From: Desulfobacteraceae bacterium
GTDB lineage: Bacteria; Desulfobacterota; Desulfobacteria; Desulfobacterales; UBA2174
Length of the DNA stretch: 57,540 bases
Reading direction: 5' to 3'
Assembly (NCBI GenBank): GCA_011042305.1
Contig: DQXI01000214.1
Span: 1 to 57,540, forward strand
Shown here: positions 1 to 57,540 of the stretch, in pieces
How the letters are laid out: each line of letters starts with the position of its first letter
Position numbering within the stretch: the stretch's first letter is position 1
The notes under the pieces: model-generated
The model's database searches: none
The model's input: only the letters and a program-made list of their open reading frames with translations
Told to the model about the DNA's origin: nothing
Program-made: the position numbers and the translations under genes

Positions 1-197
1 ATCGGACAATCGGACAACGCCCGGCACAGTAGCACAGCCAGCAGGGCGTACATCGCCGCATGGGCGACTTTGTCGAATCCAGCGACGGCAATGGTATCGG
101 CAGGCGACGGCAGGGCGCTCTGGACAAAGATAGCCGCCGCGTAGACCGCCACGATCCCCCATCGTCGGCAGGCACTCTGGCGAGCGTTCGAACTCAT
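1..197 (-). CDS. VanZ-like membrane protein, N-terminal part only (gene runs off the left edge)
   Basis: ATG at 195-197 (minus), 11 nt after the thrS stop, open to the window edge. Translation is MSSNARQSACRRWGIVAVYAAAIFVQSALPSPADTIAVAGFDKVAHAAMYALLAVLLCRAL. The hydrophobic segment and the D-K-x2-H-x3-Y-x2-L motif are typical of VanZ-like proteins. It is absent from the ORF track because it is truncated. Confidence 0.4.
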   Translation of the reverse strand, partial: MSSNARQSACRRWGIVAVYAAAIFVQSALPSPADTIAVAGFDKVAHAAMYALLAVLLCRALSDCP

Positions 198-208
198 AAT
201 GAAAAGAG

Positions 209-2125
209 TCAGTCGCTCCAGATATCCGCATCCATGAACCGGCCCTGGATCTTTTTCTGGGCACGATCGATGAATTCGGCCACCGGCACCCCGTGGCGCA
301 CCGCGCCGTCCAGGGTGCGCACCGACACGGTGCCGTCGGCCTGCTCCCGCTGCCCCACGGTGAGAATCAGGGGGGTGTAGGCCAGTTGGGCCTCGCGGAC
401 CTTGCGGTTCAGGCTCTCGCTGCGGCTGTCCACCTCGCAACGCAGGCCGGCGGCTTCCAGCTGCTGCCGCAGCCCCCCGGCAAACGGGATCAACGAGTCG
501 TTGATGGGCAGCACCACCGCCTGCACCGGCGCCATCCAGAGCGGGAAACGTCCGGCGAAATGCTCGATGAGGATGCCGAGGAAACGCTCGATGGAGCCAT
601 AGATAACCCGGTGGATCATGATGGGGCGATGGCGTTCGTTGTCGCTGCCGATGTAATGCAGGTCGAAGCGCTCGGGCAGCGACATGTCCAGCTGGATGGT
701 GCCGCACTGCCAGGTACGCTTGAGGGCGTCCCGGATGTGCACGTCGATCTTCGGACCGTAGAAGGCCCCGTCGCCCTCGTTGATCTTATAGGGACGGCCG
801 TAGGCTTTCAACGCGTTTTCCAGGCCGTCGGTGGCCTGACGCCACTGGTCGTCGGTGCCGATGGATTTTTCCGGCCTCGTGGACAGCTCCAGGTGAAAGC
901 CGAGGCCGAAGGTCGAGTAGATCCGCTCCACCAGGCGCAGCACGCCGAGGATCTCTTCCTGGATCTGGTCCGGGCGCATGAAGATGTGGGCGTCATCCTG
1001 GTGAAAGGCGCGCACCCGGAACAGCCCCGAGAGCACCCCGCTCATCTCGTGGCGATGGACCAGCCCGATCTCTGCCTGGCGCAAGGGCAAGTCCTTGTAG
1101 GAATGATGCCGGGTGCGGTACAGGAGCATCCCGCCGGGGCAGTTCATCGGCTTAATGGCGTAGTCTTCATCGTCCACCGACGAGGTGTACATGTTCTCGC
1201 GGTAGTTTTCCCAGTGGCCGCTGCGCTCCCAGAGGACGCGGCGTAGCATGATGGGCGTCTTGGTCTCGACGTAGCCCGCCCGGCGGTGCTCCTCGCGCCA
1301 GTAGGCAAGCAGCGCGTTCCAGATTTCCATCCCTTTGGCATGGAAAAACGGCATCCCCGGCGCCTCTTCGTGAAAGCTGAACAGGTCCATGGCCAGGCCG
1401 ATCTTGCGGTGGTTGCGCCGCTTGGCCTCCTCGATGAACGCCAGGTGGGCCTTGAGCGCCTTCTTGTCGAAAAATGCCGTCCCGTAGATGCGTTGGAGTT
1501 GGGCCCGGTTCTGGTCGGCGCGCCAGTAGGCCCCCGAGACCTTGGTGAGCTTGAAGGCCCGCACGAACCCGGTGTGCGGCACGTGGGGGCCGCGGCACAG
1601 GTCGGTGAACCCGTCCTGCTCGTAAAACGAGATGGTACCGTCGTCCAGCTCTTCGAGCATCTCGAGCTTGTAGGGTTCGTCGCGGTAAAAGGCCAGGGCC
1701 TCGGCCTTGGACACCTCGCGGCGCCGGATGGGCAGCTTGGCGGCCACGATGCGGCGCATCTCCTCCTCGATCTTGCCCAGGTCCTCTTCGCTCACCGGCG
1801 GCATGTCGATGTCGTAGTAAAAGCCATCCTCGATCACCGGGCCGATGGTCAGGCGGGCCGCGGGATAGAGCCGCAGCACGGCCTGAGCCATCACATGGGC
1901 CGCGCTGTGGCGCATGATCTCCAGGCCTTCGGGATCGCGGGTGGTGATGATGCGCACGCGGCTGTCGGTCTCGATGGGGGTCATCAAGTCCACCAGCCGA
2001 CCGTCGAGTTCAAGGGCAACGCTCTCGCGCGCCAAGCCCTCGGAGATGCTCAAGGCCAGGTCGTATCCGGTGGGTGGCGTGTCAAAGCGCTTTATGTCGC
2101 CGTCTGGAAGTGTTATGTGGATCAT
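209..2125 (-). CDS. thrS: threonine--tRNA ligase
   Basis: 638-aa ORF with an N-terminal TGS-like MIHITLPDGDIKRF and the editing-domain block RHSAAHVMAQAV. It has a class II core and an anticodon-binding C-terminus, and the length is typical of bacterial ThrRS. Confidence 0.97.
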   Translation of the reverse strand: MIHITLPDGDIKRFDTPPTGYDLALSISEGLARESVALELDGRLVDLMTPIETDSRVRIITTRDPEGLEIMRHSAAHVMAQAVLRLYPAARLTIGPVIEDGFYYDIDMPPVSEEDLGKIEEEMRRIVAAKLPIRRREVSKAEALAFYRDEPYKLEMLEELDDGTISFYEQDGFTDLCRGPHVPHTGFVRAFKLTKVSGAYWRADQNRAQLQRIYGTAFFDKKALKAHLAFIEEAKRRNHRKIGLAMDLFSFHEEAPGMPFFHAKGMEIWNALLAYWREEHRRAGYVETKTPIMLRRVLWERSGHWENYRENMYTSSVDDEDYAIKPMNCPGGMLLYRTRHHSYKDLPLRQAEIGLVHRHEMSGVLSGLFRVRAFHQDDAHIFMRPDQIQEEILGVLRLVERIYSTFGLGFHLELSTRPEKSIGTDDQWRQATDGLENALKAYGRPYKINEGDGAFYGPKIDVHIRDALKRTWQCGTIQLDMSLPERFDLHYIGSDNERHRPIMIHRVIYGSIERFLGILIEHFAGRFPLWMAPVQAVVLPINDSLIPFAGGLRQQLEAAGLRCEVDSRSESLNRKVREAQLAYTPLILTVGQREQADGTVSVRTLDGAVRHGVPVAEFIDRAQKKIQGRFMDADIWSD

Positions 2126-2214
2126 CGTCTCTCACCGGCGCCGCCGCACGGTTGCGGCGGCTGTTTGATCCGTCCCCCTGAGGGGAGCTGAAGGAAATTT
2201 TTCGTAGACCCTGC

Positions 2215-2243
2215 AACTTAGGAGAATCACCACGACTGGTCAA
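2215..2243 (-). promoter_or_regulatory. candidate sigma70 promoter of thrS (TTGACC-17 nt-TAAGTT on the minus strand)
   Basis: Reverse complement of 2238-2243 is TTGACC and of 2215-2220 is TAAGTT, with an exactly 17-nt spacer. It lies about 90 nt upstream of the thrS ATG. Confidence 0.35.
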
Positions 2244-2267
2244 GGGAAAAGCGCGCCGTCCTGGCGC

Positions 2268-3386
2268 ATGGTCGCAAACCAAGACGCGTTGACCCAGGCC
2301 GCCGCGCGTTTTTCCGGCTGCCCCGTCATCGCCGTGGACCTGGAAGCCGACTCGATGTACCACTTCCGGGAAAAGGTCTGCCTGCTGCAGATGGCCGCCG
2401 CCGGGGAAAGCGTGGTCATCGACCCGCTGGCCGTTTCCGACCTGTCAGCCGTGGCCCCGCTGTTTGCCAGCGCCGATATCCGCAAGATCTTCCACGGCGC
2501 CGATTACGACGTGCGTTCGCTGTACCGCGATTTCGGCATCGTCATCGACAACCTTTTCGACACCCAGATCGCCGCCACCTTTCTCGGGTTTACCGAGACC
2601 GGCCTCGACAGCATGCTGCGCCAGTGCTTCGGCATCCGGCTGGACAAAAAATTCCAGAAAAAGGACTGGTCCCGGCGTCCATTGCCCGAGGAGATGGTCT
2701 CCTACGCGGCCCGGGACGTGATCTACCTGGAACCCTTGGCAGAACGGCTGCGGGCCGAGCTGGAGGCCAAGGGGCGGCTTTCATGGGTCGAGGAAGAGTG
2801 CGACCTGCTGCGCCAGGTGCGCCCGCCCGAGCCGGACGGCAGCCCTTTGTTTCTGCGTTTCAAGGGCGCCGGACGCCTCGACCGGCGCAGCCTGGCGGTG
2901 CTGGAGGCGCTGCTGCAGCTGCGCAGCGCCATCGCCGCCCGATGGGACCGTCCCCTGTTCAAGGTGCTCGGCAACGCCGCCCTGCTGACCCTGGCCAAGG
3001 AAAAGCCGACAACCCCCCAGGCCCTTTCGGCCTGCAAGGCCCTGAGCGCCAAGCAGATCGCCATCCACGGCGAGGCCGTCCTGGCCGCCGTCGACCGCGC
3101 CCTCAGCCTACCGCCAAACCGGCTGCCGCGCTACCCGCGACAGCGTCCCCAGCCGATAGCGCCCGAAGTTCCCGATCGCATTGCCGCCTTGCGGGCCTGG
3201 CGCGACCGCAAGGCCCGCAAGCTGGGCCTCGATCCGGCGGTCCTATTCAACAAGGCCCAACTCACGGCCATCGCCCGGGCCTGCCCGCGCCGCCTGGAAC
3301 AATTGCGCCAGATCCCGGAAATCCGCCGCTGGCAGTTCAACAGCTTCGGCCGCAACCTGATCGCCGTGCTCAGCAAGGTGAAGTAG
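2268..3386 (+). CDS. rnd: ribonuclease D (DEDD 3'-5' exonuclease plus HRDC domain)
   Basis: 372 aa. Exo motifs VIAVDLEADSM and HGADYDV are present, followed by an HRDC-like C-terminal half. The size matches RNase D. Confidence 0.88.
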   Translation: MVANQDALTQAAARFSGCPVIAVDLEADSMYHFREKVCLLQMAAAGESVVIDPLAVSDLSAVAPLFASADIRKIFHGADYDVRSLYRDFGIVIDNLFDTQIAATFLGFTETGLDSMLRQCFGIRLDKKFQKKDWSRRPLPEEMVSYAARDVIYLEPLAERLRAELEAKGRLSWVEEECDLLRQVRPPEPDGSPLFLRFKGAGRLDRRSLAVLEALLQLRSAIAARWDRPLFKVLGNAALLTLAKEKPTTPQALSACKALSAKQIAIHGEAVLAAVDRALSLPPNRLPRYPRQRPQPIAPEVPDRIAALRAWRDRKARKLGLDPAVLFNKAQLTAIARACPRRLEQLRQIPEIRRWQFNSFGRNLIAVLSKVK

Positions 3387-3497
3387 GGGCCGACGCTCTT
3401 CTAACGCCACCACGGTGTTGCGACAATCTCAAAACGGGGCGCGCCGCCAGGGGCGAGTCTTCGGCTATAACCCTTTATCCCATCGTTCGCCGCGTTG

Positions 3498-4415
3498 CTA
3501 TGATTCGAGGGTAAAGTGACGCACGAGGGGAAGTTTGCGCTCGGCCACCCGCTGGTAGGTTTCAGCCGGGTAGCCGAGGGCGATGACGGCGCGCACCGTT
3601 TCGTCGGGCGCTAGGCCGAGGCGGGCGGCAGCGGCCCGATCGTTCTGTAAGGCCGAGACGGCGAAGCCGATCAGGCAGCTTCCCAGGCCCATGGCATGGG
3701 CGGCAAGCAGAATCTGGCCGGCCGCCAGGAGGCAGTCCTCGACAGGGCAGCTTGCCCGCCGCGAGGCGATAACGACGGCCGCCGGGGCCCCGTGGAAGAG
3801 CCAGTCTCGGCCGGTGGCGCGCCAGTCCGCCAGTTTTTCTTCGGCGACGGCGTAGTAGTCACGGTAGTAGGCGGCCAGTTGCGGTTTGCCCACCAGCCGC
3901 ATCAGGGCCCGCAGCCAAGGACGCGCCGCCTGGCGGTTGAGCCTGGCAAAAAAAGCGGCCACGGCATTCATCAGTTCCATGACAGCGGCCCGGTTCGGCA
4001 ACAGGGTAAAGGTCCACGGCTGACAATTTGTGCCAGAAGGGGCGCTGATGCCGATTTTCACCAGGTCCTCGAGCCGCTCCAATGGCACCGGTTTGTCCTT
4101 GAAATTGCGACAGCTGCGCCGCGATCCCATCAGGCGCACCAACTGCGCCAGGTCGAACTGACCCGGTGGCAGCCAGCGCGAATCGGAGGAAAAGGAAGAA
4201 AAACGGATCGTCTCGGCGGACAGGGAGCCAACGCGGACAGCATCCACCGGACAGGCGGCAGCGCAGTGGCCGCAGTTAAGAGACTGGTCGCCCACCACCC
4301 GGGCCTTGTCGCCGACCATGGCCAAGGTGCCGGCCGGGCAGACGCGCACGCAAAGGCCGCAGCCGATGCAGCGTTCGGTGTCGATGCGGGTAGTGACGGT
4401 GCGCTCAGGGATCAT
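3498..4415 (-). CDS. 4Fe-4S dicluster ferredoxin domain fused to a nitroreductase-family domain
   Basis: N-terminus has CIGCGLCVRVCP and CGHCAAACP cluster motifs. The remaining ~230 aa look nitroreductase-fold (RRSCRNF...PWTF...IALGYP). Confidence 0.8.
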   Translation of the reverse strand: MIPERTVTTRIDTERCIGCGLCVRVCPAGTLAMVGDKARVVGDQSLNCGHCAAACPVDAVRVGSLSAETIRFSSFSSDSRWLPPGQFDLAQLVRLMGSRRSCRNFKDKPVPLERLEDLVKIGISAPSGTNCQPWTFTLLPNRAAVMELMNAVAAFFARLNRQAARPWLRALMRLVGKPQLAAYYRDYYAVAEEKLADWRATGRDWLFHGAPAAVVIASRRASCPVEDCLLAAGQILLAAHAMGLGSCLIGFAVSALQNDRAAAARLGLAPDETVRAVIALGYPAETYQRVAERKLPLVRHFTLES

Positions 4416-4487
4416 GGAAAGTAAACACGGAAAGAGTATTAGGAGTCTTTTGATGCCAGGTGGCCGCTGCGTGTCAAATTGGATCGT

Positions 4488-5354
4488 TCAAGGGCGCCGG
4501 GCCTCCCGGGACAGCTCCACGGCGAACTGCCGGGCCATGAGCCGCTCGTAGGTCAGCGGCATCAGGCGGCTGACCCAGTAGGCGATCTTGCCCACCGGTG
4601 TCAAGACCACCATGGGCCGGCGCCGCAAGGCGGCGCGGTAAAGGATGTCGGCCACCGCCGCGGCGCTGGTCTGGCGGCCGACGCGCGACTGGGGCCGCGC
4701 GGTGACCCGCCCGTCACCCCCCAGGGCGCGCCGCTGCAGGTTGGTCTGCACGAAGCCGGGACAGGCGATCATCACCTGGACCCCGTCGGGACGCAGTTCG
4801 GCGCGCAACGTGGTAAAAAGGCCGTGCAGGGCGTGCTTGCTGGCGCAGTAGGCGCTGCGTCCAAGCAGCGGAGAGACGCCGGCGAGGCTCTCCACCACCA
4901 CGATCAGCCCCCGCGACGCCCTCAGGCTCGCCAGGGCGGCCTGGGTGCAGTAGAGGGATCCGAAAAAATTCACCGCCATGACGCGTTCGAAGACCTCGGC
5001 GCGGGTGTCGACGAAGCGGTCCCGGGCCGTGATGCCGGCGTTGTTGACCAGGACGTCGATGCGGCCGAAGCGCCCTAACACGGCGTCGATGCCGGCCTGG
5101 CAATCCCGGCGCGCGGAGACGTCGCAGACGGCGGCAACAACCTCCGTTCCCCCTCCAGCCAGTCTGGCCGCCTCCCGCTGGAGCGCCTCGGCATCCATGT
5201 CCAACAACCCCAGGCGGGCCCCGCCACGGGCAAAGCGCCGCGCCAATGCCAGGCCGATCCCGCTGGCGCCTCCCGTGATGACCGCCACCTTGTCTTGGAA
5301 TTTTTTAACTTTAGTCACTCTCGTCACTTTCTTTTTTCTTTGCAATGCCATCAA
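4488..5354 (-). CDS. short-chain dehydrogenase/reductase (SDR) family oxidoreductase
   Basis: TGGASGIG Rossmann motif, NNAG, and a catalytic Y-x3-K (SAYCASKHAL). There is a Lys-rich N-terminal tail. Confidence 0.9.
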   Translation of the reverse strand: MMALQRKKKVTRVTKVKKFQDKVAVITGGASGIGLALARRFARGGARLGLLDMDAEALQREAARLAGGGTEVVAAVCDVSARRDCQAGIDAVLGRFGRIDVLVNNAGITARDRFVDTRAEVFERVMAVNFFGSLYCTQAALASLRASRGLIVVVESLAGVSPLLGRSAYCASKHALHGLFTTLRAELRPDGVQVMIACPGFVQTNLQRRALGGDGRVTARPQSRVGRQTSAAAVADILYRAALRRRPMVVLTPVGKIAYWVSRLMPLTYERLMARQFAVELSREARRP

Positions 5355-5553
5355 CCGCCCACCGGTGACGTTGAGGGGCCCGGCCGGTCATGTCGGTAGC
5401 CGCTTCAGAGACGGGAAAACAACCGCAGACAAGCCACAAACGGAAGGAGACCGATTGGGGCCTGCAACTGGCTCGCGCCGGCCAGCGGCCAAATTTTCGA
5501 CACGGCCAGCTACCACCGTCACCTCGACGATTGGTTATGACGCCTTGCCCCCA

Positions 5554-6162
5554 TCAATCGAAAGCCATGTCGGTTTTCCACACCTTCCAGACCTTGCCCA
5601 CCAGGTCCGGTCCGGGCTTGAGGGTCATCTTGCCCGGCCGCCAGCCCGACGGGGTGGCTTCGCCGCCCTTGCTGTTGCGCACCAGCTGAAAGGCCTGCAC
5701 CTGGCGAAGCGTCTCCTCGACGTTGCGGCCCACCGGCGGCGTGAGGACCTCGTAGCCCTGGATGACGCCGTCGGGATCGATGATGAAACGGCCCCGGGTT
5801 TCCACCCCGGCCTGGTCGTCATAGACGCCGAAGGCGGCGCCCACCTTGCCGCCGACATCCGAAAGCATGGGAAAGGGAACCCCGCCGGCGACCATCCTGG
5901 ACAGTTCCACGTCGTTCCACATCTTGTGCACGAAGACGCTGTCGATGCTCATGGACAGCACCTGCACGCCCAGATCCTCATAAGCCTTGTTCTTTTCGGC
6001 AACTGCCGAAATTTCCGTCGCTCAGACGAAGGTGAAATCCCCCGGGTAGAAGCACAGCAGGACCCACTTGCCCAGGTATTCGGAAAGTTTCACGGAAACG
6101 AATTTGCCTTGGTGATAGGCAGGCGCGGCAAAATCCGGCGCCTTGCGGCCGACCATGATCAT
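5554..6162 (-). CDS. peroxiredoxin (AhpC/Prx1-like) with selenocysteine (UGA at 6022-6024) at the peroxidatic position
   Basis: ATG at 6160-6162 is preceded by GGAGG. ORFs 6022..6567 and 5554..5967 share one frame (6024-5967=57 nt) and are separated by a single TGA. The joined protein reads ...[43 protein letters not shown]..., the canonical FTFVCPTE Prx motif with Sec in place of Cys. A hairpin follows the UGA, and selA is in the same window. Confidence 0.85.
5994..6011 (-). promoter_or_regulatory. SECIS-like hairpin downstream of the Prx UGA
   Basis: mRNA reads UGA GCG ACG GAA A-UUUCGGC-AGUU-GCCGAAA. That is a 7-bp stem with a 4-nt loop containing G-U, at nt 22-23 counted from the U of UGA, as expected for bacterial SECIS elements. 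Confidence 0.6.
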
Positions 6163-6533
6163 GGGACTCACCTCCTTTGCGGTTGCCGATGGGGTTGGAG
6201 AATCAGTTGCCGGGGCCGGCTCCTCCCCAACGAGCCCACCGCTGGGGCGGGCGCAGCCGACTTCCATTTCTTCGGCCATTGGACTTCCTTTCGCTTTTAG
6301 AGTTGGCACAGACTCTCTGAGAATCCTTACCAATTTTTTTAATGAGTGAAAAGCAAAATGGCCGAATCTTCGAATGCCCGGCTCCCGGTCTTCTGGCAGC
6401 GGCAGTACGCGTGGGCCCGCGGTTGACCGGCAGAGCGAAATGTGAAAAAAGGGATCACCGTTTTTTCCCCGCGGTGACAGGGCGCATCGATTCCCGCCGC
6501 GGCAATCGGCGTCCTTCGATCGGACAGAAAGGA

Positions 6534-8270
6534 ATGCCCATGGTGGCCCCCAAAAATGATGCCGCAACGGCAGGTACGGAAGGACAAAAACCGTTGGATT
6601 TCATCCGCCAGATCGTGGCCGAAGATGTGGCCGCCGGCGTCCACGGCGGGCGGGTGGCCACCCGTTTTCCGCCGGAGCCCAACGGATTCCTGCACATCGG
6701 CCATGCCAAGTCCATCTGCCTCAACTTCGGCATTGCCAGGCAGTTCGGCGGCACCTGCAACCTGCGCTTCGACGACACCAACCCTTCCAAGGAGGAGATG
6801 GCCTACGTCGAGTCGATCCAGACCGATGTGCGCTGGCTGGGCTTCGACTGGGAGGACCGCCTCTTTTACGCCTCCGACTACTTCGACCGGCTCTACCGGT
6901 TCGCCGTGGCCCTGATAGAAAAGGGAAAGGCCTACGTGGACGACCAGAGCGCCGAGCAGATCCGCCAGTCCCGCGGCACCCTGACCCGGCCGGGGATTCC
7001 CAGCCCGTACCGGGACCGGTCGGTGGCGGAAAACCTCGACCTGTTCGAACGCATGAAAAACGGGGAATTTCCCGACGGCAGCCGGGTGCTGCGGGCCAAA
7101 ATCGACATGGCCAACGCCAACGTCGTCATGCGCGACCCCACCCTCTACCGGATCCGCAAGGTGGCCCACCACCGCACCGGCGACCACTGGTGCATCTACC
7201 CGCTCTACGATTTCGCCCACTGCCTCTCGGACGCCATCGAGGGAATCACCCATTCGATCTGTACCATGGAATTCGAGAACAACCGGGAGCTGTACGACTG
7301 GATCCTCGAGACCCTGGAAATTCCCGACCGGCCCCGCCAGTACGAGTTCGCCCGCCTCAACCTGACGCGCACGGTGCTCAGCAAGCGCAAGCTGCTCCAG
7401 TTGGTGGACGAAAAGATCGTCGACGGCTGGGACGACCCGCGCATGCCCACCTTGAGCGGCCTGCGCCGCCGCGGCTTCACCCCCGAGGCCATCCGCAACT
7501 TCTGCGACCGCATCGGCGTGGCCCGGGCCCAGAGCACGGTGGACTACGCCCTGCTGGAGCACTGCCTGCGCGAAGATCTCAACCGCCGCGCCCCGCGGGT
7601 GATGGCGGTGCTGCGACCGCTGAAGCTGGTCATCGAAAACTACCCGCAAGGTCAAACCGAAACCCTGGAGGCAATCAACAACCCCGAAGACCCGGCGGCC
7701 GGCACCCGGCCGGTTCCTTTCGGGCGGGAGATTTACATCGAACGCGACGACTTCATGGTGGATCCGCCCAAGAAGTGGTTCCGCCTGGCGCCGGGACGCG
7801 AAGTGCGGCTGCGCTACGCCTATTTCATCACCTGCACCGAGGCGGTCACCGATCCGAAGACCGGAGAAATAACGGAACTGCGCTGCACCTACGACCCGGC
7901 CACCCGCGGCGGCGACGCCCCGGACGGCCGCAAGGTCAAGGGGACCCTGCACTGGGTGGCGGCCCACGCGGCAATAGCCGCCGAAGTGCGCCTCTACGAC
8001 AACCTGTTCACGGTGGACAACCCCGCCGAGGTGGCAGAAGACAAGTCGTTTCTCGACCTCGTCAACCCCGAGGCCTTGACGGTACTCGACGGCTGCCGCC
8101 TGGAACCGGGCCTGGCCGCCGCGGCCCCCGGGGATTTCTTCCAGTTCGAGCGCCTGGGCTATTTTTGCGTCGATGCCAAGGACAGCCGCCCGGGCCGGCC
8201 CGTGTTCAACCGCACCGTCACCCTGCGCGACACCTGGGCCAAGATCAAGCAGAAGCAGTCGAAATCCTGA
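6534..8270 (+). CDS. glnS: glutamine--tRNA ligase
   Basis: [25 protein letters not shown] (HIGH), RFDDTNP and VLSKRKL (KMSKS equivalent). The start is placed at the internal ATG 6534 (MPMVAPK...), because the upstream part of ORF 6342.. has no homology-like sequence. Confidence 0.95.
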
Positions 8271-8280
8271 ACCGCTGCCG

Positions 8281-9636
8281 TCACACGAACCCGGTCTGAA
8301 CCTGCCGCAACACCCCTTCCACAAGATCGCGGATTTCCGTCAGCCGGCTCTCGGTGAACGCCTCGAAGCGCAAAACCAGGGCCGGCTGGGTGTTGGAGGC
8401 CCGCACCAGGCCCCAGCCGTCGTCAAAAAGCACCCGAACCCCGTCGATGTCGATGACCGGATAGGATCGACGCAGGGTTTCGGTCACCCGCGCCACCACG
8501 GCGAACTTGATGTGATCGGGGCAGTCGACCCGGATCTCGGGGGTGGTGACCGTTGCGGGCACGTCGGCCAGCAGCTCGGCGATGCGCCGGTCGGTGGCCG
8601 ACAGGATCTCCAGCAGGCGTCCGGCGGCATAGATGGCGTCATCGAAGCCGAAGTAGCGGTCGGCAAAAAACATGTGGCCGCTCATCTCCCCGGCCATCTC
8701 CGCCTTTTCCTCCTTCATCTTCTTCTTGATCAAGGCGTGGCCGGTCTTCCACATGACGGCCCGTCCGCCGTGCTTTTCGATGTCGTCGTACATCGCCTTG
8801 GAGCACTTGACTTCGCTGATGAAGGTTGCCCCGGGCTTGCGCGAGAGGATCTCGCGGGCAAACAGGATCATCAGCCGGTCGCCGTAGACGATACGCCCCT
8901 GTTCGTCCACCACCCCGATCCGGTCGCCGTCGCCGTCGAAGCCGATGCCCAGGTCCAGGCCGCGCTCCACCACGGTGCGGATCAGGTCGGCCAGGTTAGC
9001 GGCCACGGTGGGGTCGGCCGGGTGGTTGGGAAAGCGGCCGTCCATCTCGCAGTACAGCGGTACCACCTCGCAGCCCAGGGCGGTGAGAATCGGCACCGCC
9101 AGCGGCCCGGCGGTGCCGTTGCCCGCGTCCACGGCGACGCGCATGGGTCGGGCCAGCTTGAGGTTGCCGGTCAAAAACGCCGTGTAGGCCGGCGCCAGGT
9201 CCATCGCCCGGCGGCGCCCGTGGCCGACGACGAAATCGCCTCTTTCGGCGATGGCGCGCACCTGCTGCAATTGCTCCCCGTGGACTGAATCCAGGCCGCG
9301 GCAAATCTTGAAGCCGTTGTATTCCCCCGGGTTGTGGCTGGCGGTGATCATCACGCCGCCGTCCTGCTCGAGGTGGACGATGGAGAAGTAGAGCAGCGGC
9401 GTGGGGCAGACGCCGATGTCGGTGACCTCGGCGCCCGTGGCCACCAGGCCGGCAACAAGACGATCGGCGTAGCGGTCCGAGGAGAGGCGGCAGTCACGCC
9501 CCACGGTGAGGCGCCGGCACCCGTGACGGGCCAGGAACGTACCGATGGCCCGCCCCAGGACTTCGACGTCGGCCTCGGTGAAATCATCGTCGGCGATGCC
9601 GCGGATGTCGTACTCGCGAAAGATCAGCGGATTCAT
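8281..9636 (-). CDS. phosphomannomutase/phosphoglucomutase (alpha-D-phosphohexomutase family)
   Basis: Active-site TASHNPGEYNGFK, Mg loop GFDGDGDR, 451 aa. Confidence 0.9.
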   Translation of the reverse strand: MNPLIFREYDIRGIADDDFTEADVEVLGRAIGTFLARHGCRRLTVGRDCRLSSDRYADRLVAGLVATGAEVTDIGVCPTPLLYFSIVHLEQDGGVMITASHNPGEYNGFKICRGLDSVHGEQLQQVRAIAERGDFVVGHGRRRAMDLAPAYTAFLTGNLKLARPMRVAVDAGNGTAGPLAVPILTALGCEVVPLYCEMDGRFPNHPADPTVAANLADLIRTVVERGLDLGIGFDGDGDRIGVVDEQGRIVYGDRLMILFAREILSRKPGATFISEVKCSKAMYDDIEKHGGRAVMWKTGHALIKKKMKEEKAEMAGEMSGHMFFADRYFGFDDAIYAAGRLLEILSATDRRIAELLADVPATVTTPEIRVDCPDHIKFAVVARVTETLRRSYPVIDIDGVRVLFDDGWGLVRASNTQPALVLRFEAFTESRLTEIRDLVEGVLRQVQTGFV

Positions 9637-9731
9637 GGGGCCTCCTGCGAAAAAACAAAGTTATCGGAATCAAGAGGAAACCATAGAAAATTAATCAGAG
9701 CGACTTTCAGGCGCAACCATTCCCACGGGCC

Positions 9732-10553
9732 TCACGCCCAGATCAGGGCCAGGAGGCCCACCAGGGCGCAGTAGGGCGCAAAGAGATGGAGCCGGCCCCG
9801 GCGCACGATGTACACCAGCATCCACAGGGCCGCGTAGCCCACCAGGGCCGAAGCACCGGTTCCCAGGGCCACGATGGCCAGCGGCGGACCGCCGCCGCCG
9901 GCCAACTCGCCGGCGCCGATCAGGGCCGCGCCGCAGATGGCCGGAATCGACAGCAAGAAAGAGAAGCGCGCCGCCGTGTCGCGGCTCAACCCCAGGATCA
10001 GTCCCAGGGCGATGGTGGCCCCGGAGCGGGAAATGCCGGGAATGATGGCCAGCCCCTGGATCACCCCGATGGCCAGGGCTGCCGCCAGGGAAAAGTCGGC
10101 CATGGTGTGCCGGCGCACCGTGGCCCGGCGCGTGGCCAGCAGCAGCAGGCAGGTAACCATCAAGGCGAGACCCACCAACGCCACCGAGCCGAAGAGCCGG
10201 TCGGCGATTTCGTGAAACCCCAGGCCGATGGCCGCCGTGGGCACCGAGGCGGCGGCGATGAGCCAGGCGAGCCGCAAGTCACCGTCTGTGGTGATGGCCG
10301 ACCCGGCGGCCTGGCCGTGGGCCAGGCGCTTCAAAAAACCCCACAACGCGGCGACGATGGCCCCGATGTCCCTTCGAAAGAATACAACCACGGCGGCCAG
10401 CGTCCCCACATGGACGCTGATGTCGAAGGCCAGCTCCGGCTCCCGCAGGCCGAACCAGTGTTGCAACAGGACCAGATGCCCCGAACTGCTCACCGGCAAA
10501 AACTCGGTCAAGCCCTGGACAATGCCCAGGGCAATCGCCTGAAACGGTTCCAT
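9732..10553 (-). CDS. uppP: undecaprenyl-diphosphate phosphatase
   Basis: 273-aa polytopic membrane protein with LTEFLPVSSSGHL and PGISRSGATI signature blocks. Confidence 0.93.
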   Translation of the reverse strand: MEPFQAIALGIVQGLTEFLPVSSSGHLVLLQHWFGLREPELAFDISVHVGTLAAVVVFFRRDIGAIVAALWGFLKRLAHGQAAGSAITTDGDLRLAWLIAAASVPTAAIGLGFHEIADRLFGSVALVGLALMVTCLLLLATRRATVRRHTMADFSLAAALAIGVIQGLAIIPGISRSGATIALGLILGLSRDTAARFSFLLSIPAICGAALIGAGELAGGGGPPLAIVALGTGASALVGYAALWMLVYIVRRGRLHLFAPYCALVGLLALIWA

Positions 10554-10731
10554 ATCCCTCCTTGGTTAATCCCAATCCCGCAAACCGATACTTTGACGCC
10601 CCGGTGATCATCCGCGCTCCCCGTCTTGACACTCTAGGGAAAAATGCCGTAAGCCAAGCATCCTGATCAAAGCTTCAAAAGATCCGCAGCCGCTCCCCGA
10701 CCCTTTCGGACCATGACACGGAGGCCCACCG

Positions 10732-11547
10732 ATGATCATTGACACTCATTCCCAACTGTTTACCGCCGAGGCTATCGAAAGCTTCCCCGAGGAGATGGCC
10801 CGCAGCTACCAAGCCATGTTCCGGAACATGGCCCTGCCCACCATCGAGGACACCATCGCCGACATGGATGCCGCCGGGGTGGACCGGACCGTGATCGTAG
10901 GCATCGATGCCGAGACCACCCATCGCTACAAGGTGTCCAACGACTTGGTGGCCCAAACCGTGGCCCGCTTTCCCGACCGGCTCATCGGCTTTGCCGGGGC
11001 CGACCCGCACAAGGGCCGGCTCGCCTGCGACGAGCTGGCCCGGGCCGTCAACGAACTGGGCTTGCGGGGGCTGAAACTGCTGCCGCACCTGGCCGACATC
11101 GCCCCGGATGACCGGCGCATGTACCCGCTCTACGAAACGGCGCGGGGCCTAAAAATCCCCGTCCTGTTTCACAGCGGCACCCAATTTCACGCCGGCACCA
11201 AAATCCGCTTCTGCCGGCCGCTCTACCTGGACACAGTGGCGGTGGATTTTCCCGATCTTCAGATCGTGATGGCCCACTTCGGCTACCCCTGGTTCCACGA
11301 GGGGCTGGCCGTGGTGCTGCGCAACCCCAACGTCTGGTTCAACATCGCCGGCTGGGCCCCCAAGCGCATCCCCGAAGAGGTGATCCGCCAGATCAACGGC
11401 CCGTTACGCTACAAGGCCCTGTTCGGCAGCGACTACCCCCTGCTCAAACGCACCCGCATCGTGGCCGAGCTGGACCAGCTCCCCTTCAAGGAAGGGGTGC
11501 GCCAGCTGCTGACGAGCGACAACCCCAAGCGGCTGCTGGGCCTGTAA
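10732..11547 (+). CDS. amidohydrolase-family (TIM-barrel metal-dependent hydrolase) protein
   Basis: MIIDTHSQLF N-terminus, HFGYPW and GSDYP blocks typical of the amidohydrolase_2 type. Substrate is unknown. Confidence 0.75.
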   Translation: MIIDTHSQLFTAEAIESFPEEMARSYQAMFRNMALPTIEDTIADMDAAGVDRTVIVGIDAETTHRYKVSNDLVAQTVARFPDRLIGFAGADPHKGRLACDELARAVNELGLRGLKLLPHLADIAPDDRRMYPLYETARGLKIPVLFHSGTQFHAGTKIRFCRPLYLDTVAVDFPDLQIVMAHFGYPWFHEGLAVVLRNPNVWFNIAGWAPKRIPEEVIRQINGPLRYKALFGSDYPLLKRTRIVAELDQLPFKEGVRQLLTSDNPKRLLGL

Positions 11548-11565
11548 CGCAATTTTCGGGCTTCC

Positions 11566-12324
11566 CTATCGCGGCTTGGCGGTGCGGTTCGAATCCCCGC
11601 TCAGGGCGACAGAGATCTGCTCCACGATCGCCTCGGCGGCCTGAAGCGGATCGGCCGCATCACGGATGGGCCGGCCGACCACCAGGTGGTCTGCCCCCGC
11701 CGCCACCGCCGCCGCCGGCGTCATCACCCGCCGCTGATCGTCGCCGGCCACCTCCCCGGCCGCCGGGCGGATGCCCGGCACCACGGCCAGCAGGCGGTCG
11801 TCAAAGCGCTGCTTGAGCATCTCCAGTTCGTGACCGGCGCACACCACCCCGGCGCAGCCGGCATCGGCGGCCATGGCCGCGCGCCGCAGAACCAGGTGGC
11901 CGGGATCCTCGGCCAGCTCGGGGCGCAGGCCGGCGGCCTTCAGCTCGGCCGGTGCGACGCTGGTCAGGACAGTCACCCCGAGCACTTTCACCCGCCCCCC
12001 GGCGCCCTCCACCGCCGCCTCGAGCATGGCCGGGGATTCGCCGCAGTGCACAGTGACGAAATCCACCTCCAGGGCCGCGGCGGCCGCCATGGCCCGCCGT
12101 ACGGTGGCCGGGATGTCGTGGAGCTTGAGATCCAGGAAAATCCGCGCCCCGCCGCGGCGGCGCACCAGGTCCGCCACCGCCGGCCCCTCGCGCACGAAGA
12201 GCTCCAGGCCGATCTTGAACATTCCCACCGCCCCCGCCAGCCGCTCCACCAACGGCTCGGCCGCCGCCGCGCTCGGCACATCCAGGGCAAAGACGAGATA
12301 ATCCTTGGCTGCGCGTCGGATCAT
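11566..12324 (-). CDS. pyrF: orotidine 5'-phosphate decarboxylase
   Basis: [13 protein letters not shown] and DLKLHDIP motifs. The start is placed at ATG 12322-12324, which forms an ATGA overlap with the rfbB stop. The longer ORF to 12414 adds a non-homologous extension. Confidence 0.9.
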
Positions 12325-13409
12325 AGCGTCCTCCTCCCGGCGTCGGCCTGCCGTCCGTATTGCTGGTCGATCCACTGCCGGTAGGTCCCGCTGCGCACCC
12401 GCCGGGTCCACCATGAGTTAGCCAGGTACCAGTCGATGGTTTGCGCCAACCCCTCCTCGAAAGTCACCGCCGGGCACCAGCCGATTTCCCTTTCGATCTT
12501 GGTGCAGTCGATGGCGTAGCGCCGGTCGTGCCCCGGCCGGTCCGCGACAAAGGTGATAAGGCGGCGGCGCGGCGCCTCGAGGGCCGGGCAGCGCTGGTCG
12601 ACGAGGTCGCAGAGGGTTTTCACCACCTGCAGGTTGCTGCGCTCGCTGCGGCCGCCGATGTTGTAGGTCTCGCCGATGCGGCCGGAGCGCATTACCGCCC
12701 AGATGGCCCGGCAGTGGTCCCCGACGAAGAGCCAGTCGCGCACGTTGCCCCCGTCGCCGTAGACCGGCAGCGGTTTACCGTCGACGGCGTTGAGAATCAT
12801 CAGGGGGATCAGCTTTTCGGGAAACTGGTACGGCCCGTAGTTGTTGGAGCAGTTGGACACCGTCACCGGCAGCCCGTAGGTGCGCCCATAGGCGCGCACT
12901 AGGTGGTCCGAGGCCGCCTTGGAGGCCGAGTAGGGGCTGGACGGATCGTAGGGGGTGCTCTCGGTGAAGTAGCCCTCGGCCCCCAGGGAGCCGAACACCT
13001 CGTCGGTGCTCACGTGGTGGAACAGCACCAAGCGCTTCTGTCGGCGGGCCGCCTCCAGCAGGGTGAAGGTGCCGTTGACGTTGGTGCGCACGAAGGCGTC
13101 CGGTCCCACGATGCTCCGGTCCACGTGGGACTCGGCGGCGAAGTGGCACACGGCGTCCACCTCCCAGCGGGCAAAGGCGTCTTCCACCGCCGCGGCGTCA
13201 CAGATATCCGCCCGCACGAAGCGGTAGCGCTCACCGAAGCGCTCGGGCAGGCCGGCGAGGTTTTCCGGGTTGCCGGCGTAGGTGAGCTTGTCCATGTTGA
13301 CCACCCGCCCCGCGTACCCGGCGTCTTGCAGCAGGTAGCGGACGAAGTTGGCCCCGATGAAACCGCAACCCCCGGTGACCAGTATCGATTCAAAACGTCG
13401 TTCGGACAT
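12321..13409 (-). CDS. rfbB: dTDP-glucose 4,6-dehydratase
   Basis: [15 protein letters not shown] fold, catalytic [10 protein letters not shown], 362 aa. Confidence 0.93.
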
Positions 13410-13597
13410 GGCGGCCTTTCCTGCAGATCACAGCAACTAGTGTCTCAAAAAGTAATGAGCATAGACGAAATCGGATTCAAAATCCACGCCTCAATCCGCA
13501 TCCCGCCTCGGCCGACCCTTGACGCCCGGGGCGCAGGGTGAGTATGTAAAACGACTCATTCAATCTGGAGCTTTTTCCGGGCGCCAGAAAGGACCCC

Positions 13598-15148
13598 ATG
13601 AAACTTTCCGACCTGCCCGAACACTGGGACCTGATCGTCGTCGGCGGCGGCATCACCGGTGCCGCGGTGCTCCTGGAGGCGGCCCGCCGCGGCTTGAGCA
13701 CCCTGCTGCTCGAGGCCCGGGACTATGCCTGGGGCACCTCCAGCCGCAGTTCCAAGCTGGTTCACGGCGGTCTGCGCTACCTGCGCCAGGGGCGTTTCGC
13801 TCTGACGCGCACCGCGGTTCGCTCGCGGGAGACCCTGCTGGCCAAATTGCCGGGCTTGGTAGATCCCCTGGCCTTTTACGTACCGTTGTACCGCGGCCGC
13901 CCTCCGGGACGCACCTCGCTGCGCATCGGGCTGAATATCTACGATATCATCGCCGGCCGAAGGACCCATCGCTACCTGCGCCGTGGAGAATTCGTGGACA
14001 CGTTCCCCGGGCTCAGGGCCGAGCGCCTCGTGGGGGCCTACCGTTTCGAGGATGCCCAGACCGACGATGCCCGGCTGGTGCTGCGCCTCATCCAGGCTGC
14101 CGGCGCCTTCGGCGGCACGGCCCTCAACTACACCCGGGCAGAAAAACTGGAGCGCAACCGCGCGGGGCGCATCGCGGCCGTGACTGCCCGCGACCTGGAA
14201 GACGGCACCGAGCGGGTTCTTGGCGCCGGGGCGGTGATCAACGCCACCGGCGTGCTGGCCGGGCAGTTCGGCCCCCTGCCGCAGACCAAACTGCACCTGC
14301 GTCCCCTGCGCGGCAGCCACCTCGTCGTCTCGGCCCAGACCCTGCCCCTGGCGGCAGCGGTCAGCTTCGCCCATCCCGAAGACGACCGCGGCGTATTCGC
14401 CCTGCCTTGGGAAAACGCGGTGCTGGTGGGCACCACCGACCTGGACCACCTCCAGGCCCTCGACGCCGAACCGCGGGCGGAGAACGCCGAAATCGCCTAC
14501 CTGCTCGAAGCGATCAACCACATCGCCCCGGGCAGGCCAATCGGTGTCGACGATGTCCTCAGCATCCAGGCCGGGGTCCGGCCGGTGGTGGGCCGCGGCG
14601 ACCGCCCGCCTTCGGATGAATCGCGCGAACACGTGGTCTGGGCCGAAAATGGGCTGGTGACGGTCACCGGGGGCAAGCTGACCACCTTCCGGCGCCTGGC
14701 CCACGACGCCTTGGCTGCCGCCGCCCCGTGGCTGCCCCAAGCCCCGCGGCGCCGGTCGGTCTGGACGGCACTGGCACCGGGCCGCATCGACGGGCATCAG
14801 GCCCAGGGCCTCGCGCCGGCAGCGCTGCGGCGCCTAGTCGGCCGCTACGGCCCGGCGGCCGGCGATATCATCGCCGACGCGGCCCCGGAAGACCTGGCGC
14901 CGGTGGGATCAAGCCCAACCCTCTGGGCCGAGCTGGCCCATGCCGCCCGCAGGGAGCAGGTGCATCATCTGGTCGACCTCATGTTGCGCCGGGTGCGCCT
15001 GGGGCTGCTGCTGCCCGAGGGCGGGCGGGAATTTCTGCCCTGCATCCGCCGGATCTGCCAACCGGCGCTCGGCTGGAACGACCAGCGCTGGCAAGCGGAA
15101 GAGACGGCCTACCTGGCCTACTGGCGGCAGTACTGCCGGCCGCAATGA
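13598..15148 (+). CDS. glpD: FAD-dependent glycerol-3-phosphate dehydrogenase/oxidase
   Basis: DLIVVGGGITGAAV dinucleotide fold and the SSRSSKLVHGGLRYL signature, 516 aa. Confidence 0.85.
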   Translation: MKLSDLPEHWDLIVVGGGITGAAVLLEAARRGLSTLLLEARDYAWGTSSRSSKLVHGGLRYLRQGRFALTRTAVRSRETLLAKLPGLVDPLAFYVPLYRGRPPGRTSLRIGLNIYDIIAGRRTHRYLRRGEFVDTFPGLRAERLVGAYRFEDAQTDDARLVLRLIQAAGAFGGTALNYTRAEKLERNRAGRIAAVTARDLEDGTERVLGAGAVINATGVLAGQFGPLPQTKLHLRPLRGSHLVVSAQTLPLAAAVSFAHPEDDRGVFALPWENAVLVGTTDLDHLQALDAEPRAENAEIAYLLEAINHIAPGRPIGVDDVLSIQAGVRPVVGRGDRPPSDESREHVVWAENGLVTVTGGKLTTFRRLAHDALAAAAPWLPQAPRRRSVWTALAPGRIDGHQAQGLAPAALRRLVGRYGPAAGDIIADAAPEDLAPVGSSPTLWAELAHAARREQVHHLVDLMLRRVRLGLLLPEGGREFLPCIRRICQPALGWNDQRWQAEETAYLAYWRQYCRPQ

Positions 15149-15247
15149 GGTTCCGAAGCCTTGGCCCACCTTGGATCGGTCGTCATTTTGCGGATTCATT
15201 GTTTTTTTCACTCTCGGCTCACCGCTCTTCGGTAAAGGCTTGGAAAC

Positions 15248-16948
15248 ATGTCTGCCTCAACTGACTTCGTCCCCCCATGGAGGGACAGCCCACCCCGCCC
15301 GGGCAGCTATCGGGCGATCTTCAAATGGGGCGCTCCCAACGGCTTCAAGCACCCCAACCCCCGTCTCTACCGGCTGCTCAAGACGCGCCTGGGAATGGCA
15401 GACCAGGATTTCTCCCGGCCCCGCGACACCGGCGACGCGCCGGTGCGCTGCGCCTCGCCCTGCGGCCTGAACGCCGACCAGGTTGAGGCCCTGGCGCGGA
15501 TCGTGGGGGAGGCCAACATCGCCGACGACGACTTCAGCCGGGTGCGCTACGGCACCGGCCAGAGCCTGGAAGAGGCCATTCGCCTGCGCCGGCAGGATCC
15601 CGGCCCGGCCCCGGACCTGGTGGTCCACCCCCGGCACGCCGACGACGTGCGGGCCGTGGTGGCCTTCTGCCACCAGCAGCGCATCCCGCTTCGTGTCTAT
15701 GGCGGCGGCAGCTCGGTGACCCTGGGGCTTCAGGCTGTCGGCGGCGGGGTAACCCTGGCCATGGCCACCCACATGCACCGGATCCTGGCCTTCAACGAAA
15801 CCAACCGGACCGTAACGGTCGAGCCGGGCATCCTCGGTCCGGATTACGAGCGGGCCTTGAACGAAGCCCCGGCCCGTTTCGGCGCCGGCGGCCGCTACAC
15901 CGGGGGCCATTTTCCCCAGAGTTTCGAGTATTCCACCGTGGGCGGTTGGATCGCGGCCCTGGGCGCGGGCCAGCAGTCCTCCTACTACGGGAATATTGCC
16001 GACCTGGTGGTCAGCCAGCACTACGTCACCCCGGCCGGCGAGATTCGCACCCTGCCCTACCCGGCCGCAGCCACCGGCCCCAAGGTTAACGACATGCTCA
16101 AGGGCAGCGAAGGCTGTTTCGGCGTCATGGTGGCCGCCACCCTCAAGATCTTCCGCCATCAGCCCGAGAATCGGCGCCGCTTCAGTTTCCTGTTTCCTTC
16201 CTGGTCCCGGGCAGTGGCCGCGGCCCGGGCCATCGCCCAGGGCGAGTTCGGCCTCCCTTCGGTGCTGCGCATTTCCGACGCGGAGGAGACCGACGTGGCG
16301 CTCAAGCTCTACGGCATCGACCATCCCTGGCTCGACCGGCTGCTCGCCCGGCGCGGCCTTGTCGCCGGCCGCCGCTGCCTGATGCTCGGCCAGGCCGACG
16401 GCCAGCGCGACTTCGCCGCCAACATCCGACGCCAGGCCCGGCGCATCGCCCGCCGCTGGGGCGGTTTTTCCCTCACCGGCTACCCCGTGTCGCGCTGGGC
16501 CCACGGCCGGTTCACCGATCCTTATCTGCGCGAAGACCTCGCGGATTTCGGCATCGCCATCGACACCCTGGAAACCGCCGTTCCCTGGGACCGGCTCGAG
16601 CGGGTCTATCGGCAGGTGCGCAGCTATATCAAGCAGCGGCCCGAAACCATCTGCATGACCCACGCCTCCCACTTCTACCCTCAGGGGACCAACCTTTATT
16701 TCATCTTCATCACCCGCCCGACGGACCTGGCGGATTTTACCGCCTTTCACCGGGGCATCGTCGCCCGCATCGCCGCCGCCGGCGGCAGCCTGAGCCACCA
16801 CCACGGCGTCGGCCGCCTCATGGCGCCCTGGATGGAAACCCATCTGGGAACGGAACAGATGGCGGTGCTGCGGGCCCTCAAGCGCCACTTCGACCCCCAC
16901 GGGATCATGAATCCCGGGGGAACGCTGGGACTGGATGAGAAGAAGTGA
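15248..16948 (+). CDS. FAD-linked oxidase, alkyldihydroxyacetonephosphate-synthase-like
   Basis: PCMH-type FAD domain (VVHPRHADDVRAVVAFCHQQRIPLRVYGGGSSV). There is an N-terminal extension (FKWGAPNGFKHPNP) and a C-terminal SHHHGVGRL block, which resembles the AGPS HHHGVGK motif rather than the GlcD EHG(I/V)G. Confidence 0.7.
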   Translation: MSASTDFVPPWRDSPPRPGSYRAIFKWGAPNGFKHPNPRLYRLLKTRLGMADQDFSRPRDTGDAPVRCASPCGLNADQVEALARIVGEANIADDDFSRVRYGTGQSLEEAIRLRRQDPGPAPDLVVHPRHADDVRAVVAFCHQQRIPLRVYGGGSSVTLGLQAVGGGVTLAMATHMHRILAFNETNRTVTVEPGILGPDYERALNEAPARFGAGGRYTGGHFPQSFEYSTVGGWIAALGAGQQSSYYGNIADLVVSQHYVTPAGEIRTLPYPAAATGPKVNDMLKGSEGCFGVMVAATLKIFRHQPENRRRFSFLFPSWSRAVAAARAIAQGEFGLPSVLRISDAEETDVALKLYGIDHPWLDRLLARRGLVAGRRCLMLGQADGQRDFAANIRRQARRIARRWGGFSLTGYPVSRWAHGRFTDPYLREDLADFGIAIDTLETAVPWDRLERVYRQVRSYIKQRPETICMTHASHFYPQGTNLYFIFITRPTDLADFTAFHRGIVARIAAAGGSLSHHHGVGRLMAPWMETHLGTEQMAVLRALKRHFDPHGIMNPGGTLGLDEKK

Positions 16949-17069
16949 AAGTGGGAAATAAACGCATCGCCTGCGCTTGCACCGTAGCTGTTTGGCTGGC
17001 ATGTCAAACGTGGCCCATGCCTATCCAAGCCAAGTTTCCGGTCTCCAGTTTCCAGTTTCGGGAGACGCC

Positions 17070-18629
17070 ATGAGCGACAAAGACCTTCTGCTGGCTATCG
17101 ACAACGGCACCCAGAGTCTCAAGGCCCTGGTCTTCGATTCCGCCGGCCGCCTGATCGGTCGACGCCAGGTGGTCTTCGAACCGTATGTCAGCCCCCGCCC
17201 CGGCTGGGCCGAGCAGGACCCGGAGGTCTTCTGGCAGGCCTTGTGCACCGCCTGCCAGGGCTTGTGGCAAGACGACCCGTCCCTGCGGCAACGCATTGCC
17301 GGCGTGGCAGTCACCACCCAGCGCAGTACCGTGATCAATCTGGATGGATCCGGCCGGCCGCTACGGCCGGCCATCATCTGGCTCGACCAGCGCCGCGCCT
17401 ACGGCCTGCCGCCGGTGGGCGGCCTCTGGGGGTTGGCGTTCCGTCTCCTGGGCCTCACCGAGACCATCGCCTATTTCCAGGCCGAGGCCGAGGCAAACTG
17501 GATCCGGATGCACCAGCCGGAGGTGTGGACCCGCACTCGCCGTTTCCTGCTGCTTTCCGGTTACCTGAACTGGCGGCTCACGGGCCGCTTCGTCGACTCC
17601 ACCGGCAGCATCGTCGCCTACCTGCCCTTCGACTACAAACGCCTCGCCTGGGCCCCTTCCTGGGACTGGAAATGGCAGGCCATCGGCATTGCGCCGGACC
17701 TGCTGCCCGAACTGGTGCCACCCACGGCGGTGATGGGACAAATCACGGCCGCCGCGGCGGCCGAAACGGGGATCCCGGCCGGCCTGCCGGTAGTGGCCGC
17801 CGCCGCGGACAAGGCCTGCGAGGTAATCGGCTCCGGCAGCCTCGAACCCCACGTGGGTTGCCTAAGCTACGGCACCACGGCCACCATCAACGTCACCAGT
17901 GCCCGCTACGTGGAGCCCGTGCGGCTTCTGCCGCCCTACCCGTCGGCGGCCCCGGGCCACTACAGCCTGGAAGTGATGATCTACCGGGGCTACTGGATGG
18001 TCAGTTGGTTCAAGAAACAATTCGGCCACCTGGAAGCGCAGGCGGCGCAGATGGAAAACCTCGCCGCCGAGGAGCTGTTCGACCGCATGATCGCCGACAT
18101 CCCTCCCGGAACCATGGGGCTAGTGCTCCAGCCCTACTGGTCACCGGGTCTCAAGACCCCCGGCCCCGAGGCCAAGGGGGCAGTGATCGGTTTCGGCGAC
18201 GTGCATACCCGCGCCCACCTGTACCGGGCCATCCTCGAAGGGCTGGCCTACGCCCTGCGCGAGGGCAAGGAACGCATCGAACGACGCACCCGGATTCCCA
18301 TCACCGAGTTGCGGGTATCCGGCGGCGGCAGCCAGAGCCGGCAGGCCATGCAGGCCACCGCCGATATCTTCGGCCTGCCGGCGGCCCGGCCCCATCTCTA
18401 CGATACCTCCGGACTCGGCGCGGCCATCGACCTAGCCGTGGGCCTGGAGTGGCACCCGGACATCCGGCAGGCCGTGGCCGCCATGACCCGCATCCGGGAA
18501 GTCTTCGCGCCGGACCCCGAGCGCCACGCCCGCTACGACGCCCTCTACCGCCGGGTCTACCTGAAGCTGTACCGCCGCCTGAAGCCCCTCTACAAGGAAA
18601 TCCGCGACATCACGGGATACCCGGGCTGA
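17070..18629 (+). CDS. FGGY-family carbohydrate/polyol kinase
   Basis: [17 protein letters not shown] phosphate-1 motif and C-terminal [22 protein letters not shown]. Start at ATG 17070, preceded by GGGAGA. Confidence 0.85.
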
Positions 18630-18742
18630 TCCCGGCGCCGGCGGACAAAGCGGTTGCCAGAATGCAGAATCAGGTGGTATGCATTTTAAGTTTGGCAAGG
18701 CGCCTCAGCCCCAAGCGCCGCCAGTGACGACAGGAATAGCCC

Positions 18743-20185
18743 ATGCATCATCCACCTTCAGATGAAGCCGGCAAAGCGCGCCACCATCTTCTGCGCCAGC
18801 TTCCGGCCATCGACCAACTGCTTGTCGCCGCCCGCGCCGACCACCGCCTGGCCGACGCGCCGCCGGCTCTGGTGACCCGCGTGGCGCGCCAGACCGTGGC
18901 CGACCTGAGGGCCGCCATCACGGCCGGCCGGCCGGTGGATCCCACGGAACTGGGTCTCGAAGCGATCCTGGCGCAAATGAACGCCTCCATCAAGGAAGCC
19001 TTGCGCTACCGTTTGCGCCGGACCGTCAACGCCACCGGCATCGTGGTGCACACCAACCTGGGGCGCAGCCTCCTTGCCGAAGCGGTGGTGGACAATCTCC
19101 GCCACGTGGCCAGCCGCTACTCGAACCTCGAGTACGACTTGACCAGCGGCCGCCGCGGCTTGAGATACACCGCGGTGCATGACATCCTGTGCGAAATCAC
19201 CGGCGCCGAGGCCGCCATGGTGGTCAACAACAACGCCGCGGCGGTGCTCCTGTCCCTGGAAACCCTCGCCGCCGGGCGCGAGGTGATCGTTTCCCGCGGC
19301 GAGCTGGTGGAAATCGGCGGCTCGTTTCGCATCCCGGACGTGATGGCCAAGAGCGGGGCCATCCTCAAAGAGGTGGGCTCCACCAACCGCACCCACCCGC
19401 GCGACTACCTCAACGCCATCGGCCCGCACACCGCCCTGCTGCTCAAGGTGCACACCAGCAACTACGCCATGGTGGGCTTCACCGCCGAAGTGCCCCTGGC
19501 CGAGATGGTGGCCCTGGGCCGTGAGCATGGCATCCCGGTGATGAACGACCTGGGGTCGGGCAATTTCGTGGACCTGTCCGCCTTCGGGCTGCCCGGCGAA
19601 CCCACGGTGCAGCAAACCGTGGCCACCGGGGTCGACCTGGTGACCTTCAGCGGGGACAAACTCCTCGGCGGCCCCCAGGCCGGCATCATCCTGGGACGGG
19701 CCGACACCATCGCCAAGATCCGGCAAAACCCCATCAACCGGGCCCTGCGCATCGACAAGTTGACCCTGGCGGCCCTGGAAGCCACGCTGCGCCTCTACCG
19801 GGATCCCGAACAGGCGGTGGCCCAGATCCCCACCTTGCGCATGCTCACCGCATCCACCGCCCAGCTGGACGCCCGGGCCCACGCCCTGGCCGCCCGGGTC
19901 GAGGCGGCGGCCGTGCCGGGACTCAAGGTGACGGTTTTGGATGCGGCCTCCAAGGCCGGCGGCGGGGCCCTGCCGTTACTCAACCTGGCCACCCGCTGCG
20001 TGGGGCTGCGATCCGAGGCCATGTCCGTGGACGCCCTGGAGCGGCACCTGCGCGCTTTTGACCCGCCCATCATCGGCCGCATTGAGAACGATACCCTCCT
20101 TTTGGACGTGCGCACCCTGGCCGACGACGAACTGCCCTTGATCGCATCGGCGCTGGCCGACCTGACGGAGAGGCAAGACAGATGA
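18743..20185 (+). CDS. selA: L-seryl-tRNA(Sec) selenium transferase
   Basis: 480 aa with the FSGDKLLGGPQAGIILG PLP-lysine block and the characteristic N-terminal LLRQLPAIDQLL region. Confidence 0.93.
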   Translation: MHHPPSDEAGKARHHLLRQLPAIDQLLVAARADHRLADAPPALVTRVARQTVADLRAAITAGRPVDPTELGLEAILAQMNASIKEALRYRLRRTVNATGIVVHTNLGRSLLAEAVVDNLRHVASRYSNLEYDLTSGRRGLRYTAVHDILCEITGAEAAMVVNNNAAAVLLSLETLAAGREVIVSRGELVEIGGSFRIPDVMAKSGAILKEVGSTNRTHPRDYLNAIGPHTALLLKVHTSNYAMVGFTAEVPLAEMVALGREHGIPVMNDLGSGNFVDLSAFGLPGEPTVQQTVATGVDLVTFSGDKLLGGPQAGIILGRADTIAKIRQNPINRALRIDKLTLAALEATLRLYRDPEQAVAQIPTLRMLTASTAQLDARAHALAARVEAAAVPGLKVTVLDAASKAGGGALPLLNLATRCVGLRSEAMSVDALERHLRAFDPPIIGRIENDTLLLDVRTLADDELPLIASALADLTERQDR

Positions 20186-21519
20186 CCCACCACGGACAAT
20201 CGCTGGCCCTGTGCCGCAGCAGCGCCCGGGACTTTCTCTATTGCAAGCCCGACGTCCGTCATACCGCCCAGACGGCCGTCTTTCCCGACCCCCAGTTTCA
20301 CGCCAGCGGCGAAGCCATGCCCGGCATTCTCATCGGCTCGGCCTTCGTCACCCGGGCCACCGCCCTGCTGGAACCGCTGGCCCGCTTTGCCACCGCCGTG
20401 CTGCGCCTCGAGGTGCCGGCGCCCGAAGGCGAGGGCCAGCCCCAGGCAAGCGCCTCCCACTGCCGCGTGGCGGAGCAGTTGGTGCAGCTGGAGGAAGAAA
20501 CCGGCGGCATCGGCGGCTGGCTGGACTGGGACCTGTTCGGCTGCATCCTGCCCGATTGGAGCGACCGGGAGGCCCTGGCCCGCATCGAGGCCCTCCTGGC
20601 CGCGCTGTCCGGGCAGATCAGCGAAGCCGTATCGGCCGGGGTGGCCGAGTATCCCTGCTTGCAGTTTTCAAAATCCCAGATCCTCGAAAACGCCCGCAAG
20701 GCCCTGGACCATGCCGCTTTTTTCGGCCCGGGCCGCTGCGTGGCCTTCGACGACACGTCGCTGAACATCAGTGGCGACCAGCGCTACCAGCACGGCGACA
20801 TCAGCGGGGCCATCGAAGAGTTCAAGAAGGCCCTGCTGCTGAACCCGGACAACGTCAACGTCCACAACAGCCTCGGGGTCTGCTACGGCGTCCTGGGGAC
20901 CTACGAGGCGGCCCTGCACAGCTTCGAAGCGGCCCTGGAACGCGCGCCGGAGGATGTCATGGCCTTGTACAACACGGGCCTGAGCCACCTGATGCTCGGC
21001 GACCGGGCCCAAGCCCTGGATTACCTGCGGCGGGCGAGCCGAATCGGGGAACCCGTGTTCGAAGTGGCGTTTCAAACGGGAAGGCTTCACCTTGAAAACG
21101 GCGAAGCGGCCGAGGCCCGGCCCTTTCTCGAAACGGCGACCCGGCTCAACCCCCAGTCGGCCCTTGCCTGGCGCCTGATGGGCCAATGCCTCTTCGCATT
21201 AGAGGCCATCCCGGAGGCCGTGGCGGCCTACAAACGGGCCATCAAGCTCAACCCCGGCGACGCCGAAGCCCTCAGCACCCTGGGCTGGCTCTTCGACCTT
21301 CAGGGAGAAAACCCGGAGATCACCACCATTTTCTGCGAACAGGCCGTGGACATCGCCCCGGACAACGGCCTCTTCCAGTACCGCCTCGGCATGCTGTATC
21401 TGAAGCAGCAGCGCCGTGACGACGCCCTGGCCGCCCTGCAGCGGGCCAGCGAGCGCGGCCACGATGCCAGCGCCGAGATCGAACGGATTATCACCGATCA
21501 AACCGAGGAGAAGAATTGA
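20182..21519 (+). CDS. TPR-repeat protein with an N-terminal degenerate GGDEF-like domain
   Basis: The C-terminal ~240 aa are tandem TPRs (AIEEFKKALLLNPDNVNVHNSLG..., AVAAYKRAIKLNPGDAEAL...). The N-terminal part aligns by eye to a GGDEF fold, with LDWDL in place of GGDEF and ...ARKALDHAAFFGPGRCVAFD at the end. ATGA overlap with the selA stop. Confidence 0.6.
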   Translation: MTHHGQSLALCRSSARDFLYCKPDVRHTAQTAVFPDPQFHASGEAMPGILIGSAFVTRATALLEPLARFATAVLRLEVPAPEGEGQPQASASHCRVAEQLVQLEEETGGIGGWLDWDLFGCILPDWSDREALARIEALLAALSGQISEAVSAGVAEYPCLQFSKSQILENARKALDHAAFFGPGRCVAFDDTSLNISGDQRYQHGDISGAIEEFKKALLLNPDNVNVHNSLGVCYGVLGTYEAALHSFEAALERAPEDVMALYNTGLSHLMLGDRAQALDYLRRASRIGEPVFEVAFQTGRLHLENGEAAEARPFLETATRLNPQSALAWRLMGQCLFALEAIPEAVAAYKRAIKLNPGDAEALSTLGWLFDLQGENPEITTIFCEQAVDIAPDNGLFQYRLGMLYLKQQRRDDALAALQRASERGHDASAEIERIITDQTEEKN

Positions 21520-22118
21520 ACCCCTTGAAAGACATGGTCCTGGCCGCGGCCGCCGACAGCGTCCGGGTCAAGCAGCGCTTTTTCGAGGCCAACGCGGCGC
21601 GTATCGTCCAGGCGGCCGAGCGCATGGCCGTCTGCCTGGTGGCCGGGGGCAAGCTGCTGCTCTTCGGCAACGGCGGCAGCGCCGCCGACGCCCAGCACAT
21701 CGCCGCCGAGTTCGTCAACCGCTTTCGCATCGAACGGCGCCCGTTGGCGGCCATCGCCCTGACCACCGACACCTCGGTGCTCACCAGCATCGGCAACGAC
21801 TACCATTTCGACCAGGTCTTCGCCAAGCAGATCCTGGCGCTGGGCCGGCGCGACGACCTGGCCATCGGCATCAGCACCAGCGGCAACTCGCCCAACGTGC
21901 TGGCCGCCATGGACGCCGCCCGGCAAGCGGGCCTGGGAACCATCGGGCTCACCGGCCGCGGCGGGCGCCTGGCCGAGGCGGCGGAGCTGGTCTTTGCCGT
22001 GGAATCGGATGTTACCGCCAGGATCCAGGAGACCCACATCACCCTGATGCACGTGCTCTGCGAACTGGTGGACCACATCCTCTTCGAAACACCGCAACGG
22101 GACGATCGAACGCCGTGA
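21516..22118 (+). CDS. gmhA: D-sedoheptulose-7-phosphate isomerase (SIS domain)
   Basis: LLFGNGGSAADAQHIAAEF and GISTSGNSPNV blocks closely resemble GmhA. TTG start is preceded by GAGGAG, with a TTGA overlap with the upstream stop. Confidence 0.85.
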   Translation: MNPLKDMVLAAAADSVRVKQRFFEANAARIVQAAERMAVCLVAGGKLLLFGNGGSAADAQHIAAEFVNRFRIERRPLAAIALTTDTSVLTSIGNDYHFDQVFAKQILALGRRDDLAIGISTSGNSPNVLAAMDAARQAGLGTIGLTGRGGRLAEAAELVFAVESDVTARIQETHITLMHVLCELVDHILFETPQRDDRTP

Positions 22119-23080
22119 AGGATCCGCTGCCGCCCATCGATTTGACCGGGTTGACCACCTATCCCCTGGGAGACCGCCCCAGCAAGGTGTCCATCGCCGA
22201 CGCCGGCCGCGCCTGGACCGCTGGCGCGGCGTTGAGCGAATTTTTCGACCGCCTGCCGAACCTGCTGGCCGCCGATGATCTTCGCCACGCCGTGGCCGCC
22301 GTGGCCGAAGCGGCGCGAAAACAGCGCATGATCATCTTCGGCATGGGCGCCCACGTGATCAAGGTGGGGCTTAATCCGACGGTCATCGACCTGATGGACC
22401 GGGGGATTCTCGGTCTGGTGGCCATGAACGGGGCCGGCATCATCCACGACGCCGAGCTGGCCCTGGCCGGCAAGACCTCAGAGGACGTGGGCGCCGCCCT
22501 GGGCGACGGCTCCTTCGGCATGGCCCGTGAAACGGCGGTTTTTCTCGCCGGCGCCGTGCGCCGGGCCGGCCGCGAGCGCATCGGCCTCGGGGAGGCGGTG
22601 GGCCGCGAGATCCTTGACGCCGGCCTTCCCCATGCTGATTTTAGTATTTTGGCGGCCGGGGCGCGGCACGGTATCCCGGTGACGGTGCACGTGGCCATGG
22701 GTACCGACATCCTGCACATGCACCCGGATTTCGACCCGGCGGCGGCCGGGGCAGCCAGCCACCTGGACTTTCGCCGTTTTGCCGCTGCCGTGGCCCGTCT
22801 GGAAGGTGGGGTGTACCTCAACGTGGGCTCGGCGGTAATTCTGCCGGAGGTGTTTCTCAAGGCCACCAGCCTGGCGCGCAACCTCGGCCACCGGCTGGAC
22901 GCCGTCACCACCGTCAACATGGATTTCGTGCGCCACTACCGCCCCCTGACCAACGTGGTGGGCCGCCCCACCAGCCAGGGCGGCCGGGGCATCAACCTGG
23001 TGGGCCACCACGAGATCATGGTTCCCCTGCTCGCCGCCGGGGTGATTGACACGTTGGCGCGAAATAAAAGAAAACGATAA
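22115..23080 (+). CDS. conserved hypothetical, deoxyhypusine-synthase-like fold
   Basis: GTG start forms a GTGA overlap with the gmhA stop. The segment IIFGMGAHVIKVGLNPTVIDLMDRGILGLVAMNGAGIIHDAELAL resembles the DHS family core (…SNLISSG…VDVLVTTAGG…ED). The part of ORF 21416.. upstream of 22115 overlaps gmhA and is not coding. Confidence 0.45.
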   Translation: MKDPLPPIDLTGLTTYPLGDRPSKVSIADAGRAWTAGAALSEFFDRLPNLLAADDLRHAVAAVAEAARKQRMIIFGMGAHVIKVGLNPTVIDLMDRGILGLVAMNGAGIIHDAELALAGKTSEDVGAALGDGSFGMARETAVFLAGAVRRAGRERIGLGEAVGREILDAGLPHADFSILAAGARHGIPVTVHVAMGTDILHMHPDFDPAAAGAASHLDFRRFAAAVARLEGGVYLNVGSAVILPEVFLKATSLARNLGHRLDAVTTVNMDFVRHYRPLTNVVGRPTSQGGRGINLVGHHEIMVPLLAAGVIDTLARNKRKR

Positions 23081-23151
23081 CCAGCGGTCGGATCAAACCG
23101 CAAGAGAGGCCGCCGGCCACAACCGATAACCATCAACCAGGAAAACCCATT

Positions 23152-23385
23152 ATGCCGATCTACGAATACCACTGTCCCGACTGCGGCAAGAACTTCGAAT
23201 GCCTCGTTTTCGGCCAGGAAGCCCCCGAGGGCTGCCCCCACTGCGAAGGGCACAACGTCCAGCGCATGCTGTCGGCCTGCGGCTTCGTGACCAAGGGCAG
23301 CGGCGGCGCCACCGTGTCCCGCTCCGCCGGCGCCTCCGCCTGCGCCGGCTGCTCGGCCACCAGCTGTAGCACCTGCGGGCACTGA
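23152..23385 (+). CDS. FmdB-family zinc-ribbon protein
   Basis: MPIYEYHCPDCG...CPHC is the canonical CxxC-N-CxxC zinc-ribbon start, followed by a Cys/Ser/Ala-rich tail. Confidence 0.8.
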   Translation: MPIYEYHCPDCGKNFECLVFGQEAPEGCPHCEGHNVQRMLSACGFVTKGSGGATVSRSAGASACAGCSATSCSTCGH

Positions 23386-24323
23386 TGGGGCTCAAGCTGA
23401 CCATCGGCACCCGCGGCAGCAAGCTGGCCCTGTGGCAGGCGCAATGGGTCGGCGACCAGATCCGTCGCCTCTATCCCGATTGCACCGTCGAGCTGGTCGT
23501 GATCAAGACGCGGGGGGATAAGATCCTGGACGTCTCCTTGGCCGAGGTGGGCGGCAAGGGGCTGTTCGTTAAGGAAATCGAGGAGGCCCTGCTCGACGGC
23601 CGCCTCGATCTGGCCGTCCACAGCATGAAGGACATGCCGGCAGAGCTGCCCGAGGGGCTGTGCATCGGCCCGGTGCCCGAACGCGAGGACCCCGCCGACG
23701 TCTTGATCTCCCGCGACGGCCTGATTCTGGACGACCTGCCCGCCGGCGCCAGGGTAGGCACGGCCAGCTTGAGGCGGGCCGCCCAGCTCAAGCACCATCG
23801 GCCGGACCTGACCATCGTTTCCCTGCGTGGCAATCTCGACACCCGGCTGCGCAAACTGGCGGATCCAGCCGAACGCCTGGACGCCATCGTGCTGGCCGCT
23901 GCCGGGGTGCGCCGGCTGGGGCTGGCGGATCGCATCACCCAGCGCCTTCCCACCGACATCGTCCTGCCAGCCGTGGCCCAGGGGGCCCTGTGCATCGAGC
24001 TGCGCCGCGACGACCCGTTCACCGCCGCCATGGTGGCGCCGCTGGACCACTTGCCGTCGCGCATCGCCGTGCGCGCCGAGCGCGCCTTTCTGCACCGGCT
24101 GAAAGGTGGCTGCCAGGTGCCCATCGGGGCCCATGCCAACGTGGACGATGGCCATGTGTCCATCTCGGGGCTGGTGGCCGAGTTGGACGGCGCCGAAATG
24201 GTCCGTGAAACCCTCACCGGACCGGTCAACGCCGCCGGGGCCGTCGGCAAAGCCCTGGCCGAGAGGCTTCTGGCCGCCGGCGCGGATCGCATCCTGGAAG
24301 AAATCGCCGCCCATGAAAGCTGA
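23385..24323 (+). CDS. hemC: hydroxymethylbilane synthase (porphobilinogen deaminase)
   Basis: IGTRGSKLALWQA start and GGCQVPIGA cofactor-Cys block, 312 aa. Confidence 0.95.
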   Translation: MGLKLTIGTRGSKLALWQAQWVGDQIRRLYPDCTVELVVIKTRGDKILDVSLAEVGGKGLFVKEIEEALLDGRLDLAVHSMKDMPAELPEGLCIGPVPEREDPADVLISRDGLILDDLPAGARVGTASLRRAAQLKHHRPDLTIVSLRGNLDTRLRKLADPAERLDAIVLAAAGVRRLGLADRITQRLPTDIVLPAVAQGALCIELRRDDPFTAAMVAPLDHLPSRIAVRAERAFLHRLKGGCQVPIGAHANVDDGHVSISGLVAELDGAEMVRETLTGPVNAAGAVGKALAERLLAAGADRILEEIAAHES

Positions 24324-25857
24324 AACTCGAAAAGGCAAGGTCTACCTCGTCGGCGCCGGCCCCGGCGACCCCGGCCTGATTACGGTACGGGGCCGGGAAT
24401 GCATCCGCCGTGCCGAGGTGCTCGTCTACGACTACCTGGCGGCGCCGGAGCTGCTGCGCCATGCCCCCGAAACGGCCGAGCGCATCTACGTGGGCAAGCA
24501 GGGCGGCGACCACACCCTCGGTCAGGAAGAAATCAACCGGCTGCTGGTGGAAAAGGCCCGGGCCGGCCGCACGGTCACCCGGCTCAAGGGGGGCGATCCG
24601 TTCATCTTCGGCCGGGGAGGGGAAGAAGCCGAAGTCCTGGTTCAACACGGCATCGCCTTCGAAATCGTTCCCGGGGTCACCAGCGCGGTGGCGGCCCCGG
24701 CCTACGCCGGCATTCCCCTGACCCATCGCCAGTTCACCTCCACTCTGGCCTTCGTCACCGGCCACGAGGACCCCAACAAGACGGACTCGAGCATCGACTG
24801 GGCCGCTTTGGCCGGCGGCATCGGTACCCTCGTCTTCTTCATGGGGGTCCGGAACCTGCCGCAGATCGTCGAGCGCCTGGTGGCCCACGGCCGTTCCCCG
24901 GAGACGCCGGTAGCCCTGGTGCGCTGGGGGACCACGGCCCGCCAGCGCACCGTCACCGGTACTCTCGGTGATATCGTCGAACGGGTGGCCGTTGCCGGCC
25001 TCAAGGCCCCGTGCATCATCGTGGTGGGCGAAGTGGTCCGGTTGCGCCAACGTCTGCGGTGGTTCGAAAACAGCCGGCCCCTGCTGGGCCGAACCATCGT
25101 CGTCACCCGGGCCCGCGCCCAGGCCAGCGACCTGGTGGCCCGCTTGAGCGAGTTGGGCGCCGAATGCCTGGAGTGCCCCACCATCCGGGTGGTGCCGCCT
25201 GCCGATTGGGCCCCCCTGGACGCGGCCATCGCATCCCTTGACCGCTACCGGTGGATCGTGTTTACCAGTGTCAACGGGGTTCGCTTTTTCTTCGAGCGTC
25301 TCTTCGCCCTGGGCCACGACGTCCGCCGCCTCGGCCATCTGCGCACGGCGGTGATCGGTCCGGCCACGGCCGCACGCCTGGCCGATTTCGGGATCTGCAG
25401 CGACATCGTGCCGGAAAGCTACCGGGCCGAATCGGTGGTGCACGCTTTCGCCGACCAGGACCTGGATGGCGCGCGGATCCTGCTGCCAAGAGCCGCCGAG
25501 GCGCGGCCGGTGCTGCCCGAAGAACTCTCCAGGATGGGGGCGACGGTGGACGAAATCCCCGTCTACCGCACCGTGCCGGACGACTCAGGGCGCCAGGCCC
25601 TCGTGACGGCCTTGGAAAAACAAGCCATCGACATGGTCACCTTCACCAGCAGCTCCACGGTGCGCAACTTCAAGGCGCTGCTGCCCGAGGAGCGCTTCGA
25701 GGCGCTGATGACCGGCGTCACCGTGGCCAGCATTGGCCCCATCACCTCCGAAACGGCGGCCGGTCTCGGTTTCCATGTGGACCTGAGCGCAGCGACCTTC
25801 ACCATCGATGGGCTGGTGGCCGAAATCGTGGCGCATTATATGAAACTGGGCGCCTGA
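24313..25857 (+). CDS. cobA-hemD: bifunctional uroporphyrinogen-III C-methyltransferase / uroporphyrinogen-III synthase
   Basis: N-terminus VYLVGAGPGDPGLITVRG (SUMT) and a C-terminal ~250-aa HemD-like half. The start is at ATG 24313, overlapping the hemC end. Confidence 0.9.
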   Translation: MKAETRKGKVYLVGAGPGDPGLITVRGRECIRRAEVLVYDYLAAPELLRHAPETAERIYVGKQGGDHTLGQEEINRLLVEKARAGRTVTRLKGGDPFIFGRGGEEAEVLVQHGIAFEIVPGVTSAVAAPAYAGIPLTHRQFTSTLAFVTGHEDPNKTDSSIDWAALAGGIGTLVFFMGVRNLPQIVERLVAHGRSPETPVALVRWGTTARQRTVTGTLGDIVERVAVAGLKAPCIIVVGEVVRLRQRLRWFENSRPLLGRTIVVTRARAQASDLVARLSELGAECLECPTIRVVPPADWAPLDAAIASLDRYRWIVFTSVNGVRFFFERLFALGHDVRRLGHLRTAVIGPATAARLADFGICSDIVPESYRAESVVHAFADQDLDGARILLPRAAEARPVLPEELSRMGATVDEIPVYRTVPDDSGRQALVTALEKQAIDMVTFTSSSTVRNFKALLPEERFEALMTGVTVASIGPITSETAAGLGFHVDLSAATFTIDGLVAEIVAHYMKLGA

Positions 25858-25964
25858 AACCCGAGAGGGGGCCGGCCTGTCGGACAAGTCCGATTCGTGC
25901 GACAAAGAAACTGGCGCCTGATCGGGGTATTGCCACAAACCGCAACCCGAAGCCAGCGACTGAA

Positions 25965-27134
25965 ATGGACGCCATCATCGCCCGCTTGCCCGAATTTGTG
26001 CAGGTCATCGAGGCCATCCGCGAGATCGTGTTGGCCAACGTGGTCCTGTTGGGCCAGATTCCCTCGCCGACCTTCCAGGAGCAGCACCGCACCGTCGCCT
26101 TGCTCGAACGCCTGGCCCAGGCCCAGGTGGATGAATGCACCACCGACGGCTACCGCAACCCGGTGGGCATCGTCCGCGGCACCGACAGCAACCGTCCGCC
26201 CATCTTCGTCGTGGCCCACCTGGACACCCCCTTCGGCAAGGAAGTGGACCACGATTACACCGTGGGCGAAAACGACATCGTCGGCCCCGGCATCCTGGAC
26301 AACTCGGTGGGGGTGGGAGTGCTGGCATCCCTGCCGCAGATCTTCCGCCACCTCGGCCTGCGCTTCGCCTCGGACATCGTCCTGGCCGGCGTGATCCAAT
26401 CCATGGGCAAGGGCAACCTGCGCGGGGTGCGCCACCTGCTGAAGACCTGGCCCACCCCCATCAGCGGTGCCGTGGTGATGGAAGGCTTCGAGCTCGGCCG
26501 GATCGATCATTATTCCGAAGGGATGGTGCGGGCCGAGATCGAGTGCCGGACCCGGCCGGAACATGCGCCGGGCCACGGGCACGAGCCCCGCTTTCGGCCC
26601 AACCCGATTCTCGTCCTCAACGAGGCGATCAACAAGATCCTGGAAATCCGACTCCCGCAACGCCCGCGGTCCCAGGTGATCGTAGGCCGCATCAGCGGCG
26701 GGCTCAAGCACGGGGTGATCCCCTACAGCGCCCAGTTGGGCATCGAAATCCAGAGCACCTCCCACCAGATGGTCAAATCCATCTCGGACCAGATCCAGGA
26801 CCTGGTCACCGGCCTGGGCTACGAGCACGAAGTCGACATGGACATCAAAATCATCAGCAATGTCAGGGCGTCCCGCCTGCCGTTTCACCATCCGCTGGTG
26901 AAAGTGGCCAGCCAGATCATCACGGCCCTGGGGATTCAGCCGGTGCTGTCCCACAGCGAGTCGGAGCTCTCGGTGTTCCTTTCGCGCCAAATTCCGGCCG
27001 TGGCCATCGGGTTGACCTTGGGCGAAAATCTTCACCAGCTCGACGCCCGCATGGAAATCGGCCCCCTGAGCCGCGGCATCGCCCAGGTGCTCGGCGTCCT
27101 GCTGGCCATCGACAGTGGAATTTGCCATGGATGA
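25965..27134 (+). CDS. M20/M42-type metallopeptidase-family hydrolase
   Basis: Start at ATG 25965 (MDAIIARLPEF...). VVAHLDTPF and GILDNSVGV metal-ligand-like blocks are present. The upstream part of ORF 25251.. overlaps hemD. Confidence 0.75.
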   Translation: MDAIIARLPEFVQVIEAIREIVLANVVLLGQIPSPTFQEQHRTVALLERLAQAQVDECTTDGYRNPVGIVRGTDSNRPPIFVVAHLDTPFGKEVDHDYTVGENDIVGPGILDNSVGVGVLASLPQIFRHLGLRFASDIVLAGVIQSMGKGNLRGVRHLLKTWPTPISGAVVMEGFELGRIDHYSEGMVRAEIECRTRPEHAPGHGHEPRFRPNPILVLNEAINKILEIRLPQRPRSQVIVGRISGGLKHGVIPYSAQLGIEIQSTSHQMVKSISDQIQDLVTGLGYEHEVDMDIKIISNVRASRLPFHHPLVKVASQIITALGIQPVLSHSESELSVFLSRQIPAVAIGLTLGENLHQLDARMEIGPLSRGIAQVLGVLLAIDSGICHG

Positions 27135-28164
27135 CACTTGGCTCAAACGCAATACCTTTCACTACAAGGACTTCCAGGACATCGAACGCCTGGTGGCGGT
27201 CAAGGAAGAAAGGGGACTGACGATTTCTGTCTGCCTGCCGACCCTCAACGAGGAGAAGACCATCGGCAAGGAGATCGTCATCCTGCGCTCGGAGCTCATG
27301 ACCCGATTTCCCCTGATCGACGAGCTCGTGGTGGTGGACTCGGGTTCCACCGACCGCACCGGGGACGTGGCCCGGGCCTTCGGCGCCGAATTTTACCGGG
27401 CCGACGACATCCTCCCCGAACTGGGCCTGCGGCGGGGCAAGGGCGAAAATCTCTGGAAGGCATTGTACATCACCCGCGGCGACATCATCGTCTACCTGGA
27501 TGCGGACATCAAGAACATCCACCACCGCTTCGCTTACGGGCTGATCGGGCCCCTGGTGCTCAACGACCGGATCCGCTACGCCAAGGCGTTCTACGACCGG
27601 CCCATCGCCACCGGCAAGAACGTCATGCGGCCCACCGGCGGCGGGAGGGTCACCGAGCTGGTGATCCGGCCGCTGTTTTCCATCTATTTTCCCGAATTGA
27701 CCCAGATTCTCCAGCCGCTTTCCGGCGAGTACGCCGCCTACCGCGACATCCTTGAACAGGTGCCCTTTCCCATCGGCTACGGCATTGAAACCAGCCTGAT
27801 CCTCGATATTTGCCAACGCTGGGGAATGGACGCGATCTGCCAGGTGGACCTGGAAAAACGCATTCACCGCAACCAGGACACCAAGGCCCTGGGCAAGATG
27901 GCCTTCGTGGTGATGCAGACCTTCTTCCGCCGCCTCAACCGCCTCGGGGCCCTGACCTCGGGCCCTCCCATGCACAACCAGATGATCCAGTACCGCCTGG
28001 TGGGCGACGCCTATGTGCCCGAGCTGTTCACCTGCGACGGTTTCGAGCGCCCCCCCATGATCGATGTGCCCGCCTACCGGAGCAAGTTCGGCCGCAGCCG
28101 GCCGGCGGTGGAAAACGCTCGCGAAAACGTTTCAGGACTGGACAAGGCGCCGTCGGGCGATTAG
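27115..28164 (+). CDS. gpgS: glucosyl-3-phosphoglycerate synthase-like glycosyltransferase (GT81/GT2-like)
   Basis: ISVCLPTLNEEKTIG, VVDSGSTDRTG, RGKGENLW and YLDADI blocks match GpgS by eye. The start is GTG 27115 or ATG 27127, both overlapping the upstream stop at 27132-27134. Confidence 0.75.
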   Translation: MEFAMDDTWLKRNTFHYKDFQDIERLVAVKEERGLTISVCLPTLNEEKTIGKEIVILRSELMTRFPLIDELVVVDSGSTDRTGDVARAFGAEFYRADDILPELGLRRGKGENLWKALYITRGDIIVYLDADIKNIHHRFAYGLIGPLVLNDRIRYAKAFYDRPIATGKNVMRPTGGGRVTELVIRPLFSIYFPELTQILQPLSGEYAAYRDILEQVPFPIGYGIETSLILDICQRWGMDAICQVDLEKRIHRNQDTKALGKMAFVVMQTFFRRLNRLGALTSGPPMHNQMIQYRLVGDAYVPELFTCDGFERPPMIDVPAYRSKFGRSRPAVENARENVSGLDKAPSGD

Positions 28165-28245
28165 CATGCACTTTTAGGTAAAACCCCAACCGGCGCAGGC
28201 TCTGGCCTGCCGCCCACGCCCCATCAAGGCAAGCGGAGTCCGATT

Positions 28246-29238
28246 GTGATCCCCAAGCCCCTCATCGACCCTTATCAACGCCATTTGAGCTACCTGCGCA
28301 TCTCGATCACCGACCGCTGCAACCTGCGCTGCATCTACTGCATGCCCCGGGAAATGATTCCCAAACTGGAGCACAGCGCCGTGCTGCGCTACGAAGAAAT
28401 CCTGCGTATTGCCCGGGTGGCAGCGGGCCTCGGCATCACCAAGCTGCGCGTCACCGGCGGCGAACCGCTGGTGCGCCGCGATGCCTGCGACCTGCTGGCC
28501 CAACTCAACCGGCTGCCGGGCATCCGGGAAGTCTCCCTGACCACCAACGGCGTACTGTTGACCGAGCGCCTCGACGACATCCTGGCGGCCGGGGTGCGCC
28601 GCGTCAACATCAGCCTCGACAGTCTGAAACCCGAGCGCTTTGCCGTCATCACCCGGGTGAATTGTTTCCGGAAGGTCTGGGACGGAATCATGGCGGCCTT
28701 GGACAGGGGGATGGCGCCGGTAAAAATCAACGTGGTGGCCCTGCGAGGGGTCAACGACGACGAACTGACGGACCTGGCGGCTTTGAGCCTCCGCTATCCC
28801 GTTCACGTGCGTTTCATCGAGCAGATGCCCATCGGAGAAGCCGCCCTGCAACCGGTGCGTCCCCTGCTGACACCGGAAATCAAGACCTTGCTGGCCCCCC
28901 TGGGCCAGCTGGAACCGGTGCCAGCGTCGGCCAACGACGGGCCGGCCGAACGCTACCGGATCCCCGGCGCCCCGGGGGAAATCGGTTTCATCAGCGCCCT
29001 GAGCCACCACTTCTGCCACCGGTGCAACCGGTTGCGTCTTACGGCCATCGGCGGTCTGCGCCCCTGCCTGCTTTCCGACTATGAGGAAGACCTGCGCACC
29101 CCCTTGCGCCACGGGGCCCCTGACGAAGCGCTCGCCGAGGTGTTTTTAAACGCCGTGCGCCACAAGCCGGCCGGCCACCACCTGGCCGAGCCGCGCCACA
29201 AGGAGGTGGCCAGCGCCATGTCGGGAATCGGGGGGTGA
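28246..29238 (+). CDS. moaA: GTP 3',8-cyclase (molybdenum cofactor biosynthesis protein A)
   Basis: Radical-SAM CNLRCIYCMP, C-terminal CHRCNRLRLTAIGGLRPCL cluster motif, 330 aa. Confidence 0.93.
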   Translation: MIPKPLIDPYQRHLSYLRISITDRCNLRCIYCMPREMIPKLEHSAVLRYEEILRIARVAAGLGITKLRVTGGEPLVRRDACDLLAQLNRLPGIREVSLTTNGVLLTERLDDILAAGVRRVNISLDSLKPERFAVITRVNCFRKVWDGIMAALDRGMAPVKINVVALRGVNDDELTDLAALSLRYPVHVRFIEQMPIGEAALQPVRPLLTPEIKTLLAPLGQLEPVPASANDGPAERYRIPGAPGEIGFISALSHHFCHRCNRLRLTAIGGLRPCLLSDYEEDLRTPLRHGAPDEALAEVFLNAVRHKPAGHHLAEPRHKEVASAMSGIGG

Positions 29239-29861
29239 TGAAAATCCTCGCCGTCTCCGATATCGTCGAACCGATGCTCTACAAGGCGTTCGATGCCCGC
29301 CGCTTTGCCGGCATCGACTTGGTGCTGGCCTGCGGGGACCTGCCGCCCGAGTACCTGCGCTTTCTCGTGGGGGCCTTTTCCGCCCCCCTGTACTACGTCC
29401 GCGGCAACCACGACCTGCGCTACGACACCAGCCCGCCCGCCGGGGGGATTGATCTGCACGGACGGCTGGTCCGTTGGAACGCGCTGCGCCTGCTGGGTCT
29501 TGAAGGCTCGCGCTGGTACAACGGCGGGCCATACCAGTACCGCGAAGCCCAGATGCGCGGCCTCATCCGGCGGCTCAAACCCCATTTCTGGCTGCGCGGG
29601 GCACCGGACATCGTGGTGGCCCACGCGCCGCCGCGCCATGTCGGCGACGCGGAAGACAGCTGTCACCGCGGTTTCGAGGTCTTCGGAGAACTGATCGCCA
29701 AGTACCGGCCGCGATATTTCATCCACGGCCATATTCACCGCCATTTTCAACGAGACGTGGACCGCATGACCGAAGTTCACGCCACACGGGTGATCAACGC
29801 CTATGGGTTCGTGGTCCTGGATTACGAAACTGGGCAGCTGGCTGGGCGGGAAACCGTCTGA
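29238..29861 (+). CDS. metallophosphoesterase
   Basis: MKILAVSDI, ACGDLPPE, RGNHD and HGHIH metal-binding blocks. ATG 29238 overlaps the moaA TGA (TGATG), with an alternative GTG at 29235. Confidence 0.8.
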   Translation: MKILAVSDIVEPMLYKAFDARRFAGIDLVLACGDLPPEYLRFLVGAFSAPLYYVRGNHDLRYDTSPPAGGIDLHGRLVRWNALRLLGLEGSRWYNGGPYQYREAQMRGLIRRLKPHFWLRGAPDIVVAHAPPRHVGDAEDSCHRGFEVFGELIAKYRPRYFIHGHIHRHFQRDVDRMTEVHATRVINAYGFVVLDYETGQLAGRETV

Positions 29862-29877
29862 AAACGGCGAGGATACC

Positions 29878-30903
29878 ATGCGCTGCCTTGACGCCGCCCA
29901 GTTGGACGACGAGGCCTTCGACCCGCGGGATCGGGGCCTGCGCACCGTCCCCCTGGCACGCATCGTGGGTAGCGTGGGCCGCTACCAGGACTTCGACGCC
30001 CGCTTCAGGCTTCGCCCCTCCGAACGGCTGATGCGCATCAAGCAGGCCATGCGCCAGGGAGCCGTCCTGCCGCCGGTGCGCCTCTACCAGGTGCGCGACG
30101 AATACTACGTGCTGGACGGCAACCACCGCATCGCCGCCGCCAGAGAACTGGGCCACGACGACATCCTGGCGCACATTGTCGAGCTGGTCCCTTCCAAGGA
30201 CACCCTGGACAATGTCATCTTCCGCGAGCGGGCCGATTTCGCCGACCAGACCGGTCTTTCGGCCGAGATCCGCCTCACCGAGGTGGGCCAGTACGCGCAC
30301 CTGTTGGCCCAGATCCGCCGCCACCAGCAGTACCTGGCCGCCGGAGAAAAGCCGGACGCGGATTTCAAGACGGCCGCCGAAGACTGGTACCGCACCATCT
30401 ACCGCCCCTTGTGCCGCATCATCCAACAGGCCGGCCTGATGGCGGGCTTTCCCGACCGGCGCATCTCGGACCTGTACGCCTACATCTCCCACTACCTATG
30501 GGAGGAGGGTCGGCCCCGCCAATACGGGCCACACATCGACCAATCGATCCCCAAGGACATGGAGGCCTTTCGAACCATGATCGCCGAACGCCGCAACGCC
30601 GACCAATACCCGGAAATGAAGCGCACCATCACGGCCTTCGTCCTGCTCAACGTCCAGGGCAAGCACGAATTCAAGATCATGGAAAAGCTCTTCGACCTGG
30701 ACGAGGTGGTGGAGATCCACTCGGTTCACGGAGACATCGATTTGCTCGCCAAGATCGTCCTCAGCCGGGACCTGCTGGCCTCCGACGCCGAGGTCATCAG
30801 CCAGTTCGTCACCGAAAAGGTCCGTCTGGTACCGGGGGTCAACAGCACCAAGACCCTGATTCCGGGAAGCTCCAAGGTCAAGCCTGCCCCGGATGAAAAT
30901 TAG
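29878..30903 (+). CDS. ParB-like N-terminal (nuclease/NTPase) domain protein with a C-terminal Lrp/AsnC-type ligand-binding domain
   Basis: VPLARIVGS...YYVLDGNHRIAAAREL is the ParB/Srx core. The last ~80 aa (ITAFVLLNVQGKHEFKIMEKLFDLDEVVEIHSVHGDIDLLAKIV...) look like an AsnC-type RAM domain. Confidence 0.6.
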   Translation: MRCLDAAQLDDEAFDPRDRGLRTVPLARIVGSVGRYQDFDARFRLRPSERLMRIKQAMRQGAVLPPVRLYQVRDEYYVLDGNHRIAAARELGHDDILAHIVELVPSKDTLDNVIFRERADFADQTGLSAEIRLTEVGQYAHLLAQIRRHQQYLAAGEKPDADFKTAAEDWYRTIYRPLCRIIQQAGLMAGFPDRRISDLYAYISHYLWEEGRPRQYGPHIDQSIPKDMEAFRTMIAERRNADQYPEMKRTITAFVLLNVQGKHEFKIMEKLFDLDEVVEIHSVHGDIDLLAKIVLSRDLLASDAEVISQFVTEKVRLVPGVNSTKTLIPGSSKVKPAPDEN

Positions 30904-30923
30904 GCGGTGTCCATCCATAAAAA

Positions 30924-30958
30924 ACGGCGCTTTCCTTTTCTTGCAAGGAAAGCGCCGT
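30924..30958 (-). terminator. rho-independent terminator oriented for the minus strand
   Basis: 14-bp perfect stem ACGGCGCTTTCCTT/AAGGAAAGCGCCGT with a 7-nt loop. On the minus strand the stem is followed by TTTTTAT. On the plus strand there is no U-run. Confidence 0.7.
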
Positions 30959-31371
30959 CAGTAAAATTGGGACCCGGGCCGCCGCCGTGGAGGCTACATT
31001 TACTCTCAGCGGATCAGTGATGCGGCCCGGGTTGGCTCTCGGACCGGTCGCCGAAATGGCGCGTCAGCGGCGGTTCATGGCCAGGTCCACGCCCGGGCGG
31101 TCCGGTTGCTTAGAGCAAGTCGCCTAACAGATCCGAATCCCGGCGTCAAGCATCTTTTTTCAATGCGGATGCATCTGTAAAAAAGCCAAAAATCCCAGTT
31201 CTTATGAAGGCCTCAAGCCTGACCGGGGCGCCAAAACGCCGAAAAATCATCTATCATTCCGAGGCGCTTGCGGCAAGAAAGCGCTACCCATTGAAATCAT
31301 TAGATATATCAATTGTGTAAAGATCCCTCGCTTCGCCCGGGATGACAATTCGGGATTTTTTGCGGGCTCCG

Positions 31372-32676
31372 TCAGCGCATGAGACGCGGCAAGGCGGTGA
31401 CCGCCTCGGGAAAAAGCATCAGGACGGCCAGGCAAGCCAGGTAGGCCGGAATAAAATAAAAAACCCCCCGGAAAACATCCTCCAGCGGCACGTCGGCCGC
31501 CATGCCGCCGACCACGTAAGTCGTGGCGCCTACCGGCGGGGTCACCGCCCCCAGGGTGGTAACCACCGTGATGGTCACGGCGAACCACAGCGGATCGTAG
31601 CCCAGCTCCAGGGCCACCGGAAAGAAAATCGGAATGGTGATCAGCAGCAGGGCCAAGGCGTCCATCACCATCCCGCCCACGGCGAAGATGGCAAAGATGA
31701 TGATCATGATCCCCACCGGCGGCACGGACAGGCCCACCACCCAGTCGGCGATGTCGTAGGGAATCCGCGTGACCGCCAGGAAGCGGCCGAAGATCACCGC
31801 CCCGGCCACGATGGTAATCACCATGCACGAAACCCGCAGGGTTTCTTCCACCGCCGCGCAAAACCCCTTCCAACTCAAACCGCCTCTGACGACCCCGATC
31901 ACCACGGCCAGGAAGCTGCCCGCGGCTCCGGCCTCGGTCGGTGTGAACACGCCAAGGTAGAGCCCGATCATCACCAGCGCAAAGAGCAGCAGCGTCTCGA
32001 AGGCCCCGGACAGGGCGCTGAAGCGTTGGGCAAAGGAAAACCGCGGGCCAGCCGGCCCCCAATCAGGGTGCCTGCGGCAGATCAGGGCCACGGAGAGAAT
32101 CATCATGGTCGCCAGCACCAGTCCGGCGCCGATGCCGCCGTAAAAGAGCTTGGCGATGGACTGCTCGGTGGACAGCCCGATGACGATGAGCACCACACTC
32201 GGCGGAATCACCACCCCCAGGGTCGAACCGCAGGCCACCGTGCCGGTACTCAGCTTGGGATCGTAGCCGAACTTCTTCATTTCGGGCAGCGCCACGGTGG
32301 TCATGGTGGCGGCCGTGGCGGCGTTGGAGCCGCAGATGGCCGAAAAAGCCCCGCAGGCCATCACCGTGGCCATGGCCACCCCGCCGCGGACGTGGCCCAC
32401 CCACCGGTAAGCCGCCTTGTACAGCTTCTCGTTAACCCCGGAATGAAAGGCGATCTGCCCCATGAAGATGAACAGGGGGATGACGGTGAGCCCATACTGG
32501 GAGAAGGTGTCCCAGAGGGCCGCGGCGAACATGTTCAGCGCCGCGGGCACGGAGACGATCAGGGCGAAACCCGCCACCCCCACCAGGGCCATGGCAAAGC
32601 CCACCGGGGTGCCGAGAAAAAAGAGCATCGCCAGGAGCACCGCGATGCCCGCCACGCCGACCAGGGCCAGGTTCAT
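31372..32676 (-). CDS. dctM: TRAP transporter large permease subunit
   Basis: Start at MNLALVGVAGIAVLL (ATG 32674-32676, ATGA overlap with the dctQ stop). It is polytopic and DctM-like throughout. Confidence 0.9.
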   Translation of the reverse strand: MNLALVGVAGIAVLLAMLFFLGTPVGFAMALVGVAGFALIVSVPAALNMFAAALWDTFSQYGLTVIPLFIFMGQIAFHSGVNEKLYKAAYRWVGHVRGGVAMATVMACGAFSAICGSNAATAATMTTVALPEMKKFGYDPKLSTGTVACGSTLGVVIPPSVVLIVIGLSTEQSIAKLFYGGIGAGLVLATMMILSVALICRRHPDWGPAGPRFSFAQRFSALSGAFETLLLFALVMIGLYLGVFTPTEAGAAGSFLAVVIGVVRGGLSWKGFCAAVEETLRVSCMVITIVAGAVIFGRFLAVTRIPYDIADWVVGLSVPPVGIMIIIFAIFAVGGMVMDALALLLITIPIFFPVALELGYDPLWFAVTITVVTTLGAVTPPVGATTYVVGGMAADVPLEDVFRGVFYFIPAYLACLAVLMLFPEAVTALPRLMR

Positions 32677-33167
32677 CGCGGCTTCTCCGTATCCGACGGC
32701 CGCAGGGCCTGCACCAGGTCGGCCAGCAGCACCAAGGCCAGCAGGACACATCCCAGGGCCACGGCCAGAGCGAAGGGGTAGTAGATGATACGCAGGGTTT
32801 CGGTCACCTCCCCGCTGGCGCGCAGCACCAGGGCCTTGCGCATCAGCTGCCAAGCCGCCAGTGAGAAGAACAGCATGCAAGCCAGACCGTTGAACCCCTT
32901 GAGAAAGCGCTGGCGCCTGGAGGAAAGCCGGTTGATGAGCACATCCACCGCCACGTGACCCCGCCGCATCTGGGTGTGGCCCAGGGCTAGGGCCGCCACC
33001 ACGGCCCCGAAATACCCCATCAACTCGTAGGTCCCCGGAACCGGCACCCAGACAATGCGCAGGACGATGTTGGCGCAGGTCAGCAGGCACATGGCCAGCA
33101 GGAAAATGCCTGCAATGACCACCATGACCCGATGAAGGTTTACGTTGATGCGATCGAGCGGATTCAT
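32673..33167 (-). CDS. dctQ: TRAP transporter small permease subunit
   Basis: MNPLDRINVNLHRVMVVIAGIFLL..., ~164 aa with 4 TM-like segments, positioned between dctP and dctM. Confidence 0.85.
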   Translation of the reverse strand: MNPLDRINVNLHRVMVVIAGIFLLAMCLLTCANIVLRIVWVPVPGTYELMGYFGAVVAALALGHTQMRRGHVAVDVLINRLSSRRQRFLKGFNGLACMLFFSLAAWQLMRKALVLRASGEVTETLRIIYYPFALAVALGCVLLALVLLADLVQALRPSDTEKPR

Positions 33168-33172
33168 TCGTC

Positions 33173-34195
33173 TTATTTCCGGTGTTTTTCCACCGCGGCA
33201 CGGATATCGGCCAGAATCTCCTCCGCCGGGAGCCCTTTTGCCTTGGCCTCGGCGATCCACTTGTCCGTCATCGGCTTGAGCCGCTCATCCCAGCGGGCCT
33301 TTTCCGCCGCATCCAGGGAAATCACCTCCACCTCGTAGGTCTCTTTGGACCATTCCACCGACTCCTTCACGTGGTTGTCCATGTACACCCCGGTCCACTC
33401 GCTCTGCTCGGCAATCAGGTCTTCCATCACCTGCTTGACATCCGCCGGCAGGCTGTTCCAGCGATCCATATTCATCACCACGGCAAAGGGATAGATCACG
33501 GTGTCGATGAGGGTCACATAGCGGCAGGTCTCGGCGAACTTGAAGTCCTTGAGCACCTCCAGCGACGAGAGCAGCCCCTTGATCACGCCCTTCTGCAGGG
33601 CCTCGGGGGTGTCGGACATGGGCATACCCACCGGGTTGGCACCCAGCGCCCCGAGGATCTGGGCCGCCGGTCCGCTGCCGCGCAGGCTCAGGCCCTGAAG
33701 GTCTTCCAGGGAACGCACCGGCACCTTGCTCATGATGTTGGACTGGGCCGTGGTGAACAGCGCCAGCACCTTGACCTTGGCGAACTCCTCGGGCTTGTAC
33801 TTGTTGAACAGGTCCAGTAGCACCAGGCTGCCGGTGCGCGCGTCGGGGATTCCCACCGGCAGCCCGGTGGCGTTGGTCACCACGAAGCGCCCCGGCTGGT
33901 AGGCCATGCAGAGGCAACCGATGTCGGCCTGGCCGGCGATCACGCCGTCCATCATCTCCTTGGCCCCCAGCAGGGTGCCGCCGGGAAAGGTGTTCACCGC
34001 CACCTTGCCGGCGGTGCGCTTTTCGACTTCCGTCTTCCAGCGTTCCATCTGCACGCAGGGAAAGGTGGGCGCCGGGGGGAAATTGGCGTAGCTCAGGGTA
34101 ATTTCCGCGGCCGGAACCGCAGGCGCCAACACCGCCGCCAGCCCAATGGCCGTCGCCAGACCGATTGCAACGCGACAACGCATCCAACGTTTCAT
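33173..34195 (-). CDS. dctP: TRAP transporter substrate-binding protein (DctP family)
   Basis: Signal peptide MKRWMRCRVAIGLATAIGLAAVLAPAVPA, 340 aa, in an operon with dctQM. Confidence 0.88.
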   Translation of the reverse strand: MKRWMRCRVAIGLATAIGLAAVLAPAVPAAEITLSYANFPPAPTFPCVQMERWKTEVEKRTAGKVAVNTFPGGTLLGAKEMMDGVIAGQADIGCLCMAYQPGRFVVTNATGLPVGIPDARTGSLVLLDLFNKYKPEEFAKVKVLALFTTAQSNIMSKVPVRSLEDLQGLSLRGSGPAAQILGALGANPVGMPMSDTPEALQKGVIKGLLSSLEVLKDFKFAETCRYVTLIDTVIYPFAVVMNMDRWNSLPADVKQVMEDLIAEQSEWTGVYMDNHVKESVEWSKETYEVEVISLDAAEKARWDERLKPMTDKWIAEAKAKGLPAEEILADIRAAVEKHRK

Positions 34196-34249
34196 GGGTC
34201 ACCTCCCTCCCCGCCAGGGGAACTGTGGCGTCCGGAATCGGTGGGCCGT

Positions 34250-35554
34250 TCAGGCCCCGCCCGGTTCGCCGTTGCGATGATCGAAGACGCGCCGGCTCTT
34301 GCGCTGGGTGCGCGGCAGGCTCCCCGGTTCTACGATTTTCACCTCGCAGCGCACCAGGATCTTGCGCCGCACCGCCGTGGCGATCTGCTCGGCCAGAGCC
34401 GGGTCGCGTTCGGCGGCGGTGGCCGGGGCACGCTCCACCAGGACCCGCATCTTGTCGCGGCCGTTTTCGCGCTGGTTGAGATGGATCTGGAATTCGCTGC
34501 CGATGCCGGCGATTTGTCCCAACAAGTGCTCGATCTGACTTGGGTAGATGTTCACCGCCCGGTAGATGAACATGTCGTCGGTGCGGCCCACGATGCGGCC
34601 GTGGCGCGGAAACGGGTTGCCGCAGGAACACGGTTCATCGATGAGGCGGGTGATATCGTGGGTCCGGTAGCGGATCAGGGGGCTTCCCTGCTTGCGCAGG
34701 GTGGTCACCACCAGCTCTCCCTCGCTGCCGGGGGGCAGCACCTGGAGGGTGTCCGGGTCGATGATCTCGAAGATGAACAGGTCCGCCCAGTAGTGGATCC
34801 CCTGGTGCAGGTGGCAATCCAGCCCGGTGCCGGGCCCGTAGAGCTCGGTGAGGCCGTAGATGTCGTGAATATGCGTCACCCCGAGCAGCTCGCCGATGCG
34901 CTGGCGCATGGCGTCGCTGCAACGCTCGGCCCCCAGGATCACCTTTTTCAGCGCAATCTGGTGGCGCAGCCCGCGCCGCTCCACCTCCTCGGCCATGAGC
35001 AGGGCCATGGAGGCGGTGGCGCAAAAGACGGTGGATTGCATGTCCACCAGCAGCTCGCAGTGCATCTCGGCATTGGCCGGTCCCACCGGTACGGCCAGGG
35101 CGCCGAAGCGCTCGCAACCGGCCTGGAACCCCGCCCCCGCCGTCCACAGGCCGTAGCCCACGGCGATCTGCACCCGATCGGCGCGGGTGAGTCCCGCCAC
35201 TTCGTAGCAGCGGGCAAACATGTTGCGCCAGTCTTCCAGGTCCTGCTCGGTGTAGCAGAGAACCTTGCGCTTTCCCGTGGTCCCCGACGAGGCATGGATG
35301 CGCACCAGGTCTTCGAAGGGCACGCAGCGCAAGGGAAACGGGTACCCTTCCTGGAGGGCCGTGTTGTCCACAAACGGCAGGTGGGCCAGGTCCTGGAGAC
35401 TCCGGATCTCCCGGGCGTCTTCGACGCCGGCGGCGGCCAGCCGCTCCCGGTAGAAGGGTGAGTTGGCCAGCGCATGGCCCACGGTCCAGCGCAACCCGTC
35501 GAGCTGGATCTGCGCCAGCCGCTCCGGGGTCAGGGTGGAATCGATAAAGCTCAT
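34250..35554 (-). CDS. phenylacetate--CoA ligase family protein (PaaK-like adenylate-forming enzyme)
   Basis: LQDLAHLPFVDNTALQEGYPF and IHASSGTTGKRKV (AMP motif), 434 aa. Confidence 0.88.
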   Translation of the reverse strand: MSFIDSTLTPERLAQIQLDGLRWTVGHALANSPFYRERLAAAGVEDAREIRSLQDLAHLPFVDNTALQEGYPFPLRCVPFEDLVRIHASSGTTGKRKVLCYTEQDLEDWRNMFARCYEVAGLTRADRVQIAVGYGLWTAGAGFQAGCERFGALAVPVGPANAEMHCELLVDMQSTVFCATASMALLMAEEVERRGLRHQIALKKVILGAERCSDAMRQRIGELLGVTHIHDIYGLTELYGPGTGLDCHLHQGIHYWADLFIFEIIDPDTLQVLPPGSEGELVVTTLRKQGSPLIRYRTHDITRLIDEPCSCGNPFPRHGRIVGRTDDMFIYRAVNIYPSQIEHLLGQIAGIGSEFQIHLNQRENGRDKMRVLVERAPATAAERDPALAEQIATAVRRKILVRCEVKIVEPGSLPRTQRKSRRVFDHRNGEPGGA

Positions 35555-35829
35555 GTCAACTCCTCAGAATGAATCTCGTCTGTGAATACGCGCAACCACC
35601 TGATAACTTAGCGGAAATTTCAGCCACTCGACATGGACCCCAGGGACCGGGAAGACGAGCCGCTGGAAAACACCGGATACCTCCGGCCTCATTCCATCAT
35701 TCCTGACTCCCGACCAGGCCCGGGCCGACTCGATCCGGAAAATCCATGTTCATCGGAACGATGACAGCGGCAAGCCAAACCACCATCTCCGCCCTGGCCA
35801 GGCCGGCAGCCGACGGCAGCGCTCGAATC

Positions 35830-36378
35830 TCAAATCTCGGCTCTGGCCGCCGCCGCGCCGGCGGCCAGAGCGGCCAGGGATCGCTTCAACGCCGGCTCCC
35901 GCTGCGCCAGGCGCCGCTCGAGCACCTGCTCCACCCCGGCCGGGGAACAAAACAGCAGCGGCTTTCCCGTTTCGCCCAAAGCGGCCAGAACGAAGCCGAG
36001 CACCACGAGGTTGACGGCCCGCGCATCGCCCAGCTCGCAGGCGATGCGGTCGGCGTCCAGGCGCCCGGAGCCATCGGCGTCGCTGTTAACCACCGTCCAG
36101 CCGCCCGGACGCAGAAACGGTCCGTGGGCGGCGATATTCTCCGCCTTGAGGCAGATCAGCCCGTCGGCTTGTCCGGGACGAATCAGCGGGCTGGCGTAAG
36201 GGCCGACCTTCAGATGGCTCACCACGGTGCCACCGCGCTGGGCCATGCCGTGGGTCTCGGAGGTAAACACGGGAAATCCGGCATCGATGGCCGCCTCCGC
36301 CAGCAACCGGGTGACAAAGAGCACGCCCTGTCCCCCGAGGCCGCTGATGACAATCTGTTGGTGAATCGTTTCGTTCAT
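35830..36378 (-). CDS. iorB: indolepyruvate:ferredoxin oxidoreductase subunit beta
   Basis: IVISGLGGQGVLFVTRLL and TSETHGMAQRGGTV blocks. ATGA overlap with the iorA stop. Confidence 0.88.
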   Translation of the reverse strand: MNETIHQQIVISGLGGQGVLFVTRLLAEAAIDAGFPVFTSETHGMAQRGGTVVSHLKVGPYASPLIRPGQADGLICLKAENIAAHGPFLRPGGWTVVNSDADGSGRLDADRIACELGDARAVNLVVLGFVLAALGETGKPLLFCSPAGVEQVLERRLAQREPALKRSLAALAAGAAAARAEI

Positions 36379-38189
36379 CGGTCTTTCGCTTCCTCGATGG
36401 CACCCTTGGGGCAAACCTGGATGCACACGTTGCAGCCGACGCAAAGGATCGGATCGATGTCCACCCGCGTCTTGTCCGCATTCATCACCAGGGCCGGACA
36501 CTCGAAGCGCTCCACGCAGAATCCGCACCCGTCGCAGGCATCAGTGACTGTCGGCGGCGGTCCGGGCGGACGTCCGGTGCGCCGGGCCTCTTCGAGCACG
36601 CACGGATGCCGGGCGATCACCACCGCCGGCCCCGTTTCGCGCGCGTAAGCCAGGGCCTCTTTCACCATTTTGGTAAAAGCCTTCACGTCGTAGGGATCGG
36701 CGATTCGGCAAAAACCGACCCCGCACCCCTTGACCAGGGCCGCGATGTCCACGGCGGCCGTTGTTTCGCCGCACGCCCCGATCCCCGAAGCCGGCGTGGG
36801 CTGATTGCCGGTCATGGCGGTGGTGCGGTTGTCGAGAATCACCAGGACAAAGCGCACCTGCTGCACCACGGCGTCGATGAGGGCCGGCACGCCGGCGTGG
36901 AAGAAGGTCGAATCGCCGATGGTAGCCACCACCGGCGGCGGCTTGGCCGCATGGCGATAGGCCTGGTAGAACCCGGCCGCCTGGCTGATGGCCGCCCCCA
37001 TGCACAGCACGGTGTCCACCGCGCCGAGGTTCAGGCCCAGGGTGTAGCAGCCGATGTCGCTGGTGTAGATCCCCTTGGGCGCCGCCTTGCGGATGGCAAA
37101 GAAGCTGGCCCGGTGGGGGCAGCCCGGGCACAGGGTCGGGCGTCGACCGGGAACGACGGGCAGTTGCGGGACTTCCACGCTGCAGCCGGCAAAGGCGGCG
37201 ATCTGGCTGACGATGGCCTCGGGCAGCAGCTCGCCCACCCGCGGCACGCCGCCGGTCCACTTGCCCCGGGTGCGATGCCGGTCGGCGATCTGCATCTCGA
37301 TGACCCCCACGGTTTCCTCGAGCACGAGGATCTCGTCGTAGTCGGTGATGAGGTGGCCGATGAAATCGGTGTGCAGCGGAAAGGGCTGGCGCACCTGGTA
37401 AAACGGCAGCCCGTCCCACAGTCCCAGGGATTCCAGCGCTTCGCGGGCATGGGCAGCCGCCACCCCCGAGGCCACCACGGCCCGCCGGCCGCCGGCTTTC
37501 GGGTTGTGGCGCACCGGGGCCGTTTCCGGCCAGGCGGCGATCCGGGCCAACTTTTCTTCCAGCTCGCCGTGGAGCTTGAGACGAAACTTGGGCGTGGCGG
37601 CCCAGCGCAACGGATCGCGCTTGAAAGCCGGCTCCCGCCCGGGCAGCACCCCAGCGTCCACGGCCACGTCCTGGCGGCTGTGGCAGACCCGGGTGGTGGG
37701 CCGCAGCATCACCGGTATGCGGAAGGCCTCGGAGAGTTGGTAGGCCATGGCCGTCATGCGCCGGGCCGCCGCGGGAGAGTCCGGGTCCAGGACCGGGATC
37801 TTGGCCATCACGGCCATGAGGCGGCTGTCTTGCTCGGTCTGGGAGGAGTGGGGGCCGGGATCGTCGGCGCTGATAACGACAAATCCGCCCGTTGTCCCCA
37901 TGTAGGCGGCGCTCATCAGCGGATCGCTGGCCACGTTGAGACCCACCTGTTTCATGCTCACCGCGGTGCGCAACCCGGCCTGGGCCCCGGCATAAGCGAT
38001 CTCGAAGGCCACCTTTTCGTTCACCGCCCACTGGACGTGAAGCGGATCGGTGCGCAGGCGGCGCGACTTGGCCACCGCTGCCAGGATTTCCGACGCCGGC
38101 GTGCCCGGGTACCCGGTGGCCAGGCTGACCCCGTTTTCCACCAGGCCCAGGGCCATGGCCTCGTTTCCCATCATCAGTTTGCGTGTCAT
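36375..38189 (-). CDS. iorA: indolepyruvate:ferredoxin oxidoreductase subunit alpha
   Basis: MTRKLMMGNEAMALG start, TPP-binding region (GDSTFFHAG) and a C-terminal 2x[4Fe-4S] (CDGCGFC...CVGCNVCIQVCP). Confidence 0.92.
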   Translation of the reverse strand: MTRKLMMGNEAMALGLVENGVSLATGYPGTPASEILAAVAKSRRLRTDPLHVQWAVNEKVAFEIAYAGAQAGLRTAVSMKQVGLNVASDPLMSAAYMGTTGGFVVISADDPGPHSSQTEQDSRLMAVMAKIPVLDPDSPAAARRMTAMAYQLSEAFRIPVMLRPTTRVCHSRQDVAVDAGVLPGREPAFKRDPLRWAATPKFRLKLHGELEEKLARIAAWPETAPVRHNPKAGGRRAVVASGVAAAHAREALESLGLWDGLPFYQVRQPFPLHTDFIGHLITDYDEILVLEETVGVIEMQIADRHRTRGKWTGGVPRVGELLPEAIVSQIAAFAGCSVEVPQLPVVPGRRPTLCPGCPHRASFFAIRKAAPKGIYTSDIGCYTLGLNLGAVDTVLCMGAAISQAAGFYQAYRHAAKPPPVVATIGDSTFFHAGVPALIDAVVQQVRFVLVILDNRTTAMTGNQPTPASGIGACGETTAAVDIAALVKGCGVGFCRIADPYDVKAFTKMVKEALAYARETGPAVVIARHPCVLEEARRTGRPPGPPPTVTDACDGCGFCVERFECPALVMNADKTRVDIDPILCVGCNVCIQVCPKGAIEEAKDR

Positions 38190-38541
38190 CGTTTTTCCTG
38201 AATTCTTGAGTCTCGAACGCCACCGGCGCCCCTGCAAGGGCGCCGGCGAAAGATTCGACTGCCGCGGCCGCCCGTCGGGACCGGCTGAAGCTGCTCACGG
38301 CATTCTCTTGTAGGTTTATCAGAGGCGGCGAGAAGCTTCAGAGCACCCCCCGCCACCGCCAGCATCGAACCATCATGCTCAATACGCTTTCCAAAAGGGG
38401 ATTCACGTTTCCCACCTGCCATATCCGAGCCGGACAAATTTGTCAAGACAAGTTGACGTATTTTTCCACGCCTTGGCCCCGTTGACATTGCCTCGGCAGA
38501 TAGGGTAGAAAACTCGCAAACCCCATCTCGCGGAGGGTGCG

Positions 38542-39045
38542 ATGGCACACTGCATCCTGCTCAACGCCGACTACTCCTTTCTCAACGTGGTATCCTGGCG
38601 CCGGGCCATGTGCCTGGTGGCCAAGCAGAAGGTTGAAGTCCTCAAGTACTCCGAGCACACGGTGGGTTGCGTGGAAGGGCTGCGCCGGGCCGTGCCGGCC
38701 GTGATGCGGCTGATCAAGCTCATTCGCACCATCTACCGGGCACGCGTACCCTTTTCCAAGCGCAACGTCCTGATCCGCGACCGGTTTCGTTGCGCCTACT
38801 GCGGCAGCGTCGGCGGACGGCTCACCGTCGACCACATCATCCCCCGCTGTCGCGGGGGGCAAACCGATTTCGACAACTGCGTCGCCTGCTGTCCCACCTG
38901 CAATGCCCGCAAGGGGGGCCGCACCCCCACCGAAGCCCGGCTGCACCTCCGGCGGCGACCTTACCAACCCACCATCTCGGAATTCATCCGGCTCAAGTTC
39001 GCCGCCCTGGGGCTAGAATCGGTGCTTGACGAGGTTCTGCTCTAG
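38542..39045 (+). CDS. stand-alone HNH endonuclease
   Basis: RDRFRCAYCG...LTVDHIIPRCRGGQTDFDNCVACCPTCNARKG is the HNH/zinc-finger core, 167 aa. Confidence 0.85.
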   Translation: MAHCILLNADYSFLNVVSWRRAMCLVAKQKVEVLKYSEHTVGCVEGLRRAVPAVMRLIKLIRTIYRARVPFSKRNVLIRDRFRCAYCGSVGGRLTVDHIIPRCRGGQTDFDNCVACCPTCNARKGGRTPTEARLHLRRRPYQPTISEFIRLKFAALGLESVLDEVLL

Positions 39046-39082
39046 CAATGCCGCTTGACGGCTGATTGATGTGCTCGTGAAA

Positions 39083-39251
39083 ATTCCTGAAGGGGCATCC
39101 CGAGCGAAGGGAGGAATCCGTGCGCTCACCGGCACATCCAGCGATACCGAGCAGCGGGGATTCCTTGTCGCAAGCTCGCGCTGAGAAGGGGCGACCGTAC
39201 TCCTCGCAATGGCCCTCTTCCCGTATCATTCCTGAGGCAGTGAGGAATCCG
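39083..39251. repeat. two related hairpin repeats (ATTCCTGA...AGGAATCCG.G.CTCA) plus a third ATTCCT half-site
   Basis: Copy A is 39083-39128, ATTCCTGAAGGGGCATCCCGAGCGAAGGGAGGAATCCGTGCGCTCA. Copy B is 39228-39258, ATTCCTGAGGCAGTGAGGAATCCGCGGCTCA. Each forms an ATTCCT/AGGAAT stem. GATTCCT occurs again around 39158. Confidence 0.45.
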
Positions 39252-39301
39252 CGGCTCATAATGCGACAGAAAACGGTGACGGGCAAGAAGGATAATTCAC
39301 C

Positions 39302-39628
39302 ATGTTCTACCGCAGAAGCAAAAATGGCTACCGACGCGTGCTGGACGGTATCGAGCTGAAAACCCTCGTCCACGGCGAGCGCACCCTGATGGCCGAGTTC
39401 AGCCTGGCCGCCGGGGCGCTCTTACCCGTTCACCGCCACCCCCACGAGCAGACCGGCTACCTGGTCAGCGGACGGCTGCGCCTGACGGTGGGCGAGGAAA
39501 CCTTCGAGGCCGGCCCCGGCGACGCCTGGACGGTACCGTCGTACATCCCCCATGGCGGCGAAGCCCTGGCGGACACGGTGGCCGTTGAGGTGTTCTCCCC
39601 TGTACGGGAGGACTATCTGGATCGATAG
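39302..39628 (+). CDS. cupin-domain protein
   Basis: 108 aa with LPVHRHPHEQTGYLVSG and the WTVPSYIPHG two-motif cupin pattern. Confidence 0.75.
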   Translation: MFYRRSKNGYRRVLDGIELKTLVHGERTLMAEFSLAAGALLPVHRHPHEQTGYLVSGRLRLTVGEETFEAGPGDAWTVPSYIPHGGEALADTVAVEVFSPVREDYLDR

Positions 39629-39648
39629 GCGGCGGTGGCGCCTCCGGT

Positions 39649-39876
39649 TCACTGGTTGCCAAACCCGTTCTGGGCCCCGCAGTCCGGGCACTGCCAGGTA
39701 ATCCCGTTGCAGGACATGCCCCAGAAGTTCTCCAGCATGCAGTCCTGGCAGATGGCAAAGCCGCAGCGACACTGCCAGCAAAACGGAACCTTGGCGCCAC
39801 AGCAGTGGCATGTGGTCTGGCGCTCGCGCCTGCGGCGCTCGCGCCAGGAAACGGGGTTCTCCGGTGATGTCTTCAT
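39649..39876 (-). CDS. small Cys-rich (12 Cys) zinc-ribbon-like protein, function unknown
   Basis: MKTSPENPVSWRERRRRERQTTCHCCGAKVPFCWQCRCGFAICQDCMLENFWGMSCNGITWQCPDCGAQNGFGNQ. Third-position GC is about 85%, like neighbouring genes, and the ATG at 39874-39876 is preceded by GGGAGA. Confidence 0.55.
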   Translation of the reverse strand: MKTSPENPVSWRERRRRERQTTCHCCGAKVPFCWQCRCGFAICQDCMLENFWGMSCNGITWQCPDCGAQNGFGNQ

Positions 39877-40144
39877 CTCGACACTCGTCTCCCAACCATC
39901 AGTTAAAACAAGCCGCCCCGCCAGCCCTGGCGACATCCCTTCCTGGCAGGCCACCGGCCCTTGTTGCACGACGGTAATCGTGGTAAGAACGCTCATCTTG
40001 CCCTGTCCGCCCGGTTTCCTGCGGCTTTCTTAGCGGCCTGAGACGCGCCTGGCAAACCGTGGCAACGCACCTAATTTTGGTGTTCAACATAACCAGGACC
40101 AACGCCCCTGTCCACGGCGGCCGCCCCATTTCAGGTGCCAGAAG

Positions 40145-42826
<2,682 letters not shown>

Positions 42827-42852
42827 TCGGCTTTTTCCGGCCGATGGCCATG

Positions 42853-42877
42853 CGAAATGGGGGGAGCGCCCGCCTTT
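42853..42877 (+). repeat. left copy of the 24/25-nt direct repeat bracketing the lower-GC segment
   Basis: CGAAATGGGGGGAGCGCCCGCCTTT, starting 26 nt after the polA stop. Confidence 0.7.
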
Positions 42878-43340
42878 CTCGCCGAGGCAGGTTTCGAGCG
42901 CCGGCCGGCCGGTGTCACAACGGGCTTTCGCTTGCAGTTCTACCGAGAATGGCCGTCGCCCTGCCCCTTGACTTTTGGCCGAGCCTGTAGCATTTTAAAA
43001 TATTTTACTATGAAAATTGGTTTTCATTGAAAGCAACTATACAGGATTAGGGGAAAAGAGACGAATGGATTGAGCGAGGCGCGGATTTTTCCTTAAACGA
43101 CTGATTCGGGTGTCCTTCAGCCCTGACACAGGGTCCTTTGATGGATCAAATCAAGGGTGCCTTATTCACGATTGGCCCTGGAGTCAAGAATAACGCCCTT
43201 TCACATAAACGATAACGGGCGCTCCACGCGGTGAGGCCCCTTCATTTCCTTCTTTTGTATCCCCACACCCGATCCCTGCCAGATCGTTTCGACCGAAACC
43301 GCCCCTGTCCGTCCTGACCGAGATTTTTGAAGGAACGCAC

Positions 43341-44483
43341 ATGATTCGATATGAATCCGTAACCAAGGTGTATGGGAACGGGAAGGATGCCGTGACCGCC
43401 CTGGACAATGTCAGCCTGGAAATCCAGGCCGGCGAGGTGGTCATCCTGCTCGGACCTTCCGGCTGTGGAAAGACTACGACCCTGAGGCTGACCAACCGGC
43501 TCGAGACCCTGACCCGGGGCACGATCACCATCAACGGCCAAGACATCATGCAGGTCGACGCGGTCAAGCTCAGGCAGAAGATCGGGTATGTCATCCAGGA
43601 AATCGGTCTCTTTCCGAACAAGACCATCGCGGAGAACGTGGCCGTGGTCCCCAAGCTTTTGGGCTGGAGCGAGGAAAGGATCCGCGAAAGGGTGGACGAG
43701 CTTCTCTGGATGACCAACCTCGACCCGCGGACCTACCGGGACCGGTATCCGGCTGAACTCTCCGGGGGACAGCAGCAACGGGTCGGAGTGGCCCGGGGGC
43801 TAGCGGCCGATCCGAACATCCTCCTCATGGATGAACCCTTCGGGGCCATCGATCCGATCAACCGCGAGCAGATTCAGGATGAGTTTCTCCGCCTTCAGGC
43901 GAAACTGAAAAAGACCGTCGTCTTTGTTTCCCACGACATCCACGAGGCCATCAAGATGGGGGACAGAATCGCCCTCTTCGATAAGGGCAGGCTGATTCAG
44001 TACGACACCCCGGAGGCGATCCTGACCCAGCCCAAAAACAAATTCGTGGCCGATTTCGTGGGGGCCGACCGGGCCCTAAAAGTTCTGGGGCTCATCCGGA
44101 CCGGGGACATCATGAACCGGTCTCCCAAGAACCTGCTGCGGATGACGGATCAGGCCCAAGATGTGCTGAAGTTTATGGACTCGAAGAAATTCCATTACGG
44201 CATCGTCCTGAACGGCGGCAAACCCATGGGCTATGTAACCAACAGAACCCTCAAGTATGAGCAGGGGCCGATCCGTGATCTGGTGGAAACATACCCCTGC
44301 CTGGTGGAAGAAAAGCGGAACCTGCGCGATGTGCTTTCCATGATGTTGATGTACAACCTCATGACCCTTTGCGTCGTGGACGATAACGGCGACTTTATCG
44401 GTACCGTCTCCTACAACGACATCCAGAAGGCCATCAAGGAAAGCTACACAGACGAGGCCGAACGAAACGGCGAGGGAGAGTGA
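43341..44483 (+). CDS. osmoprotectant (glycine betaine/choline-type) ABC transporter ATP-binding protein with tandem CBS domains
   Basis: Walker A GPSGCGKTT, signature LSGGQQQRV, Walker B LLMDEPF, and a C-terminal CBS pair (OpuCA/OsmV architecture). Confidence 0.9.
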   Translation: MIRYESVTKVYGNGKDAVTALDNVSLEIQAGEVVILLGPSGCGKTTTLRLTNRLETLTRGTITINGQDIMQVDAVKLRQKIGYVIQEIGLFPNKTIAENVAVVPKLLGWSEERIRERVDELLWMTNLDPRTYRDRYPAELSGGQQQRVGVARGLAADPNILLMDEPFGAIDPINREQIQDEFLRLQAKLKKTVVFVSHDIHEAIKMGDRIALFDKGRLIQYDTPEAILTQPKNKFVADFVGADRALKVLGLIRTGDIMNRSPKNLLRMTDQAQDVLKFMDSKKFHYGIVLNGGKPMGYVTNRTLKYEQGPIRDLVETYPCLVEEKRNLRDVLSMMLMYNLMTLCVVDDNGDFIGTVSYNDIQKAIKESYTDEAERNGEGE

Positions 44484-44486
44484 GCC

Positions 44487-45155
44487 ATGAGCACCCTTTG
44501 CTTCATCTCGGAAAACATGGAGCGGGTCCTTTACCTCACCTGGGAGCACATCTGGATCGTCGGGAGTTCCCTGGTCATCGCCATGATCATCGGCATCCCC
44601 CTCGGGGTCCTGATCACCAGGCACAAAAACCTGGCCCAGCGGGTGCTAAACACGGCCAACGTGCTGATGACCATCCCTTCCATCGCGCTTTTCGGAATCA
44701 TGCTCCCGATTCTGGCGGTCATGGGGTTCGGACTCGGAAAGCTGCCGGCCGTCATCGCCCTGGTGCTCTACAGCCAGCTTCCCATCATCCGCAATACGTA
44801 TACGGCCATCCTGAACGTCCCCCCGGCGGTCACCGATGCCGGCAGGGGTATGGGAATGAACCGATGGCGGTTGCTCCGGGAGGTGGAGATTCCCCTCGCC
44901 GTTCCCGTGATCCTGGCCGGACTGAGGACGGCTGCGGTGATGAACATCGGAATCGCCGCCATCGCGGCCTATATCGGAGCGGGGGGACTAGGGGTGCTGA
45001 TCTCCCAGGGGATCAGCCGGACATACGAGGAGATGATCATCGCGGGCGCCGTCCTGGTGTCGCTGCTGGCGATCATCGTAGACGGGGCCATGGCCTTGCT
45101 GGAACGCTGGGTCACGCCCCGGGGCCTTCAGGTCCAGAGGAGGCAGAACGGATGA
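44487..45155 (+). CDS. osmoprotectant ABC transporter permease
   Basis: 222 aa, BPD-type permease with the EAA-like loop (DAGRGMGMNRWRLLREVEIPLA). Confidence 0.9.
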   Translation: MSTLCFISENMERVLYLTWEHIWIVGSSLVIAMIIGIPLGVLITRHKNLAQRVLNTANVLMTIPSIALFGIMLPILAVMGFGLGKLPAVIALVLYSQLPIIRNTYTAILNVPPAVTDAGRGMGMNRWRLLREVEIPLAVPVILAGLRTAAVMNIGIAAIAAYIGAGGLGVLISQGISRTYEEMIIAGAVLVSLLAIIVDGAMALLERWVTPRGLQVQRRQNG

Positions 45156-45883
45156 GCCGTCTTTTGAGCCAAGTCTATCGGTTCCTCTTGATGCTGGTCC
45201 TTCTCTGCGCCGGGGTCATGGCCGAGAGGACGGGCCTTGTCCAGTACCTCTCGGACCCCTACGAATACCCGTACATCCTGTCCCGGCTCTGGGAACACGT
45301 CTGCATCGTCGGCGAGAGCATGTCCATTGCCACGGCCATCGGCGTCATCGCCGGCATCCTGCTGACCCGGAGCCGATTCAGGCGCTACGCCGGGATCGTG
45401 ATGTACATCATCAGCCTGGGGCAGACGATTCCTTCCCTGGCCGTGCTTGCACTGGCCATGAGTTTTCTGGGCATCGGCAGCGGGCCCGCCGTATTCGCCC
45501 TGACCGTCTATTCGATCCTGCCGATCGCCAGAAACACCCTGGCCGGCATCACCAACGTTCCGCCCCACCTCACCGATGCGGCGCGGGGCATGGGGATGCC
45601 CCCGGCGCGGATTCTTCTCGAAATCGAGATCCCCAACGCCATGAAAATCATCATCACGGGTTTTCGGATCGCTCTGATTATCAACATCGGCACCGTGGCC
45701 CTGGCCTATCTGATCGGTGCCGGCGGCATGGGCGATCTCATCTTTACGGGAATCGAGGTCATGATGACCGCAAAGCTCCTCGCAGGAGCGATCCCCGTAA
45801 CCATCATGGCCCTGATCGCCGACTTTTGTTGCGGTCTTCTGGAGTTGCTCCTGGTCCCCAAGGGGCTCCGGCTGAACGGATAA
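45152..45883 (+). CDS. osmoprotectant ABC transporter permease (second subunit)
   Basis: ATG 45152 forms an ATGA overlap. The EAA-like loop DAARGMGMPPARILLEIEIPNA is paralogous to the previous gene. Confidence 0.88.
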   Translation: MSRLLSQVYRFLLMLVLLCAGVMAERTGLVQYLSDPYEYPYILSRLWEHVCIVGESMSIATAIGVIAGILLTRSRFRRYAGIVMYIISLGQTIPSLAVLALAMSFLGIGSGPAVFALTVYSILPIARNTLAGITNVPPHLTDAARGMGMPPARILLEIEIPNAMKIIITGFRIALIINIGTVALAYLIGAGGMGDLIFTGIEVMMTAKLLAGAIPVTIMALIADFCCGLLELLLVPKGLRLNG

Positions 45884-45938
45884 AACTGTTTTCCAGAGGC
45901 GGTCCGGGTCAAACAAACTTCATTCAGGAGGTGTTACC

Positions 45939-46844
45939 TTGAAACGATCTTTGCTCAGCGCCGTTGTCCTCATTTCCGTTCTGGCCCTGATTCCGGGCAA
46001 TGTCCTTGCCGAAAAGAAACTGGTGGTGGGGGGCAAGAACTATACGGAACAGTACCTTCTGCCACAGCTCGGAGCCCTGTTGCTGGAGCAGGCCGGTTTC
46101 CAGGTCACGGTCAAAACCGGGGTCGGAAGCAAGCTCCTTCGCCAGTCGCTTGAAAACGGCATGGTGGATCTCTACTTCGAATACACCGGAACCGCCTATG
46201 CCATCTTCTTCAAGGGCAAGGACCGCGCCGTGATGACCAACCCTGAAAAGATATTCGAATTCTGCCGCCAGCAGGACGAGAAAAACGGTCTGGTCTGGCT
46301 GGACCGGTTCCATTTCAACAACACCTATACCCTCATGTTGAGAGAGGCGGATTCCAAAAGACTCGGGATCGTCTCGATTTCGGATCTGGCAGACTACGTG
46401 AACAACAATCCCAAGGCCCTCATCTTCGCCATGAAGGCCGAGGACTGGGAACGGCCCGATGCCTTCAAGGGCATCATGAAGACCTACGGCTTCAAGGTCC
46501 CTCCGGCCAACGTGAAGAAGATGGATTACGGGCTGACGTATATGGCCATGAAGAAAAAAAAGGCGGACTGCGCCTTCGGTTACGCCACGGACGGCCGCGT
46601 CGCAGCCTTTCATTTCGTCAACCTGGTCGACGACAAGAATTTCTTTCCCGTCTACAACCCCGCCCCGGTGGTTCGCAAGGACACGCTGGATCGATATCCG
46701 CAGATCGCAGAGATTCTGCGGCCCCTGACCCAGGCCGTCACGACCCGGGAGATGCAGGAGATGAACGCGGCCGTGGCCATCGAGCACCGGCCCGATGTCG
46801 AGGTGGCCAGGGACTATCTCAAGAAGAAGGGACTTCTCAAATAG
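45939..46844 (+). CDS. osmoprotectant (glycine betaine family) substrate-binding protein
   Basis: TTG start 6 nt after CAGGAGGTG, signal peptide MKRSLLSAVVLISVLALIPGNVLA, and an OpuCC/OsmX-like body. Confidence 0.85.
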   Translation: MKRSLLSAVVLISVLALIPGNVLAEKKLVVGGKNYTEQYLLPQLGALLLEQAGFQVTVKTGVGSKLLRQSLENGMVDLYFEYTGTAYAIFFKGKDRAVMTNPEKIFEFCRQQDEKNGLVWLDRFHFNNTYTLMLREADSKRLGIVSISDLADYVNNNPKALIFAMKAEDWERPDAFKGIMKTYGFKVPPANVKKMDYGLTYMAMKKKKADCAFGYATDGRVAAFHFVNLVDDKNFFPVYNPAPVVRKDTLDRYPQIAEILRPLTQAVTTREMQEMNAAVAIEHRPDVEVARDYLKKKGLLK

Positions 46845-47244
46845 CCGGGCGCCCCTCTTTGCCGGTGTGCCCGAATGGATGTCTATCCCTCCATGCGGCG
46901 CCGGCGGTATCCCCCCCGCCGGCGCCTATGAAGCGGCCGCAACCCGTGCACACGGACACAGCGCTTCATGGGAGGGACGAGGATTTGTAACTCAGCAACT
47001 CAACTTTCCGAATTCAGATTGGACACTTGGGGGCCGGACTGCAGAAAACGATAGATTATCGGCATGTTATTCTCTCGGCAATCCAAAGTTCTGGCCCCAG
47101 ACAAAGGGTGGCATGTACGATCCGACGACTTACGTACCTGAGACAGATCGCCATACAAAGATAAAGACCAACAATAACAGGCCTATATAAAAATTCAGAC
47201 GGGTACGCAAATAATTTCTTGGCATACCCATAGAGCGCCTGTGT

Positions 47245-47280
47245 CCTCCTTTCACATTTCAAACCTAATGTGAAAGGAGG
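47245..47280. repeat. perfect 13-bp inverted repeat (hairpin) in an AT-rich spacer
   Basis: CCTCCTTTCACAT (47245-47257), a 10-nt loop, then ATGTGAAAGGAGG (47268-47280). It is followed by a second small GGAG/CTCC hairpin. Confidence 0.6.
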
Positions 47281-47317
47281 GGCCCTCCCCTAAAATCCCC
47301 ACATTAAACATTGTTTA

Positions 47318-47346
47318 TTGACACGAACGCCATTTCCGCCTAAACT
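47318..47346 (+). promoter_or_regulatory. candidate sigma70 promoter of the MerR/acyl-CoA operon (TTGACA-17 nt-TAAACT)
   Basis: TTGACA at 47318-47323, a 17-nt spacer, TAAACT at 47341-47346, located 24 nt upstream of the ATG at 47370. Confidence 0.5.
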
Positions 47347-47349
47347 TCC

Positions 47350-47363
47350 AGTTAACGTTAACT
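47350..47363. promoter_or_regulatory. 14-bp perfect palindrome, candidate operator
   Basis: AGTTAACGTTAACT is its own reverse complement. It lies between the -10 and the start codon of the MerR-family gene. Confidence 0.45.
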
Positions 47364-47369
47364 AGAAGA

Positions 47370-47783
47370 ATGCGAGCCTGCATGAGCCGAGACGACTCCT
47401 GGACCATCAGCGAACTGGCCGACCAACTGGACATCAGTGCCCGATCCATCCGTTTTTACGAGGAAAAAGGTCTGATCAGCCCCCAGCGCACCCCCGGCGG
47501 ACACCGGGTGTACACCCGCCGGGACCGCGCCCGCATGCGCCTGATCCTGCGGGGCAAGCGCTTCGGCTACAGCCTGGACGAAATCGCCGAGATGATCGGC
47601 ATGGCCGACGTGGACATGGACGAGGCGGACCAGATCCGCAAGTCTCTGGAATACGGCGAGAAAAAGCTGAGAGAGCTGGCCCAACGCAAGGAGGAGATCT
47701 CGGCCATGGAGGCGGATTTGGAGGCGGTGCGACAGAAGATGCTGGAGCGCCTGAAACAACTCGAAGGAACGGGGAAACAATAG
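47370..47783 (+). CDS. MerR-family transcriptional regulator
   Basis: WTISELADQLDISARSIRFYEEKGLI HTH, followed by a coiled-coil C-terminus, 137 aa (or 133 aa from ATG 47382). Confidence 0.88.
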   Translation: MRACMSRDDSWTISELADQLDISARSIRFYEEKGLISPQRTPGGHRVYTRRDRARMRLILRGKRFGYSLDEIAEMIGMADVDMDEADQIRKSLEYGEKKLRELAQRKEEISAMEADLEAVRQKMLERLKQLEGTGKQ

Positions 47784-47792
47784 GGGTGAGCT

Positions 47793-49292
<1,500 letters not shown>

Positions 49293-49322
49293 GCGGAAAA
49301 GCGCGGGCAAAGGAGAAAAGCA

Positions 49323-50567
49323 ATGCACGACATGCTGGTAAAACCAGAGCAAAAGCAGATCATTCAGGAGGTGCGGGATTTTGTTAAAACCATCCCCCGC
49401 CAGATGATCCTGGACATGGACGCCGACAAGATCAAGTTTCCTACCGAGTTTTTGCGGGAAGCGGGCAAACGCAACCTTTTGGGCTGCCGCTATCCCAAGC
49501 AGTGGGGCGGCCGCGATCTTGACTGGCCCACCACCTGCGCGGTGATGGAGGAAGTGGGCACCCTGGGCTATATCTTCGCCTGCACCTTCGGCGTGGGGGC
49601 CGAACTGGTCTGCGACGCCATTGTCCTGCACGGCACGGACGAGCAAAAAGAAAAGTACGTCAAGCCGCTGTTGGCCGGCGACATGTTCGCCGCCGAGTGC
49701 CTTACCGAACCACGGGGCGGCAGCGACTTTTTCGGCACATCCACCACGGCCGAGGACAAGGGCGACTATTTTCTGGTCAACGGCCAGAAGCGCTTTATCG
49801 TGGGCGCCGAAGGGGCCGACTACTTCCTGGTCTACGCCAAGACCGACTTCAGCCCCGACGCCCATCCTCACAAGGCCCTGACCTGCCTGATCGTGGACCG
49901 GGGGCCGGGCGTAAACGTGGAATACCTCTACGGCCTGATGGGCTGCCGGGGCGGCGGCGCGGGCCGCATCGTTTTCAAGGACGTCAAGGTGCCCAAGGAA
50001 AATATCGTCGGCAAGCTCAACAACGCCTATGCCGTGTTCAACACCATGATGATCCCCGAACGCCTGGGCACGGCGGCCATGACCATCGGCGCGGCCCGCC
50101 CGGCCGTGGAGATCGCCACGGGCTACTCCACCCGGCGCAAGGCCTTCGGCCAGCCCATCGCCCAGTTCCAGGGCGTGAGCTTTCAGATCAGCGAAGCGGT
50201 GATGCTCATGGATGTCTGTCGCTCCATGGCCTTTACCACGGCCACGGCCGTGGAAAATCCGGACGTGCCCAGGGCCAGGGTCCGCAGGCTGGTCTCGGAA
50301 ACCAAGAAATTCATCACCGAGTCATGCCAAAAGGCCGCCCGCAACGCCATGCAGGTCATGGGCGGCATAGGCTACACCAATGTTTTCCCCATTGAGCGCA
50401 TTGTGCGTGATCTGGGCCTGGCCTCCATCTGGACCGGGTCCAACGAGGTGATGAGCCTGATCATCGCCCATGAGTGGTACAAGGAGTATTTCGCCTCCAA
50501 GGCGGCCAGGGATCATGAGGATGATGCCGAGGAGAGCCGGGCCCCGGATGAGAAGATCTATGAGTAG
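49323..50567 (+). CDS. acyl-CoA dehydrogenase
   Basis: 414 aa with CLTEPRGGSD, the C-terminal QVMGGIGYT block and the catalytic region IWTGSNEVM. Confidence 0.9.
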   Translation: MHDMLVKPEQKQIIQEVRDFVKTIPRQMILDMDADKIKFPTEFLREAGKRNLLGCRYPKQWGGRDLDWPTTCAVMEEVGTLGYIFACTFGVGAELVCDAIVLHGTDEQKEKYVKPLLAGDMFAAECLTEPRGGSDFFGTSTTAEDKGDYFLVNGQKRFIVGAEGADYFLVYAKTDFSPDAHPHKALTCLIVDRGPGVNVEYLYGLMGCRGGGAGRIVFKDVKVPKENIVGKLNNAYAVFNTMMIPERLGTAAMTIGAARPAVEIATGYSTRRKAFGQPIAQFQGVSFQISEAVMLMDVCRSMAFTTATAVENPDVPRARVRRLVSETKKFITESCQKAARNAMQVMGGIGYTNVFPIERIVRDLGLASIWTGSNEVMSLIIAHEWYKEYFASKAARDHEDDAEESRAPDEKIYE

Positions 50568-50674
50568 ATAGATTGCTAAAATAGCCGCAGTTACGAGCCG
50601 CTTCGGTGCTATGCCGGGGCGGCAACAAGTGGATTTAAAGTCGCCGCGACTCCCGAAAAGCGAGTTCCTGTCTT

Positions 50675-50698
50675 CGAAATGGGGGAGCGCCCGCCTTT
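50675..50698 (+). repeat. right copy of the direct repeat
   Basis: CGAAATGGGGGAGCGCCCGCCTTT is identical to 42853-42877 except for one fewer G. It ends 31 nt before the stop codon of the convergent sigma54-activator gene. Confidence 0.7.
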
Positions 50699-50729
50699 TT
50701 CCGGTCCGACTCGCGAATGCGGAAACCTT

Positions 50730-52298
50730 TCATTTCAGGTCGATACGCTTTTTGTGTGGGCGGCCGAAGGCGATCCCGAGCTTGCGCATGCGCCCCCTCA
50801 GGGTGCTCGGATGCAGCCCGAGCAGTTCGGCGGCGCCGTTCTTGCCCTCCACCCGCCCCCCGGTTTTGTCCAGCACCCGGCGGATATGGGCCGCCATCAC
50901 AGCATCCAGGCTTTCCACCGGACCGCCCGCCTTGCCAGGGCGGCCGCTGTCAGCGCCCGCCGGCCCGGCGGGCAGGTCGTCGAAGGTCAGCAGTCCGTCG
51001 CGCCCGGCGAACTGGCTCTGGAGAAGGGCCCGTTCCACCAGGTTTTCCAGCTCGCGCACGTTTCCCGGCCAGTGGTAGGCCTGCAGGCGCTCCAGGGCGC
51101 CGGGGGCCAGCGACGGCATGGTGCCGATTTTGAGCTCGCGCGATTTGCGCTCGATGAAATGGCGCACCAGGGCCGGGATGTCGTCAATGCGCCGGCGCAG
51201 GGGCGGAATCGTGATGGGCAGAACGTTGAGCCGGAACCAGAGGTCCTCCCGGAAGGCACCCGACTGCACCAAGGATTCCAGGTTGCGGTGGGTGGCGCTG
51301 ACGATGCGCACGTCCACCGGCACCGGCGCGGTGCCGCCGACCCGTTCGATGACCTGCTGCTGGACCACCCGCAGCAGGCGCACCTGGGCCTGGGGGGGCA
51401 GCTCCCCGATTTCGTCGAGAAAGATGGTTCCGCTGTGGGCCCGCTCGAAGCGTCCCCGCTTGCGGGCGATGGCACCGGTGAAGGCGCCTTTCTCGTGACC
51501 GAACAACTCGCTGTCGATGAGCGCTTCGGGGATGGCGCCGCAGTTGACCGCGATGTAGGGGTTGCCTCTGCGCGGGGAGGAGAAATGGAGCGCGTTAGCG
51601 ATGAGTTCCTTGCCCACCCCGGTCTCCCCCATCAGCAGCACCGGGCTGTTGAGCGGCGCCACCTGGCGCACCATCTCCATCACCTCGCGCAAGCCGAAAT
51701 CGGCGCCGATGATGGTGTCGCCGGTCATCTGGCTCATCTGCCGGTGCAGGTAGCGGTTGTCGTCGGCCAGCATATCCTTGAGCCGCAAGATTTCCTCGTG
51801 CTGGAGCATGTTGGAGATGGCCACGGCGATGGGTTCGTGCAGCAGCGAAAGCCAGCGGGCGTGCTCCGGCCGGTAGCGGTACCGGCCGGGGGCGAAGAGA
51901 ATGAAACGCCCCAGGCGCCGGGCCTCCAGCTCCAGGTCCATCGAAAGCACCGACGTGTCGGGGGGCCACAGGACGGCGAAAAGCTGCCGGGATTCGGGCG
52001 GCTCCAGCGCGACGTCGTTGACCATGCGCACCTGGGCGTCCTCCTCCCAGTTTTTCCTGAGAAAATCCCGGAACTCCCTCGGCGGTGAGAGAAAATCCCC
52101 CGGCTTGGGCAGGTCGTCCGGCCAGATGTAGGCCAGCATGCGCCCCAGGTGCAGGTCGGGATCGTAGAGGGCGAAAAACATGCCCGAGATGGGAATAAAA
52201 TCCTTGATGTAGTCAAAAAAATACCGCATCGCCGTGTCGATGTTCAAACTGCTGGAAATGCGCAGGGTCGCCTGCCGGAAAAATTCGTTTTCGTCCAA
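50730..52298 (-). CDS. sigma54-dependent transcriptional activator with an N-terminal GAF-like sensor domain
   Basis: AAA+ core GETGVGKELIANALH and the GAFTGA loop (EKGAFTGA), with a C-terminal Fis-type HTH (AAELLGLHPSTLRGRMRKLGI). Confidence 0.93.
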   Translation of the reverse strand: MDENEFFRQATLRISSSLNIDTAMRYFFDYIKDFIPISGMFFALYDPDLHLGRMLAYIWPDDLPKPGDFLSPPREFRDFLRKNWEEDAQVRMVNDVALEPPESRQLFAVLWPPDTSVLSMDLELEARRLGRFILFAPGRYRYRPEHARWLSLLHEPIAVAISNMLQHEEILRLKDMLADDNRYLHRQMSQMTGDTIIGADFGLREVMEMVRQVAPLNSPVLLMGETGVGKELIANALHFSSPRRGNPYIAVNCGAIPEALIDSELFGHEKGAFTGAIARKRGRFERAHSGTIFLDEIGELPPQAQVRLLRVVQQQVIERVGGTAPVPVDVRIVSATHRNLESLVQSGAFREDLWFRLNVLPITIPPLRRRIDDIPALVRHFIERKSRELKIGTMPSLAPGALERLQAYHWPGNVRELENLVERALLQSQFAGRDGLLTFDDLPAGPAGADSGRPGKAGGPVESLDAVMAAHIRRVLDKTGGRVEGKNGAAELLGLHPSTLRGRMRKLGIAFGRPHKKRIDLK

Positions 52299-52466
52299 AA
52301 CAGGTTCCTCGGCAATACCGGCTGCAAGTCCCGGCGTGGGAAAGGGGATTTTATGATCGTCACAGAACTATCATATTTAACAGAAACTGTCGCCAAAAAC
52401 CTCCCCTGGTCATCCCGATCTGCCGGATCCGCCGGGCCGGCCTGATCCATCGAGCCCCCAGGAGAA

Positions 52467-52482
52467 CTGTCAAATATGACAG
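52467..52482. promoter_or_regulatory. candidate enhancer (UAS) palindrome for the sigma54 activator
   Basis: CTGTCA-AATA-TGACAG is a perfect inverted repeat 73 nt upstream of the -24 GG. An AT-rich tract lies between it and the promoter. Confidence 0.35.
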
Positions 52483-52554
52483 CATAAATCTTCCAGATAA
52501 AACAGATATTTTCAACGCATATCATAACCAACCGAAATAAAAACACTAAATTTT

Positions 52555-52570
52555 CGGCACGATTTCTGCT
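52555..52570 (+). promoter_or_regulatory. sigma54 (-24/-12) promoter
   Basis: CGGCACGATTTCTGCT versus consensus TGGCACG-N4-TTGCW. GG is at 52556-52557 and GC at 52568-52569, exactly 10 nt apart, 51 nt upstream of ATG 52621. Confidence 0.6.
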
Positions 52571-52620
52571 TTTTTCCAGAAACCATCTTATCCGGCGAAA
52601 TTCAACCCCGGAGTCATCTC

Positions 52621-52932
52621 ATGGACTGGATTGAACTGATACATCTACGCACCGCATCCGATGCCGATCGGGATGCGGCCTTGGCCGCCTTCGAGCAGCT
52701 CTCCTGGGCTGACCGGGAAAGCGATCTGAAGGAAATCAAGCTGCTGCGAAACTGCGCCCTCACGTTGGATCTGAGCCTGCTGATCGTCTGGCGCAGCCGG
52801 GTCTGTCCCAACGCCAAGAGCCCGCTGGGACTTCGCCTGGCGGCGGCGTTTTCGGACTTCGGCCAGATCAACCATTCCGTCTGGGACTGCGCGTCCAGCG
52901 TCGATGTCACGAGACAGGAGTCGACCCCATGA
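52621..52932 (+). CDS. hypothetical 103-aa protein, first gene of the RND efflux operon
   Basis: GGAG lies 7 nt upstream of the ATG, and there is an ATGA overlap with the adaptor gene. There is no signal peptide or TM segment, and I recognise no family. Confidence 0.5.
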   Translation: MDWIELIHLRTASDADRDAALAAFEQLSWADRESDLKEIKLLRNCALTLDLSLLIVWRSRVCPNAKSPLGLRLAAAFSDFGQINHSVWDCASSVDVTRQESTP

Positions 52933-54143
52933 AAAGAAAATTGACCGGCACAAATCCGATACCCGGTATTGCCACGCTCCTAATCGCCGGCTTGCTGCTG
53001 TGCGGCGGCTGCCAGGAGCAAAAGGGACAGACCGCCCCGCCGAGGCGAACGCCCGAGGTGGCCACGGTAACGGTCTCCCCGCAGAGAGTTGAGCTGACCA
53101 CCGAGCTGCCGGGCCGCACCTCGGCCTTCCGCATCGCCGAAATCCGGCCCCAGGTCAACGGCCTGATCCTCAAGCGGCTCTTCGAGGAAGGCGCGGACGT
53201 CAAAGAGGGGCAGCTTCTCTACCGCATCGATCCGGTCCCCTTCCAGGTGGCCCTTAATTCGGCCCAAGCCTCCCTTGGCAAGGCCCGGGCCAACCTGCCG
53301 GCGATTCAATCCCGGGCCGCGCGCTACCACGAGTTACTGGCGGACAGGGCCGTCAGCCAGCAGGACTACGATGATGCCGCCGCCGCCGTCGAGCAGGTCA
53401 AGGCCGAGATCGAATACTGGAAAGCCCAGGTTGAAGCCGCCCGCATCAACCTGAACTACACCCGCGTTGTCGCTCCCTTTGACGGGCGCATCGGCCGCAG
53501 CCACGTCCGCGAGGGAACCCTGGTAACCGCTTACCAGCCCCAGTCTTTGGCCACCTTGCAGCAGATCGACCCCATCTACGTGGACGTGGTGCAGTCATCG
53601 GCCGAGTTGCTGCGCCTCAGGCGCCGGATTGAGGCTGGCCGCCTCAGCCCGGACGGCCAGGACCGCAACAAGGTCCGCATTCTCCTGGAAGACGGGACGC
53701 CTTACGAGCTGCCGGGCAGGTTGCAGTTCGCCGACGTGACGGTGGACCCGGCCACCGGCTCCTACTCCCTGCGCATCGTGGTGCCCAACCCGGATCACGT
53801 CCTGCTGCCGGGCATGTACGTGCGCGCCTTGGTCCAGGAGGGCGTCTCCGAAAAGGCCATTCTCGTCACCCAGCAGGGAGTGAGCCGCAACACCAAGGGC
53901 GAACCCGTCGCCCTGGTTGTAGATGAATCCGGCACTGTCCAGCCGCGCCTGCTGGTCCTGGATCGGGCCATCGGCAACCAGTGGCTGGTGGCCTCGGGCC
54001 TGGCGCCCGGAGACCGGGTCATCGTCGAAGGAATGCTCAATATTCGGCCCGGGATGACGGTAAACGCCGTCGACTTCGAAGCCGGACGGAATTCCGCAAC
54101 CGTTTCCCGAACCGGCGGCACGGCCGCGGCGCCGAAGCAGTAA
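52929..54143 (+). CDS. RND efflux periplasmic adaptor subunit (membrane fusion protein)
   Basis: Lipobox LLLCGGC and AcrA/MexA-like blocks (EIRPQVNGLI, YRIDP, YTRVVAPFDGRIG). Confidence 0.93.
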   Translation: MKRKLTGTNPIPGIATLLIAGLLLCGGCQEQKGQTAPPRRTPEVATVTVSPQRVELTTELPGRTSAFRIAEIRPQVNGLILKRLFEEGADVKEGQLLYRIDPVPFQVALNSAQASLGKARANLPAIQSRAARYHELLADRAVSQQDYDDAAAAVEQVKAEIEYWKAQVEAARINLNYTRVVAPFDGRIGRSHVREGTLVTAYQPQSLATLQQIDPIYVDVVQSSAELLRLRRRIEAGRLSPDGQDRNKVRILLEDGTPYELPGRLQFADVTVDPATGSYSLRIVVPNPDHVLLPGMYVRALVQEGVSEKAILVTQQGVSRNTKGEPVALVVDESGTVQPRLLVLDRAIGNQWLVASGLAPGDRVIVEGMLNIRPGMTVNAVDFEAGRNSATVSRTGGTAAAPKQ

Positions 54144-54155
54144 CGGAGGCTTGCC

Positions 54156-57100
54156 ATGCTGTCGAAATTCTTCCTGGACCGCCCGGTTTTCGCCTGGGTC
54201 ATCGCCATCATCATGATGCTGGCCGGCGGCCTGGCGATCTACAACATGCCCATCTCCCAGTACCCGCCCATCGCCCCGCCGTCGATTGCCATCGACGCCT
54301 ACTATCCCGGCGCCTCGGCGGAGACGGTGGAAAACAGCGTCATCCAGATCATCGAGCAAAAGATGACCGGCTTCGACCGGCTGCTCTACATGACCGCCAC
54401 CAGCGACGGCTCCGGCGCCGGCCGCATCGAGCTGACCTTCGCCCCCGGCACGGACCCGGATTTTGCCTGGTCCCAGGTGCAAAACAAGCTCCAGCTCGCC
54501 ATGGCCAGCCTGCCGGACGTCATCCAGCGCCAGGGCGTCAAGGTGAGCAAGTCGACCCGCAACTGGCTGATCATCGTGGGGTTAATCTCCGAGGACGGCA
54601 GCCTGAGCGGCACGGACCTGCGCGACTATGCCCAGAGCAACATCGAGAAAGTGCTGGCCCGGGTCCCGGGGGTGGGAGAGGTGGAAAGCTTCGGCGGCCA
54701 GTACGCCATGCGCGTGTGGCTGGACCCGGACAAGCTCACCGACTACCGGCTGACCATCGAGGATGTCATCGCCGCCCTGCGGGCCTACAACGTGGAAATC
54801 TCCGCCGGCCAGTTCGGCGGAGCGCCGGCGGTGAAGGGCCAGCGGCTCAACGCCTCGATCATCGTCCAGAACCTGCTCCAGACGCCGGAAGAGTTCGCCG
54901 CCATCCCCTTGCGCATCAACAGCGACGGCTCGGTAGTGCGCGTCAGCGATGTGGGCCGCACCGAGCTGGGCACCGAGCGCTACGACGTGGAAGCGCTCTT
55001 CAACGGCAAGTCGTGCGCCGCCCTGGCGGTGCGGCAGGCCGCCGGGGCCAATGCCCTGGACACCGCCGACGCCGTGCGGGCCAAGATGAAAGAATTGTCG
55101 GAGTACTTTCCGCCCGGGGTCAAGGTGATCTACCCCTACGATACCACCCCCTTCATCAAGGTGGCCATCGACGAGGTGGTCAAGACCTTGTTCGAGGCCA
55201 TTTTCCTTGTCTTCCTGGTGATGTTCCTCTTCCTGGGGAACATCCGCGCCACCTTGATTCCCACCCTGGCGGTGCCGGTGGTAATCCTGGGCACCTTCGC
55301 CGTGCTGGGTTTTTTCGGCTACTCCATCAACATGCTCACCATGTTCGCCATGGTCTTGGCCATCGGTTTGCTGGTGGACGACGCTATCGTGGTGGTGGAA
55401 AACGTGGAACGGATCATTCACGAAGAGAAGCTGCCGCCCAAGGAGGCCACCGCCAAGTCCATGAAACAGATCACCAGCGCCCTGGTGGGCATCGGTCTGG
55501 TGCTGGCGGCGGTCTTCGGTCCCATGGCTTTCTTCGGCGGGTCCACCGGGGTGATCTACCGGCAGTTTTCCGTCACCGTGATCTCGGCCATGCTGCTGTC
55601 GGTGGTGGTGGCATTGATTCTCACCCCGGTGCTCTGCGCCTCGCTGTTGCGGTCTTTCGACGACCGCGTGGACGCCAAGCGGCGCGACGTGCCCCTGCTG
55701 CGGCCGATCGTGTACGCCTCCAACCGCTTTTTTCTCGCCTTCAACCGCAGCTTCAACTGGCTGCGGAGCAAGTACGCCGGCGCGGTGGGCAAGATCCTGG
55801 GGCGCCGTCTGCGCTACCTGATCATCTATGTGCTCATCGTGGCGGCCCTCGGCTACCTGTTCCAGCGCATGCCCACCGCCTACCTGCCCAACGAAGACCA
55901 GGGGTCCATGTTCATCCAGGCGCAGCTTCCCTCCGGCTCGACCCTGGAGCAGACCCAGGCGGTGTTGGACGAGGTCCGCGCTTACTTTGAAGAAGAGGAA
56001 AAGGAGGCGGTGGCGTCGGTCCTCACGCTGGCCGGCCGGGGCTTCGGCGGCAGCGGCCAGAACACGGGCCTGGGTTTCGTCCGGCTCAAAGACTGGGAGC
56101 TGCGCGACCGGCCGGACCTGAAGGTGTGGGCCGTGGCCAACCGCGCCATGGCCCGCTTTGCCAGGATCCGCAATGCCCGGGTCTTCGCCTTCGCCCCGCC
56201 GGCGGTCACGGAGCTGGGCACCTCGGCGGGGTTCGACTTCCAGTTGCAGGACCGCGGCGGCATCGGCCACCAGAAGCTGATGGAAGCCCGCAACCAACTG
56301 CTGGGCATGGCCGCCGCCGATGATCGGCTCACCCGGGTGCGGCCCAACGGGATGGAGGACGTGGCCCAGTACCGTATCGACGTGGACTGGGAGCGGGCCG
56401 GCGCCCTGGGGGTGCCGATCAATTCGATCCACAACACCATCTCGGCCGCCTTCGGCGGCGCCTACGTCAACGACTTCATCCAGGGCGGTCGGGTCAAACG
56501 CGTCTATGTCCAGGCGGACGCCCCCCACCGCATGCTGCCCACGGACCTGGAAAATCTCTACGTGCGCAACAGCCAGGGAACCATGACCCCGTTTACCGCC
56601 TTCGCTTCGGGCTACTGGGACTACGGTTCGCCGCGGCTGGAACGCTTCAACGCCTTTCCGTCGATGAACATCCTCGGCGAGGCGTCGCAGGGCCGCAGCA
56701 CCGGCGAAGCCATGGCCGCCATGGAAGAGATCGTCGCCAAGCTGCCCGAGGGGGTCAGCTTCGACTGGAGCGGCATCTCCTACCAGGAGCGCATGGCCAA
56801 GCGCCAAACGGGGCTGCTCTACGCCTTTTCCATGATCGTGATCTTTTTGTGCCTGGCGGCCTTGTATGAAAGCTGGACCGTGCCCATCTCCGTCATGCTG
56901 GCCCTGCCTTTGGGGGTCATCGGCGGGGTGGCCGCCTCGATGCTGCGCAGTTTCCCCAACGACGTTTACTTTCAGATCGGTCTGCTCACCGTGCTGGGGC
57001 TGACCACCAAGAACGCCATCCTCATCGTCCAGTTCGCCATGGGCCAAGTCAAGGAGGGCAAGGGGCTCGTGGAGGCGACCCTCGAAGGGGCCAGGCTGCG

Positions 57101-57311
57101 GCTGCGGCCCATCGTGATGACCTCGCTGGCTTTCGGCTTCGGCGTTTTGCCCCTGGCCCTGGCCTCCGGCGCCGGTGCCGGTGCCCAGACCGCCATCGGT
57201 ACCGGCGTTTTGGGGGGCATGGTGACCTCGACCTTCCTGGCGATTTTCTTCATCCCGCTCTTTTACGTCGTGGTGGTGCAGGTGTTCGGGCGCCAAAAGG
57301 CCGACGGATGA
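54156..57311 (+). CDS. RND multidrug efflux permease (HAE1, AcrB/MexB-like)
   Basis: 1051 aa, MLSKFFLDRPVFAWVIAIIMMLAG start, and GLLVDDAIVVVENVER proton-relay region. Confidence 0.96.
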   Translation: MLSKFFLDRPVFAWVIAIIMMLAGGLAIYNMPISQYPPIAPPSIAIDAYYPGASAETVENSVIQIIEQKMTGFDRLLYMTATSDGSGAGRIELTFAPGTDPDFAWSQVQNKLQLAMASLPDVIQRQGVKVSKSTRNWLIIVGLISEDGSLSGTDLRDYAQSNIEKVLARVPGVGEVESFGGQYAMRVWLDPDKLTDYRLTIEDVIAALRAYNVEISAGQFGGAPAVKGQRLNASIIVQNLLQTPEEFAAIPLRINSDGSVVRVSDVGRTELGTERYDVEALFNGKSCAALAVRQAAGANALDTADAVRAKMKELSEYFPPGVKVIYPYDTTPFIKVAIDEVVKTLFEAIFLVFLVMFLFLGNIRATLIPTLAVPVVILGTFAVLGFFGYSINMLTMFAMVLAIGLLVDDAIVVVENVERIIHEEKLPPKEATAKSMKQITSALVGIGLVLAAVFGPMAFFGGSTGVIYRQFSVTVISAMLLSVVVALILTPVLCASLLRSFDDRVDAKRRDVPLLRPIVYASNRFFLAFNRSFNWLRSKYAGAVGKILGRRLRYLIIYVLIVAALGYLFQRMPTAYLPNEDQGSMFIQAQLPSGSTLEQTQAVLDEVRAYFEEEEKEAVASVLTLAGRGFGGSGQNTGLGFVRLKDWELRDRPDLKVWAVANRAMARFARIRNARVFAFAPPAVTELGTSAGFDFQLQDRGGIGHQKLMEARNQLLGMAAADDRLTRVRPNGMEDVAQYRIDVDWERAGALGVPINSIHNTISAAFGGAYVNDFIQGGRVKRVYVQADAPHRMLPTDLENLYVRNSQGTMTPFTAFASGYWDYGSPRLERFNAFPSMNILGEASQGRSTGEAMAAMEEIVAKLPEGVSFDWSGISYQERMAKRQTGLLYAFSMIVIFLCLAALYESWTVPISVMLALPLGVIGGVAASMLRSFPNDVYFQIGLLTVLGLTTKNAILIVQFAMGQVKEGKGLVEATLEGARLRLRPIVMTSLAFGFGVLPLALASGAGAGAQTAIGTGVLGGMVTSTFLAIFFIPLFYVVVVQVFGRQKADG

Positions 57312-57329
57312 ACGCGAAGGAACATTGAC

Positions 57330-57540
57330 ATGATACGAAAAACACTATTCTGCGGCGTTGTCGCCGTCCTGCTGTGCGCCGGGTGCACCATGGCGCCGGA
57401 GTACAGCCGCCCCGAAGCGCCGGTGCCCGAGCAGTGGCCCCAGGGCCCGGCCTACGACAGGGGGACAGCGCCCGGGGAAACGCAGGCGGCCGCCGATCTG
57501 CCCTGGCGCCGATTTTTCACCGACCCTCGTCTCCAGGCCG
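57330..57540 (+). CDS. efflux outer-membrane factor lipoprotein (NodT/OprM family), N-terminal part (runs off the right edge)
   Basis: MIRKTLFCGVVAVLLCAGCTMAPEYSRPEAPVP is a lipobox plus the typical OMF start, followed by WRRFFTDPRL. Confidence 0.85.
   Translation, partial: MIRKTLFCGVVAVLLCAGCTMAPEYSRPEAPVPEQWPQGPAYDRGTAPGETQAAADLPWRRFFTDPRLQA

Follow-up and report, generated by a model that had tools for sequence, protein, structure and literature searches.

A predicted selenocysteine peroxiredoxin of the PrxU family, encoded across an in-frame UGA in a Desulfobacteraceae genome

Introduction

In a 57,540-nucleotide stretch of Desulfobacteraceae DNA, the whole of which is called the window here, the minus-strand open reading frames 6022..6567 and 5554..5967 lie in one frame and are split solely by the TGA at 6024..6022. 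A first-pass annotation made from the sequence letters read the pair as a single peroxiredoxin gene in which the TGA encodes selenocysteine (Sec), with a bacterial SECIS hairpin just downstream. Our own reading of the minus strand reproduced both frames and the single TGA at every coordinate. The question raised by the locus is whether it holds one working gene decoded through UGA or the remains of a broken one and, if the gene works, where its protein begins and which thiol would resolve the oxidized selenol.

The type of enzyme has precedents. Experiments on Eubacterium acidaminophilum established a Sec-containing peroxiredoxin there (Sohling 2001, as cited in PMC13188914). A 2006 count of 25 families included Sec-peroxiredoxin, which had deltaproteobacterial members (Syntrophobacter, Syntrophus, and Geobacter; PMC1794560), and a 2013 study noted that genomes of Desulfobacterales contain prxU (PMC4046663). 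A specialist would expect a Sec-peroxiredoxin in a Desulfobacterota genome that uses Sec.

Gene model and family assignment

We find that prxU of the window is one intact gene, neither two fragments nor a pseudogene, and that it very probably is a functional Sec-peroxiredoxin gene equipped with a predicted SECIS element. This central proposal of the first-pass annotation was supported by every test run. The features of the gene, and the one gene for Sec synthesis located in the window, are collected in Table 1.

Table 1. Positions of prxU, its parts, and selA in the window
Feature	Coordinates	Strand	Remarks
prxU coding sequence, long form	5554..6279	minus	241 codons including Sec86, plus TGA stop 5556..5554
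Shine-Dalgarno (SD) sequence AAGGAAG	6284..6290	minus	Serves upstream ATG 6279..6277; read from the sequence
N-terminal arm motif M-x-E-x3-4-G-C-A-R-P-[TS]-G-G-x-V-G-E	6223..6279	minus	Residues 1-19; Cys9 codon 6255..6253
Linker, low complexity, variable	6163..6222	minus	Residues 20-39; rich in E/P/T/S/A/K
Internal SD-like AAGGAGG (6177..6171) and ATG (6162..6160, Met40)	6160..6177	minus	Possible second start, 202-residue form
Cys76 codon	6052..6054	minus	Ten residues before Sec, context LCFYPGDF
UGA, Sec86, peroxidatic residue	6022..6024	minus	Within P-x3-T-x2-U
Predicted SECIS hairpin UUUCGGC/GCCGAAA, loop A-G-U-U	5994..6011	minus	7-bp stem
EATPSGW	5641..5661	minus	Residues 207-213; Thr209 at the usual resolving-Cys site
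selA, L-seryl-tRNA(Sec) selenium transferase	18743..20185	plus	TIGR00474 profile match

For profile searches, Cys was substituted for the in-frame stop in the joined product. The 241-residue form matches NF040737 (peroxi_PrxU), an NCBIfam equivalog and the dedicated NCBI naming model for this family, which it describes as a thioredoxin-dependent peroxiredoxin; the match reaches 407 bits, where the cutoff is 270, and spans profile positions 2-233 of 233. Pfam assigns the joined product to AhpC-TSA (E = 4e-36) and also to 1-cysPrx_C, and the AhpC equivalog TIGR03137 gives 183 bits, under its cutoff of 272. Relatives of solved structure are typical 2-Cys peroxiredoxins (best E = 2e-48), the match covering residues 41-227. 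Around the UGA the protein reads P79-G-D-F-T83-F-V-U86, which fits the PrxU motif P-x3-T-x2-[U/C] as defined in PMC13188914, where Table 1 lists it as TxxU.

Judged by these matches, the window protein belongs to the established Sec-peroxiredoxin family PrxU. It shares with PrxU of E. acidaminophilum and the NF040737 model the Sec within P-x3-T-x2-U, the missing C-terminal resolving Cys, and the placement of the SECIS inside the coding sequence immediately downstream of the UGA; no family-defining feature differs in the window copy. Its fold and active-site residues are those of typical 2-Cys peroxiredoxins of the Prx1/AhpC kind (4fh8, 5zte, 1qmv, and AhpC 1yep), from which it differs in having Sec for the peroxidatic Cys, in reading GEATPSGW where these have GEVCPAGW, and in adding both an N-terminal arm of 39 residues, whose Cys is invariant, and a Cys ten residues ahead of the peroxidatic position. 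With 77% identity to its closest database protein and 92% to its closest genome locus, which lies in a Desulfobacteraceae metagenome-assembled genome, the window prxU is a new sequence within this family.

A scan for sigma-70 consensus sequences around prxU returned zero promoter-like sites. The terminator-like sites around the gene are all weak; one lies downstream of the stop, at 5463..5448.

Two candidate starts

The first-pass annotation had started the protein at the ATG now numbered Met40, which would give 202 residues with Sec at residue 47. That ATG and the AAGGAGG before it are present, but as the start of the gene they give way to a conserved ATG farther upstream, from which the protein runs to 241 residues with Sec at residue 86. 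Among the best 80 related loci drawn from 185,579 species-representative genomes, matches span query residues 1-241, or nearly so. In relatives, an AAAGGAG(G) precedes the upstream ATG at a spacing equal to that in the window. Across the arm motif, the third codon positions of the DNA are free to vary while the peptide is held constant. As this N-terminal peptide is conserved and has an SD sequence and ATG of its own, we place the gene at 6279..5554. The family profile also takes in the extension: the 202-residue form scores 389 bits against NF040737 and covers profile positions 35-233 only, the extension contributing 18 bits.

The internal site is itself strongly conserved. In 185 of 187 Sec forms, an SD-like tetramer stands before the corresponding Met, its consensus being AAGGAGG at -14 to -9, and codon choice beneath it is skewed in favor of the SD sequence: the Glu codon GAG makes up 79% at the internal SD versus 41% gene-wide (Fisher P = 1e-33), and the Lys codon AAG 67% versus 47% (P = 8e-11). 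The ATG at 6162 may thus be a second, internal start that gives an arm-less 202-residue isoform, and the long and short forms may coexist. Alternatively, the SD-like site could be a retained ancestral ribosome-binding site.

A stricter reading holds that the short form is the only product, a 202-residue, 1-selenol enzyme translated from the ATG at 6162, for which thioredoxin or a small thiol would be the direct reductant, with the extension lying outside the enzyme. The conserved SD-like AAGGAGG and ATG with their SD-biased codons would suit it, as would several database entries that are called from this Met and the PrxU of E. acidaminophilum, which is reportedly about 203 residues long. We consider it improbable nonetheless, given that the arm GCARPTGGxVGE with its Cys9 is found in 185 of the 186 Sec forms having complete upstream sequence, with free third codon positions, its own SD and ATG, and a share in the NCBIfam profile. 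The single arm-less Sec form (locus L128) points the same way, as it has regained the C-terminal resolving Cys, reading the canonical EACPAGW instead, which argues that the Cys of the arm matters. Our preferred gene model therefore remains the long form, with the internal ATG as a possible additional start.

Conservation of the UGA across relatives

If the TGA were a lesion of this copy, close relatives would be expected to carry TGC or TGT at the site and the copy to show other disabling changes, and neither is seen. In the set in which the codon was read, made up of 78 of the related loci plus the window, TGA occupies the peroxidatic position in 79 of 79, as the first-pass annotation had proposed for the window. 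Two further loci (L056 and L070) also have an in-frame stop at the peroxidatic site, so that 81 of 81, the window included, are interrupted there. Both halves of the gene are strongly conserved as protein across the 79 sequences, with no other lesions.

A like-for-like scan of the 185,579 species genomes with the pattern Y-P-G-D-F-T-F-V-x-A-T-E found TGA at the peroxidatic codon in at least 120 loci and TGC or TGT in 14 loci. After de-duplication, the matches listed comprise 194 distinct Sec (TGA) forms and 15 Cys (TGY) forms. The Sec forms among these matches come from many phyla, and the earlier remark that Sec-peroxiredoxins are known from a few anaerobes has to be given up.

The hairpin downstream of the UGA

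The predicted hairpin has its stem beginning 10 nt past the UGA and, when the U of that codon is numbered +1, its loop G and U at +22 and +23; sequence, offset, and loop position all came out as first described. The legend to Fig. 2 of PMC13188914 summarizes the bSECIS consensus that Zhang and Gladyshev published in 2005. This consensus sets the apical loop at 3-9 nt, the upper stem at 4-16 bp, the UGA-to-loop spacing at 16-37 nt, and the minimum free energy at -7.5 kcal/mol or lower, for which the window gives 4 nt (AGUU), 7 bp, 17 nt, and, for the hairpin alone, -9.5 kcal/mol. Its loop rule, a G within the two leading positions, usually followed by G or U, with flanking bases able to pair, likewise describes A-G-U-U. 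The bacterial SECIS geometry suggested at first pass thus agrees with the published consensus in all four of its criteria.

When a 56-nt region is folded, the result exceeds chance, with a z score of -2.85 and only 2 of 200 shuffles folding as well. The element resembles bacterial SECIS elements of the Escherichia coli fdhF type in being a stem-loop 3' of the UGA, inside the open reading frame, with a small loop that presents G and then U, and in having first and last loop bases that pair, giving GGUC or AGUU. In fdhF the loop G and U stand at +23 and +24. The window stem differs from that of fdhF in being short, a perfect 7 bp without a bulged U. A lower helix that would sequester the UGA is specific to the window and absent from the consensus fold, and it was excluded from the element.

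Both the TGA and the hairpin recur in every close relative, and the way in which the stem varies among them is informative. In the gap-free alignment of the 79 sequences, 99.5% of cells in the stem are paired. Cells in which both sides have changed number 46, versus 10.1 +/- 2.3 in shuffles (a number that none of the 500 shuffles attains) and at most 15 in each slid-register control; the covariation score is 0.260 versus 0.122 in shuffles (0 of 500). RNAalifold independently recovers the identical 7-bp stem. Three pairs covary, each linking a third codon position to a third codon position: Ile3-Glu3 appears as UA, CG, and AU in the set of 79, with GC also in the wider set; Ser3-Ala3 appears as GC, AU, GU, and UA; and the loop-closing pair Ala3-Val3 appears as AU, GC, GU, and UA. 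As the covarying pairs join third codon positions, protein constraint does not explain them. Some variants even switch Glu to Asp, whereby the pairing is preserved.

The comparison of Sec with Cys forms gives a second line of evidence. The loop has the form N-GU-N', with a G-U that never varies among the 194 Sec forms and flanking bases that covary as A..U, G..C, G..U, or U..A, whereas the G-U is kept in 5 of the 15 Cys forms (Fisher P = 9e-14). Of 8 possible pairs, a mean of 7.76 form in the 194 Sec forms versus 5.93 in the 15 Cys forms (Mann-Whitney P = 3e-13), and the 7-bp stem is intact in 158 of 194 versus 2 of 15. Because the hairpin decays in Cys forms, we conclude that it is retained only where a UGA needs recoding, and on this comparative footing it is predicted to act as a bacterial SECIS. 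The PrxU family is an unusually clean natural experiment for this class of element, joining covariation at synonymous sites, an invariant G-U, and decay at UGC and UGU.

These comparisons already refute, on sequence evidence, the notion of a pseudogene, in which a Cys-peroxiredoxin would have suffered a nonsense change and the hairpin would be a coincidence of coding for I-S-A-V-A-E-K. In its favor, one substitution, be it a transition or a transversion, is enough to make TGA out of TGC or TGT, the family does include true Cys forms, and the conserved peptide also constrains most of the hairpin. Against it, the stop occupies one and the same codon in every one of the 81 close loci, as it does in 194 distinct sequences spread over many phyla; both halves are free of other lesions and under purifying selection; and the stem covaries synonymously, sometimes at the cost of a Glu-to-Asp change, and decays precisely in Cys forms. 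These observations leave that account virtually no chance.

Rfam gave no hit of any kind over the whole window at gathering thresholds and no family that fits the hairpin, SECIS families included, over 5900..6100 at E <= 10, where chance-level hits to IRE_II, Xanthine, and Fibrobacter-1 were the only ones returned. We take the absent match as a gap in library coverage and not as counter-evidence to function.

Selenocysteine machinery and the genetic code of the host

The first-pass annotation had also pointed to a selA gene in the window, and the gene is there, 12.7 kb from the UGA. Its product matches TIGR00474 with 624.5 bits against a cutoff of 267.9, over positions 1-454 of 455. The presence of selA shows that the host should make Sec-tRNA. 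A tRNA scan of the 57.5-kb window found no tRNA-Sec and no tRNA of any kind, and none of the genes scanned adjoining selA and prxU is selB or selD; we infer that the host carries the remaining Sec machinery (selB, selC, and selD).

It has also to be asked whether TGA could be an ordinary sense codon in this host, read as Trp under code 4 or as Gly under code 25. The databases would seem to say so, as the residue at the Sec site is W in 102 and G in one of the best 120 database proteins, taken from a collection of 5.8 billion sequences. These residues, however, arise because gene callers choose code 4 or 25 on short contigs. Within the window, TGA is the terminator of 25 of the 37 genes of at least 150 residues, prxU itself among them, and is therefore no general sense codon here. 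Moreover, catalysis would be lost if the peroxidatic residue were Trp or Gly, and the hosts of the family, which include Desulfobacterota, Acidobacteriota, and Nitrospirota among others, are users of the standard code. A sense-codon reading is thus exceedingly unlikely, and the result indicates instead that the host decodes UGA as Sec.

The same residues bear on how such genes are annotated. It had been foreseen at first pass that automatic annotation would call the locus a pseudogene or two fragments; it does look like two open reading frames, but many callers read through, and the W or G in 103 of the 120 best proteins illustrates a systematic database artifact. As to the annotation of the present copy, an exact search of public assemblies for proteins of the window gave no match.

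A crude scan of the window for other genes interrupted by TGA gave no convincing extra case, a result of little weight as the same scan also missed prxU. Two candidates, at 33696 and 44481, appear spurious, one being antisense to a gene and the other an ordinary stop with the next gene in frame.

Cysteines and the resolving step

In the alignment to 4fh8 and 5zte, EATPSGW takes the place of the typical E-V-C-P-A-G-W, and a C-terminal resolving Cys is present in 0 of the 79 loci. To this extent the earlier description of the enzyme as lacking a resolving Cys is borne out. Two other cysteines, however, are nearly invariant and count against it. The arm Cys, Cys9, is shared by the window and all 78 loci aligned with it (79 of 79), in addition to its near-universal occurrence among the wider set of Sec forms given above. 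Cys76, at -10 from the Sec in LCFYPGDF, occurs without exception in the 194 Sec forms, and 10 of 15 Cys forms have it too; its codon lies outside the pattern by which the loci were collected. As Cys9 and Cys76 are essentially invariant, a one-selenol mechanism is not established, and the enzyme would fall outside the 1-Cys (here 1-Sec) class, which is defined by having no other conserved Cys that could resolve the oxidized active site.

The arm that carries Cys9 appears to be a conserved peptide on a loose tether. Linker residues 20-39 are conserved neither in sequence nor in length. In the AlphaFold2 model of a 70%-identical homologue (P0017, listed with an active-site Cys), the peroxiredoxin domain is confident, the linker has a pLDDT below 50, and the arm motif, at pLDDT 51-62, shows no confident docking in this monomer. 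Firmicutes members of PrxU have a divergent arm, MSYCDRP..., where the window has GCARPTGGxVGE.

From these features and the known chemistry of the family, a catalytic cycle can be proposed. SelB with Sec-tRNA(Sec) would bind the exposed G-U of the hairpin loop and deliver Sec to the UGA, so that reading as a stop is avoided. The selenolate of Sec86 would then reduce the peroxide and become a selenenic acid, as in known members of the family. In the resolving step, a conserved Cys would convert this acid to a selenenylsulfide, and thioredoxin would in turn reduce the selenenylsulfide. We rate Cys9, on its flexible arm, the likeliest resolving candidate; Cys76, which is equally conserved, is the alternative one.

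A resolving Cys on the N-terminal side has a parallel in yeast Ahp1, in which Cys31 lies N-terminal to the peroxidatic Cys. As in Ahp1-type enzymes, the resolving thiol of the window protein would possibly come from the N-terminal side and not from the C-terminal tail, the difference being that the candidate Cys, in this putative role, is carried by a tethered and disordered peptide that is no part of the peroxiredoxin fold.

Neither the N-terminal Cys arm nor the internal start is described in the literature searched, a scope that excluded the original 2001 PrxU paper, and we do not claim them as new. One may go further and suppose that the Cys9 arm replaces the C-terminal resolving Cys and that the internal start yields an arm-less isoform whose subunits mix with the long ones in the oligomer, a combined scheme that we hold to be doubtful. 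What the family data do raise for testing are two features of PrxU, the tethered N-terminal Cys arm and the conserved internal start.

The Sec residue of PrxU in public protein data

Among the best 120 matches in the protein collection, the Sec position is occupied by Trp in 102 and by Gly in 1. These residues are read-through products of gene callers applying genetic code 4 or 25 to short metagenomic contigs. The PrxU selenoprotein is systematically mis-translated in a large public protein collection.

A putative internal start and two possible kinds of resolving Cys

Within the prxU coding sequence lies a conserved Shine-Dalgarno (SD)-like site followed by an ATG codon, and an equivalent is present in 185 of the 187 Sec-form loci. 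A comparison of codon choice shows that the codons at the internal AAGGAGG are skewed in favour of the SD sequence. The Met40 site may be a second translation start that would yield an isoform without the N-terminal Cys arm, or else it may be a retained ancestral ribosome-binding site.

Positions of features in the window
Feature	Coordinates	Strand	Remarks
305-aa protein	3498..4415	-	two genes downstream of prxU
Lower helix around SECIS hairpin	5975..6030	-	UGA segment UCUGAGC pairs with downstream GCUUAUGA
Internal AAGGAGG and ATG (Met40)	6160..6177	-	within prxU coding sequence; conserved
glnS ORF as listed	6342..8270	+	glnS profile matches start at residue 84/105

A minority of family members have the N-terminal Cys arm and, at the C-terminal end, the resolving Cys of the canonical motif E[VA]CPAGW as well. 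Eight Sec-form and two Cys-form loci have both (L087 and L090, both from Cloacimonadales, and L118, L133, L140, L143, L162, L187, L204, and L214). Such members may represent evolutionary intermediates between two resolving strategies.

RNA structure around the UGA and Cys-form relatives

The SECIS hairpin of the window is enclosed by a lower helix that pairs the UGA itself, and the fold with this helix has a minimum free energy of -18.5 kcal/mol. This helix was found in the window but was not recovered in the consensus fold of the aligned relatives. L093 (minus strand, around 5968..6003), a true Cys form, carries TGT at the peroxidatic position yet has a perfect hairpin (8/8 pairs) with a GGTC loop. 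Its Sec seems to have been replaced by Cys only recently, before the SECIS could decay. In a Desulfovibrionaceae contig (L098), the Cys-form gene occurs in two tandem copies (2208..2243 and 3069..3104, minus strand).

Gene neighbourhoods

The Cys-form homologue at L084 (1..4980) lies within an oxidative-stress cluster comprising a catalase, a rhodanese/metallo-beta-lactamase protein, an isochorismatase, and a rubrerythrin/ferritin-like protein. In contrast, the neighbours of the Sec form in the window are unrelated: the upstream gene is glnS, which is transcribed divergently, and the downstream gene encodes an SDR oxidoreductase. The listed glnS ORF start precedes the profile-matching region by about 85 to 105 codons, and the true start is probably further downstream, in which case the divergent intergenic region shared with prxU would be longer. 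The 305-aa protein has a ferredoxin-like domain at its N terminus, with a weak HgcB/HdrA2-type match, and its middle part (residues 90 to 162) weakly matches BluB/nitroreductase-like proteins. AIRS/AIRS_C domains are common to SelD, PurM, and ThiL; in Desulfoferula mesophila (L081), a gene with these domains (6061..6723) lies downstream of the Cys-form prx, about 2.3 kb away.

Follow-up and report, generated by a model that had tools for sequence, protein, structure and literature searches.

Genomic islets are small genomic islands of under 10 kb, and in the Xer-dependent IMEX elements and in plasmid dif modules the cargo lies between short recombination sites and is moved by a recombinase that is encoded elsewhere. 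Transposons and IS composites are characterized by terminal inverted repeats, a transposase and a target duplication of 2-14 bp. Integron cassettes have attC sites for recombination and lie near an intI/attI platform, and dif-like XerC/XerD sites enclose Xer/dif modules. HGT hotspots, which lie between conserved core genes and lack mobile-element genes, were described by Oliveira, Touchon and Rocha in 2017 (PMC5635113), and CIMEs, the cis-mobilizable elements, derive by decay from ICEs or IMEs, with attL and attR retained and the genes of integration and transfer lost (PMC5704250).

Here, we analysed a stretch of 57.5 kb (the window) from the genome of an uncultured Desulfobacteraceae species, in which a 7.8-kb segment between polA and the gene of a sigma-54 activator carries seven cargo genes of transporter and fatty-acid type, in two modules (Table 1). 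As it stands, this locus is an ordinary gene-exchange hotspot of a known type: as at HGT hotspots, the same two genes bound the gap across the clade, its content varies, neither an integrase nor a transposase is found and a replication/repair gene is its neighbour. It differs from these hotspots by a 24/25-nt direct repeat that the flanking-recombination model does not predict, and the comparison made here is between species-level lineages from metagenomes rather than between strains of one species. With CIMEs, it shares direct repeats at the ends, an interior free of recombination and transfer genes and adaptive cargo, but the polA locus is not known to host a related ICE or IME that uses the same att site, the repeat starts 26 nt past polA instead of lying in the 3' end of a target gene, and the flanks next to the repeat are common to relatives with different cargo. 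The segment also resembles genomic islets, being small, lineage-specific, compositionally deviant and flanked by direct repeats, with accessory metabolic and transport genes; unlike them, it has no tRNA target or mobility gene, its GC3 and codon usage are near those of the host, and it consists of two separately derived operons. IMEX and dif modules likewise hold cargo (often toxin-antitoxin or accessory genes) between short recombination sites, whereas the 24-mer of this locus is G/C-rich and not dif-like, and there is no sign of a replication-terminus location.

We favour, with moderate confidence, the reading that the segment is accessory DNA in a gene-turnover hotspot between the convergent polA and activator genes, that it is not self-mobile and that it is made of at least two pieces of separate ancestry. 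The locus would then be a clear example, in uncultured relatives of sulfate reducers, of accessory genes gathering in one gap without on-site mobile machinery.

Table 1. Features of the locus, in positions of the window; related loci are designated by L numbers
Feature	Position	Strand	Basis or remark
polA, DNA polymerase I, 893 aa, left anchor	40145..42826	+	Pfam 5_3_exonuc_N, 5_3_exonuc, DNA_pol_A_exo1, DNA_pol_A
Left flank, small hairpin ATCGGC..GCCGAT directly past polA stop	42827..42852	+	alignments, fold
Left repeat copy, within conserved polA 3' flank	42853..42877	+	L092 orthologue
30 nt right of left repeat copy	42878..42907	+	28/30 identical to L092
Non-coding leader before ABC operon	42908..43329	+	unique; no homologue in any fetched locus
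ABC module, OpuC/OsmU-type osmoprotectant transporter	43330..46844	+	Pfam, NCBIfam; TIGR01186 proV above cutoff
ProV-type ATPase with CBS domains	43341-44483	+	Pfam and NCBIfam
Permeases, two	44487-45155 and 45152-45883	+	Pfam and NCBIfam
OpuAC/OsmF-type binding protein	45939-46844	+	Pfam and NCBIfam; closest solved structures OsmF, ProX
AT-richer inter-module spacer	46845..47280	+	ends in perfect 14-bp-stem hairpin, 47245-47280
MerR module	47281..50622	+	L093 and L094 match it at 93% nt identity across precisely this span
Promoter-like TTGACA-17-TAAACT of MerR module	47318-47346	+	sequence
24-nt palindrome, possible operator	47345-47368	+	sequence
MerR regulator	47370-47783	+	Pfam and NCBIfam
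AMP-forming acyl-CoA ligase	47793-49292	+	Pfam and NCBIfam
Acyl-CoA dehydrogenase	49323-50567	+	Pfam and NCBIfam
MerR-module terminator stem	50597-50623	+	no T-tract in window
52 nt between terminator stem and right repeat copy	50623..50674	+	alignments
Right repeat copy	50675..50698	+	last ~9 nt (CCGCCTTT..) within activator flank common to L092
Right flank, right copy to activator stop	50699..50729	+	26/27 identical to L092 over CCGCCTTTTTCCGGTCCGACTCGCGA
GAF / sigma-54-interaction / HTH_8 activator, 522 aa, right anchor	50730..52298	-	Pfam

Cargo modules, their ancestry and composition

Pfam and NCBIfam searches bore out the gene content that an earlier note on this DNA had proposed, that is seven cargo genes in an OpuC-type module and a module of MerR regulator, ligase and dehydrogenase, and the 525-nt spacer that it placed between the two was found at 46845-47369. 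The leader in front of the ABC operon gave no Rfam match and contains an inverted copy of the 10-nt core of the repeat (43216-43225), and no Pfam domain was found in the largest ORF of the spacer at 46845-47280.

By ancestry, the segment is not a single unit: the cargo is composite, and its modules differ in their nearest relatives, in their divergence and in their composition. The nearest relatives of the ABC module (L097-L100) have ~80% nucleotide identity to it, at a dS of 0.8-1.1, and lie in other contexts in genomes of ~50% GC. The MerR module has a dS of only 0.19-0.29 to its relatives, and in L093 and L094 it follows LamB, CT_C_D and two lactamase_B genes, a context unlike that of the window.

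The GC content is 57.3% in the ABC module and 60.7% in the MerR module, compared with 65.5% in the rest of the window (63.7% in polA and 65.6% in the activator gene); the lower GC that had been noticed is thus real, while its size (52-57% versus 67-73%) had been overstated. The median gene GC is 0.612 for the cargo and 0.657 for the other genes (p = 3e-7), a difference that arises mostly at codon positions 1 and 2. More A/T-ending codons had also been claimed, and this proved to be only slightly the case (GC3 of 0.82 versus 0.85, p = 0.04), the codon-usage distance of the cargo showing no significant difference from that of other genes (p = 0.07). The tetranucleotide frequencies of the ABC module correlate with those of the rest of the window at 0.77 and those of the MerR module at 0.92, versus 0.94-0.98 for ordinary 4-kb chunks.

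The window contains no tRNA or tmRNA. No integrase or transposase was detected among the ORFs tested in the segment and in the window at 1-28 kb and 30-52.8 kb, in keeping with the earlier observation that recombinase, transposase and tRNA are all missing from the segment. Pfam searches found no integration or transfer gene among the seven cargo genes and the largest spacer ORF, smaller spacer ORFs being judged by their translations only, and integrase, relaxase and conjugation genes are missing both from the site in the 10 related loci and from the window ORFs tested.

Several classes of element fit the locus poorly. For a transposon or IS composite, there is no transposase and no inverted repeat between the end spacers, and the duplication measures 24-28 nt. 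For a classical island at a tRNA or tmRNA gene with an integrase, neither was found, although the lineage-specific presence of the segment does fit. For a Xer/dif module, the window has no dif match within 3 mismatches of the E. coli-type core, from which the dif site of this lineage may differ, and for an integron cassette, there is no tyrosine-recombinase gene among the window ORFs scanned.

The gap between polA and the activator gene in related genomes

The cargo is absent from 10 of the 10 related loci that were fetched, which represent eight or nine lineages with polA orthologues that are 80-92% identical; activator orthologues are 89-93% identical. The gap lies between polA and the activator gene in the window as well as in L004, L085, L086, L089, L090, L091, L092 and L101, a count that leaves out L087 and L088, where the activator lies beyond the sequence. 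Including the 7.8-kb cargo, the gap content takes five or six states: a spacer of 23 nt (L101 and L004), a spacer of ~310 nt that consists of a dispersed repeat (L085, L089, L090), two RHH-PIN toxin-antitoxin pairs (L086, L091), one RHH gene with a 68-aa ORF that we read as a truncated PIN with no Pfam hit on record (L092), and FitA-PIN followed by another gene (L087, L088). The convergent polA and activator genes are 23 nt apart in L101 (polA 92% identical) and in UBA2174 (88%). The presence of other cargo in the same gap of relatives points to a hotspot rather than to the landing site of one element.

These comparisons support the reading of the segment as inserted DNA, as had been proposed from the sequence, the segment being lineage-specific and its site unoccupied in close relatives. 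Within the host species, the 7.8-kb block appears to be fixed in the sampled population: three further assemblies of that species, each from another sample, also have it (in one of them only as far as the contig end, at ~46914), with 8-14 SNPs per 17-23 kb relative to the window. It is highly improbable that the segment is instead an ancestral one that the relatives have lost, for instance when its two repeat copies recombined: even if such recombination would remove exactly this block, and even if the GC3 of the cargo is near that of the host, independent losses would be needed in all eight or nine lineages, outgroup included, and none of these lineages retains the repeat scar. The ABC module is moreover compositionally atypical, and the MerR module occupies another locus in other genomes.

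Considering the segment as accessory DNA of a hotspot, we infer that DNA may enter or leave the gap when related genomes recombine within the conserved flanking genes, or through illegitimate or short-homology joins in the gap itself, and gap turnover would not require an element-encoded recombinase. The polA tree is star-like, with the window nested among the related lineages. The last ~10 activator codons vary by site type, and both the C-terminal alleles of the activator (GRPHKKRIDLK versus GRRRTAG type) and the flank types are discordant with this tree, which is consistent with an exchange of the entire gap via recombination in the flanking genes. The present content would correspond to two operons joined by spacers, of which the MerR-controlled one would have brought its own promoter and terminator stem.

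The direct repeat at the segment edges

The direct repeat that had been described at the segment edges was confirmed, coordinates included. Its left copy (CGAAATGGGGGGAGCGCCCGCCTTT) has 25 nt with six G and begins 26 nt past the polA stop codon (42824-42826), and its right copy (CGAAATGGGGGAGCGCCCGCCTTT) has 24 nt with five G and ends 31 nt before the activator stop codon (50730-50732). The copies differ by one G within the G-run, and the matching stretch can be lengthened to 27/28 nt (to 42880 on the left and 50701 on the right). A search for other copies of the 24-mer, as had been suggested, found only these two within the window, both at segment edges, and a further ~1.3 Mb of Desulfobacterales loci that were fetched lack the core. 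As a sequence match by itself, the pair is unremarkable: its exact core without gaps measures 18 nt, within the 15-19 nt of Markov simulations, and the score of the pair in a self-BLAST of the whole window (42) is tied with those of three or four short intragenic repeats. The boundary spacers aligned to each other score 44; shuffles average 17.7 and reach 27 at most. The repeat is significant because it is positioned at both edges of an indel that is independently defined by the relatives.

The copies had been taken for clean junctions of the segment; instead, flank homology in relatives passes through or into both of them. On the polA side, the flank at 42827-42852 is common to L092 and L087 and absent in empty-site relatives, and homology to L092 covers 79 nt at 89.9% identity, through the left copy (whose L092 orthologue, GCGAAATGGGGGGTCGCCGGCCTTT, is 21/25 identical) and up to 42907. 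The 30 nt that follow the left copy are therefore not specific to the cargo of the window, being homologous in L092. L087, which is more distant than L092, has a further short motif (GGTGTCACA) in common with the window, near 42910-42922. Over these two relatives, the conserved polA flank thus takes in the left copy and 30-45 nt past it. On the activator side, homology with L092 begins within the right copy, at ~50690. Two repeat copies occur together in none of the 10 related loci, and the 24-mer was not found in the 23-nt spacers of L004 and L101 or in the ~310-nt spacers of L085 and L089. An empty site with a single repeat copy, which the earlier note had anticipated, and an 81-nt ancestral spacer were likewise not found among the relatives. 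Because of this flank homology, the repeat does not delimit the cargo; since its left copy lies in the polA 3' flank of two relatives with other cargo and its right copy overlaps the activator flank, it brackets the hotspot, not the present cargo. A lesson for annotation is that a direct repeat together with a GC dip is insufficient to establish an integrative element.

A decayed element of the CIME type could nonetheless be envisaged, in which a core of ~24 nt past polA was duplicated as attL and attR, the integrase was lost, the cargo was possibly swapped and mobilisation in trans might still take place. The near-identical 24/25-nt repeat at both edges, its imperfect dyad symmetry (typical of recombinase core sites) and the lack of mobility genes within the segment would all fit such an element, as would L092, where other cargo stands behind the same left copy and 30-nt arm (28/30), like in related elements that share an end. 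Toxin-antitoxin pairs, which are common stabilisers of integrated elements, are found at the site in relatives, and tandem accretion and decay at att sites are documented (PMC5704250). We nevertheless consider this origin rather unlikely: no ICE, IME, prophage or integrase is at the site in the 10 related loci, the core is found in no empty site and in none of the further ~1.3 Mb of fetched loci, two copies together occur in no relative, remnants of conjugation or integration genes were not found, and the two modules differ in ancestry. Were the 7.8 kb excised as a whole by site-specific recombination, the junction would read ...CCTGTCTT-repeat-CTCGCCGAGG...

That the 24-mer acts as the core site in a cassette-exchange locus without a recombinase of its own is quite unlikely; in such a locus, a chromosomal recombinase encoded elsewhere would swap unrelated cargo and the 30-nt arm would be the conserved end of a cassette family. 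The cargo would in that case comprise toxin-antitoxin pairs, a small dispersed repeat, and transport and metabolic operons. If a recombinase supplied in trans does use the repeat, the locus would be a natural cassette-exchange site.

The two copies might also be functional sites, either bidirectional terminator hairpins or binding sites of one regulator, that are kept alike by selection or gene conversion. Their hairpins are no more stable than those of shuffles (z = -0.8 and +1.0), a terminator scan calls neither of them, the L092 orthologue alters the stem without compensation, the MerR module has a strong terminator stem of its own, and the relatives with 23-nt spacers do without the motif, which makes such a role very unlikely; polA would in that case use one copy, and the cargo or the activator gene the other. 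In its favour, each copy can form a G/C hairpin between AAA and TTT, both lie 3' of units on the + strand (26 nt past polA and 107 nt past the dehydrogenase gene), and the 10-nt core occurs thrice in the window, counting the inverted copy in the leader, versus 0.73 expected, each time in a spacer of the segment.

Within the favoured reading of a gene-turnover hotspot, an insertion, whether the latest or one before it, most likely left the repeat as the scar of a duplication; this duplication may have been att-like, and may perhaps date from an older insertion. The repeat may also serve as a substrate by which the 7.8 kb is lost precisely, with a spacer of 81 nt being left.

As an observation against the hotspot explanation, a plain double crossover in the flanks does not predict a near-perfect repeat of 24-28 nt, and an extra event is needed. 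The two copies in the window are also more alike (one indel) than are the left copy and its L092 orthologue (four differences), as would be expected if the duplication were recent and linked to the present cargo, in a weak test with about p = 0.07 as estimated at the observed non-coding divergence.

States of the polA-activator interval

The best-supported reading of the 7.8-kb segment is that of a mobile-element-free hotspot of gene turnover between two conserved convergent genes, polA and a sigma-54 activator gene, which in the window holds two operons. Hotspots of such a kind have been described by Oliveira et al. (PMC5635113), and the locus resembles them in showing gene turnover without mobile elements. 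The absence of a recombinase and of a tRNA, reported in the earlier note, was borne out: no tRNA was found, no integrase or transposase was found in the tested ORFs (segment, spacers, window 1-28 kb and 30-52.8 kb), and no recombinase remnants were seen in the segment spacers.

The window comes from an uncultured species in the Desulfobacteraceae, as a contig assembled from a metagenome; this species is present in samples ENA ERZ27248386, JGI 3300022552 and JGI 3300021484. The segment appears to be fixed in the window species, whose polA is present on nine contigs, with all members of its own polA cluster at least 99.4% identical. The three same-species places that we fetched, from three other samples, differ from the window by 8-14 SNPs per 17-23 kb; two carry the whole segment with both repeat copies, and the third stops at ~46914, past the binding-protein gene. 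Among the matches, ENA/NCBI sources contributed no polA at least 88% identical besides that of UBA2174.

Relatives were retrieved via polA and the activator, and the segment was absent from all ten related loci fetched. The interval measures 23 nt in the closest of them (L101, GCA_036353395.1; polA 92% identical) and in L004 (UBA2174; 88%), and it holds ~310 nt of non-coding DNA in L085, L089 and L090 (about 90%), two RHH-PIN toxin-antitoxin pairs in L086 and L091 (89-90%), one RHH gene and a 68-aa ORF without a Pfam match, read as a truncated PIN, in L092 (91%), and a FitA-PIN followed by a different gene in L087 and L088 (80%). Two loci considered as outgroups (L005 and L006; polA 74%) were uninformative, having other genes downstream of polA. 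Cargo-free sites, which the earlier note had proposed to look for at this junction, were thus found in relatives, but the single repeat copy expected there was not: no empty site has one copy, and none of the relatives has two.

These states bear on two other explanations. A decayed integrative element keeping attL and attR (a CIME; PMC5704250), which would account for a block edged by a repeat, stays in play as a less likely alternative. Two expectations that define such an element failed, however: relatives show no cognate element at this site, and their empty sites show no single copy of the core. Alternatively, the segment could be ancestral and lost in relatives; since polA gives a star-like, radiating tree within which the window is nested, this would take many independent deletions, all of them without a scar.

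The ~310-nt filler of L085 and L089 corresponds to a dispersed intergenic repeat of ~200 nt that is also present in the window (see table); CCCCGGG..CCCGGGG and CCGGAT..GTCCGG form its conserved hairpins. No Rfam family matched this repeat, which could be either a MITE-like element or a gene for a small RNA. Because this filler is a dispersed repeat found elsewhere, the interval looks like a general sink for incoming DNA.

Coordinates of features in the window and, where a locus is named, in comparison loci
Feature	Position	Remarks
Left repeat copy, CGAAATGGGGGGAGCGCCCGCCTTT	42853-42877	26 nt past the polA stop
Right repeat copy, CGAAATGGGGGAGCGCCCGCCTTT	50675-50698	31 nt ahead of the convergent activator stop
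Inverted 10-nt repeat core, GGAGCGCCCG	43216-43225 (- strand)	within the unique ABC-operon leader
Match to left copy, L084	2682-2706 (- strand)	within a DUF4838-domain CDS
ProV-family ATPase with CBS domains	43341-44483	Pfam, NCBIfam
Two permeases	44487-45155, 45152-45883	Pfam, NCBIfam
OpuAC/OsmF-type binding protein	45939-46844	Pfam, NCBIfam; nearest solved structures OsmF, ProX
MerR regulator	47370-47783	Pfam, NCBIfam
AMP-forming acyl-CoA ligase	47793-49292	Pfam, NCBIfam
Acyl-CoA dehydrogenase	49323-50567	Pfam, NCBIfam; nearest solved relatives CarC, medium-chain and butyryl-CoA dehydrogenases
Dispersed ~200-nt repeat, window	35575-35773	between PaaK-like ligase and POR genes
Dispersed ~200-nt repeat, L085	5028-5235	
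Dispersed ~200-nt repeat, L089	12761-12961 and 9696-10039 (- strand)	in the polA-activator interval, and twice in tandem upstream of polA
DctPQM	31372-34195	
PaaK-like ligase	34250-35554	
POR/IOR	35830-38237	
HNH	38542-39045	
Sigma-54-like promoter, CGGCACGATTTCTGCT	52555-52570 (+)	upstream of a 103-aa ORF and the RND efflux operon
RND efflux operon	MFP 52929-54143, pump 54156-57311	divergent from the activator

The direct repeat and the edges of the cargo

The 24/25-nt direct repeat at the segment edges had been described correctly, in its sequence as in both positions. One G within a G-run is all that sets the two copies apart, their match can be extended to 27/28 nt, and no further copy exists in the window when up to four edits are permitted. 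Alignment of the two boundary spacers gave a score of 44 (shuffle mean 17.7, shuffle maximum 27). The exact ungapped core is 18 nt long, window Markov simulations reach 15-19 nt by chance, and a self-comparison of the whole window places the pair level with three or four other short intragenic repeats, so that the repeat is meaningful because of its location and not through its length alone.

A metagenome scan for the 24-mer, in a collection evidently without the source contigs, returned one match, 25 nt identical to the left copy on an unrelated mid-GC metagenome contig (L084). We estimate the chance expectation for a match of this type at roughly 0.002-0.01, and it is probably a coincidence. 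Apart from this contig, the remaining ~1.3 Mb of loci that we fetched do not contain the 15-nt repeat core. The 10-nt core of the repeat occurs three times in the window (0.73 expected), always within segment spacers and with its third copy inverted, which hints faintly at a candidate binding motif.

Several readings of the repeat were rejected. Taken as a terminator, it shows folds that do not surpass those of shuffles, and no call was made in the terminator scan; as a known RNA, no known family matched in the segment or the window. A sigma-54 promoter inside the repeat was discarded, the spacing being judged inconsistent between the two copies, and the cargo spacers contain no sigma-54-like matches. 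No dif-like sequence was found, nor any terminal inverted repeats between the end spacers, another scan having covered the inside of each spacer only.

Comparison with L092, the locus with the putative truncated PIN, indicates where homology stops. On the left side, homology runs from the polA stop through the left copy and on for 30 nt (CTCGCCGAGGCAGGTTTCGAGCGCCGGCCG) to 42907, giving 79 nt in all at 90% identity, with the L092 left copy 21/25 identical; L087 has the first part of this flank in common, together with a short motif near 42910-42922. On the right side, homology with L092 starts within the right copy, at ~50690, where CCGCCTTTTTCCGGTCCGACTCGCGA matches 26/27, and the 68-aa ORF lies immediately upstream of this start. 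Both L092 and L087 carry cargo other than the window's. From these alignments, the repeat does not delimit the cargo; it is most likely a duplication scar that brackets the hotspot.

Two histories fit this scar. In one, an older insertion made both copies and the inner cargo was replaced later in the window lineage, while in L092 a deletion removed a portion of the PIN gene together with the beginning of the right copy. In the other, the right copy is recent and was made with the present cargo through recombination at the short sequence. The latter is slightly favored, since the window's two copies resemble each other more closely than its left copy resembles that of L092, although this argument weighs only about p = 0.07 at ~10% non-coding divergence, by our own estimate. 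Recombination between the two copies could cause precise loss of the block, with a predicted 81-nt site holding one copy as the result; the deletion product would read ...GGCCGATGGCCATG-CGAAATGGGGG(G)AGCGCCCGCCTTT-TTCCGGTCCGACTCGCG... and the circle junction upon excision ...GAGTTCCTGTCTT-CGAAATGGGGG(G)AGCGCCCGCCTTT-CTCGCCGAGGCAGG...

The variable region extends into the activator's last ~10 codons: its tail reads GRPHKKRIDLK in the window, with related forms in L092, L086 and L091, and of GRRRTAG type in the empty and 310-nt types, a distribution discordant with the polA tree. In the relatives with two toxin-antitoxin pairs, the polA stop is directly adjoined by TGGGCTTGACA (L086 8254-8270, L091 2798-2815). 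Their flank looks as if an L087-like flank (12683-12795) had lost ~100 nt between two of its T(C/G)GGCTT microrepeats, and this apparent deletion suggests that short repeats drive deletions in the interval. Two further proposed homologies were dropped: that of the window left leader (42926-43329) with the relatives' toxin-antitoxin promoters, where the alignment was unconvincing, and that of the window right flank with the L087 polA flank, a match by eye that was not significant.

Two pieces of cargo

Pfam and NCBIfam confirmed the gene content proposed earlier, an OpuC-type transporter and a MerR regulator with an acyl-CoA ligase and an acyl-CoA dehydrogenase. The reported drop in GC is real, but its hand-counted size was too large, with 57.3% in the ABC (transporter) module and 60.7% in the MerR module against 65.5% elsewhere. 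Gene GC is lower in the cargo (median 0.612 vs 0.657, p = 3e-7), chiefly at codon positions 1 and 2; GC3 is 0.82 vs 0.85 (p = 0.04), and codon-usage distance shows no significant difference (p = 0.07). When tetranucleotides are correlated with those of the remaining window, the ABC module reaches 0.77 and the MerR module 0.92, compared to 0.94-0.98 for ordinary 4-kb chunks.

The MerR module (window 47281-50622), which includes its own promoter, a 24-nt palindrome and a terminator stem, is 93% identical in DNA and 94-98% in protein to L093/L094, where it comes after LamB/YcsF, CT_C_D/CT_A_B and two lactamase_B genes. Its dS against these loci is 0.19-0.29, somewhat lower than what separates window and congeners at polA, the activator and the efflux gene (0.30-0.52). 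The ABC module (43330-46843) has its nearest relatives at ~80% nucleotide identity and a dS of 0.8-1.1, on contigs of ~50% GC with different neighbors. The cargo is composite, made of two operons of separate origin. No homologues of 42908-43329, 46845-47280 or 50623-50689 were found in any sequence compared. A plasmid origin was rejected: the only matches were distant ones (68%) with same-family ABC transporters, and no close plasmid relative was found.

In L093 (11342-18678), an IS3-family transposase lies directly past the MerR-module terminator stem and two phage-type integrase genes come next, so that the module borders mobile DNA there. Separately, the same-species contig that stops short (L003, JGI 3300021484) ends in the AT-richer inter-module spacer, a break for which low coverage or heterogeneous strains at the point where the modules join might account.

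Neighborhood of the segment

Synteny with all congeners ends just upstream of a cupin gene, at window ~39285. Upstream the window has DctPQM, PaaK-like ligase, POR/IOR and HNH genes, and the relatives have chorismate synthase, aminotransferase, prephenate dehydrogenase and LysE at the equivalent place. This place, ~1 kb upstream of polA and beside the stand-alone HNH endonuclease gene that the relatives lack, is a second boundary of rearrangement or insertion. On the other side of the segment, a sigma-54-like promoter precedes the RND efflux operon, which is probably the activator's target.
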